From the IMG/VR virus record IMGVR_UViG_3300029922_002860: a stretch of DNA of 64,000 nt; one strand, given 5' to 3'. Below are positions 1 to 64,000 of the stretch, in pieces. The notes beneath the pieces were generated by a model. That model ran no database searches and was not told the DNA's origin. It saw only the letters and a list, made by a program, of their open reading frames with translations. Position 1 is the stretch's first letter. Each line of letters starts with the position of its first letter. A program made the translations under genes and the position numbers. Source of the DNA: a virus. Taxonomy: Duplodnaviria; Heunggongvirae; Uroviricota; Caudoviricetes.

Positions 1-653
1 AGGCTTCCGAAACCTCCCATGTCCTTCACGGACTTTTCCGTTATGATTCCGCGCTCAACAAGTCCCTTGGCGACCTCGGCAACGCGATCTGGCGTCGCAC
101 CGGCGAACCTCGAATCGAAACGGCGGAGGTGCATGTCGCGGACGCGCGCAACGGCCTCGTCCCAATCCTCCCGCCGGCCGAGCTTCTCGTCATAGCGGCA
201 GTAGCGGGAGACGGCCACGTACTCTTGCATCCCGTTCGCCAGGTGCTTCACCGGGCGCATGTCGGCCTGCCCCATGCGATAGCGCATGAAGCACAGGGCC
301 ACGTTCAGCATCCCCGCCTCAGCCACGACCAGCTCGATGGTGTTCTGCGTGTCCTCAACCTTCGGAACAGTGAACTGCCCGAACTTCTCAACGAGTCTGC
401 GCTGCACAGCAACCGCAAGTATCTGCGCCGTCTTGAACCCGTCGGCGTCCAGACCAAACCCCTTGCTAGGGTCGTGGCGGTGCGGATTCTCCGACGACTG
501 GTTTCGCGCTTCGTACATCGCGAGGGCAATGGCCCTGACGATCCGGTTGATGTCCCACTTTGCCAGGGAGCCGTCGCGCTTCTCCACGGATGGGAAAGGG
601 ACGGTGTCGGAGGTGACTGTCAGGGGTGCGTAGTCGGTCGTTGTCGAGGTCAT
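1..653 (-). CDS. ribonucleotide reductase-like protein, N-terminal part (ATP-cone plus class II NrdJ-like region); 3' end beyond window start
   Basis: Open minus-strand frame from the window edge to ATG at about 653, read by eye and not in the ORF track because it has no stop in the window. N-terminus VEKRDGSLAKWDINRIVRAI is ATP-cone-like. RYCRYDEKLGRREDWDEAVARV resembles the NrdJ N-terminal signature. Three upstream motif copies (CCATCTTAT, CCCCCATCTG, CCCCCCATATTTT) at 660-715. Confidence 0.55.
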   Translation of the reverse strand, partial: MTSTTTDYAPLTVTSDTVPFPSVEKRDGSLAKWDINRIVRAIALAMYEARNQSSENPHRHDPSKGFGLDADGFKTAQILAVAVQRRLVEKFGQFTVPKVEDTQNTIELVVAEAGMLNVALCFMRYRMGQADMRPVKHLANGMQEYVAVSRYCRYDEKLGRREDWDEAVARVRDMHLRRFDSRFAGATPDRVAEVAKGLVERGIITEKSVKDMGGFGS

Positions 654-747
654 GTGTGGTTGTTGATAAGATGGCCGAGCCTAAAATATGGGGGGCAGAT
701 GGGGGAGGATCTTGCAGGTGAGGGGTTCCAGAGGTGGTCGAATTGCG

Positions 748-1686
748 TTACAAGGCCGTATCGCTGGGAACCTCTGCCCCTTGGAAATCAGGGACATAGC
801 CGATAAGGCGGGATGCCAAGGCGTTTGCCTGCAAATATCGACCCTCCGCCAATGCCAACCGAACGGCATGGTAGGTGGAGCCGTAGGGCTCGCGGATCGA
901 CGCCTCGATTTCGGGGTCGAGCTTGTAGCCGCAATGGAGACATGCCGGAAGCCCGTAGAGGAGGCAGTTGACCTTCGTGATTTGCACAGCCCGCGGGTCG
1001 AGATCGGCTCCGACGAACTTCACGGCTCCGTAAGCCAACGCCCAGAGGGGAACCAGCGAGGCCATAGCCATAAGCGCGGACCCAGATCCGAGGATGGGTT
1101 CCGTGATGGTGACCGGGTCGTAGTGCTCCATCAGGACCGCCGAGTGCTTGTCCATGTACGAAATCACCGGGGCGTTGGACCAGTCCCCCACCCCCCAGGG
1201 GGCCAACCCCGCGAGGGTCGCGGCCTGGTGCAGGCGTGACATGAGCTGCCCCTCGATGTTCGTCACGGCAATCTGGGCTGACATCAGGCTTAGATGGAAA
1301 GGCGTGGTGAATTGGCCTAGGCCGGGATGTCCGATGAGGTGTGCGTAGGGCAGCCCAAGGACATCGGGGTTGTCCTTTCGATGAAACAGCGGATAGCACG
1401 CGTGGGACCTCATGATCGCGACTGCCTTGGAGTGGACCTGCATCGCCTTGCGACCAATGCCGCTGTCTCGGACCCCCCAGGGATCTTCCCCCTCGCCGGC
1501 CAAGAACGAGGCGACAGTCAATCCACCCCACTTTGCTGGGCGCCGGTAACTGTTGAGCAGGATGCTCTCGGTCAGGTCGAGCAGGGTATGAAAGTCCGAG
1601 ACGCTGCCCCATCCCTCATAAAGCCTGAGCAATGCTGCCGGCGCGTCCGGGTCGGGCTTGCGGGATTGCGGGCGAGGCTGCTTCAC
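748..1686 (-). CDS. hypothetical protein (312 aa, GTG start)
   Basis: GC3-rich ORF. The variant motif CCCCAACTTGCCCAC sits immediately upstream of the GTG. Confidence 0.45.
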   Translation of the reverse strand: MKQPRPQSRKPDPDAPAALLRLYEGWGSVSDFHTLLDLTESILLNSYRRPAKWGGLTVASFLAGEGEDPWGVRDSGIGRKAMQVHSKAVAIMRSHACYPLFHRKDNPDVLGLPYAHLIGHPGLGQFTTPFHLSLMSAQIAVTNIEGQLMSRLHQAATLAGLAPWGVGDWSNAPVISYMDKHSAVLMEHYDPVTITEPILGSGSALMAMASLVPLWALAYGAVKFVGADLDPRAVQITKVNCLLYGLPACLHCGYKLDPEIEASIREPYGSTYHAVRLALAEGRYLQANALASRLIGYVPDFQGAEVPSDTAL

Positions 1687-1754
1687 GTGGGCAAGTTGGG
1701 GCCAACGGGGGATTTGCGGCCCCCTGCCCTTTTGGAGCAGAGGGCCGCGACCCC

Positions 1755-1940
1755 TTAGTTCCTCTTCTCACGCACCCTAGCGTGAGCGAGACTGGACCTG
1801 AGAAGGCGATGTACGCCCACCTCGCCGGAGGAATCTCCGGAAATTGAAGCTGGCAGCCCCATCCGGGAAATCCCGTGGGGAGTGGCACGCATCTTACTGC
1901 CTACCACACCGTCCGCGAAATTGGGGAAAAGGGCTGCCAT
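1755..1940 (-). CDS. small hypothetical protein (61 aa)
   Basis: Internal ATG of ORF 1755..1991 preceded by CCCCCCATAATTATATCC. Confidence 0.4.
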   Translation of the reverse strand: MAALFPNFADGVVGSKMRATPHGISRMGLPASISGDSSGEVGVHRLLRSSLAHARVREKRN

Positions 1941-1987
1941 GGATATAATTATGGGGGGACCCCTCCAGGGTTTCGCCGTTGGGCGCC

Positions 1988-2356
1988 TCAAATCAGACGT
2001 GAGACTCGCCTCCCACGGGCCTCGGCTACGACCGACTGCTTCCCGTGTAGGGAGAAAATCACGTACCGTACGGCACTGCCGCAGGTGAACCTCTCGACGC
2101 GCCCCACCCCCGGGAGAACCCTCCGGAACACCGCCAACGCCGCCTTAAGGTCGGGGTCAGGCACCTCCTCCAGTGTCTTCCACACCGTATCAAGACGAAA
2201 TCCGCGCCCTAGGGTTGCCCCGTGAACACGGTCGTCGTGCTGCCTCTTGGTTCGGCTCGTGGCCTCAGCCTCTAACCGTGCCAGATAGTTCGGGTGCCCA
2301 GGGACGATGCCCTTTGAGGCAAGGCGGGCGATGTCAGCGTTGTTGAAGTGCGGCAT
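1988..2356 (-). CDS. hypothetical protein (122 aa)
   Basis: Internal ATG (MPHFNNADIARL...) directly preceded by CCATCTTGGTGC. A terminator lies just upstream. Confidence 0.5.
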   Translation of the reverse strand: MPHFNNADIARLASKGIVPGHPNYLARLEAEATSRTKRQHDDRVHGATLGRGFRLDTVWKTLEEVPDPDLKAALAVFRRVLPGVGRVERFTCGSAVRYVIFSLHGKQSVVAEARGRRVSRLI

Positions 2357-2371
2357 GCACCAAGATGGCTG

Positions 2372-2409
2372 TAAAAGCCACAGGCCCGCCTTTTTGAGAA
2401 GCGGGCCTG
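2372..2409 (-). terminator. rho-independent terminator downstream of the lipoprotein gene
   Basis: GGCCCGC-loop-GCGGGCC hairpin followed by a CTTTT run on the minus strand. Confidence 0.55.
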
Positions 2410-2484
2410 CGCTTATGACCCTCAACCTTATCGTTTTCCAACCGCCTACAGGTCCAACCAACCACGGATGGCCTGCCAAGTTGT

Positions 2485-3327
2485 TTACTCTTCGAAGGAC
2501 GCGGACAGGAGAATGTGTCCGATCTCCGGTGCATCCTTGTCGTAAATCTGAAAATCCACGGTCTGCCCGACTAGCGCTTCGCTAGCCGTGATCGTCGCCA
2601 GGGAGGGAGCAATCAGCGCGTTATGGGGGGACCCCAAGGTGAGTTGCATCGCGTCCGTGTGGTGCATGATCGCTTTGTACCTCCCCGGAGAGACGGGGAA
2701 AATGGTGACCGGCAGGCCACAGAACATGGAGGCGCCGATGATTCGAAGCGTGCCCGATGAAGCGGGGACATCGTCTGGGTTCGCCGCGAGCAGCAACGGC
2801 GGACCGGAGCGATCCGTTGGAGCCGTCTTCTTGTCGAAGTACAGGACCGCAGTAGCGGTGCCGTTGATCGAGTCGTACGGGACCAGTTCCAGTGTGTTCG
2901 ACGATGCCCCGCGGACCACTGCGCCCTTCGGCGTGGTATCGACCAGAACGTGGATGAATAGAGAGCCCTCGCGGCTGTACGCGACCAAGGAACCCGTCTT
3001 GTTCTTAAGCTCGTCAAAGTTGACCGGCTCCAGCACGACAAGGGAGGATTCGCCGAGGTACGGGCACATCGAGCCAGTTGCCGCCACTTGGCCCACCCAA
3101 AGCGTGGCATTACTGTCTGTCATCGACTTTGCCATCTTGAGCGCCTCTCCGTAAGTGCGGTCCGACTTCGGCATCACTCCACTCGGGTTGCTGGCAGGGT
3201 CCGGTGCTTTCGTCCTGTGCCAGTGGTACGCAGAGGCCATCGTGTGGCATCCGCTAGCGAGCAGTTGGCTGCCAAGAAGAAGGGTGCAGATGATGGCGCG
3301 CGTGGTGCAGGTCATGTCGGGATACAT
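2485..3327 (-). CDS. secreted lipoprotein, unknown function (280 aa)
   Basis: Signal peptide with lipobox LLASGC. Leaderless-type start: CCCCCCATAATTC then ATG. Confidence 0.6.
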   Translation of the reverse strand: MYPDMTCTTRAIICTLLLGSQLLASGCHTMASAYHWHRTKAPDPASNPSGVMPKSDRTYGEALKMAKSMTDSNATLWVGQVAATGSMCPYLGESSLVVLEPVNFDELKNKTGSLVAYSREGSLFIHVLVDTTPKGAVVRGASSNTLELVPYDSINGTATAVLYFDKKTAPTDRSGPPLLLAANPDDVPASSGTLRIIGASMFCGLPVTIFPVSPGRYKAIMHHTDAMQLTLGSPHNALIAPSLATITASEALVGQTVDFQIYDKDAPEIGHILLSASFEE

Positions 3328-3343
3328 GAATTATGGGGGGTGG
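3328..3343 (-). promoter_or_regulatory. conserved upstream motif CCCCCCATAATT (class A) for the lipoprotein gene
   Basis: The motif ends 1 nt before the ATG. Part of a divergent pair with the 3369-3382 instance. Confidence 0.5.
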
Positions 3344-3368
3344 CTGCCAGATCATACAGACGGGTGCT

Positions 3369-3382
3369 CCCATAATTGTAGT
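3369..3382 (+). promoter_or_regulatory. conserved upstream motif CCCATAATTGTAGT (class A) for the NYN gene
   Basis: Motif immediately 5' of ATG 3383. Confidence 0.5.
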
Positions 3383-4567
3383 ATGGCCGACCTCGCCGCC
3401 AAACCCTCTGCCCTCCTCGTAATGGACTGCGCGAACGTGAACCGGTCGTTCATGGTCAACGGTGTTCAGGGACTCATCGACTACAGCAGGGTGCCGGGGG
3501 TGATCGAGGGCGCAGCCGGCGTGGATCTCCGGGAAGCAGTGATCTGCGAATACAGCAGCCACAACCCAGAGCATATCGACTACCTGGGGGCGTTGAAGAA
3601 GAGCGGCTACACCGTTGTCGAGCGCCGCTTGCGAGCGGTGACCGGTTCAGACGGGACCCACAAACTCATTTGCAACATGGACGCCGAGGTAGCCAATGAG
3701 GCGCTCCTTCGCTCGCACGCCCACGATGTTGTCGTTATTGGTAGTGGGGATGCCGATTTTGTGCCCCTTGTGCATGCGCTCAGGATGCAGGGCAAGAAGG
3801 TCCTGGTGGCAGCGAACAAACCTGCGATTTCGCGGCAACTCGCAGAGGCCGTGGGCTTCAACCGTGTCATTGAGTTCGGCCAGTACCAGAAAAGTCTGGC
3901 AATGGCCCCCGGTGAGCGCGCCCCATGGCCCAACCACCTCAAGCAAGTCGATAGGGTGCCCGCGCAGGAGATCGGTAGCCCTGGAAAGACGGACTCTGCG
4001 ACCCTCTTGATCGACGGCTTCAATCTCTACAACTCCGCTGGACACGAAGGGTGGAGGATCAACTGGCGAAGGTTGGTGTCCGAGGCTGAAACCAAGTATG
4101 GCAACCTCAGCAACGTGCTCCTGTTCGACCGGGGGCCGAAGCCGGCTGTCGTCAACGATCTCTACGCCCGGCTTCAGGATGAAGGGTGGAGGGTCGAACT
4201 GAAGGAACCGAAGAGCAGCGGGTCATATTCGTGCGTCGTCGAAATGGCCTGTGCGTCGATTGAAGCGGCGCGGCGCGGCGACAGCGTTGTGCTGGCGACC
4301 GGCAGCGGGCATCTCCTCTCAACAGTTCGAAGGCTGAAGGAGAATGGCGTATCCGTGGGGTTGATGGCTCCTGAGTGCGGACTCTCGGGTTTGCTCCACA
4401 AGGAATTCTCTCCCGAGGCATTCTACAGCATTACGAGCCATCGCGAAGAGTTGATTTACCGCAACTCCGGCCCGTCATCAGCCTCGTGGATCGACAGGGG
4501 TTTGCCGCCGCTCCCCTCCCCGCGTTTACCCTCCCGTCCCGGCCAAGGGCAGCAGTCGCCGCAGTAA
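3383..4567 (+). CDS. tandem NYN/LabA-like (PIN-like nuclease fold) domain protein
   Basis: Two repeats of the LabA/NYN pattern (VMDCANV...DVVVIGSGDADFVPLV... and LLIDGFNL...SVVLATGSGHLLSTV). Internal start chosen by the motif; the upstream part of ORF 3155.. overlaps the divergent lipoprotein gene. Confidence 0.6.
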   Translation: MADLAAKPSALLVMDCANVNRSFMVNGVQGLIDYSRVPGVIEGAAGVDLREAVICEYSSHNPEHIDYLGALKKSGYTVVERRLRAVTGSDGTHKLICNMDAEVANEALLRSHAHDVVVIGSGDADFVPLVHALRMQGKKVLVAANKPAISRQLAEAVGFNRVIEFGQYQKSLAMAPGERAPWPNHLKQVDRVPAQEIGSPGKTDSATLLIDGFNLYNSAGHEGWRINWRRLVSEAETKYGNLSNVLLFDRGPKPAVVNDLYARLQDEGWRVELKEPKSSGSYSCVVEMACASIEAARRGDSVVLATGSGHLLSTVRRLKENGVSVGLMAPECGLSGLLHKEFSPEAFYSITSHREELIYRNSGPSSASWIDRGLPPLPSPRLPSRPGQGQQSPQ

Positions 4568-4576
4568 AAGCAGAAA

Positions 4577-4607
4577 ACCCGGGGTTACCGGGTTCTCTTT
4601 CTTCTAA
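4577..4607 (+). terminator. rho-independent terminator after the NYN gene
   Basis: AACCCGG-GGTTA-CCGGGTT hairpin followed by TCTCTTTCTTC. Confidence 0.55.
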
Positions 4608-4770
4608 CCTTTGGTCGGCCGCGGTCTTTGGTCCACGGCCATTATGTAGGTGCCATTATCTCTTTCGAGGCATGAACCTTTCGGCTCAAGGGCGGGAATC
4701 TGCTGACAAGAACATGATCGCCAACTTCGGCGTTAAATCAAGATGGAACTGGTAGGAGGCGCAGTTGGCA

Positions 4771-5004
4771 TCAAGAGCAACCTGCCGTATCCATTCGTGC
4801 GTCCTCAGGTTTGGCGTGGGCAAAAGTACCTACGGGGTGCTCGTGGAGTTCCGGTTCGGAGGGCTCAAATATACCCACCAAAGCCGCTGGATCAATGGAG
4901 CCGCCGTGGGAGAGGTGCCAAAGCAGGTTGTTCCTCCAGAGTGCTCGGTCCATGCTGCTGGCCGTGCCGTACGGGAAGTGGGCGGCTGTGCAAGGTTTGT
5001 TCAT
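4771..5004 (-). CDS. small hypothetical protein (77 aa)
   Basis: ORF with CCCCATAATTAACGG located 22 nt upstream of its ATG. Confidence 0.35.
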   Translation of the reverse strand: MNKPCTAAHFPYGTASSMDRALWRNNLLWHLSHGGSIDPAALVGIFEPSEPELHEHPVGTFAHAKPEDARMDTAGCS

Positions 5005-5106
5005 ATTAGCGTCGGTTATCCGTTAATTATGGGGAGGAATAGGACGTTGCTCCTTCAGACTGGTCCGAATGTGCAGCTTCTGTCATGGGCGCCCCATAGT
5101 TATAGG

Positions 5107-5568
5107 ATGACCTTTACGTCTAAAACAATGGCCAGCGCGAAAAGGGGCTACACGCTCACTGAAATCATCGTTGTCGTTACCCTAATCGGTATCCTCGTCG
5201 GAATCGGCTATTCGCTGCTGACGAAGACCACCGCTACAGGTCTCACCAACGCCGGCAATCGCAATGCCGCGGAGTTGAACAACTGCATGAATAATCTCCA
5301 GGCCGCGAATGCTAACTTCGCGACGGGAGCCGCGGCCGTCACCCAGGGCACCGCGACCAGCTCCGCGACGGTCACAATGCCAGCCGCGCCTGCCACGGCC
5401 GACATCCAGACTATCATCACAGCGCTCACAAACGGCACAGGTATCGCCAGCTATGGGAGTACCCAGATGATGTCCAAGGCCCCGACCGCCGCTTCATACA
5501 ACTGCGCCATTCAGGCTGGCACGCTTAAGCCGGTCTTCACCTACAAGGGTGCCGGCGCTCAGCCTTGA
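5107..5568 (+). CDS. type IV pilin-like / pseudopilin protein with prepilin-type N-terminal cleavage/methylation domain
   Basis: N-terminus KRGYTLTEIIVVVTLIGILVGIGYSLL is a class III signal plus hydrophobic helix. Ala/Thr-rich body. CCCCATAGTTATAGG immediately before the ATG. Confidence 0.65.
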   Translation: MTFTSKTMASAKRGYTLTEIIVVVTLIGILVGIGYSLLTKTTATGLTNAGNRNAAELNNCMNNLQAANANFATGAAAVTQGTATSSATVTMPAAPATADIQTIITALTNGTGIASYGSTQMMSKAPTAASYNCAIQAGTLKPVFTYKGAGAQP

Positions 5569-5584
5569 TCCCTCTCGGGATCAT

Positions 5585-6178
5585 TCAGCCCGTCATGAGG
5601 GCTTGCTCCGTGCGAGATTGAGCCGACTGGAGTCGGCCAAGGGTTGTGCCGCTGAAACAGCACGCTTCCTCGGTAAAGGGCGTCAATGAGCGTTTGACGA
5701 CGATCATGCCATGCCTAGTGTCTGGGTAATTCTCGTGAATCCACCGCGCCTTGCGCTTGGCCTCCGCCGTTGACGGCACAGGACTGCGGTAAACCGCCTT
5801 GCATGGCGAGACGGACACGTCACTGCCGACAGCGCCCTCTGGGTTTTGGGTGACAGTGCCTTCCACTTGGTAGTGGAGCGACACGTCACCAGGACAATCT
5901 ATGCGGATCTCCCCCGTGAGCCCAAATGTCGTCTCCCATACCTTTGAGCAATTGGCACGAACGGCCAGACGGGGCTCAACAGCATATCCGCAGCTGAGCG
6001 CATTTTCCACCGAGGGTATCGAGTGGGCGCACGCCGAGATTGGTACATCTGCATCAAAGACGTGAAACACTCCTCGCGGAGTGCGCAAAGTGTATTCGTG
6101 GTGCCAATTGAGTGGAGCGACCAACTTGCCGGAGCGATAGCTCACGGCCGCTGGCAGGCCGAAAGTACGAGGGGACAT
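5585..6178 (-). CDS. hypothetical protein (197 aa)
   Basis: GC3-rich ORF with a weak CATACTTCC motif upstream. Confidence 0.4.
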   Translation of the reverse strand: MSPRTFGLPAAVSYRSGKLVAPLNWHHEYTLRTPRGVFHVFDADVPISACAHSIPSVENALSCGYAVEPRLAVRANCSKVWETTFGLTGEIRIDCPGDVSLHYQVEGTVTQNPEGAVGSDVSVSPCKAVYRSPVPSTAEAKRKARWIHENYPDTRHGMIVVKRSLTPFTEEACCFSGTTLGRLQSAQSRTEQALMTG

Positions 6179-6229
6179 CGTAGGGAGTGAGGAAGTATGT
6201 TGCGAGGCGACCCCGCAAGCGGAATCCGA

Positions 6230-7120
6230 TCAGAATCTATGGCCAGGATGCCGAGCCAATGAATTCGTCGGGGTTGGAAGAGGGGTTGACGAGGGTGTTG
6301 CGGAGTACGCAGCAAAGACGCGGTTGAAGATTTCATTCGCAGATTGCCATGCGTCCTGCCCCACCGGCTCCCGTATCCGCTGTGAAAAGTCCATCTCGCC
6401 TCTCTCGATAGAGGCCCCCCGGGGGGTGGTCCGATCATGCCCCCTGCCGGCAATCAGCTCCACAGCGTAGGCCAATTTGAGCCCATTCCATATCCTGGCC
6501 GGCCCCTTGTTCAGAGCATCAATCAGCTCCCGCGCTCTCTCACATCCATCATGCGAGTTGAATTCAGTGCAACAAATAGCCCGCCCCGCCACGTAATGTT
6601 TGAACTGGGCGACTCCTCCATTGGAGACGTTCCCACCAAGGTACCCGAGGGCGCTTGCAGGGTTGAGCTTGTTGAATTGCTCCCGTTCGGAATTCGTCTC
6701 GGTCTCCCACTTCTCCCTAGAAAACGAGGGACCCTCGCGTGCCGAGGGAAAGCCCTCGGCTAAGAATTGTGATTGCTCACAGAGCCCAATGGATCGACGT
6801 GTTCCCATCTCCGTGAATCGGCCGTTTGCGGACGGGTTCTGGAGCAGGTTACCCGCAAGCGTTCTCAGCGCATTCAGGTAGTCCGGGCAGTTCCCGGCAA
6901 GCGCGCAGCGAAGGTAGTCTCGGCGGACCTCGTTTGAGAGCCTGCCTATGGCTCCATCGTCCCCGGACGATTGGAGATCGGCGATATGACAGGCGCTCTC
7001 TCGGTCCTTCCCGCAATGGACAGTCGCAAGCAATTCGTCGTGTTGTTCGGCCTCGACAAACCACGTCCACCCCTCCCGTTGTCCAGGAAAAGGCGTGTGG
7101 CTTTCAGGGCTGGAACTCAT
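6230..7120 (-). CDS. hypothetical protein (296 aa)
   Basis: Long GC3-rich ORF with no recognisable domain. Confidence 0.4.
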   Translation of the reverse strand: MSSSPESHTPFPGQREGWTWFVEAEQHDELLATVHCGKDRESACHIADLQSSGDDGAIGRLSNEVRRDYLRCALAGNCPDYLNALRTLAGNLLQNPSANGRFTEMGTRRSIGLCEQSQFLAEGFPSAREGPSFSREKWETETNSEREQFNKLNPASALGYLGGNVSNGGVAQFKHYVAGRAICCTEFNSHDGCERARELIDALNKGPARIWNGLKLAYAVELIAGRGHDRTTPRGASIERGEMDFSQRIREPVGQDAWQSANEIFNRVFAAYSATPSSTPLPTPTNSLARHPGHRF

Positions 7121-7149
7121 CTAGGAACCGGGCAGGTGTTAATTCCCTA

Positions 7150-7773
7150 TTAGCCAATTGCAGGTCCTACGGCGACAGAAATTTCCGGGGGCGAATCTAC
7201 TTCTCCTGGCGCCCTGTCCAGGACCGCCGGCCTCATGCGGGCCGCCACGGCGCATAGTCGCCGGTCACGCTCAGCTGCAAGCGCTCGCATGAAGAGTTTC
7301 TCCGACTCGATGCCCGCTTTGCGCTCGCCCCACATCATCTGGTCGATGATCGAGGTTAAGTCTTCAAGGGACGCGTTTTTCGGGGCCGACATGACGGCCC
7401 GTGCGATCTCCGCCGCTAACGGTGTTGAGCCGCCCGCGTGGACCATGCCCTGCTCCCGCGAGGACCCCGAGACCACGAAGGTTCGAGGCGACTGAGCGAA
7501 TCGTGCCAGCGCCCTCCAAGGGGCGATGAAGGTGTCGATCTCCTTTGGCAGTTGCAGCTCAACGCACGTGATCGCCTCGGCATAGAGGGCCATGAAGAAC
7601 GGCAACCCGTCTGTCAAAACGTGCTTCCCCCTCAAGTCCTCGGCATGCGGAGTTGAGAACACCGGCGTATCGACGGTGGCGAGGCCGAGATGCACCACGA
7701 GCTGCGCGAAGCCTTCGTACCGGCTTGCGATAATTATCTCCGCAGGAGGCAGAGTGGAAAAGAGTGCTGTCAT
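7150..7773 (-). CDS. hypothetical protein (207 aa)
   Basis: ORF with CCCCATAATCTAAGCACAGCA upstream of its ATG. Confidence 0.5.
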   Translation of the reverse strand: MTALFSTLPPAEIIIASRYEGFAQLVVHLGLATVDTPVFSTPHAEDLRGKHVLTDGLPFFMALYAEAITCVELQLPKEIDTFIAPWRALARFAQSPRTFVVSGSSREQGMVHAGGSTPLAAEIARAVMSAPKNASLEDLTSIIDQMMWGERKAGIESEKLFMRALAAERDRRLCAVAARMRPAVLDRAPGEVDSPPEISVAVGPAIG

Positions 7774-8126
7774 TGCTGTGCTTAGATTATGGGGTGACCG
7801 AGGCAGAGGCTACCGCTGGCTCATCCCGAGAGCCTTTCTGCATGAACGTGTAATGGAACTGTTAATCTCGCCGGCCGCCGGCGGTTTCTCCCTAAGCTCC
7901 GCAATCCTCCCACGTCTTGGTCCGCCAGAATCAAATCCAGTTCGAGCCATTGGGGCGATGGGTGGGCAAAGAAGGAGGCGTCTGGTCGAACGAAAGCCGG
8001 CGGGTGAGAGCCGCAAATCTACCACCCCCCGGGGGGCCTCATTCGAGGGAGCGGCACCGTGAAAGAGGAAGGCTAACGAGTGATTGTCGCCCCTCCTCCC
8101 CCACCCCTTCGGCTTGAATCCGGACA

Positions 8127-8612
8127 TTGAAAGCCGATTATGATGGGGTGCCACGAACACCCAGAGCCACTCGTGAAGCCACCCGCCGGCGGCTGGCGAA
8201 CTTCCGTGCGCGAAAGAAGTCCCAGGGCCTTGTGGAGATCCGGGCGCTTGTGCCGGCTTCGGTCGTCGCGGAGCTGGAACTGGCAGCCCTGTCCCTGCCC
8301 GACGGTGCGAAGGAATCGGCGATCCGTCTGGCGCTGGAAGGGTACGTCGAGAAGCACGCCCAAGAGGCCAAGCAGGTGCGGCTACTTATCTCGAAGTATT
8401 GGTCTCAGGTAATGGAATACAAGGCCCGGGTCCCTACCCCGCTCCGCGGAAACGCCCCCGTCCGGATAAAGGAACGATGGTACACCCCGGATGAGGCCAC
8501 GAAACTCCTCGAAATCCGGACCCTGATCGAGGGCTTCTTCAAGGCCCGTGGGGTCCCCCACCCTTACGAAGCTGCCTGCGGGGTCTTCAACAGGCTTTCG
8601 GTGGCTAAGTGA
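8127..8612 (+). CDS. putative ribbon-helix-helix-like DNA-binding protein (start uncertain)
   Basis: RRRLANFRARKKSQGLVEIRALVPASVV resembles an Arc/MetJ/CopG beta-strand motif. Lies next to the iteron region and parA. Confidence 0.4.
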   Translation: MKADYDGVPRTPRATREATRRRLANFRARKKSQGLVEIRALVPASVVAELELAALSLPDGAKESAIRLALEGYVEKHAQEAKQVRLLISKYWSQVMEYKARVPTPLRGNAPVRIKERWYTPDEATKLLEIRTLIEGFFKARGVPHPYEAACGVFNRLSVAK

Positions 8613-8774
8613 TTTGAACGAAACGGCTTCGTGCCATCCCTAGTTTGATCTCAGCCGAAGTCCGTGCGTTACGCGTAACGCATCAAAACGTCCATAAATT
8701 TCGGTCGATTCTGGAAGATTAGCCGGCCCTCAGAAAAGCCGAAAATGCGACGGAAACGTATTGTGCGCGAGAAA

Positions 8775-8900
8775 TGCGCGATTATCGCGCGTAATCTGGT
8801 TCGGTCACGGTATTGGTAATGGTAACGGTAACAGTTCGTGTTACCGTTACGGTAAAAGTAACGGATAAAGTCGAGGTTTTGGTAACGGTAACAGCTGCCG
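8775..8900. repeat. iteron / inverted-repeat cluster (GGTAACGGTAAC units) in an AT-richer intergenic region upstream of parA
   Basis: GGTAACGGTAACAG occurs twice. A perfect inverted repeat GGTAACGGTAAC-agttcgtg-GTTACCGTTACC (read from 8821-8852). CGCGAT-TA-TCGCG palindrome nearby. Confidence 0.55.
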
Positions 8901-9000
8901 TCATTGAATCTGCGCGAATACTGCGCGATTTCTGCATTGACATTTGATTGTGATGCGGTGCAGAATTAGCGCAGAAAGCAAACCTCCGTTCGTCGAACCT

Positions 9001-9516
9001 ATGAAAGATCCACTACTCACGCCGCCGCAGCCCGCGGGAAAGGTCGCAAAAGGCCGTCCACCGCATGGCAGATACCGGCTGATCCGAAGCAAGTTTGAGG
9101 AGATCGCGAAGGCCAGAGATGTCCTCCGCCTGTCGGACCGACTGGCGGCAAAGAGGGTAGGGCTCAGGGGCGCTCGCGAGTACGCGGAAGCCTACGATCT
9201 CCTGAAAAAGCATGGGGCGAGCATCATGGCCCAGAACGATTGGGAGGGGGTCGAGGCAGTCATCTACGCTCGGTTTCCCCGCTACCGAAACGACAAGAAA
9301 TTTCACGAGATTCAGGCTGAATACAATGACCCACGGCCCCGGTTGGGTCTCGCGGATGCGGGCATGGAACCGCCGCGGCAGGGTGGGGGGGAGAAGCCAT
9401 CTGGCGCCACGCCAGATGCCCCGGCAACGCCCCTTGTGAGGCCGCAAGCATCTACTCCGCAACGAAGCCCTTGGGGCGGGAAAGACCCAGGCAGCCGCGC
9501 CTTCCCCAAGACCTAA
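9001..9516 (+). CDS. hypothetical protein (start at internal Met)
   Basis: ORF 8944.. with a TTGACA-N17-CAGAAT-like sequence upstream. No recognisable domain. Confidence 0.35.
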   Translation: MKDPLLTPPQPAGKVAKGRPPHGRYRLIRSKFEEIAKARDVLRLSDRLAAKRVGLRGAREYAEAYDLLKKHGASIMAQNDWEGVEAVIYARFPRYRNDKKFHEIQAEYNDPRPRLGLADAGMEPPRQGGGEKPSGATPDAPATPLVRPQASTPQRSPWGGKDPGSRAFPKT

Positions 9517-9528
9517 ACACCCCTATCC

Positions 9529-10212
9529 ATGTCGCGAATCGTCATCACCACGCAGGAAAAGGGTGGGGTAGGAAAGACCACCACTGCGGTTCACATCGCC
9601 CACCATCTGAAGGCCCTCGGTCACGAATTTGTCCTGGCCGACCTCGACTACGAACCTCGAATGCTGGTGCGGTACGATCCGCTTTGCGGCCTCGTATCCC
9701 CCAACGTCGAGGCGCTGAAAGCTGGCGTCAGCAATGCGTCCGAACTTGTGGATCTGGCTCTGAAAGGGCGGAACCTCCTGATCGACTGCGGGGGGAACAC
9801 CTTCGAGTTTTGGGACACGCTGTTCCGGATCGTCCGCCCAAACCTGCTCGACACACTGGCCCAGATTGGGGCGAAGATCACCTTGGTCGTGATGGTCAGC
9901 GACGACCTCGACTCGCAGGACTACTTCGTCCGATACGATTCCCTTTTCCCTGGCGCAACAAAAATTCTGGCGACAATCGGCGACGACGTTCGCGCCAACC
10001 CTGGCTTCCCGACGCACCCGGAGAAACTCACGATCACGCTTCCCCGCATGCCCGACATCCTGAACCAGGCCGTCCAGAGGCTTGCGAAGCCCGTGGGGGA
10101 AATCGCGCTCATGCCGCCAGAGGGCCTGAAGTTCCCGGTAGGGTTTGCCCGTAACGCAGACCTCGCTTTCTCAGAGCAATTCACACGCATCCTAGACTAT
10201 CTCAAACCATGA
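9529..10212 (+). CDS. parA: ParA/Soj-family partition ATPase
   Basis: Deviant Walker A TTQEKGGVGKTTTA, and ParA-like length. Confidence 0.8.
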   Translation: MSRIVITTQEKGGVGKTTTAVHIAHHLKALGHEFVLADLDYEPRMLVRYDPLCGLVSPNVEALKAGVSNASELVDLALKGRNLLIDCGGNTFEFWDTLFRIVRPNLLDTLAQIGAKITLVVMVSDDLDSQDYFVRYDSLFPGATKILATIGDDVRANPGFPTHPEKLTITLPRMPDILNQAVQRLAKPVGEIALMPPEGLKFPVGFARNADLAFSEQFTRILDYLKP

Positions 10213-10658
10213 GCACGCCGCGCCGCACTACGTCTGAACTCATAGCCCTCGCCCAAAAGGACGGGTGGCACCAAGACCCACTCGGGAGGGAGATCATAGC
10301 CGAACTGGCTGCCCGCAAGCCCATCCCAACTGCCGCCAAGCTATCCATCGCTGTCCTGGCGGGCCTGCTGGCGGTCGCTTTCATTGTGATCGCGGACCAG
10401 CGGGCCAAGGGCTCCGCCCTGGAGGCACGAATCGTGTCCGCACAAGCGATTGAAGAGGGGCTCAAGGCCCAGATTGCCAGCGACGCCAAGGACTACGAGA
10501 ACCTCCGCTCCTCCAGTGATCTAATCGGAAAGACCCGTGATGAGGCAAAGTCAGAAGTCATGAAGGCCCTGAACGAACGCATCGACCGCCTCACCCGGGA
10601 GAACGAGCAGCTGAAGGTGGAGAATGTCGCCCTGAAGACGGCGGCGGATAAGCGTTAG
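10209..10658 (+). CDS. membrane-anchored coiled-coil protein
   Basis: Overlaps the parA stop (ATGA). Contains a transmembrane helix followed by a heptad-rich C-terminus. Confidence 0.5.
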   Translation: MSTPRRTTSELIALAQKDGWHQDPLGREIIAELAARKPIPTAAKLSIAVLAGLLAVAFIVIADQRAKGSALEARIVSAQAIEEGLKAQIASDAKDYENLRSSSDLIGKTRDEAKSEVMKALNERIDRLTRENEQLKVENVALKTAADKR

Positions 10659-10679
10659 CCGCAGATTTTCTACGGTCCC

Positions 10680-12497
10680 ATGCGAGTTTCGGCCGTAGAT
10701 GTCATTGTGCCCCCTTCTTCAACAGTCCAAGCCGACCCCCTCACACGCTTTCGTGTGCGGATAAAGGAACTCCTTCCTCGCGGGAAGGAGTTTTCGGCCA
10801 CAGCCGCACTTGAAGCGCTGGCGCGCGCAAGGGGGAATTCAACTCCTGCCGAGGTCGAGGCGTTCAAGACTGACCTCGCTCCTCTGCCAAATCCGTTTCC
10901 ATCGGTACCGACCACGGACATCGCCCTGAAGCGCATCCAGAGTGCTGTGGCGAACAAGGAAACGGTGGTCGTCCTCGGCGACTACGATGTGGATGGGATC
11001 ATCTCGACCGTGCTCATGTTCGAGGTGCTTCGCCGCACCGGGCTCAATGTGAAGTGCTTTATCCCGGACCGCATTGAGGACGACTATGGCGTGACGCAGA
11101 AGGCCGTGGAGAAGTGCTTGGCCGAGTACGCCCCAAAGCTCATCATCTCCGTGGACTGCGGCTCCACTTCAGTTGGGGTCATCGGTCCGTTGAAGGAAAA
11201 GGGTGTCGATTTCATCGTCCTCGATCACCACGAGCCCGGCGGATGCGTCGAAGGCCACCCCGCCTTGGCCCATCTGAACCCAAAGGCATGGAAGGGCCGG
11301 TCCCCCTTGGTGGATGAGGCGGCTTCGTTCTGTGCAGGTGGTTTGGTCTTCTTCTTCGCCGAATATCTCGCAAACGCGCTTCCCGCCCCGGGTTGGAGAC
11401 GGGATCGTTCCCTGATTCTCGCCGGCATTGCCACGGTTGCCGATGTGATGCCGCTCACCCGAACCAACCGGTCTCTCGTACGGCATTCCGTCTCCCTCGC
11501 GTCCACCGCGCAGGGGAGGAGCCTGGTCCCAGGGGTCTCGCTCCTGCTTGAACGTGCATCCGCTGCGGAATTCACTGCAAAGACTTACGGTTGGGTGATC
11601 GGTCCGCACCTAAACGCCGCTGGACGCGTCACGCACGCACGAATCTCTGCCAATCTTGTGGCGACCAACAATCCCGAGGTTATGGCCAAGAGCGTCGCAG
11701 AGTTGATCGCCACGAATCGCGAGCGCAAGGCCGTGCAGGACAAGGTTCAGGATCAGGCCATGGAACAAGCGGAGGTGCAGATGGCCCTGAATCCTGAGCG
11801 CCGATTCCTGGCCCTATTCGGAAAGGAATGGCACCCTGGAGTGGTGGGGATCGTGGCCGGGCGAATTCGCGAGCGGTTCCTGTTGCCGAGCATTGTCTGC
11901 GGCCTTCACCCCGAGGAAGGGTATTGGAAGGGTTCGGCACGCAGCGTGCGCGGGTGTAACCTCGGCGGCATCGTCCATGAGGCCGTGGACGCAAAGGTGC
12001 TGCTCGGTGGGGGAGGGCACCAGATGGCAGCCGGCCTTCGCCTGGCACAGGGCCGCGAAGATGAGTTTCGGGCGTGGCTCGAAGATCACACTGCCGGGAT
12101 GACATGGGACACCGAGGAGCAATTGGAGGTACTGGGGCCGTATTCTGCCATGAAGGCCAAGGACTGGGACAAGCTGCTGTCCCTGGCTGGCCCATTTGGT
12201 AATGGCAGTCCGGAACCGGTCATGCTGCTGCAAAACGCAGTGTTGACCGGTGGAATCAAGACTCTCGCGGCGTCTCAGTCCGGCAAGGTCTTCGGGCTCT
12301 CGTTCGAGCTGGTGGATAACGGCCGCACCTACAAAGTCTCGTGGCTGGGCCTATCCGCGGAAGCGGATCTGGCTGCCGCCGAGGGAATGCTCCGTCAGCG
12401 ACAGCCAGCGAATTACGCAGTCCGGCAAACCTCTCGGGTCAAGGAGGGCATGACCTACCTGAACCTTGAGATCGCCGGACTGCCGAAGGCGGCCTAG
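10680..12497 (+). CDS. recJ: RecJ-like single-stranded-DNA exonuclease (DHH/DHHA1 family)
   Basis: Motifs VVVLGDYDVDGIIS, DHHEPG and GGGHQMAAG are typical of RecJ. Confidence 0.8.
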   Translation: MRVSAVDVIVPPSSTVQADPLTRFRVRIKELLPRGKEFSATAALEALARARGNSTPAEVEAFKTDLAPLPNPFPSVPTTDIALKRIQSAVANKETVVVLGDYDVDGIISTVLMFEVLRRTGLNVKCFIPDRIEDDYGVTQKAVEKCLAEYAPKLIISVDCGSTSVGVIGPLKEKGVDFIVLDHHEPGGCVEGHPALAHLNPKAWKGRSPLVDEAASFCAGGLVFFFAEYLANALPAPGWRRDRSLILAGIATVADVMPLTRTNRSLVRHSVSLASTAQGRSLVPGVSLLLERASAAEFTAKTYGWVIGPHLNAAGRVTHARISANLVATNNPEVMAKSVAELIATNRERKAVQDKVQDQAMEQAEVQMALNPERRFLALFGKEWHPGVVGIVAGRIRERFLLPSIVCGLHPEEGYWKGSARSVRGCNLGGIVHEAVDAKVLLGGGGHQMAAGLRLAQGREDEFRAWLEDHTAGMTWDTEEQLEVLGPYSAMKAKDWDKLLSLAGPFGNGSPEPVMLLQNAVLTGGIKTLAASQSGKVFGLSFELVDNGRTYKVSWLGLSAEADLAAAEGMLRQRQPANYAVRQTSRVKEGMTYLNLEIAGLPKAA

Positions 12498-13336
12498 CCC
12501 CCTTCGGCTACCTCGTCAGCACCTGACGCCACGAGAAATTGCTCGATGCCCCCTTCTCCTCCGTTCGCGATCTTCCTCTTCATCTTGGCCAGCGCATCTT
12601 CTACGACCTGGCGAACCCGCTCCGTGCAGTAACCGGCCTTCTTGGCAATCTCGGTCAGGGTCTTGGGATCGGTGCCGTCGAGGCCGAAGTGGGCAACAAG
12701 GTACTGCCTCTCCCGCTCTTCCAGAGTATCGAGTTGGTCCATGATAAGCTTCGACTTTTCATTGCTCTCGATCACTTCGTTCGGGCGCGGGCCATGGTCA
12801 GCAACCCACTCCTCGCCGCTCTCAAGCAGTAGAAGAGAGACGTTTGACCTCCGCGCCGCTGCGATCACGGCGATGCGCTGGGCTCGCCGGGTCGAGATGC
12901 CGTGCTTGGCAGCGAACTTGTCGATGTCGAGGAAGGTGCGGCCGTGCAGGTGCAGCTCGTCCTCCAGATCCGCCCTGTACTGCAAAACGAACTTATGATT
13001 CTGCCGGCCACCGACCTTGCGACTGTTTCGCAGCTCGTCGAGGACCGCCAGACGCCCCTGGTAGTACCAGAAGTGGAAGATGTCCGCCTTCGCCTGGTCG
13101 AACTTCTTCAAACTCACAATGAAGCGCTCGAAGGCGATTGAAGCCGCGTCATCGGCCGAGAGGGCGACCGACCGCATTTCCATGCCGATGCGCTTGGCAA
13201 GGAATCGGGCCGAGGTGAGCAGAGTTGCAAGGGCAGCCATATCGCCGCCCTTCGCGGCCACAGCTAGCTTGTTCTGCTGCTTGCGGTCAACGAGACAGTC
13301 AACGATGGGCTGGGTGCCACTGGGTGTAGAGTTCAT
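12494..13336 (-). CDS. sigma-70 family RNA polymerase sigma factor
   Basis: Region 2-like segment (FERFIVSL...FHFWYYQGRLAV) and region 4 helix-turn-helix (LTEIAKKAGYCTERVRQVV). CCATCTTGGCGTAG sits immediately upstream of the ATG. Confidence 0.7.
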   Translation of the reverse strand: MNSTPSGTQPIVDCLVDRKQQNKLAVAAKGGDMAALATLLTSARFLAKRIGMEMRSVALSADDAASIAFERFIVSLKKFDQAKADIFHFWYYQGRLAVLDELRNSRKVGGRQNHKFVLQYRADLEDELHLHGRTFLDIDKFAAKHGISTRRAQRIAVIAAARRSNVSLLLLESGEEWVADHGPRPNEVIESNEKSKLIMDQLDTLEERERQYLVAHFGLDGTDPKTLTEIAKKAGYCTERVRQVVEDALAKMKRKIANGGEGGIEQFLVASGADEVAEGG

Positions 13337-13354
13337 CTACGCCAAGATGGCGGG
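13337..13354 (-). promoter_or_regulatory. conserved upstream motif GCCATCTTGGCGTAG (class B) for the sigma factor gene
   Basis: Motif abuts the ATG. Confidence 0.45.
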
Positions 13355-13390
13355 CGGTTTTAGAGACCGCTCCGCCATATCCGAAAAAAA

Positions 13391-13996
13391 TCAGGCCGGT
13401 ATGGCGATGGCCGCCGGCATCTCCAAATTGACGATGGATTCCGCGCCGACGGAGGCTACCACATGGTGCATCTGCCAGTCGCTGTAATCCGACTCGTCCT
13501 TGTCAATGCGCAGGTCAGTGAACGGGACGCGGCACATGAGGGCAACTGGGGAGCCTCCAAAGGAATCGCATGCCCGCTTGGAGAAAAGGGCAGGACGGTC
13601 GCCGGTGCGCTCAGTGGTCACAAACACCACCTTCGAAAGGTCGGCTTTCCGCCCTACCTTGTGAAGACCTGCGACCAGGCCCTTTTCGCGGATCGACTCC
13701 AGCAGGGCCGAAGAGGTGTGATGGTAGACGATGATGGAGTGCCCGCCGAGAAACTTGCGCACAACGCTGTTGATGACCTTGAGGGAAATCGACCCGTCAC
13801 GGTTCACCCTGACCCCGAACTGGTCGAGGAGGTAGGCGAAGACGGCCTCGTCCGGGGGCGCCTGGCGCGTAATGTGGTAAGGTTCGCTCAAACCGTGGTT
13901 GGCAGAGATCCAATCGCGGAAGAGTTCGAACATCACGAGCTTCTCGGAGAGTTTCCGAAGGGTCTGGCTTGCGGTGGTTGAGGTCGAACTGTTCAT
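13391..13996 (-). CDS. hypothetical protein (201 aa; weak KptA/Tpt1-like H-x-T motif)
   Basis: ORF with CCCATAATTAGAAAACAGGC upstream. VYHHTSSALLESIREKGL loosely resembles RNA 2'-phosphotransferase. Confidence 0.45.
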   Translation of the reverse strand: MNSSTSTTASQTLRKLSEKLVMFELFRDWISANHGLSEPYHITRQAPPDEAVFAYLLDQFGVRVNRDGSISLKVINSVVRKFLGGHSIIVYHHTSSALLESIREKGLVAGLHKVGRKADLSKVVFVTTERTGDRPALFSKRACDSFGGSPVALMCRVPFTDLRIDKDESDYSDWQMHHVVASVGAESIVNLEMPAAIAIPA

Positions 13997-14005
13997 GCCT
14001 GTTTT

Positions 14006-14020
14006 CTAATTATGGGTTGG
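14006..14020 (-). promoter_or_regulatory. conserved upstream motif CCCATAATTAG (class A)
   Basis: Lies 9 nt upstream of the ATG of gene 13391..13996. Confidence 0.45.
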
Positions 14021-14641
14021 CGGGGGGAGAGACTACATGTGGCTCCACCCGAACGGTTGCAGGGTTGAACAATTCGAGCCCTGGGAGGCAAATGTGCCAT
14101 GTGGGGATGCCCTTACCGAGGCAGATTCCCATGGTGTTGGCGCTTCCGCCGGGCTTTAGCTCGGCGCCGGCCCCGAAAGTAAGCGCGACGACACCGTCGG
14201 CGTTGTCCGCGATCCCTGCGTTACGGGCATCGAAACCGAATCGAACCTCGCTATGGCACCCCGAATCGAGGATCGCCCGACGCAGTGCATTCAGGCTGTC
14301 GCCCCCGCATTTGCGCGAAAACTCGCGGTGCCAGTGGTTTGTGATGCTCCCGGGGCACTTGCGATAGGGTTCGACATACCTTCCAGTAGCCAGACTGTAA
14401 TGCGCGGGGAGGTATAGCCGGAGAGATGGTACACGCCCCTTGAGGAAGAGGTGAACCGCCAGATGGTCGGCGAAAGCAGCCCCTCCGCTCACGAGGGTAT
14501 CGACCGACCCCAAGGCTGAAATCAGTCCTTCGACCTTCTCGTACGCCGCCCGATAGAGCGCAGAGGTGATCCGGAAAGCGTCATCCCTCCTCCCAGCGGA
14601 GCCGATAATGGCCAGCTTTTTGACTGTCGGAAAAGGTTTCA
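14010..14641 (-). CDS. Rossmann-fold SLOG/DprA-like nucleotide-binding protein
   Basis: KKLAIIGSAG...VDTLVSGGAAFADHLAVH pattern. Its ATG overlaps the stop of the upstream gene (ATGA). Confidence 0.45.
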
Positions 14642-15121
14642 TGCGCTCCGAGGCAAGATGGCGAGGTACCCCCCGGGGGGCCTCCACAGAGCCATCGGCT
14701 CTTTCAAAAGGGGCGATTCCGGCAGCAGAAGGCTGTTGAAGCGCTCCGGGTAGTACCGAGCCGCGAATTCCTCGGCGACCGCGACGCCAAAGTAATGGTC
14801 CCCGTCGCCATTCCATCCTGGGTCCACAACCTGGCCGCCGGCGGTGGCGCACCACGTGTGCTCCCGCGGAACCGGAATCCCGGTGACCGAAGCGTACCCT
14901 TCGACAAGGAACAGGCCCCGCCGGCGCCCAGCCTTGCTTTGCAACAGCTTCCATGAGGCTAATGCCGGGAACTCGCTGGCAACGCCCCCGGCCGCCGATT
15001 CGGGCTGCCCATAGAACGTCCCAACCCCTGGCGAAAGCAGCAGCCCCCGGCCATTCATTGGCGAATACTGGGCGAGGCGGCTAAGAAGTTCCAGGAAACG
15101 AGCCTGGGGGAATGGTGGCAC
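14639..15121 (-). CDS. hypothetical protein (possible papain/transglutaminase-like fold)
   Basis: GTG start preceded by GGCCATCTTGGAAT. Cys/His/Asp-containing core (HTWCATAGGQVVDPGWN). Confidence 0.4.
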   Translation of the reverse strand: MPPFPQARFLELLSRLAQYSPMNGRGLLLSPGVGTFYGQPESAAGGVASEFPALASWKLLQSKAGRRRGLFLVEGYASVTGIPVPREHTWCATAGGQVVDPGWNGDGDHYFGVAVAEEFAARYYPERFNSLLLPESPLLKEPMALWRPPGGYLAILPRSA

Positions 15122-15134
15122 ATTCCAAGATGGC

Positions 15135-15380
15135 CTACTTCTTGCCGGGCCTGGGTTGTTTTGGAGGGGTAGGGGAGCGGCCTCGCGCCTCCTCGTCCTC
15201 CAAGACGATCTTTGCTACGATGGGATCGAGTTTGGCTCGTGCAGCTACCCTGAGGGAATACCGAAGCACGTGGGATTGCGAAATCACCCGGTCGCCGGAC
15301 TCGCTCGCCACGAGCTGCGCGCGCACCTGCTCCATAAGCCTGGCGTACTGGGGTGGAAATTTGGCGGAAACGGGCTTCAT
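15135..15380 (-). CDS. small hypothetical protein (81 aa)
   Basis: CCCCATAGTTATC upstream of its ATG. Confidence 0.45.
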   Translation of the reverse strand: MKPVSAKFPPQYARLMEQVRAQLVASESGDRVISQSHVLRYSLRVAARAKLDPIVAKIVLEDEEARGRSPTPPKQPRPGKK

Positions 15381-15534
15381 GGGGCGACGGTAAGATAACT
15401 ATGGGGTGCGTGAGCCCGAAAGAAAGCCAAAAAGCCTTTAAAAGTAAAACTTTCAATAGTCTTGAAAGAAAAGATTCCTTTATTCTTGAAATTCATAATT
15501 GGTTGGCGATGATAACTGCGAACCAAATAATGCG

Positions 15535-16539
15535 ATGGCCTTCAAACCACTAAAAAAGCAACTCCACCCCGTGCGTCGCTGGGCCGTCAAAGGTCCTCCC
15601 GGCTGCGGCAAGTCATCATTCGTGACCCAGGCCGAGGGACCGATCCTCGTACTGGACATTGATCGTCGCTTTAGCGACGTGCGCCATCTCACCACCTCGG
15701 ACGTTCTGAGCATCTCGGACCAGGACGCAGATCTGGCCGATGTCCGCGCCATTGACCGCCTGATTGCCGAGAACTCTCGGAACAGCGGCATCAAGAGCAC
15801 CGTCGTGGACTCCGTCACGCCACTATTCCAGCGCATCATCCGTCGCAAGGCCCTCGACGAAGCCGCCGGCGAAGGCGAGAGGAACAAAGGGGCCGCCCAC
15901 CGCGAGAAGGCCGACACGATGGCCCTCCTGACCGATGCAGTCTGCGCCAGCGCCGGAGCCGTCTACTTCATCTGGCACACTGGCCACAGCCGTCTCGGGA
16001 CCGAGGTCAAGGAGACCGAGTCCCTGTCCAAGGTCGAGCAGGAGCGCCTTCGCCGCCACCTGAACGCCGAGATCGAGGTGATCTCGGACCCGAAGGACAC
16101 ACGCCGTCGCGGCGTCAAGGTGCAGTATTGCCGCACCAATCCCTCCGCCGAGGGCAAGATCCTCTGGGATTCCCCGGAGAACCTGGCCGCCGGGACCTTC
16201 TGGAAGGGCATGATGGATCGCCTCGACATCCTCTTCACCCCCGCCGCCGCCACGCCTGCTCCGAAGCCGGCACCCCTCCCGTCGTCCACCGCGGCTGCGG
16301 ACGCCCCGACCCCGGAAACCGCCCCCCGGGGGGACGCTCCGGTCGCCCGGACGTTCGCGAGCCCCGATGAGGCCATCGCCTGGGGTGCCACCGAACTTCA
16401 ACTCAACGTGGAGGAGGTTGCCGCGGTGTACGAGGAGACAAAGAAACAGGTTAAACCTGCGTCTGCCAAGCAGATGTGGACGGCCTGGGTCACCACGGTA
16501 GAGGAGCGCAAGAAGCTCCTAGCGGCGAAGGAGTTCTAG
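15535..16539 (+). CDS. P-loop NTPase (AAA/RecA-like, possibly Sak4-like)
   Basis: Walker A VKGPPGCGKSS. Start at the Met after CATAATTGG. AT-rich promoter region upstream. Confidence 0.6.
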   Translation: MAFKPLKKQLHPVRRWAVKGPPGCGKSSFVTQAEGPILVLDIDRRFSDVRHLTTSDVLSISDQDADLADVRAIDRLIAENSRNSGIKSTVVDSVTPLFQRIIRRKALDEAAGEGERNKGAAHREKADTMALLTDAVCASAGAVYFIWHTGHSRLGTEVKETESLSKVEQERLRRHLNAEIEVISDPKDTRRRGVKVQYCRTNPSAEGKILWDSPENLAAGTFWKGMMDRLDILFTPAAATPAPKPAPLPSSTAAADAPTPETAPRGDAPVARTFASPDEAIAWGATELQLNVEEVAAVYEETKKQVKPASAKQMWTAWVTTVEERKKLLAAKEF

Positions 16540-16580
16540 GACCCAACTTTAGTTCAGGGCAGTCAAAAATCATCGCAGTA

Positions 16581-16619
16581 AGGGCCGCCGGCAAGTCGCT
16601 GGCGGCCCTTATTGTTTTT
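16581..16619 (+). terminator. rho-independent terminator
   Basis: GGGCCGCCGGC-loop-GGCGGCCCTT hairpin followed by ATTGTTTTT. Confidence 0.6.
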
Positions 16620-16811
16620 CGACAACGGAACTCGTCGTTAATACAGTTTGGCCCTCGGAGCGGGTCCGAGAAAGCTCAAGGATGTCTAAGGCAGTAATTG
16701 CACTCATCCTCTAGATATGGGGGCGACCGTGCGTAGCCCCCTCCCGTATCGGTTTCGTTGGGCCGCCATCCAAAACGCGTTTCTCCCAATGCCACCCCCC
16801 ATAATTCCTCT

Positions 16812-17942
16812 ATGGACACCCTTAACGCTGCGGATAACGAAAAGCGGAGCAACCTGCTGAAGGTGATGCTCGCGAACCAGATCGTCAATCAATCAACCGA
16901 CCTCCACATCAGCAAGGAGGGGCGCATGATGTACCGCTGCCGTGGCAACATGGTGCTGGCTGCCAATTGGGAACGCCTGACCGACCCAAAGGGATTCCTT
17001 CTCCCGGAGTTCTCGTTCGACAAGGTCCGCGAGCTTCTGATCGGAGAGGAGAGCGAGATCGGCGGTGTGACGAAGGTCCACCGCGGCCAAACCACGCAGG
17101 TGCGCGTGCAGGGGCTCCGCACCGCCTCCGGAGACAAGATATTCATCCGCGTTCAACCGCTTGAGCCGCCGAAGTTGGTCAGCACCTTGGCGTCCCAGAT
17201 GTACAATCCGCTGAGGACGGCCCTGACCAATGCCAGCGGTTTGGTCCTAGTATGCGGCCCCATCGGCTCCGGAAAGACAACTCTCGCGGCCGCGCTCGTC
17301 GAGCACTGGGCCAGCAACCGCGCGCGCCACATTGCGACCATCGAGGACCCGACCGAATACCTCCTCTCGCCGAAGTCGGGAGAGGTCTCCTCGGTAAACG
17401 CCAACCTGCTGCGGGGGCTTCCCGGCAAGGGGGCGGCCTTCACGGAGGTACTCCGCGACCTACTGCGCTCCGACATCGACGGGCTGTTCATCGGCGAGGC
17501 CCGCGACCCATCGACCAGGAACGCATGCCTGGACTTCGCAGCTACGGAGGAGCCTGTGGTCACAACGGTCCACGCCGGCGGCTTGGCCGACGCGATCCTG
17601 CGGCTCACGCACAGCGAAGATGGTCGTGACACAGCCTCACTCCGCCACGTGCTTTCGCAGTGCTTGCACTCCATTGTCTACGTGAAGCTTGCCTACACCA
17701 GCGACGGGAAGCCGGTCCCCGTCATTACGGCGCTCCCCGGGCACATCCCGGCTGTACGCAACGCCATCGCTACCGGCAACCCAGCCACCATCTCAACGAG
17801 CCTCTCCCAGGCTCTCGCAGGTTGCGAAGAGCAGGGAGGCGCCTCTGGTGGCAAAGCCCTGCAATCCGCAACGGAACGCCAGGCGACAGAAGCTTCTGCG
17901 AAGGAAGCCCTGCCTCCTGAGGCCCGTCAGCAGAAGACCTGA
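16812..17942 (+). CDS. PilT/VirB11/GspE-family secretion-type ATPase
   Basis: Walker A LVCGPIGSGKTT and an EDPTEY motif. CCACCCCCCATAATTCCTCT immediately before the ATG. Confidence 0.7.
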   Translation: MDTLNAADNEKRSNLLKVMLANQIVNQSTDLHISKEGRMMYRCRGNMVLAANWERLTDPKGFLLPEFSFDKVRELLIGEESEIGGVTKVHRGQTTQVRVQGLRTASGDKIFIRVQPLEPPKLVSTLASQMYNPLRTALTNASGLVLVCGPIGSGKTTLAAALVEHWASNRARHIATIEDPTEYLLSPKSGEVSSVNANLLRGLPGKGAAFTEVLRDLLRSDIDGLFIGEARDPSTRNACLDFAATEEPVVTTVHAGGLADAILRLTHSEDGRDTASLRHVLSQCLHSIVYVKLAYTSDGKPVPVITALPGHIPAVRNAIATGNPATISTSLSQALAGCEEQGGASGGKALQSATERQATEASAKEALPPEARQQKT

Positions 17943-17949
17943 CCGGTCG

Positions 17950-18276
17950 TCACAGGTCCGGTTTACGTCGGTTGCCATACCCCCCGGGGGGCCTCCTACG
18001 AGGGAGGCTCGGGGAGTTTGAGCGCTTCCGGCATAGAGGGCAGGTGGGCTCGGTATTCGAAATGAGGCTGCCGTCGTCCAGAAGGCTCTTTCTCTGGACG
18101 CCCCGACACAGGGGTTTGTCCGTCTCCAGGTCCACGGCATGCGTCCGGAATGCCGCCTGGTGCCCCTTAACGCGTCCGTAGGCAGCTTCGCTATAGGCAG
18201 AGGCCGCGACCTCGAAGGTGAGGTACTGGAAGCCCGTAGAACGGGCAGGAACGATACCCCAGTCGCGGGCCTTCAT
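17950..18276 (-). CDS. hypothetical Cys-containing protein (108 aa)
   Basis: Its ATG overlaps the stop of the upstream gene. Confidence 0.35.
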   Translation of the reverse strand: MKARDWGIVPARSTGFQYLTFEVAASAYSEAAYGRVKGHQAAFRTHAVDLETDKPLCRGVQRKSLLDDGSLISNTEPTCPLCRKRSNSPSLPRRRPPGGYGNRRKPDL

Positions 18277-18521
18277 GGCGCGGCGGTAACTTTCGGCGCC
18301 ACAATGCGGCTCCTAGCCGCCCGGTCGGCCGTTCGCATCGCCTGGTCGTCGTCCGCGCTCCGCAGGAACCAGTCTTGCGTGGCCGCCCAAGCGTAGATCG
18401 CCAACAGATCCTTGGGGGTGCGGACGGTCTCGTAGCGCCCGACGGCAGCCTGGCAGGCTCTGTGAGTGCGTTCTTCCGCAACCTGGGTCCCTGCAATGGC
18501 TTTTCGGGTACTACGGCTCAT
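18273..18521 (-). CDS. hypothetical protein (82 aa)
   Basis: Internal ATG preceded by CCAACTTGGCTTAGA. Confidence 0.4.
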   Translation of the reverse strand: MSRSTRKAIAGTQVAEERTHRACQAAVGRYETVRTPKDLLAIYAWAATQDWFLRSADDDQAMRTADRAARSRIVAPKVTAAP

Positions 18522-18560
18522 TCTAAGCCAAGTTGGCGCAGGCAGTAGCGGCCGCAAGGG

Positions 18561-18893
18561 TCACTTCGGGTAGTGGGGCGGCTTTGGACCGATATAGACT
18601 GGGGGGAGGGTAGGATACCCGTGCTCGGCCATCTGGTCGGCCGTGGCGTCGATGATCGTCCCGTCTGGCATCTCCAGCCACACGTGCTCCAATTCGCCCC
18701 CGGCGATCTTGAAGAAGCGGGATACGACCTCGGTCTTGATGTTCTCGGCAAATGACAGGTATCCCTGGAGGGGGAGACTGACTGCATCGCACATCCTAGC
18801 CGAGGGGCGTCCGTCCAGTATTCCCGCGCGGAATTCGGACACCGTTTCATGGATAGAGTTAAGTGCCGCCGGCGTTAAGGGGGCAACTTGCAC
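18561..18893 (-). CDS. hypothetical protein (110 aa)
   Basis: GTG start 2 nt after the stop of the upstream gene. Confidence 0.4.
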   Translation of the reverse strand: MQVAPLTPAALNSIHETVSEFRAGILDGRPSARMCDAVSLPLQGYLSFAENIKTEVVSRFFKIAGGELEHVWLEMPDGTIIDATADQMAEHGYPTLPPVYIGPKPPHYPK

Positions 18894-18895
18894 AA

Positions 18896-19222
18896 TCAGT
18901 AACCCCTGAAGGCGATCTGCCTGCGTCGCACAGCGACATCCATGTCCGCTTCAGCTGCCTGGACGTGCCGCCTGCTCCGTGAAATGTACATGGCGCCCAT
19001 GACCACGGCTAGCATCACGCCGCCATAAGCCAAATAGATGCGGGAGAAGAGGGGCACGGAATACACGCCGATGAAAACCCCGAGAAATAGCGCGACCAAG
19101 ATTGAGGCGCCCCAAGCCCCCAAAACCGCCCTTTGCCTCTTGCGAAGCCTCCGAACCCGAAAAGTCATGAACTGCGCCCGGACAGACTCAGCGTTGGGGG
19201 ACATTCGCGGTGATTCGTTCAT
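18896..19222 (-). CDS. small membrane protein
   Basis: Two predicted transmembrane helices. Confidence 0.4.
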   Translation of the reverse strand: MNESPRMSPNAESVRAQFMTFRVRRLRKRQRAVLGAWGASILVALFLGVFIGVYSVPLFSRIYLAYGGVMLAVVMGAMYISRSRRHVQAAEADMDVAVRRRQIAFRGY

Positions 19223-19497
19223 GCCGCGGTGGTTGCAGGGAGGGGGATGGTCCGGTCATTGCGCCGGTCGAGCAAGGGGAACTCGTTGCCCCAGGCTTCG
19301 AGAACTGAGTCGAAATGTTCGCGGTCCTCTGTCGAGACAGACCGGCACGGGGAGAATCGCGCCCCGTCGGTGCGGTAGAGCACGACCTCGCCCGCGCCTT
19401 CGTCGTCGAAGACGGCCGTGTGGGTCACCTGGTCCTTTGAGAGCGGCCGGATCTGTGTCGCATGTTTCCAGTCGTAGCCCTTGGCATCGGTCAGCAT
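19219..19497 (-). CDS. hypothetical protein (92 aa)
   Basis: CTCCATCTTGAGG upstream. First gene of a four-gene minus-strand operon. Confidence 0.45.
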   Translation of the reverse strand: MLTDAKGYDWKHATQIRPLSKDQVTHTAVFDDEGAGEVVLYRTDGARFSPCRSVSTEDREHFDSVLEAWGNEFPLLDRRNDRTIPLPATTAA

Positions 19498-19519
19498 AGT
19501 GGTACCTCAAGATGGAGGG

Positions 19520-20371
19520 TTAGTCCGTCCAGTCCGTCGTTGCAAACCGCCAGACGGCATACGGGGAAAGATTCGCCTCCTCGGCCGCGTACCGAATCGC
19601 GAGGCTACTGCCGGCATAGAGGAGACCCGAGGCGCGGGCATAGCCAGGTTGCTCCGGTGTCGGCATCCGAAAGCATTCGCCTGGAGCCAGAGGGGTTTCA
19701 CTATCAAGGGAGATGATCCCCATATCCAGCATCTTGGATGCGAGTTCCGGGGACCACGGAGGCGGGATCGACCACCGTGCAGAAGAGAACACCCCAAGTC
19801 TCGTCCAGAGGAGGTAGGTAAACATGTTGCCGCGCGCCCGTGCGACATCGTCTCTGACACCAGGGAGTGTCGAGAACACGGTCCATGCCTTAAAGGACTC
19901 GTCCTCCATGGCGAAGCGAGTGAGGTTTCCGTAGGACGATTCCAACTCGGCCGAGAGCAGGAGCGCTTCCCTGAGAAGCCCGTTGTCGCTCATTGGGACA
20001 AAGCTTAGCGCATGGGTGAAGTGGGAAAACACTGAAGGCCCCTGCGCCTTCATCGTCCGGGCAATCGCGGTCAATACGGACACGTCCTTTGCTCCATAGG
20101 GGGCTCCTCCCGGAGAGGTTTGGGTCAGTGCCTCAAGGGCGCACATGAGCAATCCATTCTGAGACCATGTCGGTTCGGGAATCTGCTCCCTTTCCAGAAG
20201 CAAGGCGTAGGAGATGGCCGTATTGAGAACCCTGAGGCGGGTGTGATTGATTCGCACCCCACCCCCTGATTCGCCCTCCGCTGGGAGAATCATATTCTCC
20301 ATCATGGGCCAGACGCTACGGGTACTCATCGAGATTGGGTGAGTCGAGTAGATGCCAGCTTGTGCAGTCAT
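19520..20371 (-). CDS. hypothetical protein (284 aa)
   Basis: Internal Met (MTAQAGIYST...). The N-terminal extension of ORF 19520..20482 is unlikely to be real. Confidence 0.4.
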   Translation of the reverse strand: MTAQAGIYSTHPISMSTRSVWPMMENMILPAEGESGGGVRINHTRLRVLNTAISYALLLEREQIPEPTWSQNGLLMCALEALTQTSPGGAPYGAKDVSVLTAIARTMKAQGPSVFSHFTHALSFVPMSDNGLLREALLLSAELESSYGNLTRFAMEDESFKAWTVFSTLPGVRDDVARARGNMFTYLLWTRLGVFSSARWSIPPPWSPELASKMLDMGIISLDSETPLAPGECFRMPTPEQPGYARASGLLYAGSSLAIRYAAEEANLSPYAVWRFATTDWTD

Positions 20372-20429
20372 GGGCGAGAGATTAGTAAGACGTGCTCTTC
20401 GGGGTCGTAGGGTGGGAACCGGTCCTGCC

Positions 20430-20774
20430 TTAGGTGAGTGGTGCGGGCCGAGACTTGGGCTTCGGGCCTGCCGGCGCGGCATTTGGCTGAGCGCTCGTTG
20501 CCTGCCGGGGGCGGCCCTTCAGATCCAGTCCGCATTCGAGGCGCTGGGCGGGGGTCCATGCCTCGATAGGCACCTCTTCGAAGCCCATGAATTGGATGCT
20601 GTAGCGCGAGGTCCCTAGCAGCGCATTGAGCGTTTCGAGCGCCGCGTCCTCGGAAAGGGCGGCAAAGCTGGCTTCGGATATTACCCGTGCGCCAGAGATT
20701 CGCGAGGTTGTAAACCGGAAGTGGTACTTCCCGAACCAAGGTTGGGAAGTTGGGCATTTAAGCAGTTGTGGCAT
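20430..20774 (-). CDS. hypothetical protein (114 aa)
   Basis: Internal ATG preceded by CCCATAATTACTTT. The upstream Pro/Arg-rich extension was rejected. Confidence 0.4.
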   Translation of the reverse strand: MPQLLKCPTSQPWFGKYHFRFTTSRISGARVISEASFAALSEDAALETLNALLGTSRYSIQFMGFEEVPIEAWTPAQRLECGLDLKGRPRQATSAQPNAAPAGPKPKSRPAPLT

Positions 20775-20781
20775 AAAGTAA

Positions 20782-21501
20782 TTATGGGTTGGGCGGGGGA
20801 GAGGAACCGTCAGCCGGGGGGTCGTCTTTCTTCTCTTCCTCAGGGTCCTTCTGCCAGTCGGTGAAGGCACCAAGGAAGCCCTCGGCGTCGTCCGACCCGG
20901 CAGGGTCCTTGTCGGCCACGGCAGTCGAGGCGGTCGATGAAAGCCCAAGGATGTTGTCGCCGCCAATCTCGGGCTGCGGGGCGTCGCCGGCCTCGACGAC
21001 CTGGAACTCGTCAGCAAGCTCGGCAACTCGCTCGGCGAGATAACCGACTGAGCCGTAATTGCGGATCACCCAGTCGGCGTCCCCAATTCCGACCTCGGTG
21101 TTGTCGCGGACAACCCCCCTGCGGTCCATCCACACGATCACGGGCACGAGCCCGCAATCCCGGATGTGCTGGCGGGCCGCGCGAAGCTCCACCCTGCGGC
21201 GAACCCCAGAGATGACCCGCACCCCGCGCTTGAGCAGGGGGGCGACCAGGGCCGTGGGCGTATTGGCGCACAGGGCGTTCCCCACGCGAACCAAATCAGG
21301 AACCAGATCGTCCTTTTCGAGGGACTCCAATTCCCAGGGGCGTACCCCGCGCTCCTTCGCAAGCTCCTCGTAAACAATGGATGAGGTGGCCGCGTGCGTG
21401 ACCCTGGCCGCGTGCGAGAACAGCTGCCCCGCGAGCTTCTTCCCGGACTTCGGCCATCCAATGAAGATGAAGACGTAGTTGAATGGTGTGGTCCGTTTCA
21501 T
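20782..21501 (-). CDS. P-loop nucleotide/nucleoside kinase-like protein with acidic C-terminal tail
   Basis: Walker A FIGWPKSGKK. CCATCTTGACCC abuts the ATG. Confidence 0.5.
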   Translation of the reverse strand: MKRTTPFNYVFIFIGWPKSGKKLAGQLFSHAARVTHAATSSIVYEELAKERGVRPWELESLEKDDLVPDLVRVGNALCANTPTALVAPLLKRGVRVISGVRRRVELRAARQHIRDCGLVPVIVWMDRRGVVRDNTEVGIGDADWVIRNYGSVGYLAERVAELADEFQVVEAGDAPQPEIGGDNILGLSSTASTAVADKDPAGSDDAEGFLGAFTDWQKDPEEEKKDDPPADGSSPPPNP

Positions 21502-21517
21502 GGGTCAAGATGGCTGG
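21502..21517 (-). promoter_or_regulatory. conserved upstream motif CCAGCCATCTTGACCC (class B)
   Basis: Motif abuts the ATG of gene 20782..21501. Confidence 0.45.
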
Positions 21518-21826
21518 ATCTTACTTGAATGGGGCGGTAAAATTGAGTGCCACTGACAGGGTGAAGTTCTTGCCGAACTAAGATTGTCGCCAGTTAGCGC
21601 CGAACCGGAGGGCCATGGCCCGTTCGAAAACACTATGCATGTGCGCATTGTAGCGTTCCGCTGGGGAGCGGTAGCGGCGAGGTTTGCGAACGGGCGCCTG
21701 TGGTGGGTTACCGACAGGTTGTTCGTGGCAGGATGGGGAGGGCATAGGTGGCCGAGTTGGTTGTTGGAGAAATACGGTTGTGCGATGCGGAAACAGACAG
21801 ATTGCGGCAAGCAGCGGCATATCCCA

Positions 21827-23266
21827 TTACTTGAAAGCCAACGTCGCTGCGTGCTCGATGCACCGCACTTGAGCCGCGTTCGGGGAACCGTCTGTGTTAA
21901 GTCCAACCCAACTCGCGGCCATATCCTTGAGAGTCCCGGGAAGCCCTCGGACGCTATCCGCAACGTGCAGGGCTCGCACAAGCTCCCGAAGTGAAGGGGC
22001 CTGCTTCGCCTGCCCGTCCTCCTTGAGCTTCCGGACCATTTTGCCAAACTTCACAAGTGATTCCGCTGCGCTCGGGGCAAATCCAAGTGCCTTGCACTCG
22101 CTCTTGAGGATGCCGAGTTTGCGGGGGTCAGGCATCTTGTAGTAGACTTGGTGCCAGCGGGAAGCCTCGGCGGGATCATCTTCCTCTACGTCATAGCTGC
22201 CGCCAGCGTTGGTCGTGCCGATGATCGACAGATGGGACTCGGGGCATTCCAGGGTCTCAATAACCGGGGGAAGGTCCTTGAAGCTGGAGAACACGGGCCG
22301 ACCAGACTTCATCCGATAGATGATCTTACCGTCCTTCGTCGTCGCCGGGGAGAGCGCACTGAGGAATACGCTGCGCTCACGGCGGGGGACACGGCGTATT
22401 TCGTCCACAATGAGAAGGACCCTGCGTCCTGCGGCGGCGTGCCGAAAAGCCTCGGTGACGGGACCGTCAACCCACGCAAGACCTTCCTTGCCCGGGAGGG
22501 CCAGTGTGCCACCAAGGAAATCAATGGCCTCCATCCCTGCGTGTCCGTGACACTCGATCACTACGTCGAATTTATCCTTCTCCGCGAAGGCTCGCGCATC
22601 CGTGGTCTTGCCTTCGCCGAACTCGCCGAAAACAAGCACAGGAAACTTGCGGTGTTTCCCGGGATTGGCAGGGCACACCCGCTCAAAAGTTTCCATCAAC
22701 TCAGTGAGCGCGGCCACTTGCGTGGATGTGCCAGGGCCAGAGGTCAGCAAGTCGAGGACGGAATCGACACCCCCGGTTTGCGTTAGGTGGAAGGCGACAG
22801 TCGCCACATGCTTGCAACCAAGCTCGCGCCCGCCTGCTGCGTTGTACTCTCGCCAAAAACCGCAAACCGAGTCGCCTTTGGCGAAATCGACGCCATCGCG
22901 GGCCTGCTTCTTGAATTCCGCAGCGGTAAACCCGCTTGTGCGACCCAGGCCGGACACGGCCTCGGCCAAGGAATTCGTCATCTTAGCGGCATCCCACTCC
23001 CCCTTCATGTAGGCCGGACCGCAAATCGGAAACCAGCAGTCGGTCGTAAGGTCGATGCGTCGGCAAAACCCGACCGTGTGCTGTTTACTCCCCGCCCGAA
23101 GCGTCCAGAAAGCGCCCACCGCGGGGTAGGAGGTTCCTGTCCCGGTTTCCGGGAACGGGAACGTAAGGACCTTGGGGTCGCCAGTGACGGAATATGCAGT
23201 GTCCGTGTCGCTGCGCATAACCCTCCCCATGGCCTCCTTGAGCGCATCTTTGGAAAAGTATCGCAT
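21827..23266 (-). CDS. MoxR-family AAA+ ATPase (CobS/NorQ-like)
   Basis: Walker A GEFGEGKT, Walker B LLIVDEI, and MoxR-like length. CCCCATCTTGCCCT upstream of the ATG. Confidence 0.7.
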   Translation of the reverse strand: MRYFSKDALKEAMGRVMRSDTDTAYSVTGDPKVLTFPFPETGTGTSYPAVGAFWTLRAGSKQHTVGFCRRIDLTTDCWFPICGPAYMKGEWDAAKMTNSLAEAVSGLGRTSGFTAAEFKKQARDGVDFAKGDSVCGFWREYNAAGGRELGCKHVATVAFHLTQTGGVDSVLDLLTSGPGTSTQVAALTELMETFERVCPANPGKHRKFPVLVFGEFGEGKTTDARAFAEKDKFDVVIECHGHAGMEAIDFLGGTLALPGKEGLAWVDGPVTEAFRHAAAGRRVLLIVDEIRRVPRRERSVFLSALSPATTKDGKIIYRMKSGRPVFSSFKDLPPVIETLECPESHLSIIGTTNAGGSYDVEEDDPAEASRWHQVYYKMPDPRKLGILKSECKALGFAPSAAESLVKFGKMVRKLKEDGQAKQAPSLRELVRALHVADSVRGLPGTLKDMAASWVGLNTDGSPNAAQVRCIEHAATLAFK

Positions 23267-23283
23267 AGGGCAAGATGGGGAGG
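23267..23283 (-). promoter_or_regulatory. conserved upstream motif CCTCCCCATCTTGCCCT (class B)
   Basis: Motif abuts the ATG of the AAA ATPase gene. Confidence 0.45.
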
Positions 23284-24849
23284 CTATTTCCTGGCGAAAC
23301 TCTTGAAGTCCACCGTTGCGACTATGGCTTCAAGCAGATCCATCGGTTGCTCGCGTATCAGTGCGAGTGGGAACCATGACTTGAGTGTGGGGGCCATGCT
23401 TTCATCCCCGCAGTAGAGGCCGATGGGCCGGATATTGTGGGACGCTAGCCACGCCCTGTCCACCGGGGCGTCCGTGATCCGCCCGTCGGTGTAGCAGAAC
23501 ACGAAATCGCACTTGAGAAGCGTGGGGAGGCTAAGTTTCAGCGCCGGTTCAATGCCCTCTGCGCCGCCGTTATTCGGGATGCGCTCAAAAAACGAATCGG
23601 GAAGCGGAAACGCGTAGCTCGCGCAACGGCTCTTGCCTCCCACAATCTGGTGAAGAATGACGTGTCCCGTTACCAGCCCCCGCCGAGCCATGAGGTTAAG
23701 CCCCATGGCTATGGCGATACCTATAGCAATGACCCCTCTCATGCTCCCGGAGCAGTCGATGAGATATGCGATTTCAACGGGACGGCCCTTCCCTCCACTA
23801 ATGGGACATGTGCGTCGGCGGTAAAAGTCGCTTCGACCCGCAATGTAGGCCCGCGTGGAAAGTCGCTTCGAGGCGTGACAGGTCCTCTCCTTGGTTTCTG
23901 TGGGGGCCAGGAGCGAGGAAAGTCGGTCGGCAACTCTGCCGGCCAAGTCGTGGTCCAGCGTCTGGACTGGACCTGAGGCGATGATTCCATGATTGGAAGT
24001 GTCGGGCTCGCTCTCGACGGATTCCTCATCGACCTCCTCTCTCGGCCCGCCGCCTTCACCCTCTTCCCCCGACTGTAGCTGCGCAAGCTGCACGAGCGCA
24101 TCAAACACCTCCTGGGTCAGCCCGAGACTCATCGCGAGGTCCATTGGGAGCCCGTCTTCCTTTTTGCCAAACTCAGCTTTCCACTCCTTCATCAGCGGAA
24201 TCAGGCCCGCCGAGGTCTTCGTCGCTATGGTCTTGGCGTAGTAGTAATCCCGCACCCGCTTGACCCAAGCCTCCCCAAGAACCGCCTCGATTAGAAGGTC
24301 GTCGCTATGAATGCCCCGGTTCTGGATCAGGTTAAAGTAATAGCCATTCGGGTCGGAGGCGGGGGTCAGCGTTTCATAGTCCAGCCACTTCATCGGGAAA
24401 CCGAACTTTTCGCGTCCGTAATGCTCGATTCTCGCGTCCTCGAATATGTTGAACAAACGGAACGGGAGCCCGTGCTTTTCGAGAAGCTTGTTCATCTTGC
24501 GAAGGTCCCGAACCGTCAGGCATGCATGGCAAAACTCGTGGTGGGCGTAGCACGTGATATAGCCCTGCCAACCGCTGCCCGGGACCAGTTTGTTGAGTGC
24601 CGTGAGGCAGAAGTGGATCAGGTGTGCCCCAGGTACGCCACGGAAAGACCAGCAAGCAGTGCCGGGGGACGGGTTGCTCTGTGTGCGGGGGGCCGCAATC
24701 CCTCTGACGACAAACCGGAGCGCCTCGCCGACAAAGCGGTCGAACCGCTCGTCAAAGCGCAATTCCCTGCGAAGGTTTTCCAGGAACTCAATCGCTTCCT
24801 CCGTTGTCGGAAGCTCCGCAGTGGGCGATATGGCGACGGCAAGCGGCAT
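23284..24849 (-). CDS. von Willebrand factor A domain protein (CobT/NorD/ViaA-like partner of the AAA ATPase)
   Basis: MIDAS motif DCSGSM near the C-terminus. CCCATCTTGGATC immediately before the ATG. Confidence 0.65.
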   Translation of the reverse strand: MPLAVAISPTAELPTTEEAIEFLENLRRELRFDERFDRFVGEALRFVVRGIAAPRTQSNPSPGTACWSFRGVPGAHLIHFCLTALNKLVPGSGWQGYITCYAHHEFCHACLTVRDLRKMNKLLEKHGLPFRLFNIFEDARIEHYGREKFGFPMKWLDYETLTPASDPNGYYFNLIQNRGIHSDDLLIEAVLGEAWVKRVRDYYYAKTIATKTSAGLIPLMKEWKAEFGKKEDGLPMDLAMSLGLTQEVFDALVQLAQLQSGEEGEGGGPREEVDEESVESEPDTSNHGIIASGPVQTLDHDLAGRVADRLSSLLAPTETKERTCHASKRLSTRAYIAGRSDFYRRRTCPISGGKGRPVEIAYLIDCSGSMRGVIAIGIAIAMGLNLMARRGLVTGHVILHQIVGGKSRCASYAFPLPDSFFERIPNNGGAEGIEPALKLSLPTLLKCDFVFCYTDGRITDAPVDRAWLASHNIRPIGLYCGDESMAPTLKSWFPLALIREQPMDLLEAIVATVDFKSFARK

Positions 24850-24873
24850 GATCCAAGATGGGAAGGTCCTTCC

Positions 24874-25083
24874 CTAAGCAGGCTCGACCTCGGAGATTGC
24901 GACCTTGTGTCCGACCCGAGCCTCAAGAGCCGTCCACGCTGCGTGGAGCTGGCGCGCACGGTTTGCCACCACACCCTTTCGGGTCTCACCATCGGAGGAC
25001 AGGTTTTCAGGAGAAAGCTGGTCGGCTAACTCCTGAAACTCCTTCCGTTGGGAATCGGAGAGCGTGGATCGCGAAGGGGGCAT
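24874..25083 (-). CDS. small hypothetical protein (69 aa)
   Basis: ATG preceded by CTCCATCTTGGGGGGA. Confidence 0.4.
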   Translation of the reverse strand: MPPSRSTLSDSQRKEFQELADQLSPENLSSDGETRKGVVANRARQLHAAWTALEARVGHKVAISEVEPA

Positions 25084-25101
25084 TCCCCCCAAGATGGAGC
25101 C

Positions 25102-25542
25102 TCAAAAACCGAAACTGCCCTGCGCTGGCGGAGTCGGAGATGTATGCATCCGGTACCTCACCTGGACCCCGTCCTGACGACCTCGCCCCATCAGGAAGTC
25201 GAGGAACTCAGGAGCCCAACCCTCGGCCATTGACCATGCCTCGCGGTCTATCTCGCTCAGTAGGACCCTTCGCGGGGCTTCCGTGACCTCGATCAGACAC
25301 GAGTCCCCCTTGAACGCCCCTTCCTTGAACGGTCCTGACCAAATCCGCACGAGATCACCGGGCCTAAGAGCACGCCACCTTGCGAACTGCTCGGGACCGT
25401 CCTGAGGAAATCGGGTGGTGGAAGTCCGCTCGCCTTTGACGACCGCCTCAAAGCATGTCTTGGCCGTCACACCATGCCTCTGACTTTTCCCGAAGCGGAA
25501 GTACATCGAGGCGTCGAGGCGCACGTGGGTAGCCGGCTCCAT
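25102..25542 (-). CDS. ASCH/PUA-like beta-barrel domain protein
   Basis: VKGERTSTTRFPQ...LRPGDLVRIW pattern. Last gene of an operon. Confidence 0.4.
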   Translation of the reverse strand: MEPATHVRLDASMYFRFGKSQRHGVTAKTCFEAVVKGERTSTTRFPQDGPEQFARWRALRPGDLVRIWSGPFKEGAFKGDSCLIEVTEAPRRVLLSEIDREAWSMAEGWAPEFLDFLMGRGRQDGVQVRYRMHTSPTPPAQGSFGF

Positions 25543-25554
25543 AGGGAGGTTTGT

Positions 25555-25728
25555 CTACGAAAGATTGCAGACGACGAACACGACGGAGCCGATGGCAAGG
25601 AACCATAGGGAAAGCTCCAACCGGTAGGCGCGAATGTAGTCGCGAAGGCCACGGCCAACGGCATGACGACCGCCTCCACGCCTGTGCTGTCGGGTGGAAC
25701 AGGGCCGGACGATGAGGGGGCCGCTCAT
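25555..25728 (-). CDS. small membrane protein (57 aa)
   Basis: C-terminal transmembrane helix. Its ATG overlaps the upstream stop. CCCCAATTCCCCA precedes it. Confidence 0.3.
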   Translation of the reverse strand: MSGPLIVRPCSTRQHRRGGGRHAVGRGLRDYIRAYRLELSLWFLAIGSVVFVVCNLS

Positions 25729-25973
25729 TGGGGAATTGGGGAGGGGGCCGGCGTTTGCGAACTGCTCGCTGCGCAGTCCGGGATGGTCTGCCGGGGTTCG
25801 TACATGTGCCGCGGTATCATTCCCTGGGGGCATTCACGCCATGCCTTCTTCCGTTCAAGCCCAACGAGCTTGTTGTCGATGACCTTTAGGGCCGTTCGAA
25901 ATTGAGGGGACTCAGCCTGCTGCGCGGTTACCGCTGCGTTGCGGATGATCGAGAGAGCTGTGTAGAGGTTCAT
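25725..25973 (-). CDS. hypothetical protein (82 aa)
   Basis: ORF in translationally coupled series. Confidence 0.35.
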   Translation of the reverse strand: MNLYTALSIIRNAAVTAQQAESPQFRTALKVIDNKLVGLERKKAWRECPQGMIPRHMYEPRQTIPDCAASSSQTPAPSPIPQ

Positions 25974-25986
25974 GCGAGGTCGCCCG

Positions 25987-26379
25987 TCAACGGATTGTCC
26001 GGCCGGCGCTGGGGATGGTCGCTATGTGTGAAGATACGATTCGCCGTAGGAATAGGTCGCAGCTGTCAAGGTAGTCTCCTGCAACCTGGGTCAGGCCGCC
26101 TCCGTTGAGCGCCGCAGTGGCGAACTCGTGAAGCCCGCTTTGGTTCACAAGCCACGGGAGCCCGTCGGGGCGAACCGCGTCCGCCGGCGGCCGAAGCGTT
26201 TTGATAGATTTGTCGGCAACGCGCACGTCGTTGTAGACGTGTACGCGGAGCTGGGTCTCGGCCCATTCGTAGAAGTCATCGGAGATCCTGGTCATCTTGG
26301 TGGCAAGGCCCGGACGCTTGCGGACGCACTCAAAAGTGAAGTCCCGGAGCTGTGTCTTGTTAAGGAGTGAAGTGCTCAT
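25987..26379 (-). CDS. hypothetical protein (130 aa)
   Basis: Preceded by a canonical extended -10 (TGGTATAAT) 10 nt upstream of its ATG. Confidence 0.5.
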   Translation of the reverse strand: MSTSLLNKTQLRDFTFECVRKRPGLATKMTRISDDFYEWAETQLRVHVYNDVRVADKSIKTLRPPADAVRPDGLPWLVNQSGLHEFATAALNGGGLTQVAGDYLDSCDLFLRRIVSSHIATIPSAGRTIR

Positions 26380-26384
26380 GATCG

Positions 26385-26400
26385 CGCCTATTATACCAGT
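26385..26400 (-). promoter_or_regulatory. sigma-70-like extended -10 element TGGTATAAT
   Basis: Exact TG-n-TATAAT 10 nt upstream of ATG 26379, giving a near-leaderless transcript. Confidence 0.4.
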
Positions 26401-26549
26401 CGGGAAAATGGGACACGACCGTTTGTTTCGATTTTCAGGAACTTACAAAACGCCGCGCTCCGAGAGAAATACATGTTGACAGAAAAACGAGAACCCGAGG
26501 CTTCTCCTCTGAAACGCGGGGTCCGGGCTTGTTCTGGGAGCGTTGTCAT
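26391..26549 (-). CDS. possible small ORF or 5' leader (52 aa, atypical codon usage)
   Basis: CCCCATACTTAGACTG then ATG. Codons are T-rich, so it may be a noncoding leader. Confidence 0.2.
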   Translation of the reverse strand: MTTLPEQARTPRFRGEASGSRFSVNMYFSRSAAFCKFLKIETNGRVPFSRLV

Positions 26550-26600
26550 CAGTCTAAGTATGGGGAGGATCAAAGGCTCTTTTGTTGCTGGAGCGACGGC

Positions 26601-29600
26601 CTAGACCAGGGTTGTTTCCCTGTGGAAGGGGTTCTGCATAACGCCCTCCCGCAGTCGGGGAATCTCCGGCTTGTAGGGTTTCACCTGGACCTCAAAGGAG
26701 TCAGGGACGACAGAAGGATGACGAAACATGGTGCGCAGCGCTGCGAGGCTCATCTTTACCTTCCCCTTGAACTTCTTGCCGGAATCGGTGTTCGTGACCT
26801 CAAGAACCGTGCCGCCCTTTTGCCGTTGTTCGAGGGACCGCGCCCTTTCCTCGAAGTCGCCAGCCTCGGGTCCGGCCACACTCGCCGTCGTGCCCAGAAC
26901 GACTGCGGCCGTCATGTCTTCGAGCAGGACCATGTCATTCATGCTGAGGCGGACGCCGTCCTCCCCTTTTAGGACCCGTCCGGACATCACCACCGGCTTG
27001 TCGCCGCGAATGATCTCGTACGCCTTTTCGAAGCTGTCGGAATAGCAATGGACAGGATACCCCCCGTGGGGGGTGTCGAGGACAAAGGCCGCCCATTGGC
27101 GACCGTCTTTCTTGGCGTTCTTGATCGTGAGTTCGGAGACCAAGCCGCAAAGCCTGAAGTGGGTGTTCCCGTGTGTCGTTTGCAACTCGGACGGTTCGTG
27201 CGAGGAGAGCGCTGACACAAGGGGGATGATGTCGTCCAGAGGGTGCCCCGAAAGGTAGAAGCCGAAGTAGAGCTTTTCTGCCGCCAAAGCCTCAGAACGG
27301 GGAAAATCCGCCTCGGCCGGGCCGGTAACGAAGACCGGGGCGGGCTCCGGCATGTCAAAAAGGAGCCCTTGTCCGGAGCGTTCGGCCTGGCGGGCGTCCT
27401 CTGCATTCGCAACGACGGTATCGAGGCGAGCGAGGAGCCTCCCCTGGTTCGTCTCCACGGAATTGAACGCCCCGGTCTTAATCAGGGCTTCCAGAGCCCT
27501 CCGGTTGACCTCCCTTTTGTCCACACGGGCCGCGAGGTCATCAATCGAGGCAAAGGGGCCATGTTCGTCCCGAGCCCGCACAATGGCCTCTGCTGCGGAC
27601 TCTCCCATGGTCTTAATCCCGCTTAGACCGTACCGGACCCCTCGGCCTTCGGGGGTGAAGCAGGCTTTCGAGTGGTTTACGTCCGGCCCCAGTAGGTCGA
27701 GCCCCATGGCCCTCACTTCCTGGCAGAACTTCGCGCACTTTTCCGTGGACCCGATTTCCGAGGTCAGCAGCGCGGACATGTACTCTGCCGGGTGATGCTG
27801 TTTCAGGTAGGCCGTCTGGTAGGCGAGCAGTGCATACCCTACCGAGTGAGACTTGTTGAATCCGTAGCCGGCGAAGCGTTCAAGTACGTCGAAAATCTTG
27901 TTCGCGTCCTCGGCCTTGATGCCGTTCACACGGGCCGCCCCCTCGACGAACACGTCGCGCTGCTTGACCATCTCCTCCAGTTTCTTTTTCCCCATGGCCC
28001 GGCGCAGCAGATCCGCTTGCCCAAGCGAGAAGCCTGCGACCGCCTGGGCTGCCTGCATAACTTGCTCCTGGTACACCATGATGCCATAGGTCTCCCGGCA
28101 AATCGGCTCCAATAGCGGGTGCATGTACGTTACGGAGGAGGGGTCGTTCTTCCCCTGGATGTATTCCGGGATCAGGTCCATCGGGCCAGGCCGGAACAAG
28201 GCGTTGGCGGCGGCAATCTCCTCGAACTTGGTGATATGGATCTGCCGACACAGAGACTGCATTCCCGTGCTTTCCAGCTGAAACACGCCCACTGTCCTTC
28301 CGGTGCGGATCAGTTTCAGGGTATCCTCGTCATCGAGGGGGGCTGTCTCGATGCTGAACTTCTCAAACCCTTCCTTCTCGCGGATGAACCGTTGCGCGTG
28401 GTTGATGACCGTGAGCGTCTTTAGGCCAAGGAAGTCCATCTTCAGCAAGCCAAGGTCGCTCACGATGTTCATGTCGTAGGCTGACAGCATCTCCTCGCCC
28501 TGGCGCGCTAGCGGTACGGCAAGCTCAAGCGGCTTGTCGGAGATGAGCACCCCCGACGCGTGCTTGCTCGGGTTGCGCACCATCCCCTCGATGATCCCCG
28601 CCTGCTCGTAAATCGTGCGGAACGTGGGGGAAGATGCCACTATCCCACGGAACTCCGCGTTGTAGTCGTAGGTGTGCTGGAGGTCGTCAGTCGCGTCGTC
28701 GGAAACGAGCTTCGCCAGCTTGTCGGCGTCGGCTAGGGGGATCGAATGGACGCGGCAGAGGTCCCGGAGCGCCCCGCGCGGGCCGAGAGTATTGAAGGTG
28801 ATGATCCCCGAAACACACTGTTCGCCGTACTTTTGGCGCACGTATTCGATAACCTCGCCCCTGCGGTCTTCCGCGAAGTCTATGTCGAGGTCAGGCGGAG
28901 AAACGCGCTCCGGGTTGAGGAACCGCTCGAACAGCAGACCGTACTTGTACGGGTCGATTGCCGTGATCCCAAGAGAGTAGGCCACCATGCACCCGGCGCC
29001 GGAGCCACGCCCGGGGCCAACCGAGATTTCCTTCGACTTTGCGTGGTCCACAAAGTCGGAGACGATCAGGAAGTAATCCGTGAAGCCGGTCTTCGCGATG
29101 ACATCAAGCTCGTGCTTGAGCCGGTCCGCTACCTTCTGCGCCTCGGGGTGAGGAATGCCCTTGGGTTCGATGGCGAGGCCGGCAAGGGGAACGCTTGCCC
29201 CTGAGAGCGAGTAATAGTCGATCCCGTACAGCTTGGCCACTCCCTTGGCACAGCAGTATTCGAGGTATTGGTGGCTGGTGGCAAAACCCTCGGGTTGAGC
29301 GAATGCTGGGTAGTGCTTGCCGGAAAAGTCGATCTTCAGGTCGCACATGTCGGCGACGACCTTCGTGTTCGTAAGCGCATCCGGCATCTCGCTGAACAGG
29401 GTCCCCATCTCCGACGGGGACTTGAGCCAGAACTGCCTTGCGTCGTAGCGCATCCGGTCCGGGTCGCTCAGCTTGGACCCGGTCTGGATGCAAAGCATTG
29501 CGTCGTGGGCATCCGCATGCCCCTGCATGATGTAATGAACGTCGTTTGACGCGACGGTTCTCAGACCAAAGCGCTTCGCGAGTTCCCGAAGCGGGGTTAT

Positions 29601-30164
29601 CAGGGCCGCCTGTTCGGCGATCCCGTGATTCATGATCTCGATGAAGAACTGGTCTTTGCCGAATATGTCGATGAATCGTTGGGTGGCGGCCGCGGTCTCC
29701 TGGGGCTTGTTCTGGAGGATCATCTGGGGGATCAGTCCCTGCATGCATCCCGAGAAAGCAATCAACCCCTCCTTGTGCTTGGCGAGGGTCTCGATGTCCG
29801 TGCGCGGCTTGTAATGGAACCCGTTCCGTTGCGAATCCGTGGAAAGCAGCATCAGGTTCCGGTACCCCTCTGCATTTCGCGCTACCAGGCCCATGTGGTA
29901 GGTCGGGTTCGTCTCAGAGTTGAGCTTCTTTAGCCGGGAATCGCCAGCCAGGTACATCTCGCACCCGATCACAGGGTGCAGCCCTGCCTTGGAAACCGCC
30001 TTGTAGAAGGCCGGAACGCCGGAAACGGTGCCATGGTCGGAAATGGCCACCGAGGTCATTCCAAGGGCCTTTACGCGATCAGCGAGCTTGTCGGCGCGGC
30101 AGGCCCCGTCGAGGGTCGAAAAGTCTGTGTGAACGTGAAGGTGAACGAAGTCGTCCATGGTCAC
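26601..30164 (-). CDS. dnaE: DNA polymerase III alpha subunit (DnaE family)
   Basis: N-terminal PHP domain (HLHVHTDFSTLDG), polymerase core, and OB-fold tail; 1187 aa. CCCATACTTAAC upstream of the GTG/ATG start. Confidence 0.9.
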   Translation of the reverse strand: MTMDDFVHLHVHTDFSTLDGACRADKLADRVKALGMTSVAISDHGTVSGVPAFYKAVSKAGLHPVIGCEMYLAGDSRLKKLNSETNPTYHMGLVARNAEGYRNLMLLSTDSQRNGFHYKPRTDIETLAKHKEGLIAFSGCMQGLIPQMILQNKPQETAAATQRFIDIFGKDQFFIEIMNHGIAEQAALITPLRELAKRFGLRTVASNDVHYIMQGHADAHDAMLCIQTGSKLSDPDRMRYDARQFWLKSPSEMGTLFSEMPDALTNTKVVADMCDLKIDFSGKHYPAFAQPEGFATSHQYLEYCCAKGVAKLYGIDYYSLSGASVPLAGLAIEPKGIPHPEAQKVADRLKHELDVIAKTGFTDYFLIVSDFVDHAKSKEISVGPGRGSGAGCMVAYSLGITAIDPYKYGLLFERFLNPERVSPPDLDIDFAEDRRGEVIEYVRQKYGEQCVSGIITFNTLGPRGALRDLCRVHSIPLADADKLAKLVSDDATDDLQHTYDYNAEFRGIVASSPTFRTIYEQAGIIEGMVRNPSKHASGVLISDKPLELAVPLARQGEEMLSAYDMNIVSDLGLLKMDFLGLKTLTVINHAQRFIREKEGFEKFSIETAPLDDEDTLKLIRTGRTVGVFQLESTGMQSLCRQIHITKFEEIAAANALFRPGPMDLIPEYIQGKNDPSSVTYMHPLLEPICRETYGIMVYQEQVMQAAQAVAGFSLGQADLLRRAMGKKKLEEMVKQRDVFVEGAARVNGIKAEDANKIFDVLERFAGYGFNKSHSVGYALLAYQTAYLKQHHPAEYMSALLTSEIGSTEKCAKFCQEVRAMGLDLLGPDVNHSKACFTPEGRGVRYGLSGIKTMGESAAEAIVRARDEHGPFASIDDLAARVDKREVNRRALEALIKTGAFNSVETNQGRLLARLDTVVANAEDARQAERSGQGLLFDMPEPAPVFVTGPAEADFPRSEALAAEKLYFGFYLSGHPLDDIIPLVSALSSHEPSELQTTHGNTHFRLCGLVSELTIKNAKKDGRQWAAFVLDTPHGGYPVHCYSDSFEKAYEIIRGDKPVVMSGRVLKGEDGVRLSMNDMVLLEDMTAAVVLGTTASVAGPEAGDFEERARSLEQRQKGGTVLEVTNTDSGKKFKGKVKMSLAALRTMFRHPSVVPDSFEVQVKPYKPEIPRLREGVMQNPFHRETTLV

Positions 30165-30179
30165 GTTAAGTATGGGAGG
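30165..30179 (-). promoter_or_regulatory. conserved upstream motif CTCCCATACTTAAC (class A variant) for dnaE
   Basis: Motif abuts the start codon. Confidence 0.45.
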
Positions 30180-30218
30180 TAGGGGCCAGCAAAGCTCCAG
30201 GGTGGAGGTGCTCTTACC

Positions 30219-30794
30219 TCAAAGTCCACGCTTGCTCTCGTCGTAGATGCGTTGTTTGAGCGCCGTCGTCGCCCTCTGGCAGCGAGCGTTTTCACGCCGC
30301 TGAAGCACTGTGACCCCAATTACATAGCCCACAATAGGACATGCGAAAAGGAGCAGGAACCCGTTGAGGTATTCGTGATAGCCAAAGCCGAGCATGATGC
30401 ATAGCGCACCCGCGATTCCGCCAATGAGAGCTGGCGCACCTCTGGCGTCCTTGGGGTAGTAGACCGAAGCATTTAGGTAGTAGTTGACCTTCGTTGTAAG
30501 GTTGCGGACACCGGCCAGCGCATCGCCCACAAAGACAAATCGCATCTCGTGTCCCGGCCGCGCCGCGATCACCACGTCATTGAAGGTAAAAAGAGACTCC
30601 GCCGGCTCAAAACCGTCCGGGTTCTTCACCCAGATTTCGGTAATTGTCCTGTGAGTGGACTGGGTGGACGAAGAGACGTATGTGTGGCCTCCCGACAATC
30701 TTGAGGAATGCGAGCTGCGCAGGTCCGAGTAATCCCTCGTGTTGAGCGAAATTACTGTGCCGTCGCGGCTCGTGATATTGGGTGAAGTGGTCAT
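30219..30794 (-). CDS. membrane protein (191 aa)
   Basis: C-terminal transmembrane helices. Starts 22 nt after the stop of the upstream gene. Confidence 0.4.
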   Translation of the reverse strand: MTTSPNITSRDGTVISLNTRDYSDLRSSHSSRLSGGHTYVSSSTQSTHRTITEIWVKNPDGFEPAESLFTFNDVVIAARPGHEMRFVFVGDALAGVRNLTTKVNYYLNASVYYPKDARGAPALIGGIAGALCIMLGFGYHEYLNGFLLLFACPIVGYVIGVTVLQRRENARCQRATTALKQRIYDESKRGL

Positions 30795-30815
30795 GAAATT
30801 TGCCTTGAATAGGCG

Positions 30816-31097
30816 TTACCGAATGCGCTCACAAACCGGGGTTGTGCGCCGCATCCTCTGGGAATAGGCCGAAACCCCGAGAAAGATAAGAACGGGGATC
30901 GCGAGCTTGTTGAAGTTCCACGACTGCGAAAACTCGCCGGTGAGGAGGTGCCCGATGGATCGGCTGAGGCCGCAGAAAGGGCAGGGCGAACCCGTGGCCA
31001 AATAGAAAGGGCAGAAAGGGATATATGGCGCGTGCGAAAGAACAAGCGCCACGCAGGTGATGGGGTAGCCCACGCAGAACAGGTAGACTCCCCACAC
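30816..31097 (-). CDS. DUF2752-like CxxC membrane protein (GTG start, start uncertain)
   Basis: CPFCGLSR motif and hydrophobic helices. The upstream part of ORF 30816..31472 was judged spurious. Confidence 0.4.
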   Translation of the reverse strand: MWGVYLFCVGYPITCVALVLSHAPYIPFCPFYLATGSPCPFCGLSRSIGHLLTGEFSQSWNFNKLAIPVLIFLGVSAYSQRMRRTTPVCERIR

Positions 31098-31110
31098 GAA
31101 GGACCTGGAG

Positions 31111-31365
31111 CTAGACCACCTTGATTTCGATAACCGAAACCTCGGGCAGGGTGGAGTAGTAGATGGCATAGATGATGAGTCCGATGCAGCAGCACAGGAA
31201 GCCAACGATGCCCAGTGCCACGTTGAACTTCTTCGGCTTGTGCATGGTCGCGAAAGTCTCGCTGCGATTGGCGACGGTGTACCCCCTTCCGATGTATTGG
31301 GAGATCGTGCTCTCCAGTTGCTCTTTCGTGGTGACCTTAACGGTCTGTGGTAGTTTTGATGCCAT
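31111..31365 (-). CDS. small membrane protein (84 aa)
   Basis: CCCCATAATTTATACAACAAGG upstream. Single transmembrane helix with a CCC motif. Confidence 0.5.
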   Translation of the reverse strand: MASKLPQTVKVTTKEQLESTISQYIGRGYTVANRSETFATMHKPKKFNVALGIVGFLCCCIGLIIYAIYYSTLPEVSVIEIKVV

Positions 31366-31504
31366 AGTGGTGCCTTGTTGTATAAATTATGGGGTGAACG
31401 AGGTCCAAAGTCGCGAGGCTCGCCACCGGTAGGAAAGAAAAAGGCCAGGCCCTCCGAGGGCATGGCCTTCAAGCTGTCAAAAGGTGGCCGGTATTTCTTG
31501 AGGG

Positions 31505-32437
31505 CTACTTGGCTCCTGCCGCCTTTTCGGTTGCCGTCGGCGACGTGTTGAAACTGCCGTTGCTCGGGGCTACGAGAGGCACGCCCATGGGGCCAACCGG
31601 GATGTAGATCGTCGTGTGGTTCGGGCTGTTTACCATCGCAAGCTGGGCTTTCACCGCCTCGTACTGGATGTACTCCGGCGTAAGCTTTGCATTTATGGTG
31701 TCCATGGCCTGGGCGATGCCCTTCGCCTCCTCCTCCTTCTGAGACGCTTGCGCGGTCACGATCTTGAGCATCGTGGCCTGCCGCTCATAATCCTGCTGAG
31801 CCGCGATCTTGTTCGCCACGGCCTGCGTGACATTGGGCGGGTACTGGATGTTGCCGACAACGAGGTTCAGTATCTTGAACGGCGTTCCCTTGAGGTTTGC
31901 CTCGACGACCTTTCTGACGTTCGCCGTTACGGTCTCGATGTTGTCCTGCACAGTCAGTCCGTCATACTTCGAAAGCTCAGCTCGCGCGGCCGTGCGAGCG
32001 GGCTCTTTGACGAAGTTGTTGTAGGCCGTCTGGACAATCGAATCAGGTGCATTCGACCCGTCCGGGCTCAGTGTAGAGAACTTCTCTACGAAGGGCTGGA
32101 CCAGAGTGGCGTCGATCTGGAACGTGATGTGCATGCTGAACGAGAGCGCCAACTGGTCCTTGGCGAGCACCCCCGTGTTGTTGGCAACGAGGAACTCCTC
32201 GTCGTAGGTGTAGGGAGTTACGCTGATGTTCGTCACCGCCAGCAGGAAGCCCAGGCCGGAACTGGTTGGGCCTACCTGCAAGCTGTCGAACTTGGCTGCG
32301 CCAGTTATGGAGCCTTTGGTGACGTACCCAACGTACCCCGGAGGGGTCTCGACGTTATGGAAGCCGCAGCCCGAAAGCGTGAGGCAAAGAATCGCGGCCA
32401 CAGGCGCCAGCATTCGGCTAATGGATGGAGTTTTCAT
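31505..32437 (-). CDS. SPFH/band-7 (prohibitin/HflK-like) domain lipoprotein
   Basis: Lipobox LTLSGC. Central SPFH-like region followed by a coiled-coil/Ala-Gln-rich tail. Confidence 0.65.
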   Translation of the reverse strand: MKTPSISRMLAPVAAILCLTLSGCGFHNVETPPGYVGYVTKGSITGAAKFDSLQVGPTSSGLGFLLAVTNISVTPYTYDEEFLVANNTGVLAKDQLALSFSMHITFQIDATLVQPFVEKFSTLSPDGSNAPDSIVQTAYNNFVKEPARTAARAELSKYDGLTVQDNIETVTANVRKVVEANLKGTPFKILNLVVGNIQYPPNVTQAVANKIAAQQDYERQATMLKIVTAQASQKEEEAKGIAQAMDTINAKLTPEYIQYEAVKAQLAMVNSPNHTTIYIPVGPMGVPLVAPSNGSFNTSPTATEKAAGAK

Positions 32438-32481
32438 GGTAAGGAAACTTGGAAGGGTGCTTGTTGCGCTCGGAATCGGAC

Positions 32482-33495
32482 CTAGATCGCTGTCTCAGGT
32501 TTTGACGCCTGTGCCCCAAGGAGGACCGCGCCGGAATTGGCGTAAGTCTCCCACCACGGGGCGTTGCTCTTCGTGAGGTACTGGAGGAACCGCAGCTTTG
32601 TGCCGGACACCGTCACCTTGTGGGCGAGGAATGTCGCCCGGCTGTAGGCTTCCCATTTTCCCGTGTCACCCGATACCTCGCGAAGCGCTGCGGCTTCCCG
32701 GTGCAGGCCGGCTCCGTCGAGCGCCGCGCACGTGCGGGTCATGGACTCCCCCCGGACATTTATCACTTCCGCCCAGACGTGCTCGCACTTGTCCGTGCGA
32801 ATCGCCTGGGTGATGTCGCGAGAGAACGCCTCGTAGTCGTCGCACGGAAGGCTCGGGCAGATCATCCCAAAGGTCCTGTAGCCGTCGTCCTGGAGGGAGT
32901 GTAGGGACTCGATGCGCTTCGACACGAGAGGCGTGCCACCCTCGATGACGCGAGCCAGGTTGTCGTCCAGAGTGCCGGTTGACACCCCGTAGATGACCCG
33001 CGCACGTCCGGCGTCTCCGAGATGTTCGGCTATGAAAGGAAGGAGGTTGGACTTCGAAAGGAGTCGAATCTGCCAATTGGTGAGCGAAAGGATGAGCTTG
33101 CAGGCTTCGACGGTCTCTTTCGCCAACTCGACGTTGGCGGCCACGTCCACCAAGGGGGACGAATAGATGACCCGCCGGTCGCCCTCGGCCTTGAATTTGG
33201 GGCGGCCTTTTGTGTCGAGGAGCTGCTCCTCCATGCGCTTGACTGCGTCCGTGCGCCTCAGGACCAACTCGTGGTGCGCCTTCTTGTGCGTGACCATGGC
33301 CTCCTGCACCGCCGGGAGCTTAACCATCATGGCGGGGACGTAGCAGAATGCGCAGCTGTACACGCATCCGGTGCCAAGACTGAAAGTCGGACCATCACAG
33401 AGCAGCTTCTCCTTGAATCCGCTGTGCAGGTTGATGACCTTTCGGATGTCGTGATAGAGAACGGGCTTCCCCTGGATTGTAGCCGTGACGTTCAT
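32482..33495 (-). CDS. radical SAM enzyme (SplB/DNA-photolyase-like family)
   Basis: CVYSCAFC (Cx3Cx2C) motif. Internal start with GCCATCTGG 36 nt upstream. Confidence 0.6.
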   Translation of the reverse strand: MNVTATIQGKPVLYHDIRKVINLHSGFKEKLLCDGPTFSLGTGCVYSCAFCYVPAMMVKLPAVQEAMVTHKKAHHELVLRRTDAVKRMEEQLLDTKGRPKFKAEGDRRVIYSSPLVDVAANVELAKETVEACKLILSLTNWQIRLLSKSNLLPFIAEHLGDAGRARVIYGVSTGTLDDNLARVIEGGTPLVSKRIESLHSLQDDGYRTFGMICPSLPCDDYEAFSRDITQAIRTDKCEHVWAEVINVRGESMTRTCAALDGAGLHREAAALREVSGDTGKWEAYSRATFLAHKVTVSGTKLRFLQYLTKSNAPWWETYANSGAVLLGAQASKPETAI

Positions 33496-33523
33496 AGTGG
33501 ATTGGTAAGAGCGATTTCGCCCG

Positions 33524-33766
33524 TTACCAGATGGCTTCCCATTCGGAGCACTTGGATCTGGCGGGCACCTCAAACGGCACCCCGGGTGAACCTTCAGTCG
33601 AAAATGGTTTCTTCTTCATCTCCGAAAACGCCCTTGATCCTCCGTGGCACATTCCGCGGCCGCCATTCACGGTCCTCACACCCCTGTAATGGGTACATGA
33701 AACGCAGCGTCCTGGGGTAGGACCTCCGGTCGTGACATGTACCGTGATTTTGAGGGGCCTTGGCAT
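33524..33766 (-). CDS. small Cys-rich protein (80 aa)
   Basis: CVSCTHYRG...CHGG pattern. Lies between the ParB-like gene and the radical SAM gene. Confidence 0.3.
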   Translation of the reverse strand: MPRPLKITVHVTTGGPTPGRCVSCTHYRGVRTVNGGRGMCHGGSRAFSEMKKKPFSTEGSPGVPFEVPARSKCSEWEAIW

Positions 33767-33772
33767 CGGCGA

Positions 33773-34714
33773 TCAGGCGCAAAGCGGCTCAGGCTGGGGT
33801 ACGTCCGCAAGTATGAGCTTGGGGAGGTAGAAGTTGGCGGGGACCTTGGACTCGAATAGCTCCTCCATGATTGGAGTAATGCGGCCCTTGGCGGCGTCGC
33901 GGAGCCAGCCCAGCCCCTCGCCCGTGATGCGCAGGTGCTTGATGTGGTCCCCGCGGAGCCTGGCGCAAATGGCGTGGCAGACCTTGTAGTGGACAGTGTC
34001 CATGCTGTCGCGGGAGGTCGGGTTCAGCTGCTCCGCGAGATAGAGGTGAAGGGCTCGGATCGGGTCGCGGTCCGTGAAGCCCACTGCGTCCTTCAGCTGC
34101 GCAACGATCAGGTCCGCCATTGATGGATTCACGATTCGCGCGAGCACGAGAGTGGAGATCACCGGGCGCGGGGCCATCTTCCTTAGGCGCTTCTTGTATT
34201 CGGTGACGGCGATGACCTCGGGCTCGATGTTCCTAAGGATCGCGTTGATATGGGACGACCTGAGGCCGCCCGTCTCTCGGTGGAACCCTAACGCATAGCG
34301 GGCTGTGCTGCTGCACACGGACGCGACCAGGGTCGGGTCCGTGAGGTCGGTGCGGGTTGTCGAGAGAATGTCGCCGAACGTCCGTACCGGCCCCTGGCCG
34401 ATCACGGCAAACTCGTCGGGTTCGCACCCCCAGACGACAGTCATCTCAACTGTCGCCCCAGAATTCACTATAGCCCAAAGACGGTGCTGCCCGTCGATCA
34501 ATGTCTCCTTCTGCGATTTGCCCTCGCTATCGACGTAGGGGTGGCAGAACTGAATGGCCTCGGAGGTCAGCTTCCACTCGCCGCGCTTCATGGCGGCCGT
34601 GTACCTCTCTACGACATTGTTCCGGATCGGGCGGTTGTGGGTGTTGCTGTTGAGCCACCGCTGGGCCATCTCAGGCGTCACGGACAGCGTCTTGGTCTTT
34701 CGAATGTTGCTCAT
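33773..34714 (-). CDS. ParB/sulfiredoxin-like N-terminal nuclease domain protein
   Basis: IDGQHRLWAI motif. Confidence 0.6.
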   Translation of the reverse strand: MSNIRKTKTLSVTPEMAQRWLNSNTHNRPIRNNVVERYTAAMKRGEWKLTSEAIQFCHPYVDSEGKSQKETLIDGQHRLWAIVNSGATVEMTVVWGCEPDEFAVIGQGPVRTFGDILSTTRTDLTDPTLVASVCSSTARYALGFHRETGGLRSSHINAILRNIEPEVIAVTEYKKRLRKMAPRPVISTLVLARIVNPSMADLIVAQLKDAVGFTDRDPIRALHLYLAEQLNPTSRDSMDTVHYKVCHAICARLRGDHIKHLRITGEGLGWLRDAAKGRITPIMEELFESKVPANFYLPKLILADVPQPEPLCA

Positions 34715-34773
34715 GGGGAGGATTGGTTAGGCCGGAAGGGTTTCGCGTCGATGGAATCAGGCTCACGATGGGG

Positions 34774-34983
34774 TCACGCCCACGCTCCGCGGACATCGCC
34801 AACAGGGGTCCGAAAACTGCGACCTGCTGCGCGAGTGTGAAGGAAGCCGCCCTCAACCTTGACGATCTCTCCCTCGACGCTCTCGACCAGAAACGGCTTG
34901 CCGTTCACGCGGAGGCATCCGTTCAAGACTGAAACCGTGTCGGTATCCGACAGGCGCACGGGGGATTCAGCGTCGGTATTCAT
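34774..34983 (-). CDS. small hypothetical protein (69 aa)
   Basis: GC3-rich ORF preceded by a GTCGGC-loop-GCCGAC hairpin. Confidence 0.3.
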   Translation of the reverse strand: MNTDAESPVRLSDTDTVSVLNGCLRVNGKPFLVESVEGEIVKVEGGFLHTRAAGRSFRTPVGDVRGAWA

Positions 34984-35084
34984 GAGGGTCAATGTGTCGG
35001 CGCAAAGGGCCGACGATAGATCATCGGCAGTGAGGCGACGATTTCAACGGGTGTTCGTCGCCCCACGAATTTTCGCAGGGGAAA

Positions 35085-36629
35085 CTAGAGGAGTTCCGCA
35101 GCACGCTCGGACATTTCCGAACGCTCGCCCTTCACCAGGCTAATCGAGGCGAAGAAGGGCTCATTGCGCATCCGCTTGATGAGGTAGACCAACCCGTTCG
35201 AGTACCGGTCCACGTAGGGGTTGTCGATCTGGGCCGGGTCGCCCATGAAGATCAGCTTCGAGCCCTCGGCCATGCGTGTGGCGATGGTCTTTACCTCCTG
35301 TGGTGTAAGTTGTTGGCTTTCATCGACTATGAAGATTGCATTTGGGATCGAGCGGCCCCGGATGTATGTGAGGGGCTCGATAGTCACGACGCCCGAGGCC
35401 AGAAGCCTCTCGTGCGGCTTCATCGGCGGCTTGCCACCGTTGCCGTACCCCTCCCCCCGGGGGGCCTCAAATGACGGGCCTTCGAACCCCCGCTGACCCT
35501 TCCCCCTGTTCTTCTTGCCAACGGGCTTCCCTGCAAACTGCGGCTCTACCGGACGGCGCAGGGGCATTAGGTACTGCAAAGCGTCGTAGTACGGTGCCAG
35601 CCAGGGCTTCATCTTCTCCTCCATGGTGCCGGGCAGGAACCCAAGGTCCTTGCCAAGCGCCATGATCGCGCGGGTGATGAGGAGCTGGTCGTACCGCGGA
35701 TTCGGCCCCATTACCTGGGCGAGCGCGCCGGCGACGGCCAGAAGGGTCTTCCCCGTGCCCGCTTTGCCCTTCACAGCAATGAGGGTGATTTCGGGGTTGA
35801 AGATCGCGTCCAGGAGGAACTGCTGCTCAAGGTTCCGCGGTCGAATGCTTTGGCTCCCATCAAACCGGACTGCGTCGGGGTAGGATAGGGCGACGACCCT
35901 GGAGTCGGAAACAGCCCTCCCTGGCATGCCGCTCCCGCCCTCGTCGGGGCTCAGCAGGACGTACTCGTTGCAACCGAGCTTCCGGTCCTCGTTGTATTCG
36001 AGGTCGATAGCCTTGTTGCTCGCGAAGCTTTGCAAAGCGTGCCGCTCCACCGTCATCTCGGTGTGCTCGGTCTTCACGTCATTGTCGCCCACCTTGTCGT
36101 TGAGGTAATCCTCGGCATCAAGGCCGACAGCCCGGGCCTTGAGCTGCATGTTCACGTCTTTCGTGACAAGGATGACCGGTGGCTTTGAGGTGCTCTTGAT
36201 GTAGAGCGCGGTCTCGATAATGCTGTTATCCATCTTGTACGAATCACGCAGGACACTGTGGGCTCCCGGAGGAAGTTCGAAGTTTCCGGGCCGGATCGAG
36301 ATCGAGATATTGCCACCATGCGGCAGGCGCGCTCCCTCGGCCATAGTCCGCTTGTCGGGGAACAGTTCGGCGAGAAAGCGGGCGACCTGGCGGGCGTTGC
36401 GGCCACGCTCACTGTCCGTTTCTGTCTTGATGTGGTCCAGCTCTTCAAGGACCTCGACCGGGATCGCCACCGTGTTATCCTTCTCGAAGTTGAAGATCGC
36501 GCGCGGATCGTGGATGAGAACGCACGTGTCCAATATATAGGACTTAACGCGCGTACCTGTATGTCTAGCTGCTAACTTGGAATTAGTTACATAGGTCTGC
36601 GCAGAACCATCGAGCGTAACTGTCTTCAT
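35085..36629 (-). CDS. phoH: PhoH-like ATPase with N-terminal PIN domain
   Basis: PIN motif YILDTCVLIHDP. P-loop AVKGKAGTGKT. PhoH-like C-terminus. Unusual roughly 75-nt AT-rich leader after the CCCCCCATCTTAG motif. Confidence 0.85.
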   Translation of the reverse strand: MKTVTLDGSAQTYVTNSKLAARHTGTRVKSYILDTCVLIHDPRAIFNFEKDNTVAIPVEVLEELDHIKTETDSERGRNARQVARFLAELFPDKRTMAEGARLPHGGNISISIRPGNFELPPGAHSVLRDSYKMDNSIIETALYIKSTSKPPVILVTKDVNMQLKARAVGLDAEDYLNDKVGDNDVKTEHTEMTVERHALQSFASNKAIDLEYNEDRKLGCNEYVLLSPDEGGSGMPGRAVSDSRVVALSYPDAVRFDGSQSIRPRNLEQQFLLDAIFNPEITLIAVKGKAGTGKTLLAVAGALAQVMGPNPRYDQLLITRAIMALGKDLGFLPGTMEEKMKPWLAPYYDALQYLMPLRRPVEPQFAGKPVGKKNRGKGQRGFEGPSFEAPRGEGYGNGGKPPMKPHERLLASGVVTIEPLTYIRGRSIPNAIFIVDESQQLTPQEVKTIATRMAEGSKLIFMGDPAQIDNPYVDRYSNGLVYLIKRMRNEPFFASISLVKGERSEMSERAAELL

Positions 36630-36695
36630 AGTATTTTGAATTTTCTGTGCTCTAAACTTGTGTGGCCACTTTGTAGTTGGTGGTGAGTTGAACGG

Positions 36696-36878
36696 TTAAA
36701 CTAAGATGGGGGGGTGCGAAGGAGTCCCGGGCGCTCCGTGAAAAGCGAAAGGTCGGACATCCACCTCGTTCCCGACCTGGAGATCCCTGCCAACGCGGCT
36801 TCGCTCGATGTCGGCGACAGGGGACCCAGATACTGCGGCGGAGAAGATTGCTCCCGAATGGGCGCTGGGCTGATTCAT
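36696..36878 (-). CDS. small hypothetical protein (60 aa)
   Basis: CCCCATAATTATATCAGCCA then ATG. Its last codons (PPIL) coincide with the phoH upstream motif. Confidence 0.3.
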   Translation of the reverse strand: MNQPSAHSGAIFSAAVSGSPVADIERSRVGRDLQVGNEVDVRPFAFHGAPGTPSHPPILV

Positions 36879-36926
36879 TGGCTGATATAATTATGGGGAG
36901 AAGCAGCCGGGGATTCGTTCGGTCGA

Positions 36927-37604
36927 TTACGTGAATTCCTGAAAACTTTGCGGAACCGAAGGGTTGCTTAGTTTGCGTAAACCAGCCTTGGGGAACAGAT
37001 TCGGTTGGGATGGCGAGCTGGCCTGGCCCAAGGCTGCCATCTCCTCGCGGTGCTTGCTCGTGGTGTGGAGCGTAGCGGTGCGGAGACACTCAGATGGATC
37101 GGCTGTTAGTCGGGGAAGCGTGTCGCCCCGGCCGCGTTCCTCCGAAAGAAGCAAACCGTCCTTGCACAGTACAATCAGTCGGCCCTTCGCCCCGCCGTCT
37201 CGGTAGTCCCATTGGTGGACCGCATCACCGTCGCGCGGGGAGATGACCGGAAATCCTGCGGCGCGGGCGAGGATTTCGACCGCGAGGTAGTCCATCTTAT
37301 GGGGCGGCAGGTCGTCTCCTAGGCCGTAGTACCCGAGGTCCCTTTGCTGTACAAGGGCCTCCTTGTCGAATCCCACCACCTCGACATAGCGCCCATCCAT
37401 GCGCGAAAGCTGACTGATCGGCAAACGTCCGCGTGCGAATTCCTGGCGAATTACGAAGCCGGTTTCGATGCCTTCAGGAAGGCGAGCTTCTGCAACCTCT
37501 CCACCTATCGCCGACGACACCCTAAGCGGAGGGCGCGAACCAGGGAGGGTCCAAAGACTCTCTCCGGGTGCTAGTCGAAAACTGGCCGGAGTTGCTGTGC
37601 TCAC
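36927..37604 (-). CDS. hypothetical protein (225 aa, GTG start)
   Basis: CCCCCCCATACTTAATTT then GTG. Confidence 0.45.
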   Translation of the reverse strand: MSTATPASFRLAPGESLWTLPGSRPPLRVSSAIGGEVAEARLPEGIETGFVIRQEFARGRLPISQLSRMDGRYVEVVGFDKEALVQQRDLGYYGLGDDLPPHKMDYLAVEILARAAGFPVISPRDGDAVHQWDYRDGGAKGRLIVLCKDGLLLSEERGRGDTLPRLTADPSECLRTATLHTTSKHREEMAALGQASSPSQPNLFPKAGLRKLSNPSVPQSFQEFT

Positions 37605-37647
37605 AAATTAAGTATGGGGGGGCTGACCTGGGCACCTGTTCAGCTAC

Positions 37648-38910
37648 TCACTGGGTCAAAGTCGGGTGATGCCGTCCCGCATGGAGGATGAGGATTTGCC
37701 GGGTTTCGGGCAGCCATTCGAAGAAGAGTCGGAAGCAGTGCTTAGGATCGCGCGAAATCCCTATGCACAGGTGCTTCTGGAGAACGATCTTTGAGCCCTG
37801 GTAGTTGCGCACGTAGAAGTTCGCGTGCTGGCCTACGGTCAAGGGCGACATGTGCGATGAATAGCTCGCACGACACCGCTCGATGGCCTTTTGCACAGTG
37901 GAAAACTCGGCGCCGGACCTGTAGTGGGGAAGGAATCCTTCGAAAAGGAGCCTCACACACGCCCAAGCGGATTCCACGTCCTCAAACGGGGAGTCTTCGA
38001 GCGAGCGGATTGCCGGCTTGTCGAACACGATGCGTTCGCCAAAGCAGAGGTCGCATGCCACAGGAAAGTCGATCAGCCGCCGGGGCGGATGTATCTCCAC
38101 AGCCGACGCGGCCTTGGCAAGAAGCCCATCCCTTTCAGCTCGAACAATCGCTAGGTCGTTCTGGAGGTCTGCTACAGCGAGTTCGGCCGTGGAGAGAGCT
38201 GAACTTAGTCGGACGGTTTCGGTCTCGAACTCGGTAGAAAGAGCGCTCTTGTAAGACAGTTCTTTTCTAAGAAGGACCCGCTTAACCCCTACTGCCCGTG
38301 CCCTTGCCCTGCCACGTTGCACCACCCGGACCTCTTGTGTCCCAACGAGCAGGCTGGTCGTTGCGACGGAAGAGTGCCCGAGCCATTCGGCTGTCTTGAG
38401 CAAGTTTTCGCCAGATGAAACGTAGTAGTCGTGGGCCGCAGTCGCGTACAATTTCTGCGGATTAAGCCCCTTCACTCCCGCCGCCCTCCCCATAGACCTT
38501 ATGTTCTGAAAGCAGGTAGCTCGATCCATCGCCCTTCCACGGCTCTGCCTTGACTTGAAAAGGTGCGAGGACGGATCTTGCCCAGCCTCTACCACCAGCG
38601 CCGTAAGCGACGACCGGCATTCCTGTGGGATTTGGCGACATTGCCGAAGGATACATCTCCGACGAACATCCCCTCGTTGAACCTCATCCTTTACCTTTCC
38701 GAATTCAAAGTCCCAAACGTCGCCCACGGTTAGGGCGATAACCTCCATGGCCCCAATTCCTGCGTGCCGAAGCAGGTAAAATAGGGCCTGGTTTCTAAGG
38801 GAGAATGCCGGGAGGGCTTTCGCGATTCGAGCGTCTTCGTCCGGCGTGAGGAATCGCTCGGACTGCGTCGGTTGAGGGACCGATCCTAGGGTGAGGGCAG
38901 TGGCTACCAT
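37648..38910 (-). CDS. tyrosine-recombinase (phage integrase family) catalytic-domain-like protein with long C-terminal extension
   Basis: LLRHAGIGAMEVIALTVGDV and LGHSSVATT segments. No obvious catalytic Tyr. CCCCCATACTTGTTGT immediately before the ATG. Confidence 0.45.
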   Translation of the reverse strand: MVATALTLGSVPQPTQSERFLTPDEDARIAKALPAFSLRNQALFYLLRHAGIGAMEVIALTVGDVWDFEFGKVKDEVQRGDVRRRCILRQCRQIPQECRSSLTALVVEAGQDPSSHLFKSRQSRGRAMDRATCFQNIRSMGRAAGVKGLNPQKLYATAAHDYYVSSGENLLKTAEWLGHSSVATTSLLVGTQEVRVVQRGRARARAVGVKRVLLRKELSYKSALSTEFETETVRLSSALSTAELAVADLQNDLAIVRAERDGLLAKAASAVEIHPPRRLIDFPVACDLCFGERIVFDKPAIRSLEDSPFEDVESAWACVRLLFEGFLPHYRSGAEFSTVQKAIERCRASYSSHMSPLTVGQHANFYVRNYQGSKIVLQKHLCIGISRDPKHCFRLFFEWLPETRQILILHAGRHHPTLTQ

Positions 38911-38990
38911 ACAACAAGTATGGGGGAACGCTGCCAGGGATTCCTTCAGGAAAGGCCGGTTTTCTACCCCACGCACCCCATACTTTCATT

Positions 38991-39449
38991 GTGCCAACAG
39001 AACTTATCTATTTCCCGATGCGCCAACTTCGCTGGGGCGAGGGCGCTCCCGACGACCAGATGTCGGGGAGCCTGACCGTGTTTCGGGTCGCCAAACAGAA
39101 CCGCCGCGGTTCCCCAGCCTCGCAGGGTTCAGAGGCGCGTTACTGCAACGCCGCCGGTACGGTTGTCATCGCCCTGGCAAAGGAAGAATTGGCCCGTACG
39201 CGGAATCTTTTGGAGCGCGCCGAAAAGGTCTCCTCCGACTACCAGGAGCACATGGGTGTCGTGGAGGCCCAGGGTGTTGGCAACGGACCGATCATCTTCC
39301 ACTTCCGTGACGGCAAGCTCTCCGTTGAAGTCTCTCTGGAGGCTTCGGTCGAGGAGGAAGTGCGCGTAACCCGCAAGATCGTCCTTACCAAAGGCGGCGC
39401 ATCAATCAACCTGCCGTACTTCGGAGAAGCCTTACCCCCTAAGAACTGA
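38991..39449 (+). CDS. hypothetical protein (152 aa, GTG start)
   Basis: CCCCATACTTTCATT then GTG. Divergent from the recombinase gene. Confidence 0.45.
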   Translation: MPTELIYFPMRQLRWGEGAPDDQMSGSLTVFRVAKQNRRGSPASQGSEARYCNAAGTVVIALAKEELARTRNLLERAEKVSSDYQEHMGVVEAQGVGNGPIIFHFRDGKLSVEVSLEASVEEEVRVTRKIVLTKGGASINLPYFGEALPPKN

Positions 39450-39759
39450 GCCTGGCTGCCAACGCTGCGTCGCTCGGCGACGACATTTCGACCGCAACTG
39501 CGATCAATGTCAGTGGATTCTTACCGGCTGACACCATGGCTTTGGCCGCAGGGATCACGGCGGAAAGAGGATTTGGGTTCCTCTCCTCGGCCATGATGCG
39601 CTCGATCTCGGGCTTCAATCTGGCAACCGTTGCCGGCCACGTATCGCCGAGAAGCTCCCTCGCCGTATCACGGGCATGTTCAAGTTGAATGGCCAGTTGG
39701 ATCATGGTCGGCATAGGGCTGGATTGTGCATGTAGACCACATTTGCCCACCCTAGGCAA
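39439..39759 (-). CDS. hypothetical helical protein (start uncertain)
   Basis: ORF convergent with gene 38991..39449. Confidence 0.25.
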   Translation of the reverse strand: MPRVGKCGLHAQSSPMPTMIQLAIQLEHARDTARELLGDTWPATVARLKPEIERIMAEERNPNPLSAVIPAAKAMVSAGKNPLTLIAVAVEMSSPSDAALAARLSS

Positions 39760-40096
39760 GGTGGCCTATGCAGGGGAATCCTAGAGCCACGGACGAAGTT
39801 TAGCCTCGTCCTCGCTCGTGATCTTTCGCCGGGTGGCCTTAATTGGTCGATCCGAACCGTCGCACTCCGAGATCCACTTCTGGACGGCAGGGTGGAAAGT
39901 GACATCAACGACGACGCGCTTACCATCTGTCGTGTTGTAATGCCCTTGACCGTGTTGGTCAGCAAGTCGCTCCCTTTTTTTCGCAGGTCTTCAGCAGGCA
40001 TGGGAAATATCATCGGCGAATAAGGCCGGAATTCAACCAGCACAGGTTCGATTCCGTTCGGGCTCGTAAAGGCAGAATGCCGCCCGATCCTAAATG

Positions 40097-41161
40097 TCAG
40101 GAGGCGAGCCTGCGGGTCGCGTGCATTCTGACGCCACCGCCGCCCGGCAAAAGCTCGTAGGTGGGCTGGTAGCCGTGCGCGTGGAAAACCATTCGTACTA
40201 ACGGCAGGCCGGTCCCAAGGTGACCGTTCGGCTTCGAGGAGTAGCTCCCGTGCTTAACTTTGTAGAGTTCGCGGGGGTCCATCGCGCGCCCGTCGTTGTC
40301 GAGAGTGAACCCACTGGTCCAATCGGCGCTACTGAACACGATATTCTTCGCCTTGGCGTCCACTGCGTTCTGGAGAATGGCCCGGAACGCTTGGCCCATC
40401 TGAAACGGCATCCCATTCGCCGGGAACGAGCCTCCGTCGCAGCGAATTGTAAGCTTGAGCGAACTGGCGAAGGCGTCGTCGGCACATGCGGCCTTCAGGC
40501 ACTCGACCACGTCGAAGCGTTCGATGTCCGCGAGCGGTCCGCAAAGCGACCGCCACGAAGAAATAAGTGCGTGCGCCCGCCGCGAATAGGCCATGACGGA
40601 CTGAAGCTTCTCGTTAACCTCGCTCACCGAGGCTCCGCGTACAGGTGTTTCAATCTCGTGGGATGAGGCAACAATCATCTCGGAGAGGTCATCGACCATG
40701 ATGTGGGCGGAGGACAGCAGGCTCTTCAATACCTGCGCATCGAGACGAAGCTTGTTGAGGGATTTCATTTCCCTCCTGGCGGCCACCCGCTGAGCGCAGG
40801 TGTGGATCGCGTCCTGGAGCTTGTTCAGGGGCGGCATCTTTACCAAGAAAAGGTCGCATTCCAGTGAGGAGGTCATCTCCGAGAGCACGCTCGACGGATA
40901 GCCAGTGAGCATGATGGTCCCAACGTAGGGGTCAGACCCACGAATGCTCCTAAGAACGTCGATGCCGGTGATTCCACCGGGCATCTGGTAGTCGAAGATC
41001 ACCACGTCCCATTCCTTGGACTGGAACTTCTCCAAACCGGCCATTCCTCCAACAGCGATCTCTGGTTTGATCGCTTTGCCAAGCGTGGACCGAATCGACA
41101 GCAGGAAGTTCTCGTCATCGTCAATGAAGAGAACGCGTAGGGGGGTTACGGAAGTGGGCAT
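40097..41161 (-). CDS. response-regulator receiver domain fused to a histidine-kinase-like ATPase domain
   Basis: REC domain (VLFIDDDENF...DVVIFDYQMPG). DHp-like helix with His. HATPase_c-like C-terminus. Confidence 0.65.
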   Translation of the reverse strand: MPTSVTPLRVLFIDDDENFLLSIRSTLGKAIKPEIAVGGMAGLEKFQSKEWDVVIFDYQMPGGITGIDVLRSIRGSDPYVGTIMLTGYPSSVLSEMTSSLECDLFLVKMPPLNKLQDAIHTCAQRVAARREMKSLNKLRLDAQVLKSLLSSAHIMVDDLSEMIVASSHEIETPVRGASVSEVNEKLQSVMAYSRRAHALISSWRSLCGPLADIERFDVVECLKAACADDAFASSLKLTIRCDGGSFPANGMPFQMGQAFRAILQNAVDAKAKNIVFSSADWTSGFTLDNDGRAMDPRELYKVKHGSYSSKPNGHLGTGLPLVRMVFHAHGYQPTYELLPGGGGVRMHATRRLAS

Positions 41162-41184
41162 GTTTTCACATTATCGTCTCAAAA

Positions 41185-41255
41185 CGTGGGGATTCAAGGA
41201 AGAGGTCGCTCCCCCGGGGGAGTAGAAACACTCCCCAGAATTCCACGTTTTAGCG
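41185..41255. promoter_or_regulatory. approximately 70-bp imperfect palindrome (AAAACGTGGGGATTC ... GAATTCCACGTTTT) centred on CCCCCGGGGG
   Basis: Fills the gap between the sigma factor stop and the response-regulator start. Confidence 0.4.
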
Positions 41256-41936
41256 AGAAAGTTCCCGGACCTCAGGCATCTTGCTCAGGCGCAGGAGCCC
41301 TCGACGGATCATCTTCAGGGCGCTGGTCTCACACTTGCCAAGCTCCGCCGCGATCTGCTTGGCAGACCACCCTTCAAGGACGTTCAACTCGACAGCGGCC
41401 CGCTCCTTTGGAGGCAGCTTGGCGACAGCCTCGCGCAAAACCTCGGGAGAGTCGTCGAAAAAGGGGTTTCCTGACTCCGCGAGCACGGGTTCGTCCGGCA
41501 ACGCAACGTGCTGGGAGGTAAGCTCCATTTCAAGCAACTCCTTCACCTTCGCGGGAGGGATGCCCTCAACGCGCGGGATTGCGACCGCGCGTCCCGCCAA
41601 GAAGTCCGCCCGCTGCTGGCGATGGATCTTCGTGAGCATCGCCCTGGAGTGCCGGCTCAGCCGGTCAATCAGCCGCTTTTCGTTGGTGATCGCCGTGGAA
41701 ACGAAGACGAACAGGCGCGCCCGCTCGTCATCCTCTGTGTCGGAAGCCAGGTGCTTGCCTGTGCGGTAGAACTGGGCGTACGCGTTCGCGGCAACACTCT
41801 CGATGTCCTCACGCTCCATGCCGTAGGGTATAAACCCGTAATGCACGGACATCGCGCGTTGGGCCACGGGAAAGTTACGGGCATGGATGAACCGTGCCTG
41901 AATGCTGGTTTCGGGTGTGTCTGTCATGCGATTCAA
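41250..41936 (-). CDS. ECF-like sigma-70 family sigma factor
   Basis: Region 4 (ERAAVELNVLEGWSAKQIAAELGKCETSALKMIRRGL). CGCCATCTTGAATCGC immediately before the ATG. Confidence 0.65.
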   Translation of the reverse strand: MNRMTDTPETSIQARFIHARNFPVAQRAMSVHYGFIPYGMEREDIESVAANAYAQFYRTGKHLASDTEDDERARLFVFVSTAITNEKRLIDRLSRHSRAMLTKIHRQQRADFLAGRAVAIPRVEGIPPAKVKELLEMELTSQHVALPDEPVLAESGNPFFDDSPEVLREAVAKLPPKERAAVELNVLEGWSAKQIAAELGKCETSALKMIRRGLLRLSKMPEVRELSR

Positions 41937-41987
41937 GATGGCGTTGGCGGCATCAGAGAAACGACCGCCGGCCGGATTGATGCGTCT

Positions 41988-42494
41988 TCAGGCAGCCTTC
42001 TCTTCCTTGTTTTGTCGCTGCATGTACTCGGCTGCCGTGCCGGCGTACGAGAGGCGGATGCTAACGTGCCAATACTTGCGCCGGCCGTAGTCCTGGCCGG
42101 CCCTGATCGGAACCCGGTACTTCCGGGTCGCGATCATTGTGCCGACCTTTCGGCCTTTTGCGGCCTCAAACAGAGATGTGGCTGTGAAAGAGGCGAGAGG
42201 GGTGCCGGACAGGCTCTTCAGCGTATCCTCAACCGTCCTGAGATCGGAGCCATCTCCGCTGCCGCCGTCGTAGTCGGAGGTGTGCGAAACCTCGAATAAC
42301 GGCGCGTCGGCTTCGATTGTGAACTGCTCGGGTTTGCCCAGGGCAAACTTTGCCCCTTTGACCTTCGCCGGATTCTCGTAGTCATAGGCCGCAGCGAGCT
42401 GCGCTGCGTCCTCTTGTTTCGCGAAGAGCGCGAACGTCTCGTGGCCGCAGGTCTGCCAGTTGATCCTGACGCCAAACAGTTCTGGGGTTTTCAT
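41988..42494 (-). CDS. hypothetical protein (168 aa)
   Basis: GCGCCATCTTGGGTAAATC then ATG. Confidence 0.45.
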   Translation of the reverse strand: MKTPELFGVRINWQTCGHETFALFAKQEDAAQLAAAYDYENPAKVKGAKFALGKPEQFTIEADAPLFEVSHTSDYDGGSGDGSDLRTVEDTLKSLSGTPLASFTATSLFEAAKGRKVGTMIATRKYRVPIRAGQDYGRRKYWHVSIRLSYAGTAAEYMQRQNKEEKAA

Positions 42495-42674
42495 GATTTA
42501 CCCAAGATGGCGCCGTGATTCAACCGCCCGGCACCCGGACGCCTCGCTACGCGAAGCTGCGTACTCAGCGTCCCATGATCGGCGGAACTGAGGAGGCAAG
42601 GCGCCTTCTCATACCGGAGGAGGCGTAAAATGGACCAGACGCCCTCAGCCGCCGCACCTCATCGAAGGTTCCGA

Positions 42675-42995
42675 TCAAGGCGGCGGGAGGTAGGCGTTGC
42701 CACTCTTGGCGGCAAGGATCGCCTCCGCAGCAAGGGGCGCATAAACGATGCCCCTGTACTCGACTTCCATGTCGCCAAGCGGCTTACCGCATTCGCGGCA
42801 TCTCGCACGGGTAAAGCTTCCGCTCCTGTGCGGCGGCCTAAGCGCCGCGTGGTAGTAGCATGAACAATCGCAATTCAACCGGAGGACGTGATATTTGCGG
42901 ACTACGGCCTTCGATGTAAGCTCGCCTGCCTCGACCCTCTGCCGAGCGGAAACTTGCGCTGCTTTCTTTAACTGGAGTTCTTCAGCTTTCATTTC
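42675..42995 (-). CDS. zinc-ribbon-containing hypothetical protein
   Basis: CxxC...CxxC pairs. Its ATG overlaps the upstream stop. Confidence 0.35.
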   Translation of the reverse strand, partial: EMKAEELQLKKAAQVSARQRVEAGELTSKAVVRKYHVLRLNCDCSCYYHAALRPPHRSGSFTRARCRECGKPLGDMEVEYRGIVYAPLAAEAILAAKSGNAYLPPP

Positions 42996-43336
42996 CGAAA
43001 CACCGGTCGCCCAGTCCGTCGAGCTTCGATGATTGCCGGCTCGTAGCCCGGGTCCTTGATAATGGCTCGTCCGCACGGAGTGATGTGCCAGTACAAATCG
43101 CTATTTCCGCCCCCCTGTGAGCCGCGATCAGGCGTAATGAGGCAAAGTTCCACGAGTTTCCGGGCCGTCGCCGCTGAATAGCGCGCCCCCCCAACCCAGA
43201 CCTCGATGCCAGCCCATGCAATGTCTTCGCCTTCCTTTACCATCTGACCGAGGCACCTCTCCATTGCTGCCGTCAGCCATGGACTTCGGGTGGGTGCCGG
43301 TTTTGCCGAGCGGCTCTTTTTAGGTCCCTTGAACAT
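42989..43336 (-). CDS. hypothetical protein (115 aa)
   Basis: GCCATCTTGCTCT then ATG. Confidence 0.45.
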   Translation of the reverse strand: MFKGPKKSRSAKPAPTRSPWLTAAMERCLGQMVKEGEDIAWAGIEVWVGGARYSAATARKLVELCLITPDRGSQGGGNSDLYWHITPCGRAIIKDPGYEPAIIEARRTGRPVFRK

Positions 43337-43447
43337 AGAGCAAGATGGCTCCTCGTTACGGAAAGTTCAATCCGTACCGGCCTGAGCTGCCGTGTATCGA
43401 AAGAAACGTCGTGCCCCCTTCTGCCCCTCCCCCGGGGGAGGGGGTGG

Positions 43448-43861
43448 GTGGCTCGAATGAAGTGGACACCGCGGGGCACGGACAGTCGTTATAGTAATCG
43501 CATGACAACACTATGCTCCCAGATCAGACAGGTGGCGAAAATGCGTGCTGAGTTTGAGCAGGCTCGCAATCGCGAACTGGCCAAGCTGCACATTACGTTT
43601 GGGTACGAAACTCCGCTTGAGTTGATCCACGCCATAAAAAAGCATGCCAGAAAGCCTGTGGTTGTTGCTTCAGGGGCTCCGAAAGGCAATCGCTCCCACC
43701 GCTTGAGCGAAACAGAGCGGGCGGCCCTCAGGAAGGACGTTCTTGCCGGGGCTACAGCGGGACAAATCTCCAAGAAATATAAAATCTCGTGGCCCGCTGC
43801 CCAATACCACGTGGCTCGAAAAGGGAAGCCCGCCGTCAAGAAGGGGCCGCAACCAGGATGA
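43448..43861 (+). CDS. helix-turn-helix DNA-binding protein
   Basis: ATAGQISKKYKISWPAAQYHV is HTH-like. The GC palindrome CCCCTCCCCCGGGGGAGGGG sits upstream. Confidence 0.4.
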   Translation: MARMKWTPRGTDSRYSNRMTTLCSQIRQVAKMRAEFEQARNRELAKLHITFGYETPLELIHAIKKHARKPVVVASGAPKGNRSHRLSETERAALRKDVLAGATAGQISKKYKISWPAAQYHVARKGKPAVKKGPQPG

Positions 43862-44075
43862 ACCGGTCGTGGCCGATGATGAGTCCGCAGGTGCGGCCGT
43901 TGTCCCAAGTCACGTGGAGCACGCCCATGTCATCGACCGTCGAGACCTTGCCTTCATCGCCGCGAGTAAGCGGCTGTGGGTCATCGTCCCCATAGGCCAC
44001 GAAACGAACGCGGCGTCCCACATACCGAGCACGGTAGCGGTCTACGGGTATGGTTGCTTGGGTCATGGTGGCCAT
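43836..44075 (-). CDS. small hypothetical protein (79 aa)
   Basis: GCGCCATCTTGGTCC then ATG. Confidence 0.45.
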   Translation of the reverse strand: MATMTQATIPVDRYRARYVGRRVRFVAYGDDDPQPLTRGDEGKVSTVDDMGVLHVTWDNGRTCGLIIGHDRFILVAAPS

Positions 44076-44093
44076 GGACCAAGATGGCGCAGG

Positions 44094-44966
44094 TCAAGCT
44101 TGGGGGCCGAAGACCGCCGCACCTTCGTTGAGCATCGCGTGGCGAGGTGCCGGAAAGGGTAGAGAGCGAAGCTTAGCCGGCGCTGGGTCCATCTCCCGCT
44201 TCGCCGAAACGGCCAGTTGTAGCTCTGGCGAAGCCATCAAAATCTGTTTGGAATCGAAGACCACGTAGGACTGGGCGAAGGACCCGCCGCCGGCGGCGTC
44301 CATAAACGTCACGCAGTCATATCCGAGGTGTCCTGCCGCCCGCGTGAAATCGTCTTGGTAGCGGCTGTACCAGTCTTGGCCCATGCTCTCCTGAAAAGTC
44401 TTCCTCGCCAAAAGAACCGCCATGGACACCTTCGGCGCGTCGGACATGAAGTCCCTTAGCCTGGTGGCTTCGTCCGTGCGTCCCATCTCGCCGAGCTGCT
44501 CCGCGATGTTCTCGATGTCCCAATCGCTGGGCTCCTGCTTTTTCAAGGCGTGGCTCAATTCCTCTGCCACGTCTGGGTTGCGCTCCGCCAAGCGGCCAAT
44601 GGCTTCCCATGCCTCCCGGATTGAATCAGGCGAAGGTCCCTCGTCGAGGTCATCAATCGCCTCGCGGGCTATGGCTTCGAACACTTGGTCGTCTTCGAGG
44701 TCCGCGATCCGCCTTGCGTTCAGGTAGACCTCATAAGTTTTGCCGCCCCGGTTGCCCTTGTAGAAATCCGCAGCCGAGCGCTCGGGCGTGAAGAAGTAGC
44801 CGTAGGCAGTGTCTTGCCGGTTGATCGTCTCAATGTCTTCGCACGAGCTTCCGTGAAAGAGGAGGAGTGGGGCTCCTCCTTGGCCCACCACTCTCGATCC
44901 ATCGAACCACCGCCAAAACGCTGCCGCCTCGGATTGGACAGTAGGTTCTGTGGGCATCCCTGGCAT
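44094..44966 (-). CDS. hypothetical protein (290 aa; N-terminal region weakly ADP-ribosyltransferase-like)
   Basis: CACCCCATAATTTAGGA then ATG. The LLLFHGSS...GYFFTPERS segment is the weak similarity. Confidence 0.45.
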   Translation of the reverse strand: MPGMPTEPTVQSEAAAFWRWFDGSRVVGQGGAPLLLFHGSSCEDIETINRQDTAYGYFFTPERSAADFYKGNRGGKTYEVYLNARRIADLEDDQVFEAIAREAIDDLDEGPSPDSIREAWEAIGRLAERNPDVAEELSHALKKQEPSDWDIENIAEQLGEMGRTDEATRLRDFMSDAPKVSMAVLLARKTFQESMGQDWYSRYQDDFTRAAGHLGYDCVTFMDAAGGGSFAQSYVVFDSKQILMASPELQLAVSAKREMDPAPAKLRSLPFPAPRHAMLNEGAAVFGPQA

Positions 44967-44990
44967 TCCTAAATTATGGGGTGTGCCTGC
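44967..44990 (-). promoter_or_regulatory. conserved upstream motif CACCCCATAATTTAGG (class A)
   Basis: Motif abuts the ATG of gene 44094..44966. Confidence 0.45.
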
Positions 44991-45213
44991 CCACTGGGCC
45001 TTCAGCCGTAAATCCGGAACAGCTATGTGGGGACTTGCCGCAAAGGCGCCCGCGCTGATGGAGGAATGACTCTCCGATAAGTCTGTAAAGAGTCGCAGGC
45101 GAGCAACCTGCCATAGCCGCTTCGTTTGAACCGGGTTGCCCGAAGTGCGTGCCCTGGAGTCTCACCCCCGGGGGGGTAGCTGTCCTTCAGTCAATAGACG
45201 CGCTAAGAACAGC

Positions 45214-45246
45214 AAAAAAACGAGAGACCAGAAGGCCAGTCTTCTC
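45214..45246 (-). terminator. candidate rho-independent terminator in the 370-nt intergenic region
   Basis: Imperfect GAGAGAC/GTCTTCTC hairpin followed by a T7 run on the minus strand. Confidence 0.35.
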
Positions 45247-45344
45247 TAAACTGTGACACGAAAGGTACGATCCTTTCTTAGGCCGGGACTGCCCCGCTCG
45301 GCTAGTGGAGGCCCGACAACCGACACCAATGGGCTCTACACCTA

Positions 45345-48113
45345 ATGATCCAAACCGAACCCAACCCCGATGACCCTGGGCGGAGCCATTCGAAACTCGA
45401 ACAAGCCGGGATGAAGTGGAGCGTTGTTGTCGTTAGGGACAAGGATTCGCTTCGGTGGCTCGATTTCGACATCTGCGCATCCGAACTGACCGAGCGGGTG
45501 TTTGGGCTGACCTGCACCACCCGCAGTGAACGCCTTTGGAGCCACGTCACCGCCCCTGACTTGCCCGCAATGACAGCCTTCGGGAACAAGGCCATCTTGG
45601 GCGGGGAAAAGGCTTACCGCCAAAAATTCAGGGTGGTCAACAATGGCCGCCTATTCTGGCTCCTTGAACATGTTGAGATCCGGCCAATTGATGAAAACTC
45701 ATGGAACGTGAGCGGAATAACGGTTGAGACTCCGTCGGAAAGCAGCGCTAGCGAGCCACACCTTACCCATGCAGACGACGTTCAACAGATTCTGAACGCG
45801 GCCGACTGCCTGCTTTGGCGAGCAAACGTATTTCGCAAGCCCGGTGGAATCGACGCTGTATGGGTCCTCCACATCCCGCCTTCCAATTTGTATCGAAGGA
45901 TTTTCGGATGCGACCCACCGCTGCATCCATATCAGCTGTGGGATGTCAACATGGTGCCGTCGCTCCCGGAAATGAGCGCAAAGAGCAATGCCGCTATTAT
46001 TGCCGGAGCTTCAAAATACGAGCAGGAGTATTTGGTGCTCGCTGGAGGCAAATCCCGTTGGATGCACGAGCACGTCCGTATCACGAAGGTGACAGAGGAC
46101 GAATGGTCTCTAACCGGGATTCTCATGGATGTCACGGCGACGCACGAGGCAACCGAGGCGTTGAAGAAGAGTGACGCTCAAATGCAGCACATCCTCGAAG
46201 CGGCCGACTGCCTGATATGGCATTCGGTCTTGGAGCCCGACGGATCTGGGGACTATGCATGGACCACGTTTGCCGCTGATTCGGCGCTCTACCGCAAGCT
46301 GTTCGGAGAACGGGATGGGAAGGCCGAGGATAGCAGGCTCGTGCTCGATTGGCGGAAATTAAAAGTCCCGGATCTTCCCGTGATGATAAGGCGGTACAAG
46401 GGCGCGTTGGCTAAACATCAGCCAGGATACGAGCAAGAGTTCGAGGTCGTCGGGGACCGGTTCACCTATTGGCTGCATGAGCAGGTCTCCATCACCCCTT
46501 TGGGCAACGACCGGTTCGAATTTGTCGGTGTGATAACCGACATTACGCACCGACGCCACACAGAGGAAGCACTAGCCTCGGAGCGCGAGAAGCTCGCCGT
46601 CACGCTTCGAGCGATGGCTGAAGGCGTCATAACCACTGACGTAAACGGCTACGTGCAGTTCATCAATCCAGCTGCGTCCATTCTCGTCGGATACGAAGAG
46701 GGAGAATGCGTCGGGGTGCGTATCACGGAAATCTGCGTCCTCGAACACAAGGACCACGCTCGCGGGACCCTGGCAATGCCGAACCTCCTCATAGACAGCA
46801 CCCTCGAACTTCCTGACCAAACGGTGCTCGTCGCTCGATCAGGCGTTAAGCGGACGGTCGAAGGATGCAACACGCCGATTCACGACCATGGCAGCAAAGT
46901 GATCGGCATGGTGCTTGTGTTCAGGGACATTACCGAGCGGGAGCGCATGGAGAAGGAGTTGGTACGGGCGTCCCGCCTCGAATCTGTGGGCATTCTTGCC
47001 GGTGGAATTGCCCATGATTTCAACAACATCCTGACGGCGGTAATTGCCAACCTCTCCCTTGCAAAGCTCGACATACAAGGCGACTCCGACCTGGCCACTT
47101 GCGTTCGGGAGGCAGAGTCGGCCACCTTGCGCGCTCGCGACCTTACCCAGCAGCTCCTCACGTTTGCAAACGGAGGAGAACCCGTCCGGTCCGCTGTGGA
47201 TTTCACTTCGGTTGTCCGTGAGGTCACCGAATTCGCCCTTCACGGAGCAAAGGCCAATTGCACCTTTGATTTGGAAGACGGCCTGTGGCCGGTCGATGCC
47301 GACAAAGGACAGCTCGGGCGGGTGATTCAGAATCTCGTAATTAACGCCGTGCAGGCCATGCCCGAAGGAGGAACCATTCGCATCGTCGCCAGGAATCACG
47401 CCGTTATAGGGATAGGCCGGCCGGCTGTAGATCCCGGAGACTATGTGCATATTTCGATCCAAGACAGCGGAACCGGAATTAAGCCGAAGGATTTGCCCCA
47501 CATCTTTGACCCGTATTTCACTACCAAGCAGACAGGAACCGGCCTTGGGCTAGCGGCAGTCTACTCGATCATAAAGAAGCACCGTGGCCTTATCGACGTT
47601 GATTCCGAACTCAAAAAAGGGACGACCTTCCATATCTGGATGCCCGCCCTGCGTGCAAGCAAAGCCCTCCCTGAAGCGGCGTCCCTGTCGGCGATTGTCC
47701 CAATGAAGGGGAAGATTCTCTTCATGGACGATGAGCCCAGTATTAGGAGCATGGCCACGATGCTCATGCGCCGAATCGGCCTAGAAGTTGTCGCCGTAAG
47801 CGATGGGCGGGAAGTCATTGATAAGTATAATGCAGCGCTCGAAGACGGTACACCGTTCTCGCTTGTCATCATGGACCTGACGGTCCCAGGGGGGATGGGC
47901 GGGCGAGAGGCTCTGAGTTACCTGCGAGAAATCGACGCCGCCGTGAAGGTTGTCGTCTCAAGCGGCTATTCAAGTGACCCAATCATGGCGAACCACAAGG
48001 AGCACGGGTTTTGCGGGATGATCGCCAAGCCTTACGATGTGGGCCAGTTCAACCGCGTGATCGTAGAAACACTGGGGCGGGGGTGCCTCGGAGCTACGCC
48101 TTCCGCGAACTAA
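45345..48113 (+). CDS. hybrid sensor histidine kinase with PAS domains and C-terminal receiver domain
   Basis: PAS repeats, H-box HDFNNILT, HATPase motifs (GTGLGL), and a REC domain (ILFMDDEPSIR...DLTVPG). Confidence 0.85.
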   Translation: MIQTEPNPDDPGRSHSKLEQAGMKWSVVVVRDKDSLRWLDFDICASELTERVFGLTCTTRSERLWSHVTAPDLPAMTAFGNKAILGGEKAYRQKFRVVNNGRLFWLLEHVEIRPIDENSWNVSGITVETPSESSASEPHLTHADDVQQILNAADCLLWRANVFRKPGGIDAVWVLHIPPSNLYRRIFGCDPPLHPYQLWDVNMVPSLPEMSAKSNAAIIAGASKYEQEYLVLAGGKSRWMHEHVRITKVTEDEWSLTGILMDVTATHEATEALKKSDAQMQHILEAADCLIWHSVLEPDGSGDYAWTTFAADSALYRKLFGERDGKAEDSRLVLDWRKLKVPDLPVMIRRYKGALAKHQPGYEQEFEVVGDRFTYWLHEQVSITPLGNDRFEFVGVITDITHRRHTEEALASEREKLAVTLRAMAEGVITTDVNGYVQFINPAASILVGYEEGECVGVRITEICVLEHKDHARGTLAMPNLLIDSTLELPDQTVLVARSGVKRTVEGCNTPIHDHGSKVIGMVLVFRDITERERMEKELVRASRLESVGILAGGIAHDFNNILTAVIANLSLAKLDIQGDSDLATCVREAESATLRARDLTQQLLTFANGGEPVRSAVDFTSVVREVTEFALHGAKANCTFDLEDGLWPVDADKGQLGRVIQNLVINAVQAMPEGGTIRIVARNHAVIGIGRPAVDPGDYVHISIQDSGTGIKPKDLPHIFDPYFTTKQTGTGLGLAAVYSIIKKHRGLIDVDSELKKGTTFHIWMPALRASKALPEAASLSAIVPMKGKILFMDDEPSIRSMATMLMRRIGLEVVAVSDGREVIDKYNAALEDGTPFSLVIMDLTVPGGMGGREALSYLREIDAAVKVVVSSGYSSDPIMANHKEHGFCGMIAKPYDVGQFNRVIVETLGRGCLGATPSAN

Positions 48114-48170
48114 CGGGCCTCCCGGTCAGGGCGGCCGGTGCCGGCCGGCTCGCCCCTTCATGGTGCAGGC

Positions 48171-48887
48171 TTAAGTCTGGATCTCTACCATCGCGTCGAT
48201 GAGCGCAATGTCGCCCCGCAGCTTCTCTTCAGCCGCCACCCTCAGCTGGTGAACGCGGACAACGCTGAGTCCCATCTCGGCAGCAATCTCCTGGAGCGTT
48301 AGCCCACCGAAGTAGTACCGCTGGAGGACACTGGACTGACCGGGCGTCAACCGCTGGATTGCTGCCCGGATAAGGGCGGCGCTTTCGCTCTCCTCTGCAC
48401 TCTCGGCCGGGGAGACAGCATCGGCGTCAACGATGGAGCGAAGGCTACCGCCGCTGACCTCAATGGCGTCGGTGCTTAGCCGCTCAGCCGAAGCGGCAAG
48501 GTTCTCGATCTTGCGGACCTCGTCCTCGGGCACTCCCATTTCGTCTGCGATCTCCGCATCGGTGGGAGCGCGGTTGAGGGTGGACTCCAGGTAGGCGAGC
48601 GCCTTCTGGAGCCCCTTAACCCGAGCCCGGCCGTAGCGAGACAAGGGGTCCAGCCTGCGCATCTCGTCAAGAACAGCTCCCCTTACTCGGCAAACGACGT
48701 AGCCGCGATCCTGCGAGAGATCGTTGTTGAAGTCCCCCAGGACCTCCATCACGGCGAGTTTGCCGGCACTGGCCAAGTCCTGCGCCGATACGTGCGCAGG
48801 CAGGTGCCGGCTCATCTGCGCCACGACGGCGTCAACGATGGGCATGACATCCAGCAGGGAGATGTTTTCTGTGAGTGTGAGGGTCAC
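48171..48887 (-). CDS. FliA/WhiG-like sigma-70 family sigma factor (sigma-28 type)
   Basis: Regions 2, 3 and 4 (LTLQEIAAEMGLSVVRVHQL). CCCCCTATACCC then GTG. Confidence 0.75.
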   Translation of the reverse strand: MTLTLTENISLLDVMPIVDAVVAQMSRHLPAHVSAQDLASAGKLAVMEVLGDFNNDLSQDRGYVVCRVRGAVLDEMRRLDPLSRYGRARVKGLQKALAYLESTLNRAPTDAEIADEMGVPEDEVRKIENLAASAERLSTDAIEVSGGSLRSIVDADAVSPAESAEESESAALIRAAIQRLTPGQSSVLQRYYFGGLTLQEIAAEMGLSVVRVHQLRVAAEEKLRGDIALIDAMVEIQT

Positions 48888-48906
48888 GGGTATAGGGGGT
48901 AAGAAA

Positions 48907-48929
48907 GCAGCCGGTTTTTAAGCGGCTGC
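48907..48929 (-). terminator. hairpin terminator overlapping the HNH stop codon
   Basis: GCAGCCG-loop-CGGCTGC followed by TTTCTT on the minus strand. Confidence 0.5.
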
Positions 48930-49568
48930 GTCCTTACGAGATGGCTGAGGGCAGGTGAGAAACAGCAGCCAGTCCGGGTGCTTGGGCGTCCGGATGAGGC
49001 TGCAACGGGGAAGCCCGAGGGGTGCCCGGGGCCTGCGGATCAACTTGAGGCCGCACTCGCTGTTAAGGCGGTTGCCCTTCCACGAGTTGATGGACCTGGT
49101 GCAGGTTACGAGGTTTTCCCAGGTATCGCCGCCGCCACGGTCCTTCGGGATGACGTGGTCGATGTTCGCCTCCTCCGGCCGCAGGCGTTTGCCCGTGTAC
49201 TGGCACCGCCACCCGTCACGCTCGTAGACCCCCTGGGGGGAGAGGCGAGGGCGTGCGTGAGGCATGTCAGCGTAGGCAGGAGCCATGATAACCGTGGGCG
49301 CCCGCAGCCATCCACGTGCGGTCTCGATCACCACGTCGAAGGGGCGCACGGGAAGAGAGACCCACTCCGCCCATGTGACTGTGCGACGCTCCAAAGGCTC
49401 ATCGTAGTTCGGGCGGCCGTCTGGACCGAGAGCGTACTCGATGTCGAAGGCCAAGGCGGGGTTCTCGCCCGTCATGGCAGTGATCGCGTCACGAACGGTC
49501 CTTGCGTCAATCGGGAGGTGAACCCGGTTGACATCGAGAACAATGGTCTGGTCGAGGACTGCGCTCAT
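48918..49568 (-). CDS. HNH endonuclease
   Basis: CQYTG...DHVIPKDRGG...WENL...C motif set. Confidence 0.8.
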   Translation of the reverse strand: MSAVLDQTIVLDVNRVHLPIDARTVRDAITAMTGENPALAFDIEYALGPDGRPNYDEPLERRTVTWAEWVSLPVRPFDVVIETARGWLRAPTVIMAPAYADMPHARPRLSPQGVYERDGWRCQYTGKRLRPEEANIDHVIPKDRGGGDTWENLVTCTRSINSWKGNRLNSECGLKLIRRPRAPLGLPRCSLIRTPKHPDWLLFLTCPQPSRKDAAA

Positions 49569-49618
49569 GGTGAAAGTCGATCACGCGCGAAGGGCCTGTG
49601 GCTCTTTTCTTCAGAAAT

Positions 49619-49692
49619 TGGCTGCTCGGCTAGGACTCGAACCTAGACACGCAGATTCAGAGTCTGCTGTGCTACCATTACACTACCGGGCA
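49619..49692 (-). tRNA. tRNA-Gln(CTG)
   Basis: Cloverleaf inferred by eye. CCA is encoded. Anticodon loop CTCTGAA. Confidence 0.6.
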
Positions 49693-49693
49693 G

Positions 49694-49777
49694 TGGTGCG
49701 GGGACCGCGATTCGAACGCGGATGCTTTTCAGCGCCAGGTTCTAAAACTGGTGCGTCTACCATTTCGCCACCCCCGC
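49694..49777 (-). tRNA. tRNA-Leu(TAG), type II
   Basis: Acceptor GCGGGGG. Leu-like D arm. Anticodon loop TTTAGAA. Long variable arm. Confidence 0.55.
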
Positions 49778-49810
49778 AAAGTCATGCGCCCGTGTCGGGC
49801 AGGATTAGCG

Positions 49811-50065
49811 CTATAAAAGCGCCTTGAATCGGTTCAGTTCAGCGATGGTGCCGTCAATGTCGCCGCGAAGAACGTCGCGCGTCTTCTCGATGATGTGAGT
49901 CGCGCCCTGTTTCTCAAGGTCCCCGAGGTAAGCTTGCCAATTGGCGTCGAGTACCTTGACCGCCGCCTGCGCGGCGTAGCCCGTTAGCTCCTCGGGGAAC
50001 CCGTCAGGGCGACCCTGCGTTGCTGCGAGACTGTTCACCTTGTCCGCGTAGGCTTTTATTTGCAT
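49811..50065 (-). CDS. small hypothetical helical protein (84 aa) embedded in the tRNA array
   Basis: CGCCATCTTGGCGC then ATG. Confidence 0.5.
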   Translation of the reverse strand: MQIKAYADKVNSLAATQGRPDGFPEELTGYAAQAAVKVLDANWQAYLGDLEKQGATHIIEKTRDVLRGDIDGTIAELNRFKALL

Positions 50066-50093
50066 GCGCCAAGATGGCGGATCTTTCCGTGAA

Positions 50094-50169
50094 TGGAGCC
50101 GGCGATGGGACTCGAACCCGCAACCGCGTGTTTACAAAACACGTGCTCTGCCATTGAGCTACGCCGGCG
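50094..50169 (-). tRNA. tRNA-Thr(TGT)
   Basis: Acceptor GCCGGCG. Anticodon loop TTTGTAA. Two CGCCATCTT copies immediately 5' of the mature end. Confidence 0.65.
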
Positions 50170-50182
50170 AAGATGGCGAAGA

Positions 50183-50277
50183 TGGCGGAGATGGATAGAT
50201 TCGAACTATCGGCGTCAGGGGATACCTGGCGCGGAACTTTAGCAAAGTTCTGGTTTAGACCTCTCACCCACATCTCC
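50183..50277 (-). tRNA. tRNA-Ser(GCT), type II
   Basis: Acceptor GGAGATG. Anticodon loop TTGCTAA. Long variable arm. Confidence 0.6.
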
Positions 50278-50281
50278 AAAA

Positions 50282-50366
50282 TGCCGACGGCCCGACTCGA
50301 ACGGGCACGACCTCGATGGTCACGAGCTTCTGAGACTCGCGTGTCTACCAATTCCACCACGCCGGC
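50282..50366 (-). tRNA. tRNA-Leu(CAG), type II
   Basis: Leu-like D arm. Anticodon loop CTCAGAA. No CCA encoded. Confidence 0.55.
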
Positions 50367-50375
50367 GAAAGAAAA

Positions 50376-50463
50376 TGGCGGTGAGGGCGAGATTCGGACT
50401 CGCGGTACCTCTCGGTACTTCTGTTTTCGAGACAGGTGCCTTAAACCACTCAGCCACCTCACC
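50376..50463 (-). tRNA. tRNA-Ser(CGA), type II
   Basis: Acceptor GGTGAGG. Anticodon loop CTCGAAA. Confidence 0.55.
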
Positions 50464-50472
50464 GTGGAAAGT

Positions 50473-50549
50473 TGGAGCTACGGGCCGGATTTGAACCGGC
50501 ATCATTCGATTTAGAAAATCGAGGCCCTATCCAATTGGACGACCGCAGC
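50473..50549 (-). tRNA. tRNA-Arg(TCT)
   Basis: Anticodon loop TTTCTAA. T arm GCCGGTTCAAATCCGGC. Confidence 0.6.
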
Positions 50550-50565
50550 GGAATCGCTCAGTAAA

Positions 50566-50642
50566 TGGCGCTCCGGCCCTGATTCGAACAGGGAGCCTTC
50601 TCGTTAGGACCGAGCTGCGCTATCCAATTGCGCCACCGGAGC
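50566..50642 (-). tRNA. tRNA-Arg(CCT)
   Basis: Acceptor GCTCCGG. Anticodon loop GTCCTAA. Confidence 0.55.
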
Positions 50643-50829
50643 ACGAAGCCTGAAATGGTGCTTGGCGGGATGGAGGTGATCCTACTCCGGTTGCCCGGGC
50701 CAGCTTATCTCCTCGCCGGCACAAACCCTCCGCAACCGGCTGAGAAAGTGGTGGCCGCTGCCGGATTTTAACCCGCGATTACCCGATTATGGGTCAGGTG
50801 CTTTGAACACTAAGCTAAACGGCCGTAAA

Positions 50830-50906
50830 TGGGGAGACCAACGAGGATCGAACTCGCAACCCCGAGATCCACAATCTCGTGCTCTGCCGATTGAGCTATG
50901 GCCTCC
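50830..50906 (-). tRNA. tRNA-His(GTG) with extra 5' G(-1)
   Basis: G-1 pairs with C73. Anticodon loop TTGTGGA. Confidence 0.65.
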
Positions 50907-50912
50907 ATGAAG

Positions 50913-50987
50913 TGGCGCCCGATAGCGGGGTCGAACCGCTGCCTGAACCTTGAGAGGGTCCCGTCCTGACCGCTAGACGAACCGGGC
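50913..50987 (-). tRNA. tRNA-Glu(CTC)
   Basis: Glu-type D arm. Anticodon loop CTCTCAA. Confidence 0.6.
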
Positions 50988-51012
50988 GAAAGAGTTGCCG
51001 TGAATGAAAATG

Positions 51013-51086
51013 TGCCCAAGGCGCGATTTGAACGCGCGACCCCAAGTTTCGGAAACTTGTGCTCTATCCAACTGAGCTACCTGGGC
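51013..51086 (-). tRNA. tRNA-Arg(CCG)
   Basis: Anticodon loop TTCCGAA. No CCA encoded. Confidence 0.6.
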
Positions 51087-51093
51087 AAAAGAA

Positions 51094-51175
51094 TGCGCCT
51101 GAGCAGGGTCGAACTGCTATGCCTTGCGGCACGTGTCCCTCAAACACGCGTGTATCCCAATTCCACCACAGGCGC
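51094..51175 (-). tRNA. tRNA-Leu(GAG), type II
   Basis: Anticodon loop TTGAGGG. Confidence 0.55.
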
Positions 51176-51185
51176 GTAAAGTGAT

Positions 51186-51273
51186 TGGCGGTGGGTGCAT
51201 GATTCGAACACGCGGCGCGGTGAAGCGCTCCCAATTTCAAGCTGGGTGCATTAGGCCACTCTGCCAACCCACC
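51186..51273 (-). tRNA. tRNA-Ser(TGA), type II
   Basis: Anticodon loop CTTGAAA. Confidence 0.55.
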
Positions 51274-51279
51274 AAAATA

Positions 51280-51366
51280 CGGAAGCGGAAAGATTCGAAC
51301 TTTCGGCGCCATTGTGGACGCGTCTCGTTTCCAACGAGGTGCCTTAAACCGCTCAGCCACGCTTCC
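51280..51366 (-). tRNA. tRNA-Ser(GGA), type II
   Basis: Anticodon loop TTGGAAA. Confidence 0.5.
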
Positions 51367-51373
51367 GAGTAAA

Positions 51374-51449
51374 TGGAGCCACGGGTCGGATTCGAACCGA
51401 CGACCTACGCTTTACGAAAGCGTCGCTCTGCCAACTGAGCTACCGAGGC
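51374..51449 (-). tRNA. tRNA-Thr(CGT)
   Basis: Anticodon loop TTCGTAA. Confidence 0.6.
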
Positions 51450-51466
51450 ATCAAATGATGAAATCG

Positions 51467-51552
51467 TGGGCTAGGCCGGATTCGAACCGGCATGAGTTGT
51501 TAACCTCGGCAGGGTTTGAGCCTGCTGCGTCTCCCAATTCCGCCACACGCCC
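51467..51552 (-). tRNA. tRNA-Leu(CAA), type II (two acceptor-stem mismatches)
   Basis: Anticodon stem-loop GCAGG-CTCAAAC-CCTGC. Confidence 0.45.
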
Positions 51553-51562
51553 ATGGAAAGAA

Positions 51563-51635
51563 AGCTCGTGACCAGGATCGAACTGGTGACCTCGTCCTTA
51601 CCAAGGACGTGCTCTACCGACTGAGCTACGCGAGC
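51563..51635 (-). tRNA. tRNA-Thr(GGT)
   Basis: Anticodon loop TTGGTAA. CCCCATCTT abuts the mature 5' end. Confidence 0.6.
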
Positions 51636-51648
51636 AAGATGGGGAGAT

Positions 51649-51723
51649 TGGTGGCGCGCCGGGGACTCGAACCCCGAACCTACTGATTAAGAGTCAGCTG
51701 CTCTACCATTGAGCTAGCACGCC
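51649..51723 (-). tRNA. tRNA-Lys(CTT)
   Basis: Anticodon loop CTCTTAA. Confidence 0.6.
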
Positions 51724-51739
51724 ATAGGAAAGAATTCGT

Positions 51740-51813
51740 TGGCTGCCTAGCGTGGTTTCGAACCACGACCAAGAGGGTCAAAGCCTCCCGTGCTACCATT
51801 ACACCACCAGGCA
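51740..51813 (-). tRNA. tRNA-Gln(TTG)
   Basis: Anticodon loop CTTTGAC. Confidence 0.6.
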
Positions 51814-51821
51814 ACGAAAAA

Positions 51822-51894
51822 TCGGGGTGGCAGGATTCGAACCTGCGGCCTCTTCGTCCCGAACGAAGCGCTCTGCCAGACTAAGCTACACCCC
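51822..51894 (-). tRNA. tRNA-Pro(CGG)
   Basis: Anticodon loop TTCGGGA. Confidence 0.6.
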
Positions 51895-51895
51895 G

Positions 51896-51975
51896 GAAAT
51901 TGGCGGTCTCGCTCGGTTTGGAACCGAGGACCTGTCGCCTGAAACGCAACGGATCTACCGATGAGAAAAGGGGCG
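51896..51975 (-). pseudogene. tRNA 3'-half fragment (T arm, acceptor and CCA, with no matching 5' half)
   Basis: CTCGG-TTCCAAA-CCGAG T-arm-like hairpin followed by CGAGACC-G-CCA. No complementary 5' acceptor strand is present. Confidence 0.3.
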
Positions 51976-51978
51976 AAA

Positions 51979-52188
51979 TTAGTTCTGCGTGTCTTGCCCT
52001 GCCAGCTTCCAGATGTCGTTGCGGACATCATTGATTATCTCCTCGGCTGCCTCGACGGAGGCCATCTCTTCGGCGGTGAGCGCACGGCCTTTCGCCATGA
52101 CCAGCCCATTGAGCACCGTATGGACATCGCCCAGGCGTTTGTCGATGGACTTGGTGAGGACGGAGCGGAGGGGGGAGCTGGATTCCAT
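51979..52188 (-). CDS. small hypothetical helical protein (69 aa) within the tRNA array
   Basis: GACCACCATCTTGGGAT then ATG. Confidence 0.45.
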   Translation of the reverse strand: MESSSPLRSVLTKSIDKRLGDVHTVLNGLVMAKGRALTAEEMASVEAAEEIINDVRNDIWKLAGQDTQN

Positions 52189-52332
52189 ATCCCAAGATGG
52201 TGGTCTCTCGCAGTAAGAGAAATGGAAAGCGGCGAGGGCTGATTTCTTGCAAACCACCTCAATGAGCCGAGGTGCTTGATCTGTGAGACCTAAGTCCCAG
52301 AACGGCTAATTCACTAGAGACTGCCCGTGCGC

Positions 52333-52629
52333 TCAATGCTGCGGGGTGTGCGGCGTCCAACCCTTGCTCTCACACACGCACTCGATGAACTGGAGGCACT
52401 TAACCGTATCAAACCAGTCCTTCTCGCAGAGGTGAAGAACCCACTGGGCGAGAGCATGGTAATCGGGGATGCGGGACAGCGAAACGTCGTACGCGTTCGA
52501 CGGATTACCTCCCTTATGGATGACCACGCAGCCACGCTCGATCCGTACGAACTGCGGAAATGTAGGCGGATTGCCCGTGTTTATGCGGCGAAACCCCAGT
52601 TGCCCTAGGGGCGATGGTTGTTTTTTCAT
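52333..52629 (-). CDS. Cys-rich hypothetical protein (98 aa) within the tRNA array
   Basis: CCACCATCTTGGTTTGC then ATG. The motif overlaps the CCA end of the upstream tRNA. Confidence 0.45.
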   Translation of the reverse strand: MKKQPSPLGQLGFRRINTGNPPTFPQFVRIERGCVVIHKGGNPSNAYDVSLSRIPDYHALAQWVLHLCEKDWFDTVKCLQFIECVCESKGWTPHTPQH

Positions 52630-52640
52630 GCAAACCAAGA

Positions 52641-52715
52641 TGGTGGCAGGACCAGGATTCGAACCTGGGATAAGACGATGTCATCGTCCCGTCATAACCG
52701 CTTAACGATCCCGCC
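52641..52715 (-). tRNA. tRNA-Val(GAC)
   Basis: Anticodon loop ATGACAT. Confidence 0.55.
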
Positions 52716-52721
52716 GAAATT

Positions 52722-52794
52722 TGGACCTGACCGGACTCGAACCGGTCGCCCCCTGCTTGCAAAGCAGGCGCTCTTCCAGATGAGCTACAGGCCC
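52722..52794 (-). tRNA. tRNA-Ala(TGC)
   Basis: G3:U70 pair. Anticodon loop TTTGCAA. Confidence 0.65.
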
Positions 52795-52800
52795 GAAAAA

Positions 52801-52877
52801 TGGCGGGATGGACCGAGTTCGAATCGGCAACCTTTCGCGTGACAGGCGAATGCTCTAACCAGTTGAGCTACCACCCC
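52801..52877 (-). tRNA. tRNA-Asp(GTC)
   Basis: Anticodon loop CTGTCAC. Confidence 0.6.
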
Positions 52878-52883
52878 AAAAAT

Positions 52884-52960
52884 TGGAGACCCGCCGCGGA
52901 GTTGAACCGCGCGCTTCCTCGTTTGCTGCGAGGTCCGTTCACCAGGCTCGGTCGCGGGCC
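52884..52960 (-). tRNA. tRNA-Cys(GCA), atypical (A33, unusual D arm and T loop)
   Basis: Anticodon stem-loop CCTCG-CAGCAAA-CGAGG. Confidence 0.4.
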
Positions 52961-52969
52961 ACTGAAAAA

Positions 52970-53041
52970 TCGGGGCGGGCAGGATCGAACTGCCGATCTC
53001 GCGGCCCCCAGCCGTGCGCGTTGCCACTTCGCTACGCCCCG
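52970..53041 (-). tRNA. tRNA-Pro(GGG)
   Basis: Anticodon loop CTGGGGG. Confidence 0.5.
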
Positions 53042-53047
53042 TAAAGA

Positions 53048-53122
53048 TGGCTGCTCGGGCTGGGGTCGAACCAGCGACCAAGTGCTTAACAGGCACCTGC
53101 TCTGCCACTGAGCTACCGAGCA
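53048..53122 (-). tRNA. tRNA-Asn(GTT)
   Basis: Anticodon loop CTGTTAA. Confidence 0.6.
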
Positions 53123-53129
53123 ATGAGAG

Positions 53130-53205
53130 TGGTGCGCGAGGAGGGACTCGAACCCCCAACCCTCTCGGTGTAAACGAGATGCTCTCACCATTAAGCTACC
53201 CGCGC
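53130..53205 (-). tRNA. tRNA-Val(TAC)
   Basis: Anticodon loop TTTACAC. Confidence 0.6.
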
Positions 53206-53269
53206 ATTTTGAAACTGGAATCGGATTGGGAACACGGAAACGGAGGTTGCCGTTGACCATCGCGTATAT

Positions 53270-53860
53270 TTGATCCCCGACGTGCCGAGAGCGTGTCAAA
53301 ACCCTGAGGGATACTTGGAGGCTCGTGGGGTTGCGGTGATCGAAGTGCCGCCGTACCAAGGCATTCTTGGTGCAGGCACAGCGGGCTACGTAAAGGAGGA
53401 AAAGACTGTCTATATCTCGTCCGCCGCAAAGGGGAAACGCCGCCAGTGGGCTCTATGGCATGAGGCCGCCCATGTTGCGGACTATAAGCACGCCAGTTTC
53501 AGTTTCGAGTACGGCGCTGTTTCCCTGCGCCTTAAGACCGCGCTGCTTGCGCACAAGGAATTCCTTGTGCGGTTGCATACCCGCGGACCGCGCCTCTCGG
53601 AAGCCTTCATCGCCACCCTCCCATCCGCAGCGCAATTATTGATACAGTTGGAAAGGGAGCGAGAGATGATCCTTCAGCGGACGATTCGCATGCAACCCTG
53701 CGAGTTGTTCGCGGACGCTACCGCCTGCCTGTTCTGCTGCCACCGACTATTCTTCAAGCGGGCTGGCGGGCTGTTCCACCCCTTGTCCAAGGAGCTTCGC
53801 CGCTACCGATTTCCCCTTGAAGACCTCATCGACATGCGCCTCGACGATGTGCGCGCCTGA
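53270..53860 (+). CDS. ImmA/IrrE-family zinc metallopeptidase (HEAAH motif), encoded on the plus strand inside the tRNA array
   Basis: WHEAAHVADYKH matches HExxH. The N-terminal region is typical of the COG2856 family. Confidence 0.6.
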   Translation: MIPDVPRACQNPEGYLEARGVAVIEVPPYQGILGAGTAGYVKEEKTVYISSAAKGKRRQWALWHEAAHVADYKHASFSFEYGAVSLRLKTALLAHKEFLVRLHTRGPRLSEAFIATLPSAAQLLIQLEREREMILQRTIRMQPCELFADATACLFCCHRLFFKRAGGLFHPLSKELRRYRFPLEDLIDMRLDDVRA

Positions 53861-53867
53861 AATCGTG

Positions 53868-53940
53868 GACCTGGACGGACTTAAACCGTCAACCTCTTCG
53901 ATGCCATCGAAGCGCTCTATCAGCTGAGCTACAGGCCCAA
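53868..53940 (-). tRNA. tRNA-Ala(GGC)
   Basis: G3:U70 pair. Anticodon loop ATGGCAT. Confidence 0.6.
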
Positions 53941-53946
53941 GAAAAT

Positions 53947-54033
53947 TGGTCGGCAGCGCGGGGGTCGAACCCGCACGAGCTTGCGCTCACCGGAGTTTAA
54001 GCCCGGCGCGTCTACCAGTTCCGCCACCCGCCG
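53947..54033 (-). tRNA. tRNA-Leu(TAA), type II
   Basis: Anticodon loop CTTAAAC. Confidence 0.55.
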
Positions 54034-54036
54034 AAA

Positions 54037-54111
54037 ATCGGGGCGACAGGGTTCGAACCTGCGACCTCCTGGTCCCAAACCAGGCGCTCTACCAGACTAA
54101 GCTACACCCCG
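54037..54111 (-). tRNA. tRNA-Pro(TGG)
   Basis: Anticodon loop TTTGGGA. Confidence 0.6.
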
Positions 54112-54116
54112 GAAAA

Positions 54117-54192
54117 TGGCAGGAACGGAGGGAGTCGAACCCCCAACCAACGGTTTTGGAGACCGCTACTCTACCAATTGAGCTACGTTCCT
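54117..54192 (-). tRNA. tRNA-Trp(CCA)
   Basis: Anticodon loop CTCCAAA. Confidence 0.6.
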
Positions 54193-54203
54193 ATCTCTGA
54201 AAT

Positions 54204-54282
54204 TGGGTGCAGAGACTGGATTTCAACCAGCGATCTCCACCTTATGAGGGTGGCGAGGACAAGCAGGCTCCTCCACTCTGCA
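54204..54282 (-). tRNA. tRNA-Met(CAT), atypical D loop and T loop
   Basis: Anticodon stem-loop CCACC-CTCATAA-GGTGG. Confidence 0.45.
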
Positions 54283-54335
54283 ACAAAGCTGTGTTCGTCG
54301 TCGCGAGAGAAAAGCTCGCGCCCGACTCTGGAAAA

Positions 54336-54482
54336 TGTTCGCGACGGGAATCGAACCCGCGCCACCCCTTGCGGGGGTTTTCCGTCGCAGCATTATCCGA
54401 CGCAGTTGCCTAGGCATGCGTCAGTGCCGCGCCGGCCGCTAGGCTACGTGAACCCGCAGTGCTGCCACTACACCACGCGAAC
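54336..54482 (-). ncRNA. tRNA-like locus with a roughly 70-nt insertion in the anticodon region (intron-containing tRNA or disrupted pseudogene; possible Val(CAC))
   Basis: Perfect acceptor stem GTTCGCG/CGCGAAC, a Gln-like D arm and a canonical T arm are spread over 147 nt. Insertion begins after ...GCGGG-TTCACG. Confidence 0.4.
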
Positions 54483-54490
54483 GAAAATCG

Positions 54491-54562
54491 TGGACCGAAG
54501 GGGGATCGAACCCCTGACCTCATCGTTGCGAACGACGCGCTCTTCCACTGAGCTACCGGCCC
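54491..54562 (-). tRNA. tRNA-Ala(CGC)
   Basis: G3:U70 pair. Anticodon loop TTCGCAA. Confidence 0.55.
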
Positions 54563-54569
54563 ATCGAAA

Positions 54570-54646
54570 TGGTGGTCTCGGGTGGGTTCGAACCACCGAC
54601 CCCGCGCTTATCAAGCGCGTGCTCTAACCAGCTGAGCTACGGGACC
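54570..54646 (-). tRNA. tRNA-Ile(GAT)
   Basis: Anticodon loop TTGATAA. Confidence 0.6.
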
Positions 54647-54655
54647 ATAAGTGGA

Positions 54656-54729
54656 TGGAGCGGTAGCCGGGAATCGAACCCGGGACACCTGTTTGGAAAA
54701 CAGAGGTTTTGCCACTAAACTACAACCGC
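54656..54729 (-). tRNA. tRNA-Gly(TCC)
   Basis: Anticodon loop TTTCCAA. Confidence 0.55.
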
Positions 54730-54734
54730 GAGAT

Positions 54735-54812
54735 TGGCGGTAACGGGTGGGTTCGAACCACCGACACGCGGCTTTTCAGACCGCTGCTCTACCAATACTG
54801 AGCTACGTCACC
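54735..54812 (-). tRNA. tRNA-Phe(GAA)
   Basis: Anticodon loop CTGAAAA. Confidence 0.6.
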
Positions 54813-54830
54813 AAAAATGGTTCTGCGAAA

Positions 54831-54917
54831 TGGTGCGTCAGGAAGGACTCGGACCCTCGAAGCCCCGAAGGGCGGCGCGTTTACAGCGCGCTGCATTTGC
54901 CGCTCTGCCACTGACGC
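54831..54917 (-). tRNA. tRNA-Tyr(GTA), type II
   Basis: Anticodon loop CTGTAAA. Long variable arm. Confidence 0.55.
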
Positions 54918-54924
54918 GTGAAAG

Positions 54925-55001
54925 TGGGGGAACTGGGTGGACTTGAACCACCGACATTCGCCTTATGAGGGCGCTCCTCTGCCAACTGAGGTACAGTTCC
55001 A
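54925..55001 (-). tRNA. tRNA-Met(CAT) second copy (elongator, initiator or Ile2 not distinguishable)
   Basis: Anticodon loop CTCATAA. Three G-C pairs in the anticodon stem. Confidence 0.5.
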
Positions 55002-55018
55002 TGCGTATCCAGAATTGT

Positions 55019-55090
55019 GGGACACCTGGGACTCGAACCCAGAACCTACTGCTTAAAAGGCAGCAGCTCTGCCATTGAGCTAGTGACCCA
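55019..55090 (-). tRNA. tRNA-Lys(TTT)
   Basis: Anticodon loop CTTTTAA. Confidence 0.55.
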
Positions 55091-55362
55091 TACGAAAGTG
55101 TCTCCGCCTCGGCCATGAATGCAGGCCCGTGGGGCTCAACCGCGCTTCGCATCGCGGGCACTCTGATACCAACCGACGGCACAAGCCGACGCGTTTAGCC
55201 CTGCCTGCCGCGCGAAGCCGCAGCGCAGACTGAACGGAGATTCTTGAAAGTGTCCGATGGGTCCCAGGTCGCTCCAGGATGCTCAGGTTCTCACCCGCAT
55301 GTGACGCAAGGCTCCACCGCCTTGGACGCCGCTCCCAGCCCTCGATGCCCCACCGGAAATTA

Positions 55363-55436
55363 AGCGGTAAGAGGGACTCGAACCCTCGGCCTCCACGTTG
55401 GCAACGTGGCGCTCTAACCGACTGAGCTACTACCGC
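55363..55436 (-). tRNA. tRNA-Gly(GCC)
   Basis: Anticodon loop TTGCCAA. Confidence 0.6.
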
Positions 55437-55552
55437 GAGAGAGATTATTCCTGCACGCTACGCTTCGGCTTCGTGCTTGCCGGGTACCACAGCACCAGGG
55501 GACCCGACGGAGTTAAGTGCCCGCTGTCTCGGGTCAACGATAGCAGGGAGAA

Positions 55553-55629
55553 TGGCGCGAACGGCAGGGTTCGAACCTGCAACTTCCTGATCCGTAGTCA
55601 GGGGATCTATCCAGTTGATCTACGTTCGC
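55553..55629 (-). tRNA. tRNA-Arg(ACG)
   Basis: Anticodon loop CTACGGA. Confidence 0.6.
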
Positions 55630-55639
55630 GTGAAAGTGT

Positions 55640-55710
55640 CGCCCCCAGCCAGAATCGGACTGGCGCGCCGCGCGTGAAAGGCGCGTGTCCTGCCACTAGA
55701 CGATGAGGGC
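55640..55710 (-). tRNA. tRNA-Glu(TTC), first gene of the array; extended acceptor pairing with flanks
   Basis: Anticodon loop CTTTCAC. Glu-type D arm. Leader GTC pairs with trailer GAC. Confidence 0.5.
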
Positions 55711-56010
55711 GACATGAAAGTGAAAAGCTGGGTGGCGGGCACGAATGCCCCTTACCGCGCGAGCGCGCGACCACCCAGCTCTTGCCATCGCCTGGCCACG
55801 AATGTGGCTGGAGCCTCACGGAGTTTAGGCCGATTTACGCTCCGGCGCTGGCTTCTATCTGAAGAAAAGAACCACCTGCCGTCCCTCTCGGCTTTCGCCG
55901 GATTGGACCCGCCCCCAGTGTGGGAAGGCGTCTTCGCTGATTCGTGGGGCTCAGCTGTGAAGCCACTTGGAAATTGGAAAGGTGTAGGACCCGGTCCGGA
56001 AGTGGCTTGG

Positions 56011-56039
56011 CGTCTGGCCAACAAAAAACCCACTTCCGG
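56011..56039 (-). terminator. strong rho-independent terminator upstream of the tRNA array
   Basis: Perfect 9-bp stem CCCACTTCC-gggg-GGAAGTGGG followed by a T6GTT run on the minus strand. Confidence 0.7.
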
Positions 56040-56333
56040 GGTGGAAGTGGGTCGGCTCAGTGTGCGGTTGCTTTCCGCCCTAGCTGGCTTTCCCACCTCC
56101 TGTGACGCCTGCGCTATCCAGATTAAACTGATAACCTTGCTTTGAGGTTATCCTCGGGATGGCGGCCCACATTGGGCACAGCGTCAGCGAGCGTCCTTCG
56201 GGGCTTGTCCCGAGGGCCGGCGCTAATTTCGGCTGTGAATGGAGGGTCATTTGCGAAGATGTGTTATGACTGTCTGAGTTGCTGAACGGATGATGAAGGA
56301 GAATTTTTAAGAGGGGTGCTAAAGAAAGATGGA

Positions 56334-56366
56334 AAATAAAAATCCCACCGTCGGATGAGGGTGGGT
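56334..56366 (-). terminator. rho-independent terminator after small ORF 56395..56577
   Basis: CCCACC-loop-GGTGGG hairpin followed by ATTTTTATTTT on the minus strand. Confidence 0.6.
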
Positions 56367-56394
56367 CGGGTCGAACGGGACGAAGAACTGATCG

Positions 56395-56577
56395 TCAACG
56401 ATTCAATCGTAACCCACCCTTGCTCGGTTCCAGATCGAGCCCGCGGTTTCCCGCGAAGGTTGTTGCGGTCGGGATAGAGCCCTGCCGCAGCCAACCGCTC
56501 AGGCGGCTTGGCACTAACGTGCGGTATTGTGAGGAGGGCTTCATGGAAAGGTGTGTGCTTGTTACGATATGAACCAT
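56395..56577 (-). CDS. small ORF (60 aa) or noncoding transcript
   Basis: CGCCATCTTGGAGCGTC motif, then a roughly 45-nt AT-rich leader, the ORF, and a terminator. Confidence 0.25.
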   Translation of the reverse strand: MVHIVTSTHLSMKPSSQYRTLVPSRLSGWLRQGSIPTATTFAGNRGLDLEPSKGGLRLNR

Positions 56578-56687
56578 CGGCAAATGTTCCGGAGATTCAA
56601 GGAGTTTGTTGGATATTTGTTATGACGCTCCAAGATGGCGTGAGGTTACAGCGTATCACGAAATGAATTACCGAGGCGCCCGCCATC

Positions 56688-56981
56688 TCACTGGTTCACT
56701 GTCAATGCCGAGGCCCCAGGGATGGCAATAGCGGGAGATGGGATGGATTCCGTAAGCAGAGCCCGGGCACCAGATGGGGTTTCTGCGGCGATCTTGACCA
56801 TGAGCCTGTGCAGCTGCGCATACGTGACAGGCTGCTCGACCGCGGCCTGGGTTGGGTTCGAGGGGGACGGTGAGGCGCATGCAGTGAGCAAAAGCGCGGC
56901 AAGCGCTATCGACCCGGCGAGCTTCCGGCGCCGGGCTACAATACTTGAGAGAGGGGTGTTCATATCGAATGGGTACACCAT
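56688..56981 (-). CDS. small lipoprotein (97 aa)
   Basis: Lipobox LLTAC. Leaderless arrangement: CACCCCATAATT is directly followed by ATG. Confidence 0.5.
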   Translation of the reverse strand: MVYPFDMNTPLSSIVARRRKLAGSIALAALLLTACASPSPSNPTQAAVEQPVTYAQLHRLMVKIAAETPSGARALLTESIPSPAIAIPGASALTVNQ

Positions 56982-56995
56982 AATTATGGGGTGCC
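56982..56995 (-). promoter_or_regulatory. conserved upstream motif CACCCCATAATT (class A) with zero spacer to the ATG
   Basis: Motif 3' edge coincides with the ATG of gene 56688..56981. Confidence 0.5.
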
Positions 56996-57526
56996 GCCGG
57001 CCTCAGGGGCCGAGAGGGAGTGAATGCGCCCGACCGCCAAATCGGGTACGTGCCACTCAGGGTAGCCGAACACTGCCGGAATATGGGTCCGCCTCTCCGC
57101 AATCGCAGCCTCCCATCGGTGATTTCCGTCCTGACGGTGCCAGGACCAGTCGCTTGTCGCCGCACCACAGGGGCTCGCAAGGATCGTGATGGGTGGGAGG
57201 GAGCCTCCCTTCCTTAGCATGTTCCGGTACTTGCGGACGCCGCGGCGATACGCTCCGCCTTCCCCAGGCTCCATGGCCACGGGCAGTGGCAGTTCCACAA
57301 CCGGCGAGAACAAAAAGCCGTCCGGATCAAATGGCAGGGCGAATGAGTCGCGGCCATTGAAGTGGAACTCCGAGAACCACGCATCGGAGTTCTCATACGG
57401 GCTCCACTCACCCATAGGAGGAAGAGTTGCGAGAGCGCAGCGGTAGCGCTCGGGCAGCGTGGGCGCCTGGTGAATCTGCCGGCAGGGGAGGGGTGTCTGG
57501 TTGCCCACAAGGGCGCTCTGGTCCAT
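56984..57526 (-). CDS. hypothetical protein (180 aa)
   Basis: CACCAGCTTGGTCT then ATG. Confidence 0.45.
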   Translation of the reverse strand: MDQSALVGNQTPLPCRQIHQAPTLPERYRCALATLPPMGEWSPYENSDAWFSEFHFNGRDSFALPFDPDGFLFSPVVELPLPVAMEPGEGGAYRRGVRKYRNMLRKGGSLPPITILASPCGAATSDWSWHRQDGNHRWEAAIAERRTHIPAVFGYPEWHVPDLAVGRIHSLSAPEAGGTP

Positions 57527-57598
57527 AGACCAAGCTGGTGACCCACGAATTTGCTCATTTTACCCACCCCCCGGGGGGCCTCCTCAGAGGGAAAACCT

Positions 57599-57889
57599 TC
57601 AGATGTAACGGCCCGCTGACTCCAATTTCTTGAGCCCCGCCTCCATCAGCTCAGCCGATTGCAAGTTCCTGAGCTGGTGCGCAATTGCCGCAGCCTGGGG
57701 AACGTCATTTGTTCCCTCGCCCGGAGTTCCAAGGCGGCTTTGGACTACTCGCAGCATGCAGCGGAGACAAAAGTCGCTACGTCCTTTCAGCGACCGTTGA
57801 AGGGCCACGAGCAGCTCCTCGCTGGATCGTGCCGGCGCCCCGCCACGGAGATCCCGCTCGTAGGGCTCGTGCGGGCAGGGCGACCTCAT
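57599..57889 (-). CDS. hypothetical protein (96 aa)
   Basis: GC3-rich ORF. Confidence 0.35.
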   Translation of the reverse strand: MRSPCPHEPYERDLRGGAPARSSEELLVALQRSLKGRSDFCLRCMLRVVQSRLGTPGEGTNDVPQAAAIAHQLRNLQSAELMEAGLKKLESAGRYI

Positions 57890-58217
57890 CGAGGGGGTGT
57901 CGGCACAAATGCTCGTCCTCCGAGGACCCGAGCGATCTGTTTCGAAGCTATTCCCGAGGTTAATCTGGCCCTGAAGCTCCCTCGATCCCCGGGACTTGGG
58001 GTCATGCGCAAGAGTCTCCTCCCCACGAGCTTCGCGTCAGTTTGATGCCGATAAGCGGGATTCGTTTGTTACATCCATTTGGATTTTTTGAAAAGCGAAA
58101 AGGTCGAGATACTGGGCGCAAGTCACTGATCTGTGCTGAAATTGGCTCGACTCCGTTGGTAGTTGTAACAAGGAAGGATTCGTCGTTTTGGGCTCCACCC
58201 GGCCCATAATCTTCACG

Positions 58218-58279
58218 ACCACCCTTAGTTCCTTGTTCGTTAGTTCCACCCTTAGTGCAGATAGAAACCACCCTTAGTC
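58218..58279 (+). repeat. three direct repeats of CCACCCTTAGT upstream of, and overlapping, the start of the LexA-like regulator gene
   Basis: Copies at about 58219, 58247 and 58268. CCCATAATCTTCACG lies just upstream. Confidence 0.5.
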
Positions 58280-58734
58280 CCAAGGCCCTGCCACTCCAAC
58301 AGGCCAAGCTCCTGCGTTATGTAGCGGAAACGCATCAAACGCTCAGAGTTCCTCCGTCCCAGACCGACATGGCGCGGTACCTAGGAGTGCGGAATGTCCA
58401 AAACTACCTCACCCCCCTCATTAAGAAGGGCTATCTAGCCCGCGTGCCTGGTGGGCCAAAGGGTCGTTCCAGAGGAGTCGTAACGACGGGCAAGGGCGAT
58501 GACTGGGTCGAAGCGGTCAAAGATCAGGCGCTCCTCTCATTAAGAAGCCGCTTCGTGCAGTTCAAGCCGGATGGTCTCCGGGGGCCGAAGCAGCGGGTGC
58601 TATTCAGGGCTCCGAAGGTCGAGGCGGGAACTGTCGAGGCCGACGAAGATTCTGTGGCTCGACTCCGCCCATCTGAAAGCGACCAAAGCGCGCACCCAAG
58701 CCTGCCACTTGAGGAAGGAGCGTTACGCTCGTGA
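58255..58734 (+). CDS. LexA-N-terminal-like winged-helix transcriptional regulator (no S24 peptidase domain)
   Basis: LPLQQAKLLRYVAETHQTLRVPPSQTDMARYLGVRNVQNYLTPLIKKGYLARV matches the LexA DNA-binding domain pattern. Confidence 0.55.
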   Translation: MQIETTLSPKALPLQQAKLLRYVAETHQTLRVPPSQTDMARYLGVRNVQNYLTPLIKKGYLARVPGGPKGRSRGVVTTGKGDDWVEAVKDQALLSLRSRFVQFKPDGLRGPKQRVLFRAPKVEAGTVEADEDSVARLRPSESDQSAHPSLPLEEGALRS

Positions 58735-60197
58735 ACGAATTCCTGAACATCGGGGCTCTCATCAATTCGAGCGCTGTGGGCCGTTCCATGGCTCAGCCGG
58801 AATTTGAGTTTGCCCAGGAATACGGAGTTCGGAAGTTCTACGCGCCTCGGGAGTGGTCCTCGGTCGCGGGCATGTTTTCGGTTGCCGGATCGTCCGAACG
58901 ACTGACGGTACGGAAGGCCGGAGCGAAGACACCTTCCGGCCCTGAAGAGAAGGTCACACGCAAACGGGCTCGCGTCATCAAAGTCGTCACCGCCGACCTG
59001 GAGGACTCCTACGGTCGCTACCGTCTGGAGATTGGGGGCTTCGATCCGTTTAGAGGAGGGACACCGTTGGAGAGCGCCTCGGTCGCACTGGAGAACCCTG
59101 TTCTCGACGTGGAGCTGCTCCATCTGCTCGGCGTCCTGATGTACCTTTGCCAAGTTTCGCCCGGCGAAAGACCGCAGCCTCGAAACATTGCATGGGCTGA
59201 GGCTGTCCGGATCTTCGCGGGTAACTGCGCCGACGGCAATGCGCCTGGAAGCTACGACAGGGCAAAGATGAAGAAGCTCTTCCTCCGGTTGACCAACGTG
59301 CGCTGGGCGATTGGTCGCCCTTCAGGCGGTGGTCAGACTATCTGGGGGAAGTCGGAGCGAATCTTCACACACGACGCAATCACTCCAAAGACTGTGGCTC
59401 GCATGGTAAAGGGCCGCACAAAGCGGACAGTGTTCAACACCCTGGACGGGCTGTTGTTCAACGAGCGGTTCATAGAGGCTCTGCTCCCCTCGTGGGATGT
59501 TGAAAAGGAGAAGGGGAAAGCCGAGAGACAATTGCAGGAGATTTCCCTCGATGGCCTAGCCTGCGGCCGCAGTCCGCTCGGCAAACTCTTCTTCCTGTAT
59601 TTTCCGAAATTGGCTGTCGGGTCGAACGGACGGCCTCCGTTTGAAATAGGCGTTACCAAGCTGTGCGAGCAATTGGGGGTGCCAATGAAAGCCGGCCACG
59701 CGAGACGGGTTTTCCTTGGGCACAAGCTAGACGGAACTAGCGGCATTCTCCACGACTTCGATGGTGCGCCACTTCTGCGTGGAGTTCTTCGCCTGGGTGC
59801 TCGCGAAGGAAAGAATGACCTCCTCGCGCTAGGCTGGGCTGATGGATACCGCAGGGTTTCCGACAAGGAAATGGCGGACAAGTCGCTGCTTCGCGCCTTC
59901 ACTAAGCTCTCCGCTGATGAGTTTGCCAAGCTCACCCGTCCGCTACCCGCATTGAGCATGCACGAAAAGGCGCTCCTCGGTGCCGCCGAGATCGGTTCGC
60001 CGACTTCCGGCTTCAGGGTAGAGATCCTCGAAGCGAGAGCGCTGATGGGCAGGGAGAATTTCGAGAGCTTCCTGGTCGATATGGACGCTGCGCGCTACCG
60101 GCGAGAGGGCGGCGCGTACACGGAGGGTCCAGAGGCCCGGCTGCGCCATTACATGCGCAAGCGGGTTGGCGAGCTATTCGGATCTGCCGGCCGGTAG
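58731..60197 (+). CDS. putative replication initiator (Rep-like) protein
   Basis: Its start overlaps the regulator stop (GTGA). It lies adjacent to an iteron array. No Walker motif. Assignment is by context only. Confidence 0.4.
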   Translation: MNEFLNIGALINSSAVGRSMAQPEFEFAQEYGVRKFYAPREWSSVAGMFSVAGSSERLTVRKAGAKTPSGPEEKVTRKRARVIKVVTADLEDSYGRYRLEIGGFDPFRGGTPLESASVALENPVLDVELLHLLGVLMYLCQVSPGERPQPRNIAWAEAVRIFAGNCADGNAPGSYDRAKMKKLFLRLTNVRWAIGRPSGGGQTIWGKSERIFTHDAITPKTVARMVKGRTKRTVFNTLDGLLFNERFIEALLPSWDVEKEKGKAERQLQEISLDGLACGRSPLGKLFFLYFPKLAVGSNGRPPFEIGVTKLCEQLGVPMKAGHARRVFLGHKLDGTSGILHDFDGAPLLRGVLRLGAREGKNDLLALGWADGYRRVSDKEMADKSLLRAFTKLSADEFAKLTRPLPALSMHEKALLGAAEIGSPTSGFRVEILEARALMGRENFESFLVDMDAARYRREGGAYTEGPEARLRHYMRKRVGELFGSAGR

Positions 60198-60614
60198 ATC
60201 CTTCGCCTGGGTGCCAGGGAGGAGCGGTTTCCTGATGTAGGGTAGGAGGGACCTCGCGTAGCGGTTTGTGACCCCCGCTGCCTCTCCCAGCTCCGCCGCT
60301 GTCGGCTCGCGACCCAGATCGCCTTTCAGCCGGGTGTACTCGACGCCTACTGCAAAGCGCTTCCGCGGCGGCCTGCCCCTGGGCCGGAAGAACATCAACT
60401 CGTCCGGGAGCCCTGACTCGTCCACGTCGCATTCCCGCAGCAGCTTGACCCACCTGTACGCGATCACGCGCGACACGCGGGCGGACTTGGCGGCCGCCTT
60501 AAACTCCAGCGGCCGGCCTCCCGGGGCACCCTTGAGCCATTGCCAAAAAAAGAGGATGGGTCTGGCGTTGGGGCAGGGGAGTCGGTTCTTTCCGATCAGG
60601 TAGGTCGCGAACAT
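60174..60614 (-). CDS. helix-turn-helix DNA-binding protein (146 aa)
   Basis: TAAELGEAAGVTNRYARSLL is HTH-like. The longer ORF reading through the iterons was rejected. Confidence 0.4.
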   Translation of the reverse strand: MFATYLIGKNRLPCPNARPILFFWQWLKGAPGGRPLEFKAAAKSARVSRVIAYRWVKLLRECDVDESGLPDELMFFRPRGRPPRKRFAVGVEYTRLKGDLGREPTAAELGEAAGVTNRYARSLLPYIRKPLLPGTQAKDLPAGRSE

Positions 60615-60704
60615 TGCTTCCGCCCTTCGGATGTCTTCTGATGTTGGCGTCACGCAAGGCGGAGACTGAGCGGCATGCCCTTTGGGGTGTAAACTAATTA
60701 TTTC

Positions 60705-60800
60705 CCCTTTTCGGTAATTCTGGCCCAGGGTGGGTAAATCTGGACCTGGGGTGGGTAAATCTGGCCGGCCCGAGGGCGATCTGGCCGAGGGTGGGTAAAT
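60705..60800. repeat. iteron array: three to four direct repeats of GGGTGGGTAAATCTGG(A/C)C
   Basis: Repeats spaced about 21 bp apart; candidate replication origin. Confidence 0.6.
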
Positions 60801-60943
60801 CTGGACACGCCCCAGAGGGGGAATCGCTCTGCTCATCCCCTCACGTCCGCATCTAAACAATCATTGCCAACATGGGGGTGGCATCCTTTCGAGCTTAAAT
60901 CGACCCAGACCGGGCGGCGAGCGGGCTATGAATGGTAGGCACT

Positions 60944-61017
60944 TAATGACCCATAGCCCAAGGCTGGTAGGCTCTTCTTGACCTGAAGGGGAAAATGGTA
61001 GGCACTTATTGACCCTA
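60944..61017 (+). repeat. two 20-bp direct repeats AATGGTAGGCACTTA(A/T)TGACCC plus a TGGTAGGC half-site immediately upstream of ATG 61017
   Basis: Read by eye; candidate operator sites. Confidence 0.45.
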
Positions 61018-61448
61018 TGAAACGCCTCTCGATCCTGCTGTCCTCGTCCGACATCGAGACACTGACAGCCGCCCGGCGCCGACCCAGGTGCCCCGCGGAC
61101 ACCCAGCGGTACATCCAGATACTTTTTGCGCTTTCGGGACCCGAGGCTGGTGAACGGTCCGTTGCCAGGGCGCTCCAGGTATCCCGGGACCTCGTTCGTA
61201 AGGTAGCTCGGTTACATACCGTCGGCGGTGTTGCGGCGGTCCTGGCCCACAAGCCGGTGGCCTCTCGGCCTCCGCTGCCGGCTGAACGGATTGACGCCCT
61301 CAAGGATCTGGCCGCCAAGCATCCTGACTGGCGTGTCGTTGACCTGGCCAATGCGGTGAGCGCCACGGTCGGGCACATTTCCAAGGGCAGCGCAGTTGCA
61401 GCGCTCAAGGGCCGGCCGAGGCGTCGGGCTTCGATCAAGCCTGCATAG
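61017..61448 (+). CDS. double helix-turn-helix protein resembling the N-terminal DNA-binding part of an IS630/Tc1-type transposase (no DDE domain)
   Basis: Two HTH-like segments (SVARALQVSRDLVRKV, VVDLANAVSATVGHISKGS). Only 143 aa. Confidence 0.4.
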   Translation: MKRLSILLSSSDIETLTAARRRPRCPADTQRYIQILFALSGPEAGERSVARALQVSRDLVRKVARLHTVGGVAAVLAHKPVASRPPLPAERIDALKDLAAKHPDWRVVDLANAVSATVGHISKGSAVAALKGRPRRRASIKPA

Positions 61449-61616
61449 CCCCGGGAAGGCCGCCAAACGGGCGTTTCTGAGGCCCTTCCGCGCCCGATCT
61501 GGGGGAGGTCGCCACCCCTACAGCCAAATTCGTGGGAGGTAGCGCCGCGCCAGGCGCCTTTCGGAGGCTTTGAGCCACCCAATACCCCTCCCCCGGGGGA
61601 GGGGTGTGCGACCGGG

Positions 61617-61919
61617 TCAGTCCCCCTCGGGCTCGGATTCCAAGCTCCCCGACGCCTCGAACACGAGCGACCCATCGGAGACGCCACGGAGGGTGTAGTC
61701 CACGTTCATGAGGCAATCGTGCCCAACGAGCGCCACGGACAGCGCATCCATGAACCCCTCGAACCCGCCGAAGAGGTCGCTGAGGTCGAGCGCGACCAGG
61801 CCACGGATCTCACCATCGTTCTCGCGCCACATCTTCAGCAACGCTTCTCCCTTAAGCGGCGAGGTCAAGACCTGGCCCGGATCGGAGTCGGCAACGGCGG
61901 ATTTGGCGGATGGAGGCAT
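61617..61919 (-). CDS. small acidic protein, possibly STAS/anti-sigma-antagonist-like
   Basis: CGCCCCATCTTGGGGC then ATG. LVALDLSDL...FEASG pattern. Confidence 0.35.
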   Translation of the reverse strand: MPPSAKSAVADSDPGQVLTSPLKGEALLKMWRENDGEIRGLVALDLSDLFGGFEGFMDALSVALVGHDCLMNVDYTLRGVSDGSLVFEASGSLESEPEGD

Positions 61920-61952
61920 GCCCCAAGATGGGGCGGTCGTGACGACCTGGAT

Positions 61953-63083
61953 CTATGCGACGCTCAAATTTAGGGTTCGCTCGGGAGCTACAGAGCCCTG
62001 CAATTTCACGAGTTCGGCAGAGAAGCCGTCGGCGTTGCTGCGCTCGCATGCTTCGGTGATCCGCAGGAGCACAAGCGCCGCATCCATCGTCGTGAGGCGC
62101 TCGTCAATTTCGCCTTGTTCGGCCAGAGCGAAGAATGCCTCGATCTCGTCAGCGACTCTGTTGTTCGCAGAGTTCGTGTCGCAGAGCACAGATTGGTCGG
62201 ACGCCCTGATGACCGTCAGGTGGTCGCAGCGCTTGCCGTCAGAGATCGCGTCAAACTGGATCTCGAAGAGGTACACGTCTCCGGCAGCCTGGAACGCGCC
62301 GTTCACGACGCGGTGCTGTGACACCCGCAGAAAAGAGCTGCGAAGCGTGGCGATGGTGTTCGGCATCCCCACGGGCTGAATTACTGACGAAACGCCCGAT
62401 GACGGGGATGCGGGAAAGAACGCGTCGGCGCTGCTCGCGAGGCTTTGACTGGCAATGTCCACATAGGGGACAAATCCGACGCGAGCAGAAATCGTGAGCC
62501 CGGAAGGGCGGTAAGGCCGGAGAAGATCGACGATGATCCCCATGCCGTGAACTGATTCGTCGGCCAAGGCCCCCGCTGTGGGGCGCTTGTCGCCTGTTCG
62601 GTTCTTACCCCATTCCACGTGGATCTCCCTGGGCTCGGCGTGGAAGCCGGACATCAGCGCCTTGAGTTGGGAAACGGACCGTGAGAACCGCATCAGGTAG
62701 GCTACGTGGATGGAGGATGACGGCACCATTTCGGCCTCCGCCTCCAGTTGCTCCGCCTCGCTGGCATTCAGCACCACCGGTTTCTCGACAAACATGCGCT
62801 TGCATCCCATGCGAAGCAGATCCCGGAGGTTCCCAAAATGTGCCGGCGTGTTCGAAAGGACAAAGGCAATGTCTGGGACGCACCCGGTCCCATCGAGGCT
62901 GCGGATAACTGTCGCCCCCGGGTAGTCACGCTGCAACCGAAGCACCTTTGCAGGGTCTAGCTCGACCAGAATCAAGGGCGCGCTAGTGTGGGAGCGAATC
63001 AGGGGGATGTAGGTTGCGGCCATGACGCCGCCGGCGCCGACGATCACCACGGGCGTTTGCTTGTCGGTAGAGGATGCGTTCAT
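61953..63083 (-). CDS. Gfo/Idh/MocA-family NAD(P)-dependent oxidoreductase
   Basis: Rossmann N-terminus PVVIVGAGGVMAATYIPLI and an EKP motif. Start at an internal Met; the upstream Arg/Gly-rich extension was rejected. Confidence 0.55.
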   Translation of the reverse strand: MNASSTDKQTPVVIVGAGGVMAATYIPLIRSHTSAPLILVELDPAKVLRLQRDYPGATVIRSLDGTGCVPDIAFVLSNTPAHFGNLRDLLRMGCKRMFVEKPVVLNASEAEQLEAEAEMVPSSSIHVAYLMRFSRSVSQLKALMSGFHAEPREIHVEWGKNRTGDKRPTAGALADESVHGMGIIVDLLRPYRPSGLTISARVGFVPYVDIASQSLASSADAFFPASPSSGVSSVIQPVGMPNTIATLRSSFLRVSQHRVVNGAFQAAGDVYLFEIQFDAISDGKRCDHLTVIRASDQSVLCDTNSANNRVADEIEAFFALAEQGEIDERLTTMDAALVLLRITEACERSNADGFSAELVKLQGSVAPERTLNLSVA

Positions 63084-63094
63084 GGCGAAAGTTC

Positions 63095-64000
63095 CTAGGC
63101 GTGCGGAACGGCCTCGGGGGCGGGCTCGGATTCGGCTTCGGCGACCCTGTCGGGAATTTGTGCAGGCGCTCCGGACTCGTGGTGGGCAGCCTTCGGGTGG
63201 TGTCGCTGCTGAAGTTCCATGTCGATGGGGACGGTTCCCAGAGCCTCCTCCATGGAGGTAAGCCCCATCTTCACCTTGAGCATCGAGTCCTGGTGGAGCG
63301 TCTTCATTCCGTTGCGCATGCAGATCCCCTTTAACGTGGCCGTGTCCGCTTCTTTGTTGATCGCCGAGGTCAGTTCCTCGCTTGCCGTTAGCAACTCGTG
63401 GATGCCCACGCGCCCCTTGTAGCCGGACGAACCGCAAGCGGGGCAGCCTTTTGCCCGCGCCTTGAACACCTTGCCGGACCACCCAACCGCCCGCTCCATG
63501 ATTTGCGCCGCATTGCCTTCGAGCTGGACCTCCTCCTTGCACACCTTGCAGAGACGGCGCATGAGGCGCTGGGAACAGACGCAGATGAGAGATGAGGAGA
63601 TCATGAACGGCTCAATCCCCATGTCCGTAAGGCGGGCCACCGTGCTCGGGGCGTCGTTCGTGTGAAGCGTCGAGAGGAGCAAGTGCCCCGTGAGAGCCGC
63701 CTCGATGGCGATGCCCGCGGTCTCCTGGTCGCGGATCTCACCCACAAGAATCACGTCGGGGTCCTGTCGCAGGAAGGCGCGCAAGGCGCTGGCGAAGGTG
63801 AGGCCGATCTGCCGATGCATCTGCATCTGGTCCAGATTGGGGAGCGTGTACTCGATGGGGTCCTCGGCGGTGCGGATCACCATGTCCGGTGTGTTGATTT
63901 CGCCGAGGGCCGAGTAAAGCGTCATCGACTTGCCGGAGCCAGTAGGCCCGCAATGAAGAATCATCCCGTAAGGCTGGCGGATGCAGTCACGGTATGTGGC
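63095..64000 (-). CDS. GspE/PilB-family type II/IV secretion ATPase, C-terminal part (start beyond window end)
   Basis: Walker [10 protein letters not shown], Asp box, His box (TLHTND) and a C-terminal Zn-binding CxxC pair. Confidence 0.8.

What the first reader, a model, noticed from the sequence alone, without database searches (positions are those of the whole stretch)
49619..55710. About 6-kb minus-strand tRNA array of roughly 43 genes, punctuated by protein genes and irregular elements
Hand-folding gives 43 tRNAs covering all 20 amino acids, often with several isoacceptors: Leu x6, Ser x5, Arg x5, Thr x3, Pro x3, Ala x3, two CAT tRNAs, and a His with G-1. CCA is encoded in only about half. 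Several members are atypical (Cys with A33, Met with a degenerate D loop, Glu with leader-trailer pairing). Three small motif-driven protein genes sit inside (49811-50065, 51979-52188, 52333-52629), as does a plus-strand ImmA/IrrE-type metallopeptidase gene (53270-53860). An HNH endonuclease gene sits just downstream, with a strong terminator (56011-56039) just upstream. Arrays of this size are characteristic of huge phages and some megaplasmids, and imply translational autonomy or codon-usage compensation.
Basis: partly seen in the sequence, partly recalled or inferred. Interest (0 to 1): 0.7.

Follow-up and report, generated by a model that had tools for sequence, protein, structure and literature searches.

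The report
Giant mobile element's complete tRNA array
A 6-kb run of 44 transfer-RNA genes, one for almost every anticodon, sits on a DNA element of at least 260 kb linked to Verrucomicrobia; this kind of array is already known from huge phages and megaplasmids, so it is a large, unusually complete example and not a new kind of thing.

Summary
With introns allowed it adds a 44th: tRNA-Val(CAC), carrying a 70-nt insert after position 37. Rfam's tRNA model independently supports 42 of the 44. The set has 42 different anticodons, each present once except CAT (three copies). It covers all 20 amino acids and lacks only Gly-CCC. CCA is encoded in 28 of 44. Some reader counts were off: Leu is 5, Ser 4, Arg 4, CAT 3.

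The replicon is at least 260 kb, consists mostly of orphan genes, and has its own DnaE, DnaN, ParA, sigma factors, RNR and RNA ligase. I could not decide between huge phage and megaplasmid. A diverged relative (L200) shows 16 compensatory base-pair changes across three orthologous tRNAs, so the genes are under selection.

The array is complete and not redundant. Codon usage matches three genes on a neighbouring verrucomicrobial flank (RSCU r=0.91). This favours a self-sufficient or back-up decoding set over codon compensation.

In one sample, two reciprocal junction contigs show site-specific recombination within a 19-nt core of the array's tRNA-Pro(CGG), joining the element to verrucomicrobial DNA.

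Verdict: a new, very complete member of a known kind, with an unexplained insert.

The parts
56018..56053 (-). Intrinsic terminator that closes the upstream transcription unit: 11-bp stem, 5-nt loop, then a T run.
   Evidence: sequence read.
55712..56017 (-). Non-coding leader of about 300 nt. The array promoter is presumed to lie here, but no promoter was identified.
   Evidence: No sigma-70 consensus site. The ORFs here lack a coding GC pattern. No Rfam hit.
55638..55711 (-). tRNA-Glu(TTC), the first gene. No encoded CCA. Four leader-trailer pairs extend the acceptor stem.
   Evidence: Rfam 51.7 bits.
55553..55629 (-). tRNA-Arg(ACG), CCA encoded.
   Evidence: 61.8 bits.
55437..55552 (-). 116-nt spacer of unknown nature.
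   Evidence: No tRNA, Rfam hit or ORF. Fold z-score +0.1.
55363..55436 (-). tRNA-Gly(GCC), no CCA.
   Evidence: 71.9 bits.
55090..55362 (-). 273-nt spacer of unknown nature.
   Evidence: No tRNA, Rfam hit or convincing ORF. Folds no better than shuffled sequence.
55017..55089 (-). tRNA-Lys(TTT), no CCA.
   Evidence: 66.3 bits.
54925..55000 (-). tRNA with anticodon CAT, CCA encoded. It has no initiator marks. Its T arm resembles E. coli tRNA-Ile2, so it is a candidate lysidine tRNA-Ile for ATA codons (inference from recalled sequence).
   Evidence: 61.4 bits; cloverleaf.
54831..54917 (-). tRNA-Tyr(GTA), 87 nt with a long variable arm (the bacterial type), CCA encoded.
   Evidence: 50.2 bits.
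54735..54812 (-). tRNA-Phe(GAA), CCA encoded.
   Evidence: 63.3 bits.
54656..54729 (-). tRNA-Gly(TCC), CCA encoded.
   Evidence: 63.5 bits.
54570..54646 (-). tRNA-Ile(GAT), CCA encoded.
   Evidence: 66.0 bits.
54490..54562 (-). tRNA-Ala(CGC), no CCA.
   Evidence: 61.8 bits.
54336..54482 (-). tRNA-Val(CAC), interrupted after position 37 by a 70-nt insert (54377-54446) that folds into a long hairpin. No CCA. The variable region is 9-10 nt.
   Evidence: ARAGORN -i; Rfam 42.5 bits with an insert in the anticodon loop; insert fold z-score -3.1; coordinates.
54204..54282 (-). Atypical tRNA with anticodon CAT: U1-A72, no GG in the D loop, T loop TTGAAAT. CCA encoded.
   Evidence: 45.1 bits.
54117..54192 (-). 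tRNA-Trp(CCA), CCA encoded.
   Evidence: 68.7 bits.
54038..54111 (-). tRNA-Pro(TGG), no CCA.
   Evidence: 67.7 bits.
53947..54033 (-). tRNA-Leu(TAA), CCA encoded.
   Evidence: 40.7 bits.
53865..53938 (-). tRNA-Ala(GGC), no CCA, no GG in the D loop.
   Evidence: 61.1 bits.
53270..53860 (+). Antisense ORF filling the gap between two tRNA genes (196 aa from TTG; called as 174 aa from 53336). It belongs to a rare family with an invariant WHEAxH motif and an ELFAxAxAC motif, so it is a putative zincin-like metallopeptidase.
   Evidence: Gene-like GC1/2/3. Only itself found in the word-indexed search. Two remote homologues at 35-36% identity. No family match. Weak fold hits to IrrE/PprI.
53130..53205 (-). 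tRNA-Val(TAC), CCA encoded.
   Evidence: 69.1 bits.
53048..53122 (-). tRNA-Asn(GTT), CCA encoded.
   Evidence: 66.4 bits.
52970..53041 (-). tRNA-Pro(GGG), no CCA.
   Evidence: 52.1 bits.
52884..52960 (-). tRNA-Cys(GCA) with A33 in place of U33, a 3-bp D stem and U73. CCA encoded.
   Evidence: ARAGORN only. Rfam gives only tRNA-Sec at 23.4 bits, below threshold.
52801..52877 (-). tRNA-Asp(GTC), CCA encoded.
   Evidence: 65.0 bits.
52722..52794 (-). tRNA-Ala(TGC), no CCA.
   Evidence: 63.8 bits.
52641..52715 (-). tRNA-Val(GAC), CCA encoded.
   Evidence: 50.8 bits.
52333..52629 (-). Embedded ORF of 98 aa, related to phage proteins of unknown function.
   Evidence: phrog_12459, E 4e-7; gene-like GC pattern; called as a gene in independent assemblies.
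51979..52188 (-). Embedded ORF of 69 aa, no known relatives.
51822..51895 (-). tRNA-Pro(CGG), no CCA. It contains the 19-nt recombination core TTCGGGACGAAGAGGCCGC at 51845-51863.
   Evidence: 68.5 bits; junction contigs L001 and L207.
51740..51813 (-). tRNA-Gln(TTG), CCA encoded.
   Evidence: 58.5 bits.
51649..51723 (-). tRNA-Lys(CTT), CCA encoded.
   Evidence: 71.9 bits.
51563..51635 (-). tRNA-Thr(GGT), no CCA.
   Evidence: 64.3 bits.
51466..51552 (-). tRNA-Leu(CAA), no CCA.
   Evidence: 46.2 bits.
51374..51449 (-). tRNA-Thr(CGT), CCA encoded.
   Evidence: 66.5 bits.
51279..51367 (-). tRNA-Ser(GGA), no CCA.
   Evidence: 50.8 bits.
51186..51273 (-). tRNA-Ser(TGA), CCA encoded.
   Evidence: 49.9 bits.
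51094..51175 (-). tRNA-Leu(GAG), no CCA. It has a 3-bp D stem and a variable arm closed by a GCAA loop.
   Evidence: ARAGORN only. No Rfam tRNA hit.
51012..51086 (-). tRNA-Arg(CCG), no CCA.
   Evidence: 66.4 bits.
50913..50987 (-). tRNA-Glu(CTC), CCA encoded.
   Evidence: 53.1 bits.
50830..50905 (-). tRNA-His(GTG) with an encoded G-1 opposite C73. CCA encoded.
   Evidence: 61.5 bits; sequence read.
50749..50824 (-). Atypical tRNA with anticodon CAT: C33, no GG in the D loop, T loop TTAAAAT. CCA encoded.
   Evidence: 55.3 bits.
50643..50748 (-). 106-nt spacer of unknown nature. It ends in GCACCA followed by TTTC, like a tRNA 3' end, so it may be a decayed tRNA (inference).
   Evidence: No tRNA or Rfam hit. 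Fold z-score +0.6. A deleted tRNA remnant is seen in the relative L200.
50566..50642 (-). tRNA-Arg(CCT), CCA encoded.
   Evidence: 54.3 bits.
50473..50549 (-). tRNA-Arg(TCT), CCA encoded.
   Evidence: 56.1 bits.
50376..50463 (-). tRNA-Ser(CGA), CCA encoded.
   Evidence: 52.7 bits.
50282..50366 (-). tRNA-Leu(CAG), no CCA.
   Evidence: 49.9 bits.
50183..50277 (-). tRNA-Ser(GCT), CCA encoded.
   Evidence: 52.6 bits. Nine compensatory pairs against L200.
50094..50168 (-). tRNA-Thr(TGT), CCA encoded.
   Evidence: 64.7 bits. Three compensatory pairs against L200.
49811..50065 (-). Embedded ORF of 84 aa with no relatives. It is absent from the diverged relative L200.
49694..49777 (-). tRNA-Leu(TAG), CCA encoded.
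   Evidence: 50.2 bits.
49619..49692 (-). tRNA-Gln(CTG), the last gene. CCA encoded.
   Evidence: 62.1 bits. Four compensatory pairs against L200.
48918..49568 (-). HNH endonuclease (216 aa), 50 nt downstream of the last tRNA with no terminator between, so probably co-transcribed.
   Evidence: Pfam HNH_4 4e-8. The HNH region resembles the Cas9/IscB HNH domain. The tRNA-HNH order is conserved in L200 at 67% identity.

Best explanation
This is a co-oriented operon-like array of 44 tRNA genes on a giant extrachromosomal element of at least 260 kb. The element is probably a huge, possibly temperate, phage or a phage-like megaplasmid, and its host lineage is most likely Verrucomicrobiota (Chthoniobacterales-like).

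Shown:
- The genes are real, and at least three of them are under selection for the cloverleaf.
- They form a complete, non-redundant decoding set: 42 anticodons and all 20 amino acids, including tRNAs for the rarest codons and a probable lysidine tRNA-Ile.
- They are packed with 1-24 nt T-rich spacers.
- They follow a terminator and a leader of about 300 nt.

Inferred:
- Transcription starts in the leader and produces one or a few polycistronic precursors. The antisense ORF at 53270-53860 probably splits the array into at least two units.
- Host RNase P and 3' processing enzymes cut out the tRNAs. The 16 genes without CCA are finished by the host CCA-adding enzyme.
- The purpose is to make translation of the element's several hundred genes independent of the host tRNA pool. 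That matters when host transcription is shut off or when host tRNAs are depleted or cleaved by tRNA-targeting defences. It is not a top-up for a few rare codons.
- The HNH endonuclease and the small ORFs are mobile passengers typical of phage tRNA regions.
- One array gene, tRNA-Pro(CGG), also serves as a site-specific recombination site.
For: - Gene reality: ARAGORN finds 43 genes, plus one more when introns are allowed. Rfam supports 42 of 44.
- Selection: against the 67%-identity relative L200, Thr-TGT, Gln-CTG and Ser-GCT show 3, 4 and 9 double compensatory changes and no broken pairs.
- Completeness: each anticodon occurs once, CAT three times, and only Gly-CCC is missing.
- Not tuned to codon use: tRNAs exist for TTA (1% of Leu codons), AGA (4%), CTA (6%) and ATA (9%), just as for the commonest codons. 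GGG is 29% of Gly codons yet has no dedicated tRNA. RSCU correlates at r=0.91 with three verrucomicrobial genes on the joined flank.
- Processing signals: TTTC occurs within 9 nt of the 3' end in 23 of 44 trailers, against 3% in background.
- Transcription frame: a terminator lies upstream, and there is none before the HNH gene.
- Replicon: contigs reach 260,824 bp and the neighbouring proteins are orphans. It carries DnaE, PIN-PhoH and a tyrosine recombinase, DnaN and a helicase, and RNR and RNA ligase PF09414.
- Anticodon-loop oddities: Cys has A33 where the one verrucomicrobial tRNA-Cys available has U33, and one CAT tRNA has C33. This fits the idea that phage tRNAs escape anticodon nucleases (PMC10264068; PMC11555353).
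- HNH genes and tRNA-repair cassettes recur next to phage tRNA clusters among this HNH's homologues.
- Host link: reciprocal junction contigs L001 and L207, with a MetRS 84% identical to that of a Verrucomicrobiae MAG.
Against: - There are no expression, processing or aminoacylation data.
- No promoter was identified.
- The host is inferred from one sample's junctions and three flank genes.
- The element uses A/T-ending rare codons somewhat more than those flank genes (GC3 0.73 against 0.84), so some codon compensation is not excluded.
- No CAT tRNA carries the initiator marks, so autonomy is incomplete.
- Several members may not work: Val-CAC has an insert with no known way of removal, and Leu-GAG and Cys fail the Rfam tRNA model.
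- No capsid, terminase or conjugation genes were seen, so 'phage' is unproven.
- No tRNA-targeting defence was shown in any host.
Confidence: 0.6

Rival explanations
1. Codon-usage compensation. The array supplies tRNAs for codons that the element uses more often than its host does.
For: The element's GC3 (0.73) is lower than that of the three joined verrucomicrobial genes (0.84). TTA, CTA, ATA, AGA and CGA are used more per 1000 codons in the element. All of these codons have dedicated tRNAs in the array.
Against: Every anticodon is present once, including those for the commonest codons. Nothing is duplicated for codons the element uses more. Overall RSCU correlates at r=0.91 with the flank genes. 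The host sample is only 1,176 codons.
Confidence: 0.15
2. A host-serving reserve set, as in the L-arrays of bacteria and megaplasmids (for example the Anabaena trn operon). It would be normally silent and induced when the translation machinery is impaired, helping the cell survive.
For: The array is long, non-periodic and carried on a horizontally mobile replicon, as described for L-arrays (PMC8421152). ParA, sigma factors and two-component genes give the replicon a plasmid-like side. A LexA-type DNA-binding protein is encoded 2.5 kb upstream.
Against: Phage-type contents: PhoH-PIN, RNR, RNA ligase, an HNH inside the tRNA region, PHROG-only homologues and polyvalent-protein domains. L-arrays mostly add redundancy, but here the set is a full decoder. 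No regulatory link has been shown.
Confidence: 0.15
3. A largely decaying or selfish array. The tRNA genes would be hitch-hiking with homing endonucleases, and many would be non-functional.
For: Val-CAC is interrupted. Three spacers of 106-273 nt have no recognisable content. The relative L200 carries an internally deleted Leu-like remnant. Several members have aberrant D or T loops or an unusual position 33.
Against: There are 16 compensatory pair changes and no broken pairs in three orthologues. No anticodon is duplicated or missing apart from Gly-CCC. 42 of 44 score as tRNA in two independent methods.
Confidence: 0.05
4. The primary tRNA complement of a cellular chromosome or chromid, not that of a mobile element.
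For: It is a complete set. GC content (about 0.60) is even across the window. Bacterial-type features are present: G-1 on His and a class II Tyr.
Against: No initiator-type tRNA. No rRNA or housekeeping genes in about 96 kb. Most proteins are orphans or match only PHROGs. The element has no match in 185,579 GTDB species genomes. It exists both uninterrupted and recombined with verrucomicrobial DNA.
Confidence: 0.03

Closest known systems
tRNA array units and 'L-arrays' of bacteria and their plasmids or ICEs (Tran et al. 2016, PMC4758250; Santamaria-Gomez et al. 2021, PMC8421152; M. avium giant linear plasmids, PMC12803027)
   Same: At least 20 co-oriented tRNA genes at 2 or more per kb. The order is non-periodic. 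The array is carried on a horizontally mobile replicon. It supplies tRNAs on top of a cellular set.
   Different: With 44 genes it is one above the 43-gene maximum reported in that survey. It contributes nearly every anticodon once and does not add redundancy. The carrier is a mostly orphan-gene element of at least 260 kb with phage-like contents. No DNA-level synteny with any array in 72,556 plasmids (at most 12% of the query covered).
tRNA gene clusters of phages, such as mycobacteriophages and T4/T5-like and huge phages (Morgado and Vicente 2019, PMC6409571)
   Same: A dense cluster interspersed with small ORFs and an HNH homing-type endonuclease. An RNA ligase lies elsewhere on the replicon. 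Proposed roles are the same.
   Different: That survey found clusters of 15-37 genes giving 5-34 codons, and only 8 covered all 20 isotypes. This one has 44 genes, 42 anticodons and all 20 isotypes. No synteny with any of 50,697 phage records (at most 10% covered). No virion genes have been seen yet.
Lak megaphage tRNAs with 'enigmatic introns' (Devoto et al. 2019, PMC6784885)
   Same: A short insert in the anticodon loop of a tRNA on a giant bacterial element. It is detected only when intron-aware prediction is used, belongs to no known intron class and has no known removal mechanism.
   Different: The lineage, GC content (60% against 26%) and host phylum differ. Only one interrupted gene is present here. 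No intron-less allele is available for comparison, because all copies are identical.
tRNA genes as attachment sites of tyrosine integrases, with crossover in the anticodon loop (established knowledge, recalled from Williams 2002, not re-read here)
   Same: The two reciprocal junctions share a 19-nt core that starts at the first base of the anticodon loop. One junction rebuilds a full-length, hybrid tRNA. The other keeps the displaced 3' part.
   Different: The target tRNA sits inside a tRNA array on a giant mobile element, not in a chromosome. The rebuilt tRNA-Pro has acceptor-stem mismatches. I could not decide which partner is the 'guest' or which integrase acts.
Homing endonucleases in phage tRNA regions, for example T4-type SegB (PMC13096335)
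   Same: An endonuclease gene abuts the tRNA genes, and the tRNA-HNH order is conserved in a diverged relative.
   Different: It is an HNH_4-type enzyme (the SegB class is GIY-YIG, from my own knowledge). No activity or target site is known.

Membership tests
tRNA array unit (Tran et al. 2016) | At least 20 tRNA genes in one region | tested here: met
   43 genes by ARAGORN, 44 with the interrupted Val-CAC.
tRNA array unit (Tran et al. 2016) | Density of at least 2 tRNA genes per kb | tested here: met
   44 genes in 6,093 bp, or 7.2 per kb.
L-array (Santamaria-Gomez et al. 2021) | Long, non-periodic array on horizontally acquired DNA | tested here: met
   No repeating isotype order. The most similar pair of array tRNAs is 86% identical. 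The replicon is a mobile element.
L-array (Santamaria-Gomez et al. 2021) | Supernumerary to a housekeeping set; silent and induced under translational stress | not testable with these tools
   No host genome and no transcript data.
Phage tRNA gene cluster | Located on a virus genome (capsid, portal or terminase present) | tested here: inconclusive
   No structural or packaging gene in about 96 kb examined by Pfam and PHROGs.
Group I intron in a bacterial tRNA | Self-splicing ribozyme core, usually over 200 nt, in the anticodon loop | tested here: not met
   The insert is 70 nt and forms a simple hairpin. No Rfam intron or ribozyme hit at E<=1.
Archaeal/eukaryal-type tRNA intron | Insert at the canonical 37/38 position | tested here: met
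   ARAGORN places the insert between positions 37 and 38.
Archaeal/eukaryal-type tRNA intron | Bulge-helix-bulge motif at the splice sites, and a splicing endonuclease in the system | tested here: not met
   In the predicted folds both exon-intron boundaries are unpaired, with no 4-bp helix between 3-nt bulges (plus inspection). The tRNAs are of the bacterial type. No endonuclease was identified.
ImmA/IrrE (Peptidase M78, COG2856) for ORF 53270-53860 | Profile match to the family | tested here: not met
   No Pfam hit even at E<=10. No NCBIfam or PHROG hit. No PDB sequence hit.
ImmA/IrrE (Peptidase M78, COG2856) for ORF 53270-53860 | HExxH zincin active-site helix and fold | tested here: inconclusive
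   WHEAxH is invariant in 3 homologues. The AF2 model has pLDDT 61. The top Foldseek hits are PprI/IrrE at E 0.015-0.05 and TM about 0.27, followed by minimal zincins.
HNH endonuclease for ORF 48918-49568 | HNH domain profile match | tested here: met
   PF13395 4.4e-8, PF14279 2.5e-7, PF01844 1.3e-6.
Bacterial initiator tRNA (among the three CAT genes) | Unpaired 1:72 (C1xA72) and three G-C pairs closing the anticodon stem | tested here: not met
   The 1:72 pairs are G-C, U-A and G-C. None has the GGG/CCC stem (cloverleaves; sequence).

The most novel reading that the evidence does not exclude
The 70-nt insert at position 37/38 of tRNA-Val(CAC) is a true intron. It would be removed in a bacterial cell by a protein-dependent cut-and-rejoin pathway supplied by the element itself, for example one of its NYN or PIN nucleases together with its PF09414 RNA ligase. 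That would be a form of bacterial tRNA splicing that is neither group I nor bulge-helix-bulge dependent. It would complete a decoder set in which Val-CAC is otherwise the only missing Val anticodon.
Probability: 0.1. Interest if true: 0.8.

Novelty: new member of a known kind. Interest (0 to 1): 0.5.

Why it matters
- It is one of the largest and most complete single tRNA arrays described. It has 44 genes and 42 anticodons, against published maxima of 43 genes for bacterial L-arrays and 37 for phage clusters in the surveys read here.
- It sits on a giant, almost entirely uncharacterised element of Verrucomicrobiota, a phylum for which I know of few described phages or plasmids.
- A one-of-each set is a clean natural test between two ideas about why mobile elements carry tRNAs: codon compensation, or replacing and shielding the host tRNA pool.
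- The interrupted Val-CAC adds a second, unrelated case to the unexplained tRNA inserts of Lak megaphages.
- The reciprocal junctions show that a tRNA inside such an array can act as a recombination site. This gives both a host assignment and a handle on the element's lifestyle.

Tried and rejected
- **Close relatives in public records.** Megablast and blastn of the array against phages and plasmids found only scattered single-tRNA matches and no synteny.
- **Classifying the replicon through DnaE.** The best identity to phages, plasmids and IMG/VR contigs is about 40%, which is uninformative.
- **The element in GTDB genomes.** A search with the 488-aa flank protein found nothing.
- **Relatives through embedded or flanking proteins.** The HExxH ORF and the 488-aa protein are orphans in the word-indexed search. 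IMG/VR relatives of the HNH are at most 45% identical, and the best one has no nearby tRNAs.
- **Covariation from other copies.** Every copy fetched from other assemblies is 99.99-100% identical over the array. Only the 1.5-kb relative L200 was useful.
- **Hidden tRNAs in the three long spacers.** No hit appeared in ARAGORN at lowered thresholds or in Rfam at E<=1. The spacers fold no better than shuffled sequence and have no credible ORFs. The extra low-threshold ARAGORN calls on the plus strand overlap real tRNAs and were discarded.
- **YrlA, tmRNA or ribozyme readings of the Val-CAC region.** No supporting Rfam hit.
- **A bulge-helix-bulge at the insert.** Absent.
- **A JGI scan for the reciprocal junction.** It returned only one normal contig. 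The junction was later found through the 98-aa ORF.
- **Structure of the HExxH ORF from a single sequence.** pLDDT 40.6, unusable.
- **Assembly chimera as the explanation for L001.** Rejected because the same sample holds the reciprocal junction with the same 19-nt core.
- **Synteny between the L001 flank and its closest MAG.** Only the MetRS gene is shared, so attB could not be reconstructed.

Full report
**1. Observation**

ARAGORN on the whole window reports 43 tRNA genes. All are on the minus strand between 49619 and 55711, and there are none elsewhere. Rfam's general tRNA model gives 40 hits above its gathering score in the same interval (40.7-71.9 bits). Searches of smaller regions add Ser-TGA (49.9 bits) and the CAT tRNA at 54204 (45.1 bits).

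Two ARAGORN calls, Leu-GAG and Cys-GCA, are never recovered by the Rfam tRNA model. Both still draw as regular cloverleaves with the expected identity marks: G37 and a long variable arm for Leu, U73 for Cys.

One Rfam hit has no ARAGORN counterpart in default mode. It spans 147 nt at 54336-54482. With introns allowed, ARAGORN calls it tRNA-Val(CAC) with a 70-nt insert between positions 37 and 38. The array therefore has 44 genes in 6,093 bp.

Leu is 5, Ser 4, Arg 4 and CAT 3. CCA is encoded in 28 of 44 genes.

These details are right:
- A33 in Cys, and degenerate D loops in two CAT tRNAs.
- G-1 opposite C73 in His.
- Leader-trailer pairing around the first gene, Glu-TTC.
- The HNH gene and the upstream terminator.

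**2. Anatomy**

The anticodon table is the most telling feature. There are 42 different anticodons, each present once, plus CAT three times. Every four-codon box except Gly has its G34, U34 and C34 tRNAs, with Arg using ACG and CCG. Every two-codon purine-ending box has both its U34 and C34 tRNAs. Only Gly-CCC is absent. Val-CAC, the interrupted gene, is exactly the anticodon needed to complete the Val box.

None of the three CAT tRNAs has bacterial initiator marks. One (54925-55000) has a T arm like E. coli tRNA-Ile2, as I recall that sequence, and is a candidate ATA reader.

Isoacceptors are diverged, with the closest pair 86% identical, so the array did not arise by recent duplication.

Spacers are mostly 1-24 nt and T-rich. 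TTTC occurs within 9 nt of the 3' end in 23 of 44 trailers, against 3% in background.

Larger gaps interrupt the array. Four hold ORFs with the same GC1/GC2/GC3 pattern as the element's genes, whereas ORFs that overlap tRNAs or the leader lack it:
- 84 aa (49811-50065), 69 aa (51979-52188) and 98 aa (52333-52629) on the tRNA strand. The 98-aa ORF hits phrog_12459 at 4e-7.
- A 174-196-aa ORF on the opposite strand (53270-53860).

Three further gaps of 106, 116 and 273 nt contain nothing I could recognise.

Upstream lie a strong minus-strand terminator and a non-coding leader of about 300 nt without a sigma-70 consensus promoter. Downstream, the HNH gene starts 50 nt after the last tRNA.

**3. 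The antisense ORF**

- No Pfam, NCBIfam or PHROG family matches it, even at E<=10. No PDB sequence matches either.
- An exhaustive HMMER search found two remote homologues of the same length at 35-36% identity. WHEAxH and a later ELFAxAxAC motif are invariant among them. One homologue sits among tightly packed small genes on short contigs, not in a tRNA array.
- A three-sequence AlphaFold model reaches pLDDT 61, with 73-82 over the sheet and the HExxH helix.
- Its best Foldseek hits are Deinococcus PprI/IrrE (E 0.015-0.05, TM about 0.27), followed by minimal zincins.

A zincin-like metallopeptidase is plausible. Membership of the ImmA/IrrE family is not shown.

**4. The replicon**

- The same array, 99.99-100% identical, occurs in many metagenome assemblies.
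- The flanking 488-aa protein occurs on a contig of 260,824 bp and has no relative in 5.8 billion proteins.
- The window and about 30 kb of extra flank encode:
  - DnaE, PIN-PhoH, an SPFH protein, a radical-SAM protein and a tyrosine recombinase;
  - a ParA-like ATPase, a DHH phosphoesterase, an NYN nuclease and a T2SSE ATPase;
  - a second T2SSE ATPase, DnaN and a helicase;
  - several sigma factors;
  - two-component proteins and the polyvalent-protein domain ART-PolyVal;
  - the polyvalent-protein domain LPD1, a class II RNR-like protein and an RNA ligase, PF09414 at E 3e-21.
- Most other ORFs match nothing.
- No capsid, terminase, portal, relaxase or VirB4/VirD4 gene was seen, and no aminoacyl-tRNA synthetase or CCA-adding enzyme.
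- DnaE is only about 40% identical to anything in the phage, plasmid or IMG/VR collections.
- The element is absent from 185,579 GTDB species genomes.

I lean towards a huge phage or phage-like element, because of PhoH, RNR, RNA ligase, the HNH in the tRNA region and the PHROG-only homologues. This is not shown.

**5. Evidence that the genes function**

Identical copies carry no covariation signal. However, the HNH has a 67%-identical homologue on a 1.5-kb contig, L200. On that contig the order is Ser-GCT, Thr-TGT, Gln-CTG, HNH, the same as at the 3' end of this array.

The three orthologous tRNA pairs differ at many positions, yet every predicted pair is kept. Double compensatory changes number 3 (Thr), 4 (Gln) and 9 (Ser).

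In L200 the 84-aa ORF is missing. Leu-TAG is replaced by a 62-nt remnant in which the acceptor 5' strand and the start of the D arm are fused to the T arm, the acceptor 3' strand and CCA. So the array family gains and loses members while the retained tRNAs stay under selection.

**6. What it is for**

Across 13,165 codons from 38 window genes, codon usage is GC3-rich (0.73). The rarest codons each have their own tRNA just as the commonest do: TTA 1%, AGA 4%, CTA 6%, ATA 9% of their families. GGG makes up 29% of Gly codons but has no dedicated tRNA. A set tuned to codon demand would not look like this.

The element's RSCU correlates at r=0.91 with three verrucomicrobial genes physically joined to it in one contig. 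The element does use A/T-ending codons somewhat more than they do.

I therefore favour a self-sufficient or back-up decoder. It would keep the element's translation going when host tRNA supply fails or is attacked. Published support for this view:
- The proposal that phage tRNAs counter tRNA-depleting defences through anticodon-loop changes (PMC10264068).
- Experimental cases of phage tRNAs evading retron and PARIS defences (PMC11555353, PMC11464382).
- The description of mycobacterial array units as putative anti-defence systems (PMC12803027).

A33 in Cys (where the one verrucomicrobial tRNA-Cys I could fetch has U33), C33 in one CAT tRNA, and the RNA ligase on the replicon all fit this. None of them proves it. 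Codon compensation, a host-serving inducible reserve as in Anabaena (PMC8421152) and partial decay remain as rivals.

**7. The interrupted Val-CAC**

Both exons together score as a tRNA. The insert is a stable hairpin (z-score -3.1). It is unique in all the DNA I hold and present in every copy.
- It is too short for a group I intron.
- It has no Rfam match.
- It has no bulge-helix-bulge.
- The surrounding tRNAs are of the bacterial type (class II Tyr, encoded G-1 on His).
- The spliced product would have G37 and a 9-10-nt variable region, both unusual for Val.

The nearest precedent is the 'enigmatic introns' in Lak megaphage tRNAs (PMC6784885). I think it is more likely an insertion that inactivated or altered the gene than a spliced intron. 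The question is open and easy to test with tRNA-seq.

**8. A recombination site inside the array**

In sample ERZ27249030 two contigs break the array at the same place.
- **L001 (189 kb)** carries about 10 kb of foreign DNA, then the 3' part of tRNA-Pro(CGG), the 20 downstream tRNAs, the HNH gene and about 179 kb of the element.
- **L207 (61 kb)** carries about 60 kb of the element, the upstream tRNAs, the 98-aa and 69-aa ORFs, and a full-length hybrid tRNA-Pro(CGG). The 3' half of that tRNA differs at five positions and ends in CCA. It is followed by foreign DNA.

All three versions share exactly TTCGGGACGAAGAGGCCGC, from the first base of the anticodon loop to the start of the T stem (window 51845-51863). 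Reciprocal junctions with a common core inside a tRNA are the signature of integrase-type site-specific recombination, not of a chimeric assembly.

The foreign side of L001 encodes a MetRS that is 84% identical to that of a Verrucomicrobiae MAG and 55-67% identical to many Chthoniobacterales.

There are two possible readings:
- The giant element integrates into a verrucomicrobial chromosome.
- A verrucomicrobial integrative island that carries a tRNA-Pro 3' half has inserted into the array.

In either case the host lineage is most likely Verrucomicrobiota. At least 20 of the 23 contigs read show the uninterrupted form.

**9. Comparison and verdict**

The array meets the definition of a tRNA array unit (PMC4758250). 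It fits the description of L-arrays (PMC8421152) and of phage tRNA clusters (PMC6409571). It lies at or just above the top of their reported size ranges, 43 and 37 genes, and is far more complete in anticodons.

It shares no synteny with any annotated phage or plasmid array.

It is a new, unusually complete member of a known kind. It sits on an uncharacterised giant element, with an unexplained tRNA insert and an att-like site as extras.

Noticed in passing
window 51845-51863 (-); L001 about 7700-7747; L207 10735-10811: Reciprocal junction contigs from one sample (ERZ27249030) show site-specific recombination within a 19-nt core of the array's tRNA-Pro(CGG). It joins the element to verrucomicrobial DNA (MetRS 84% identical to a Verrucomicrobiae MAG). 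One junction carries a hybrid tRNA-Pro with acceptor-stem mismatches.
   Followed up: yes
L200 426-1449 (ERZ12298644 scaffold_327251_c1): A diverged relative of the array's 3' end: Ser-GCT, Thr-TGT, a 62-nt internally deleted Leu-like remnant (L200 608-669), Gln-CTG, then an HNH 67% identical to the one here. The 84-aa ORF is absent.
   Followed up: yes
L036 14941-16032 and 11034-13526 (about 3-8 kb beyond window position 1): The element encodes an RNA ligase (PF09414, E 3e-21, with a weak N-terminal HNH-like match) and a class II RNR-like protein. The ligase could serve tRNA repair or exon joining.
   Followed up: partly
L199 4019-9863: A 49%-identical homologue of the HNH lies directly after a full tRNA-repair cassette on another phage-like contig: a T4 Rnl1-type ligase, a PF09414 ligase, an AAA_33 kinase and a metallophosphatase. 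Other homologues sit inside phage tRNA clusters (L013, L014, L019, L033, L196).
   Followed up: partly
window 54356-54385 (+): A terminator-like hairpin with a T run on the plus strand lies inside the Val-CAC gene, formed by the CCCC-GCAA-GGGG region. It could stop antisense transcription coming from the plus-strand ORF 53270-53860.
   Followed up: no
window 50749-50824 and 54204-54282 (-): Two CAT tRNAs lack the D-loop GG and have T loops TTAAAAT and TTGAAAT in place of TTCRANY. The changes at position 56 (A and G) might be matched by U or C in the D loop, which would keep the 19:56 elbow pair. I did not test this.
   Followed up: no
window 50643-50748, 55090-55362, 55437-55552 (-): Three spacers of 106, 273 and 116 nt inside an otherwise tightly packed array. 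They have no tRNA, Rfam family, ORF or unusual folding. The first ends in GCACCA followed by TTTC, like a tRNA 3' end.
   Followed up: partly
window 44094-44966 (-); L036 18517-20730: ART-PolyVal and LPD1 domains, with DUF4314 next to the former. These are 'polyvalent protein' modules typical of phages and conjugative elements.
   Followed up: no
window 12494-13336, 41250-41936, 48171-48887 (-): At least three sigma-70-family genes on the element. The one next to the HNH is FliA/WhiG-like (TIGR02479, 2e-43, below cut-off). This may explain why no sigma-70 consensus promoter precedes the array.
   Followed up: partly
window 35085-36629 (-), 3293-4567 (+), 10680-12497 (+): Three nuclease or phosphoesterase candidates on the same replicon as the array: a PIN-PhoH fusion, an NYN-domain protein and a DHH/DHHA1 protein. 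Whether they act on RNA or tRNA is unknown.
   Followed up: no
window 58255-58734 (+) and 56984-57526 (-): A protein with a LexA-type DNA-binding domain overlaps the start of the 488-aa orphan gene, 2.5 kb upstream of the array. A 180-aa orphan with a DGNHRWE motif lies between them and the array. The first could be a repressor and so a possible partner for the HExxH protein. This is speculation.
   Followed up: no
L001 5716-7418: On the verrucomicrobial side of the junction, a 456-aa orphan is followed by an overlapping 111-aa HEAT-repeat protein. GC3 there is lower (0.61) than in either partner, which suggests an older island at the same site.
   Followed up: partly

What the first reader, a model, noticed from the sequence alone, without database searches (positions are those of the whole stretch)
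54336..54482. tRNA-like gene interrupted by a roughly 70-nt structured insertion
A perfect 7-bp acceptor stem (GTTCGCG/CGCGAAC), a D arm (GTGTAGTGGCAGCAC) and a canonical T arm (GCGGGTTCGATTCCCGT) are separated by 147 nt instead of about 75. The extra segment begins in the anticodon loop (…GCGGG TTCACG|…) and contains its own GACGCA/TGCGTC and GC-rich hairpins. It could be a small intron, an inserted mini-element, or a decayed tRNA. The apparent anticodon CAC (Val) is otherwise missing from the array.
Basis: seen in the sequence. Interest (0 to 1): 0.6.

Follow-up and report, generated by a model that had tools for sequence, protein, structure and literature searches.

The report
Valine tRNA gene split by hairpin insert
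A valine tRNA gene inside a 44-gene tRNA cluster of an uncultivated giant bacterial mobile element is split in its anticodon loop by a 70-base hairpin that fits no known intron class, so it is either an unusual enzyme-spliced bacterial/phage tRNA intron or a gene knocked out by an insertion.

Summary
On the minus strand, 54336-54482 holds an otherwise intact tRNA-Val(CAC) gene with about 70 nt inserted after position 37 or 38 of the anticodon loop. The Rfam tRNA model scores it 42.5 bits (threshold 29). The two anticodon-arm halves are non-random: 0.04% of composition-matched shuffles do as well.

The gene sits in register in a 44-gene tRNA array beside an HNH endonuclease gene, on a >200 kb phage- or plasmid-like element from bog metagenomes.

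The insert is a significantly stable bulged hairpin (z = -3.3). It is not a group I intron, has no archaeal bulge-helix-bulge motif, matches no Rfam family, and has no second copy in the window or in the collections searched.

All recovered copies are clonal, so conservation and covariation cannot be tested.

The predicted spliced tRNA is odd: G37, a 10-nt variable loop and a competing hairpin.

The element encodes an RNA ligase just outside the window. Lak megaphages carry comparable unexplained tRNA introns at the same position.

Best guess (0.4): an intron cut out by an endonuclease and sealed by a ligase. Main rivals: an insertion-inactivated gene (0.3) and an unspliced tRNA-like RNA (0.17). 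Moderately interesting, unresolved.

The parts
54336..54482 (-). Interrupted tRNA-Val(CAC) gene, 147 nt including discriminator A73. No CCA is encoded.
   Evidence: Rfam RF00005 at 42.5 bits, model positions 1-71. ARAGORN -i calls tRNA-Val(cac) i(37,70).
54447..54482 (-). 5' exon (RNA nt 1-36): acceptor 5' strand, U8, D arm with A14, G15, G18 and G19, anticodon-stem 5' strand GCGGG, and loop nucleotides UUCACG.
   Evidence: Sequence, cmscan alignment, ARAGORN cloverleaf.
54448..54450 (-). Anticodon CAC (Val), preceded by U32 U33 and followed by G37.
54377..54446 (-). 70-nt insert (RNA nt 37-106). The boundary is ambiguous by one nucleotide (37/38 or 38/39).
   Evidence: ARAGORN -i. Fold z = -3.3. 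Unique in the window. No Rfam family.
54382..54435 (-). Long bulged hairpin of the insert (RNA nt 48-101, about 21 bp): CCG/CGG, CGCGGCA/UGCUGCG, a 3'-side AUAA bulge, CUGACGCA/UGCGUCGG, and an apical UGCCUAGGCAAC that contains the 10-bp DNA palindrome TGCCTAGGCA.
   Evidence: MFE and centroid structures.
54439..54444 (-). 5' tail of the insert, GCCUAG. It is perfectly complementary to CUAGGC in the apical loop (54408-54413), giving a possible pseudoknot.
   Evidence: Read directly from the sequence. A 6-bp match between tail and loop occurs in 1.5% of shuffles. Inferred, not shown.
54336..54376 (-). 3' exon (RNA nt 107-147): C38, anticodon-stem 3' strand CCCGC (54371-54375), 10-nt variable region AAGGGGUGGC (54361-54370) ending in C48, T arm, acceptor 3' strand, and A73.
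54365..54376 (-). CCCC-GCAA-GGGG hairpin with a GNRA loop. It overlaps the 3' strand of the anticodon stem and so competes with it.
   Evidence: The fold that uses this hairpin is about 5 kcal/mol better than cloverleaf plus intron.
49619..55711 (-). tRNA array of 43 standard genes plus this one, covering all 20 amino acids. Spacers are mostly 4-16 nt and often begin (A)TTTTC. The interrupted gene lies 7 nt after tRNA-Ala(cgc) and has a TTTTCC trailer.
48918..49568 (-). HNH endonuclease gene directly downstream of the array. This arrangement is typical of horizontally moving tRNA arrays.
   Evidence: Pfam HNH_4/HNH/HNH_5. Homologues lie next to tRNA arrays or RNA-repair genes in other phage contigs. 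Literature.
3155..4567 (+). NYN-domain protein, a metal-dependent RNase fold. It is a candidate endonuclease only by inference.
   Evidence: Pfam PF01936, E 4.5e-20.
35085..36629 (-). PIN_4-PhoH protein (RNase-fold domain plus ATPase). It is a candidate RNA-processing enzyme only by inference.
   Evidence: Pfam and PHROG hits.

Best explanation
This is a genuine member of the element's tRNA array: a tRNA-Val(CAC) gene carrying an intron-like 70-nt structured insert at the canonical intron position (37/38, or 38/39). Most likely the array is transcribed as a polycistron and the ends are trimmed like those of its neighbours. An endonuclease then cuts the insert out, and the two halves, held together by the acceptor, D and T arms, are sealed by an RNA ligase. 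The element's own PF09414 ligase is a candidate for sealing. Host RNase III acting on the long bulged hairpin, or the element's NYN or PIN nucleases, are candidates for cutting. Shown: the gene, the insert, its position, its stable fold, the absence of group I and bulge-helix-bulge features, and the presence of a ligase gene in the element. Inferred: transcription, excision, ligation and the identity of the enzymes.
For: The exons keep every invariant tRNA feature (U8, A14, G15:C48, G18G19, U33, the T loop UUCGAUU, G53:C61, and A73 as expected for Val) and score 42.5 bits despite the insertion penalty. The anticodon-arm halves are far from chance (0.04% of shuffles). The insert sits exactly where archaeal and eukaryal introns sit, and where the Lak megaphage tRNA introns sit (anticodon 33-35, intron from 37). 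The gene is in register in the array, with a 7-nt spacer and the TTTTCC trailer shared by other members; about a third of members also lack an encoded CCA. It supplies the C34 isoacceptor that the array provides for Leu, Pro, Thr, Ala, Ser and Arg but otherwise lacks for Val. The insert is a discrete, significantly stable structure (z = -3.3) with a possible tail-loop pseudoknot (1.5% of shuffles). It is not a repeated element in the window, IMG/VR, phage or plasmid collections. The element encodes an RNA ligase (Pfam PF09414 E 2.8e-21; phrog_24030 E 4e-103) 3.3-4.3 kb left of the window. The closest well-assembled homologue of the array-linked HNH lies next to an Rnl1, Rnl2, kinase and phosphatase RNA-repair cassette. 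Other phage tRNA arrays fetched here also hold tRNAs with 40-50-nt anticodon-loop inserts (L103 448-568, L129 10766-10877).
Against: No protein-dependent tRNA splicing pathway is established in bacteria or their phages. There is no bulge-helix-bulge motif in any register and no ribozyme or intron family hit. The spliced product would be atypical. It would have G37, whereas both intact Val tRNAs of the array have A37, and apart from this gene G37 occurs only in decoders of C-starting codons. It would also have a 10-nt variable loop and a GNRA hairpin competing with the anticodon stem. The cloverleaf is 9 kcal/mol above the MFE for the spliced RNA and 5 kcal/mol above it for the precursor. All copies are clonal (99.98-100% identical) and no relative has a homologous gene, so there is no conservation or covariation evidence. 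The ligase lies 58 kb away, and phage RNA ligases are usually explained by tRNA repair. Horizontally moving tRNA arrays are known to contain pseudogenes (3 of 26 in Anabaena).
Confidence: 0.4

Rival explanations
1. Insertion-inactivated gene. A small palindromic DNA element (REP-, MITE- or IS200/IS605-derived-like, leaving no target duplication) or a local duplication or repair event landed in the anticodon loop of a formerly working, or already aberrant, tRNA gene. The RNA is never spliced and the gene is a young pseudogene tolerated because tRNA-Val(UAC) can read GUG.
For: The insert is essentially one long imperfect palindrome whose first bases, with G37, read GTAG. From my own knowledge, that tetranucleotide marks the end of REP elements. 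There are no terminal inverted repeats and no target-site duplication. The mature product would carry G37 and a 10-nt variable loop. The precursor prefers a non-cloverleaf fold. Pseudogenes are common in horizontally moving tRNA arrays. The array also lacks Gly-CCC, so completeness is not enforced. Clonal copies mean intact exons carry little weight.
Against: There is no second copy of any part of the insert in 64 kb at up to 3 mismatches, nor in IMG/VR, the phage or the plasmid collections. A random hit at the one or two positions used by protein-spliced introns is about a 3% event for a 77-nt gene. The exons show no decay.
Confidence: 0.3
2. An unspliced tRNA-like RNA with its own function. 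The transcript keeps the insert and works as a tRNA mimic with extra arms, for example as a decoy or sponge for tRNA-targeting defence nucleases or modification enzymes, or as a protein-binding scaffold.
For: With only the acceptor, D and T arms fixed, the best fold has three internal hairpins. These are GCGGGUU-CACGU-AGCCU(A)GC, the long hairpin, and CCCC-GCAA-GGGG. This fold is 5 kcal/mol better than the splice-competent form. Phage tRNA arrays fetched here contain a conserved family of tRNA-like RNAs whose anticodon arm is replaced by two hairpins and an invariant 30-nt block (15 distinct members). Class I tRNAs with extra variable-arm hairpins occur in an HNH-linked array.
Against: The window RNA lacks that family's invariant block. 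Unlike that family, it has a perfect anticodon stem plus a U33-CAC-R37 loop that is very unlikely by chance. No homologue exists to show conservation of the alternative fold.
Confidence: 0.17
3. A self-splicing or self-cleaving RNA of an undescribed class. The insert excises itself, or cleaves at both ends and is then sealed by a ligase.
For: The fold is compact and significantly stable, with a possible pseudoknot. The position is in the anticodon loop, like bacterial group I tRNA introns.
Against: Seventy nucleotides is, from my own knowledge, far below the roughly 200 nt of the smallest group I introns. The real group I tRNA introns found here span about 200 nt. There is no terminal G at the 3' end of the insert. 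No hit to any of the 4227 Rfam families at E <= 10, including the small ribozymes.
Confidence: 0.05
4. Assembly or chimera artefact.
For: One related contig (L001) breaks the array inside tRNA-Pro(cgg) and continues with unrelated lower-GC DNA.
Against: The identical 147-nt gene is found in independent assemblies from different samples and sources, ENA and JGI.
Confidence: 0.01

Closest known systems
'Enigmatic' tRNA introns of Lak megaphages (Devoto et al. 2019, PMC6784885)
   Same: These are phage-borne tRNA genes in large tRNA sets, with 79-93-nt inserts one nucleotide 3' of the anticodon. They have no Rfam hit, no known splicing mechanism, and show presence/absence polymorphism.
   Different: The two Lak introns I read (Tyr, Phe) are AT-rich and contain a T-arm-like GGTTCGAxTCC minihelix; the authors note one may itself encode a tRNA. 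The insert here is GC-rich, has no T-loop motif, and is one long bulged hairpin. There is no sequence similarity, and the host lineage differs.
Group I self-splicing introns in bacterial tRNA anticodon loops (e.g. tRNA-Leu(UAA), tRNA-Ile, tRNA-Arg)
   Same: A bacterial-type replicon, with the insertion in the anticodon loop of a tRNA gene.
   Different: Those introns span about 200 nt and match Rfam Intron_gpI at 68-76 bits. This insert is 70 nt, gives no hit at E <= 10, and does not end in G.
Archaeal and eukaryal protein-spliced tRNA introns (bulge-helix-bulge, EndA/TSEN plus RtcB or Trl1)
   Same: Canonical 37/38 position, a length within the archaeal range (11-129 nt), and a structured intron.
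   Different: Nucleotides 32-35 cannot form the 4-bp central helix with the intron, and no 3-4-3 motif exists in any register. The replicon is bacterial in type (DnaE, sigma-70 factors, LexA-like protein). No EndA-like gene was seen in the roughly 80 kb inspected.
Long horizontally transferred tRNA gene arrays ('L-arrays') with an adjacent homing-type HNH endonuclease (Santamaria-Gomez et al. 2021, PMC8421152; T4 segB)
   Same: 43 standard genes plus this one, in one orientation with short spacers, on a mobile element, with an HNH gene abutting the array. Such arrays include non-functional members.
   Different: This describes the context, not the insert. In my term search of that paper ('intron' occurs once in it), none of the returned passages mentions short structured inserts in array members.
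REP elements and IS200/IS605-derived palindromic mini-elements
   Same: A GC-rich imperfect palindrome of tens of nucleotides, no target duplication, no terminal inverted repeats, and GTAG at one end (sequence; REP properties are from my own knowledge).
   Different: These elements are defined by many copies per genome. Only one copy is seen here, and none elsewhere in the collections searched. The host genome could not be searched.

Membership tests
tRNA (Rfam RF00005) | Covariance-model score above the gathering threshold over the full model | tested here: met
   42.5 bits against a threshold of 29, model positions 1-71, with a 73-nt insertion in the anticodon loop.
tRNA (functional elongator tRNA-Val) | Canonical invariant nucleotides plus the Val identity set (A35, C36, A73) | tested here: met
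   U8, A14, G15:C48, G18G19, U33, U54-U55-C56, A58, G53:C61, CAC and A73 are all present.
tRNA (functional elongator tRNA-Val) | Class I geometry (4-5-nt variable loop) and A37, as in the other Val tRNAs | tested here: not met
   10-nt variable region AAGGGGUGGC. G37, whereas Val(gac) and Val(tac) of the same array have A37.
tRNA (functional elongator tRNA-Val) | Expression, splicing and aminoacylation | not testable with these tools
   No RNA data are available.
Group I intron | Match to the group I catalytic core (P3-P9), size of about 200 nt or more, terminal G | tested here: not met
   No Intron_gpI hit at E <= 10. The insert is 70 nt and ends in ...AAAAC. Positive controls were found in L120 and L144.
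Archaeal/eukaryal BHB intron | A 4-bp helix between nucleotides 32-35 and the intron, flanked by two 3-nt bulges carrying the splice sites (definition: PMC4090602) | tested here: not met
   In the canonical register only 2 of 4 pairs form. Enumeration of 126 registers gave none that combines a full motif with a 7-nt spliced loop.
Archaeal/eukaryal BHB intron | Position one nucleotide 3' of the anticodon | tested here: met
   ARAGORN i(37,70) with the anticodon at 33-35. The 38/39 register is equally possible.
Archaeal/eukaryal BHB intron | A splicing endonuclease (EndA/TSEN) encoded by the host or element | tested here: inconclusive
   None appears among the Pfam annotations of about 80 kb of the element. 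The element exceeds 200 kb and the host is unknown.
Known small self-cleaving ribozymes and riboswitches (Rfam) | Covariance-model match | tested here: not met
   Only chance-level matches (E 4.6-9.6) to CRISPR repeats and RT-3 in 210 nt.
Lak-type phage tRNA introns | A non-group-I insert at 37/38 of a phage tRNA gene | tested here: met
   Searches compared.
Lak-type phage tRNA introns | An internal T-arm-like or tRNA-like minihelix in the intron | tested here: not met
   The 70 nt contain no GGTTCRANYCC-type motif. Such a motif is present in the Lak Tyr and Phe introns and in the L103 448-568 insert.
Repeated palindromic mobile elements (REP/MITE) | Multiple copies in the genome | tested here: inconclusive
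   There is one copy in the window at up to 3 mismatches. There is none in IMG/VR, in phages or in plasmids. The host chromosome and the metagenome collection were not searched for the insert.
Phage tRNA-like RNA family with the invariant block CGGUUAUCU..AGAUACGGACAGCAAU (seen in L129, L143, L167-L178) | The invariant internal block between the D and T arms | tested here: not met
   No match to AGATACGGACAGCAAT at up to 3 mismatches in the window.

The most novel reading that the evidence does not exclude
Bacterial mobile elements (giant phages or plasmids) may possess a tRNA splicing route independent of both group I ribozymes and the archaeal/eukaryal BHB endonuclease. In it, a structured hairpin intron at position 37/38 is cut by a metal-dependent or double-strand-specific RNase leaving 3'-OH and 5'-phosphate ends, and is sealed directly by an element-encoded ATP-dependent RNA ligase. 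This locus and the Lak-type introns would be two faces of that pathway.
Probability: 0.25. Interest if true: 0.85.

Novelty: new variant of a known kind. Interest (0 to 1): 0.5.

Why it matters
Textbook knowledge says bacterial tRNA introns are self-splicing group I ribozymes, and that protein-spliced tRNA introns are confined to archaea and eukaryotes. Short non-ribozyme inserts in megaphage tRNAs have been reported but never explained. This locus is a clean, GC-rich, easily synthesised example in an element that also encodes an RNA ligase. That makes the question 'are such inserts spliced, and by what?' directly testable. If the insert is spliced, it reveals a new RNA-processing route and a possible way for mobile elements to regulate or shield a tRNA from anticodon-directed defence nucleases. 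If it is not spliced, it is one more pseudogene in a horizontally moving tRNA array, and a warning that intron-mode tRNA finders over-call (84% of shuffles here).

Tried and rejected
- Group I, group II, ribozyme or riboswitch identity: rejected. There is no Rfam hit.
- Archaeal BHB motif: rejected by enumerating registers.
- Repeated element: no other copy in the window. The inverted-repeat scan shows no family of similar hairpins.
- Homologues of the gene or insert:
  - No IMG/VR match for the intron core, the 5' exon or the 3' exon.
  - GTDB species representatives gave only an unrelated Clostridia tRNA-Arg(CCT).
  - Phage and plasmid BLAST with the locus and with the in-silico spliced tRNA gave only generic T-arm matches.
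- Diverged relatives of the element, through neighbouring proteins:
  - The HNH protein has homologues at 67% identity or less, but those nearest are on contigs under 2 kb, and the well-assembled ones (L006, L008, L185, L186) have different arrays without this gene.
  - The 174-aa ORF inside the array and the 488-aa neighbour have no homologues at all.
  - Covariation analysis was therefore impossible.
- Population variation: all copies are 99.98-100% identical.
- Membership in the tRNA-like family found in L129 and L143: rejected.
- ARAGORN's intron call as evidence: downgraded after the shuffle control.
- One IMG/VR scan was wasted on a mis-spaced pattern.
- Promoter and terminator scan of the locus: nothing relevant.

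Full report
**What is there.** The finding lies on the minus strand. Read 5'->3' from 54482 down to 54336, the RNA is:

GUUCGCG-UG-GUGU-AGUGGCA-GCAC-U-GCGGG-UUCACG | UAGCCUAGCGGCCGGCGCGGCACUGACGCAUGCCUAGGCAACUGCGUCGGAUAAUGCUGCGACGGAAAAC | C-CCCGC-AAGGGGUGGC-GCGGG-UUCGAUU-CCCGU-CGCGAAC-A.

- Default ARAGORN finds 43 tRNA genes on this strand between 49619 and 55711 and leaves a 207-nt hole here.
- The Rfam tRNA model bridges the hole at 42.5 bits (gathering 29). It aligns all four arms and places a 73-nt insertion inside the anticodon loop.
- ARAGORN in intron mode calls tRNA-Val(cac) with a 70-nt intron one nucleotide 3' of the anticodon. The in-silico spliced 77-mer is called as the same tRNA.

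**Is it more than chance?**
- The ARAGORN intron call is not good evidence by itself. When I kept the acceptor, D and T arms and shuffled the 97 nt between them, 84% of 1000 shuffles still produced a full-length 'intron-containing tRNA'.
- A stricter test is informative. I required a perfect Watson-Crick 5-bp stem starting right after position 26, a variable loop of 4-10 nt, and Y32, U33 and R37. The stem alone arises in 1.1% of 200,000 shuffles, and the full set in 0.04%.
- The exons also keep U8, A14, the G15:C48 pair, G18G19, the T loop UUCGAUU, G53:C61 and the Val discriminator A73.
- An ancestral tRNA-Val(CAC)-type gene split in its anticodon loop is therefore a robust reading.
- The boundary is ambiguous by one base. 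The spliced loop is UUCACGC if the insert lies at 37/38, or UUCACGU if it lies at 38/39.

**The insert.**
- Alone it folds to -31.6 kcal/mol, against -22.6 +/- 2.7 for dinucleotide shuffles (z = -3.3).
- The core is a hairpin of about 21 bp (54382-54435). It has a 3'-side AUAA bulge, an AC bulge, and an apical loop containing the palindrome UGCCUAGGCA.
- The 5' tail GCCUAG is exactly complementary to CUAGGC in that loop. This happens in 1.5% of shuffles, so a pseudoknot is possible but unproven.
- No part of the insert recurs in the 64-kb window at up to three mismatches.
- It matches none of the 4227 Rfam families at E <= 10. The only 'hits' are chance matches of the CCCCGCAAGGGG hairpin to CRISPR repeats and an E = 7 match to RT-3.

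**Tests against known intron classes.**
- Group I: 70 nt is, from my own knowledge, far below the roughly 200 nt of the smallest group I introns, the insert does not end in G, and there is no model hit.
- Bulge-helix-bulge: by the definition in PMC4090602, nucleotides 32-35 must form a 4-bp helix with the intron, flanked by two 3-nt bulges. Here UUCA faces GAAA (2 of 4 pairs). Enumeration of 126 registers found none that combines the motif with a 7-nt spliced loop.
- The insert therefore belongs to neither established class.

**Context.**
- The gene sits in register in the array. It lies 7 nt after tRNA-Ala(cgc) and is followed by the TTTTCC-type trailer seen after many members. Lack of an encoded CCA is shared by about a third of the genes.
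- The array covers all 20 amino acids and carries a C34 isoacceptor for Leu, Pro, Thr, Ala, Ser and Arg. Val-CAC exists only as this gene, and Gly-CCC is absent.
- An HNH endonuclease gene abuts the array (48918-49568). This is the arrangement described for horizontally moving 'L-arrays' of up to 43 tRNA genes, which also contain pseudogenes.
- The replicon is about 60% GC. It encodes DnaE, a RecJ-like exonuclease, PIN-PhoH, an integrase, ParA, several sigma-70 factors, T2SSE ATPases and an NYN-domain protein, and otherwise mostly orphan proteins.
- Contigs carrying its genes reach 261 kb. They come from ENA and JGI metagenomes.
- It is a giant phage- or plasmid-like element of a bacterium. 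I could not decide which.

**Comparative evidence is unavailable.**
- All copies I could retrieve (window, L001-L003, L084/085, L179-L184) are 99.98-100% identical.
- IMG/VR has neither exon nor the insert.
- GTDB species representatives hold only an unrelated tRNA-Arg with the same 3' end.
- Phage and plasmid collections give only generic T-arm matches.
- Two neighbouring proteins have no homologues at all among 5.8 billion clusters.
- The HNH protein does have homologues next to tRNA arrays (L006, L008, L186, and many IMG/VR contigs), but those arrays are different and lack this gene.
- Conservation and covariation, the usual arbiters, therefore cannot be applied.

**Features that speak against a routine spliced tRNA.**
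- The spliced product would have G37. In this array, apart from this gene, G37 is confined to decoders of C-starting codons, and both intact Val tRNAs have A37.
- Its variable region is 10 nt instead of 4-5.
- The C-run that forms the 3' strand of the anticodon stem can instead close a CCCC-GCAA-GGGG hairpin.
- With only the acceptor, D and T arms fixed, the precursor prefers three internal hairpins (-67.6 kcal/mol) over cloverleaf plus intron (-62.4). The spliced RNA's cloverleaf (-28.8) lies 9 kcal/mol above its MFE.
- These are thermodynamic predictions, not measurements.

**Features that speak for processing.**
- Walking 10 kb beyond the left edge of the window shows that the element encodes a 363-aa RNA ligase. 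It matches Pfam PF09414 (E 2.8e-21) and phrog_24030 'RNA ligase' over its full length (E 4e-103). From my own knowledge, this ATP-dependent class seals 3'-OH/5'-phosphate ends.
- The best-assembled homologue of the array-linked HNH (49% identity, L185) sits directly after an Rnl1, Rnl2-like, kinase and phosphatase RNA-repair cassette.
- The window itself encodes NYN- and PIN-fold proteins.
- None of this shows splicing. It does show that cut-and-seal chemistry on tRNA is within the repertoire of such elements.

**Precedent.**
- Lak megaphages carry tRNAs with 'enigmatic' introns. Their Tyr and Phe genes have 93- and 79-nt inserts starting one nucleotide after the anticodon, with no Rfam hit, and the inserts are conserved between cohorts.
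- Those introns contain a T-arm-like minihelix, as does the 49-nt insert I found in a phage tRNA-Asn (L103 448-568). The insert here does not.
- It is therefore a structural variant within a poorly understood phenomenon, not a homologue.

**Verdict.**
Its nature is unresolved between three readings.
- I rank first (0.4) a real intron removed by an endonuclease and sealed by a ligase. The reasons are the canonical position, intact exons, in-register placement, a discrete stable and non-repeated insert, the ligase, and the Lak precedent.
- Second (0.3) is a recent inactivating insertion of a palindromic DNA element. The reasons are the atypical mature product, clonal data, and the frequency of pseudogenes in such arrays.
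- Third (0.17) is an unspliced tRNA-like RNA. The reasons are the favoured alternative fold and the existence of tRNA-like families in phage arrays.
- An undescribed ribozyme (0.05) and an artefact (0.01) are unlikely.
- A search for exon-exon junction reads in RNA from the source samples would settle the matter.

Noticed in passing
window 49619-55711 (-), with HNH gene 48918-49568 (-): One of the largest contiguous tRNA arrays: 43 standard genes plus the interrupted one, covering all 20 amino acids. Spacers are mostly 4-16 nt and often begin (A)TTTTC. An HNH endonuclease gene follows directly, as in 'L-arrays' and T4 segB.
   Followed up: partly
window 54204-54282 (-): The next gene downstream is a 79-nt tRNA-Met(cat) called only by ARAGORN. 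It has an 11-nt D loop without the usual GG context, a T loop UUGAAAU, and no Rfam tRNA hit at E < 1. It may be a non-canonical or defective member; it is one of three CAT genes in the array.
   Followed up: partly
window 51896-52640, 53206-53864, 55090-55362, 49778-50093: Four gaps of 270-745 nt inside the array have no Rfam hit. The called ORFs there (for example 53336-53860 +, 174 aa) have no homologue outside this element among 5.8 billion protein clusters.
   Followed up: partly
L182 14941-16032 (3.3-4.3 kb left of window position 1): The element encodes a 363-aa RNA ligase (PF09414; phrog_24030). Its N-terminal 185 aa give weak HNH/AP2-like matches. No PDB sequence relative was found.
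   Followed up: partly
L001 1-7700 (ENA ERZ27249030, 189-kb contig): In one contig the array stops inside tRNA-Pro(cgg) and continues with unrelated lower-GC DNA encoding a MetRS-like synthetase and other genes, so it lacks the half of the array that holds the interrupted gene. This is either a recombinant or a chimeric assembly.
   Followed up: no
L129 10934-11052 and 11168-11285; L143 12176-12294, 12320-12442 and 12555-12673; L167-L178: A conserved family of roughly 118-nt tRNA-like RNAs (15 distinct sequences). It occurs in low-GC IMG/VR phage contigs, with 1-3 copies each. Acceptor, D and T arms are normal. The anticodon arm is replaced by an invariant block AAUCGG-UUAUCUnG..AGAUA-CGGACAGCAAU, whose hairpin shows a covarying closing pair, plus a second covarying hairpin. 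It matches no Rfam family other than a partial tRNA match.
   Followed up: partly
L103 448-568; L129 10766-10877: Two further phage tRNAs with anticodon-loop inserts and clear anticodon stems. One is an Asn-like gene with a 49-nt insert inside the anticodon that contains a T-arm-like minihelix (CGAG-UUCGAUU-CUCG), like the Lak introns. The other is a Leu(UAA)-like gene with a roughly 40-nt insert.
   Followed up: partly
L006 7937-8028; L008 6141-6229; L186 3444-3533 and 5745-5831: HNH-linked phage arrays contain tRNA(UAU) genes with long variable arms and aberrant D and T loops. They also contain class I tRNAs (Trp, Gln) carrying extra 4-5-bp variable-arm hairpins.
   Followed up: no
L008 4390-4545; L120 4974-5367; L129 14248-14344 and L143 15852-15957: A c-di-AMP riboswitch lies inside a metagenomic tRNA-array locus (55.5 bits). 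A tmRNA gene lies in a phage contig (92.8 bits). wcaG RNAs lie beside the arrays of L129 and L143.
   Followed up: no
L185 4019-8948: The closest well-assembled homologue of the window's HNH sits immediately downstream of a full RNA-repair cassette (Rnl1, Rnl2-like, cREC_REC, AAA_33 kinase, metallophosphatase). This links the HNH family to tRNA-related loci in general.
   Followed up: no
window 44094-44966 (-) and L182 18517-20730: ART-PolyVal and LPD1 domains, which are hallmarks of polyvalent proteins of conjugative elements and phages. Together with two T2SSE ATPases, ParA and an integrase, they leave open whether the element is a phage or a plasmid.
   Followed up: no
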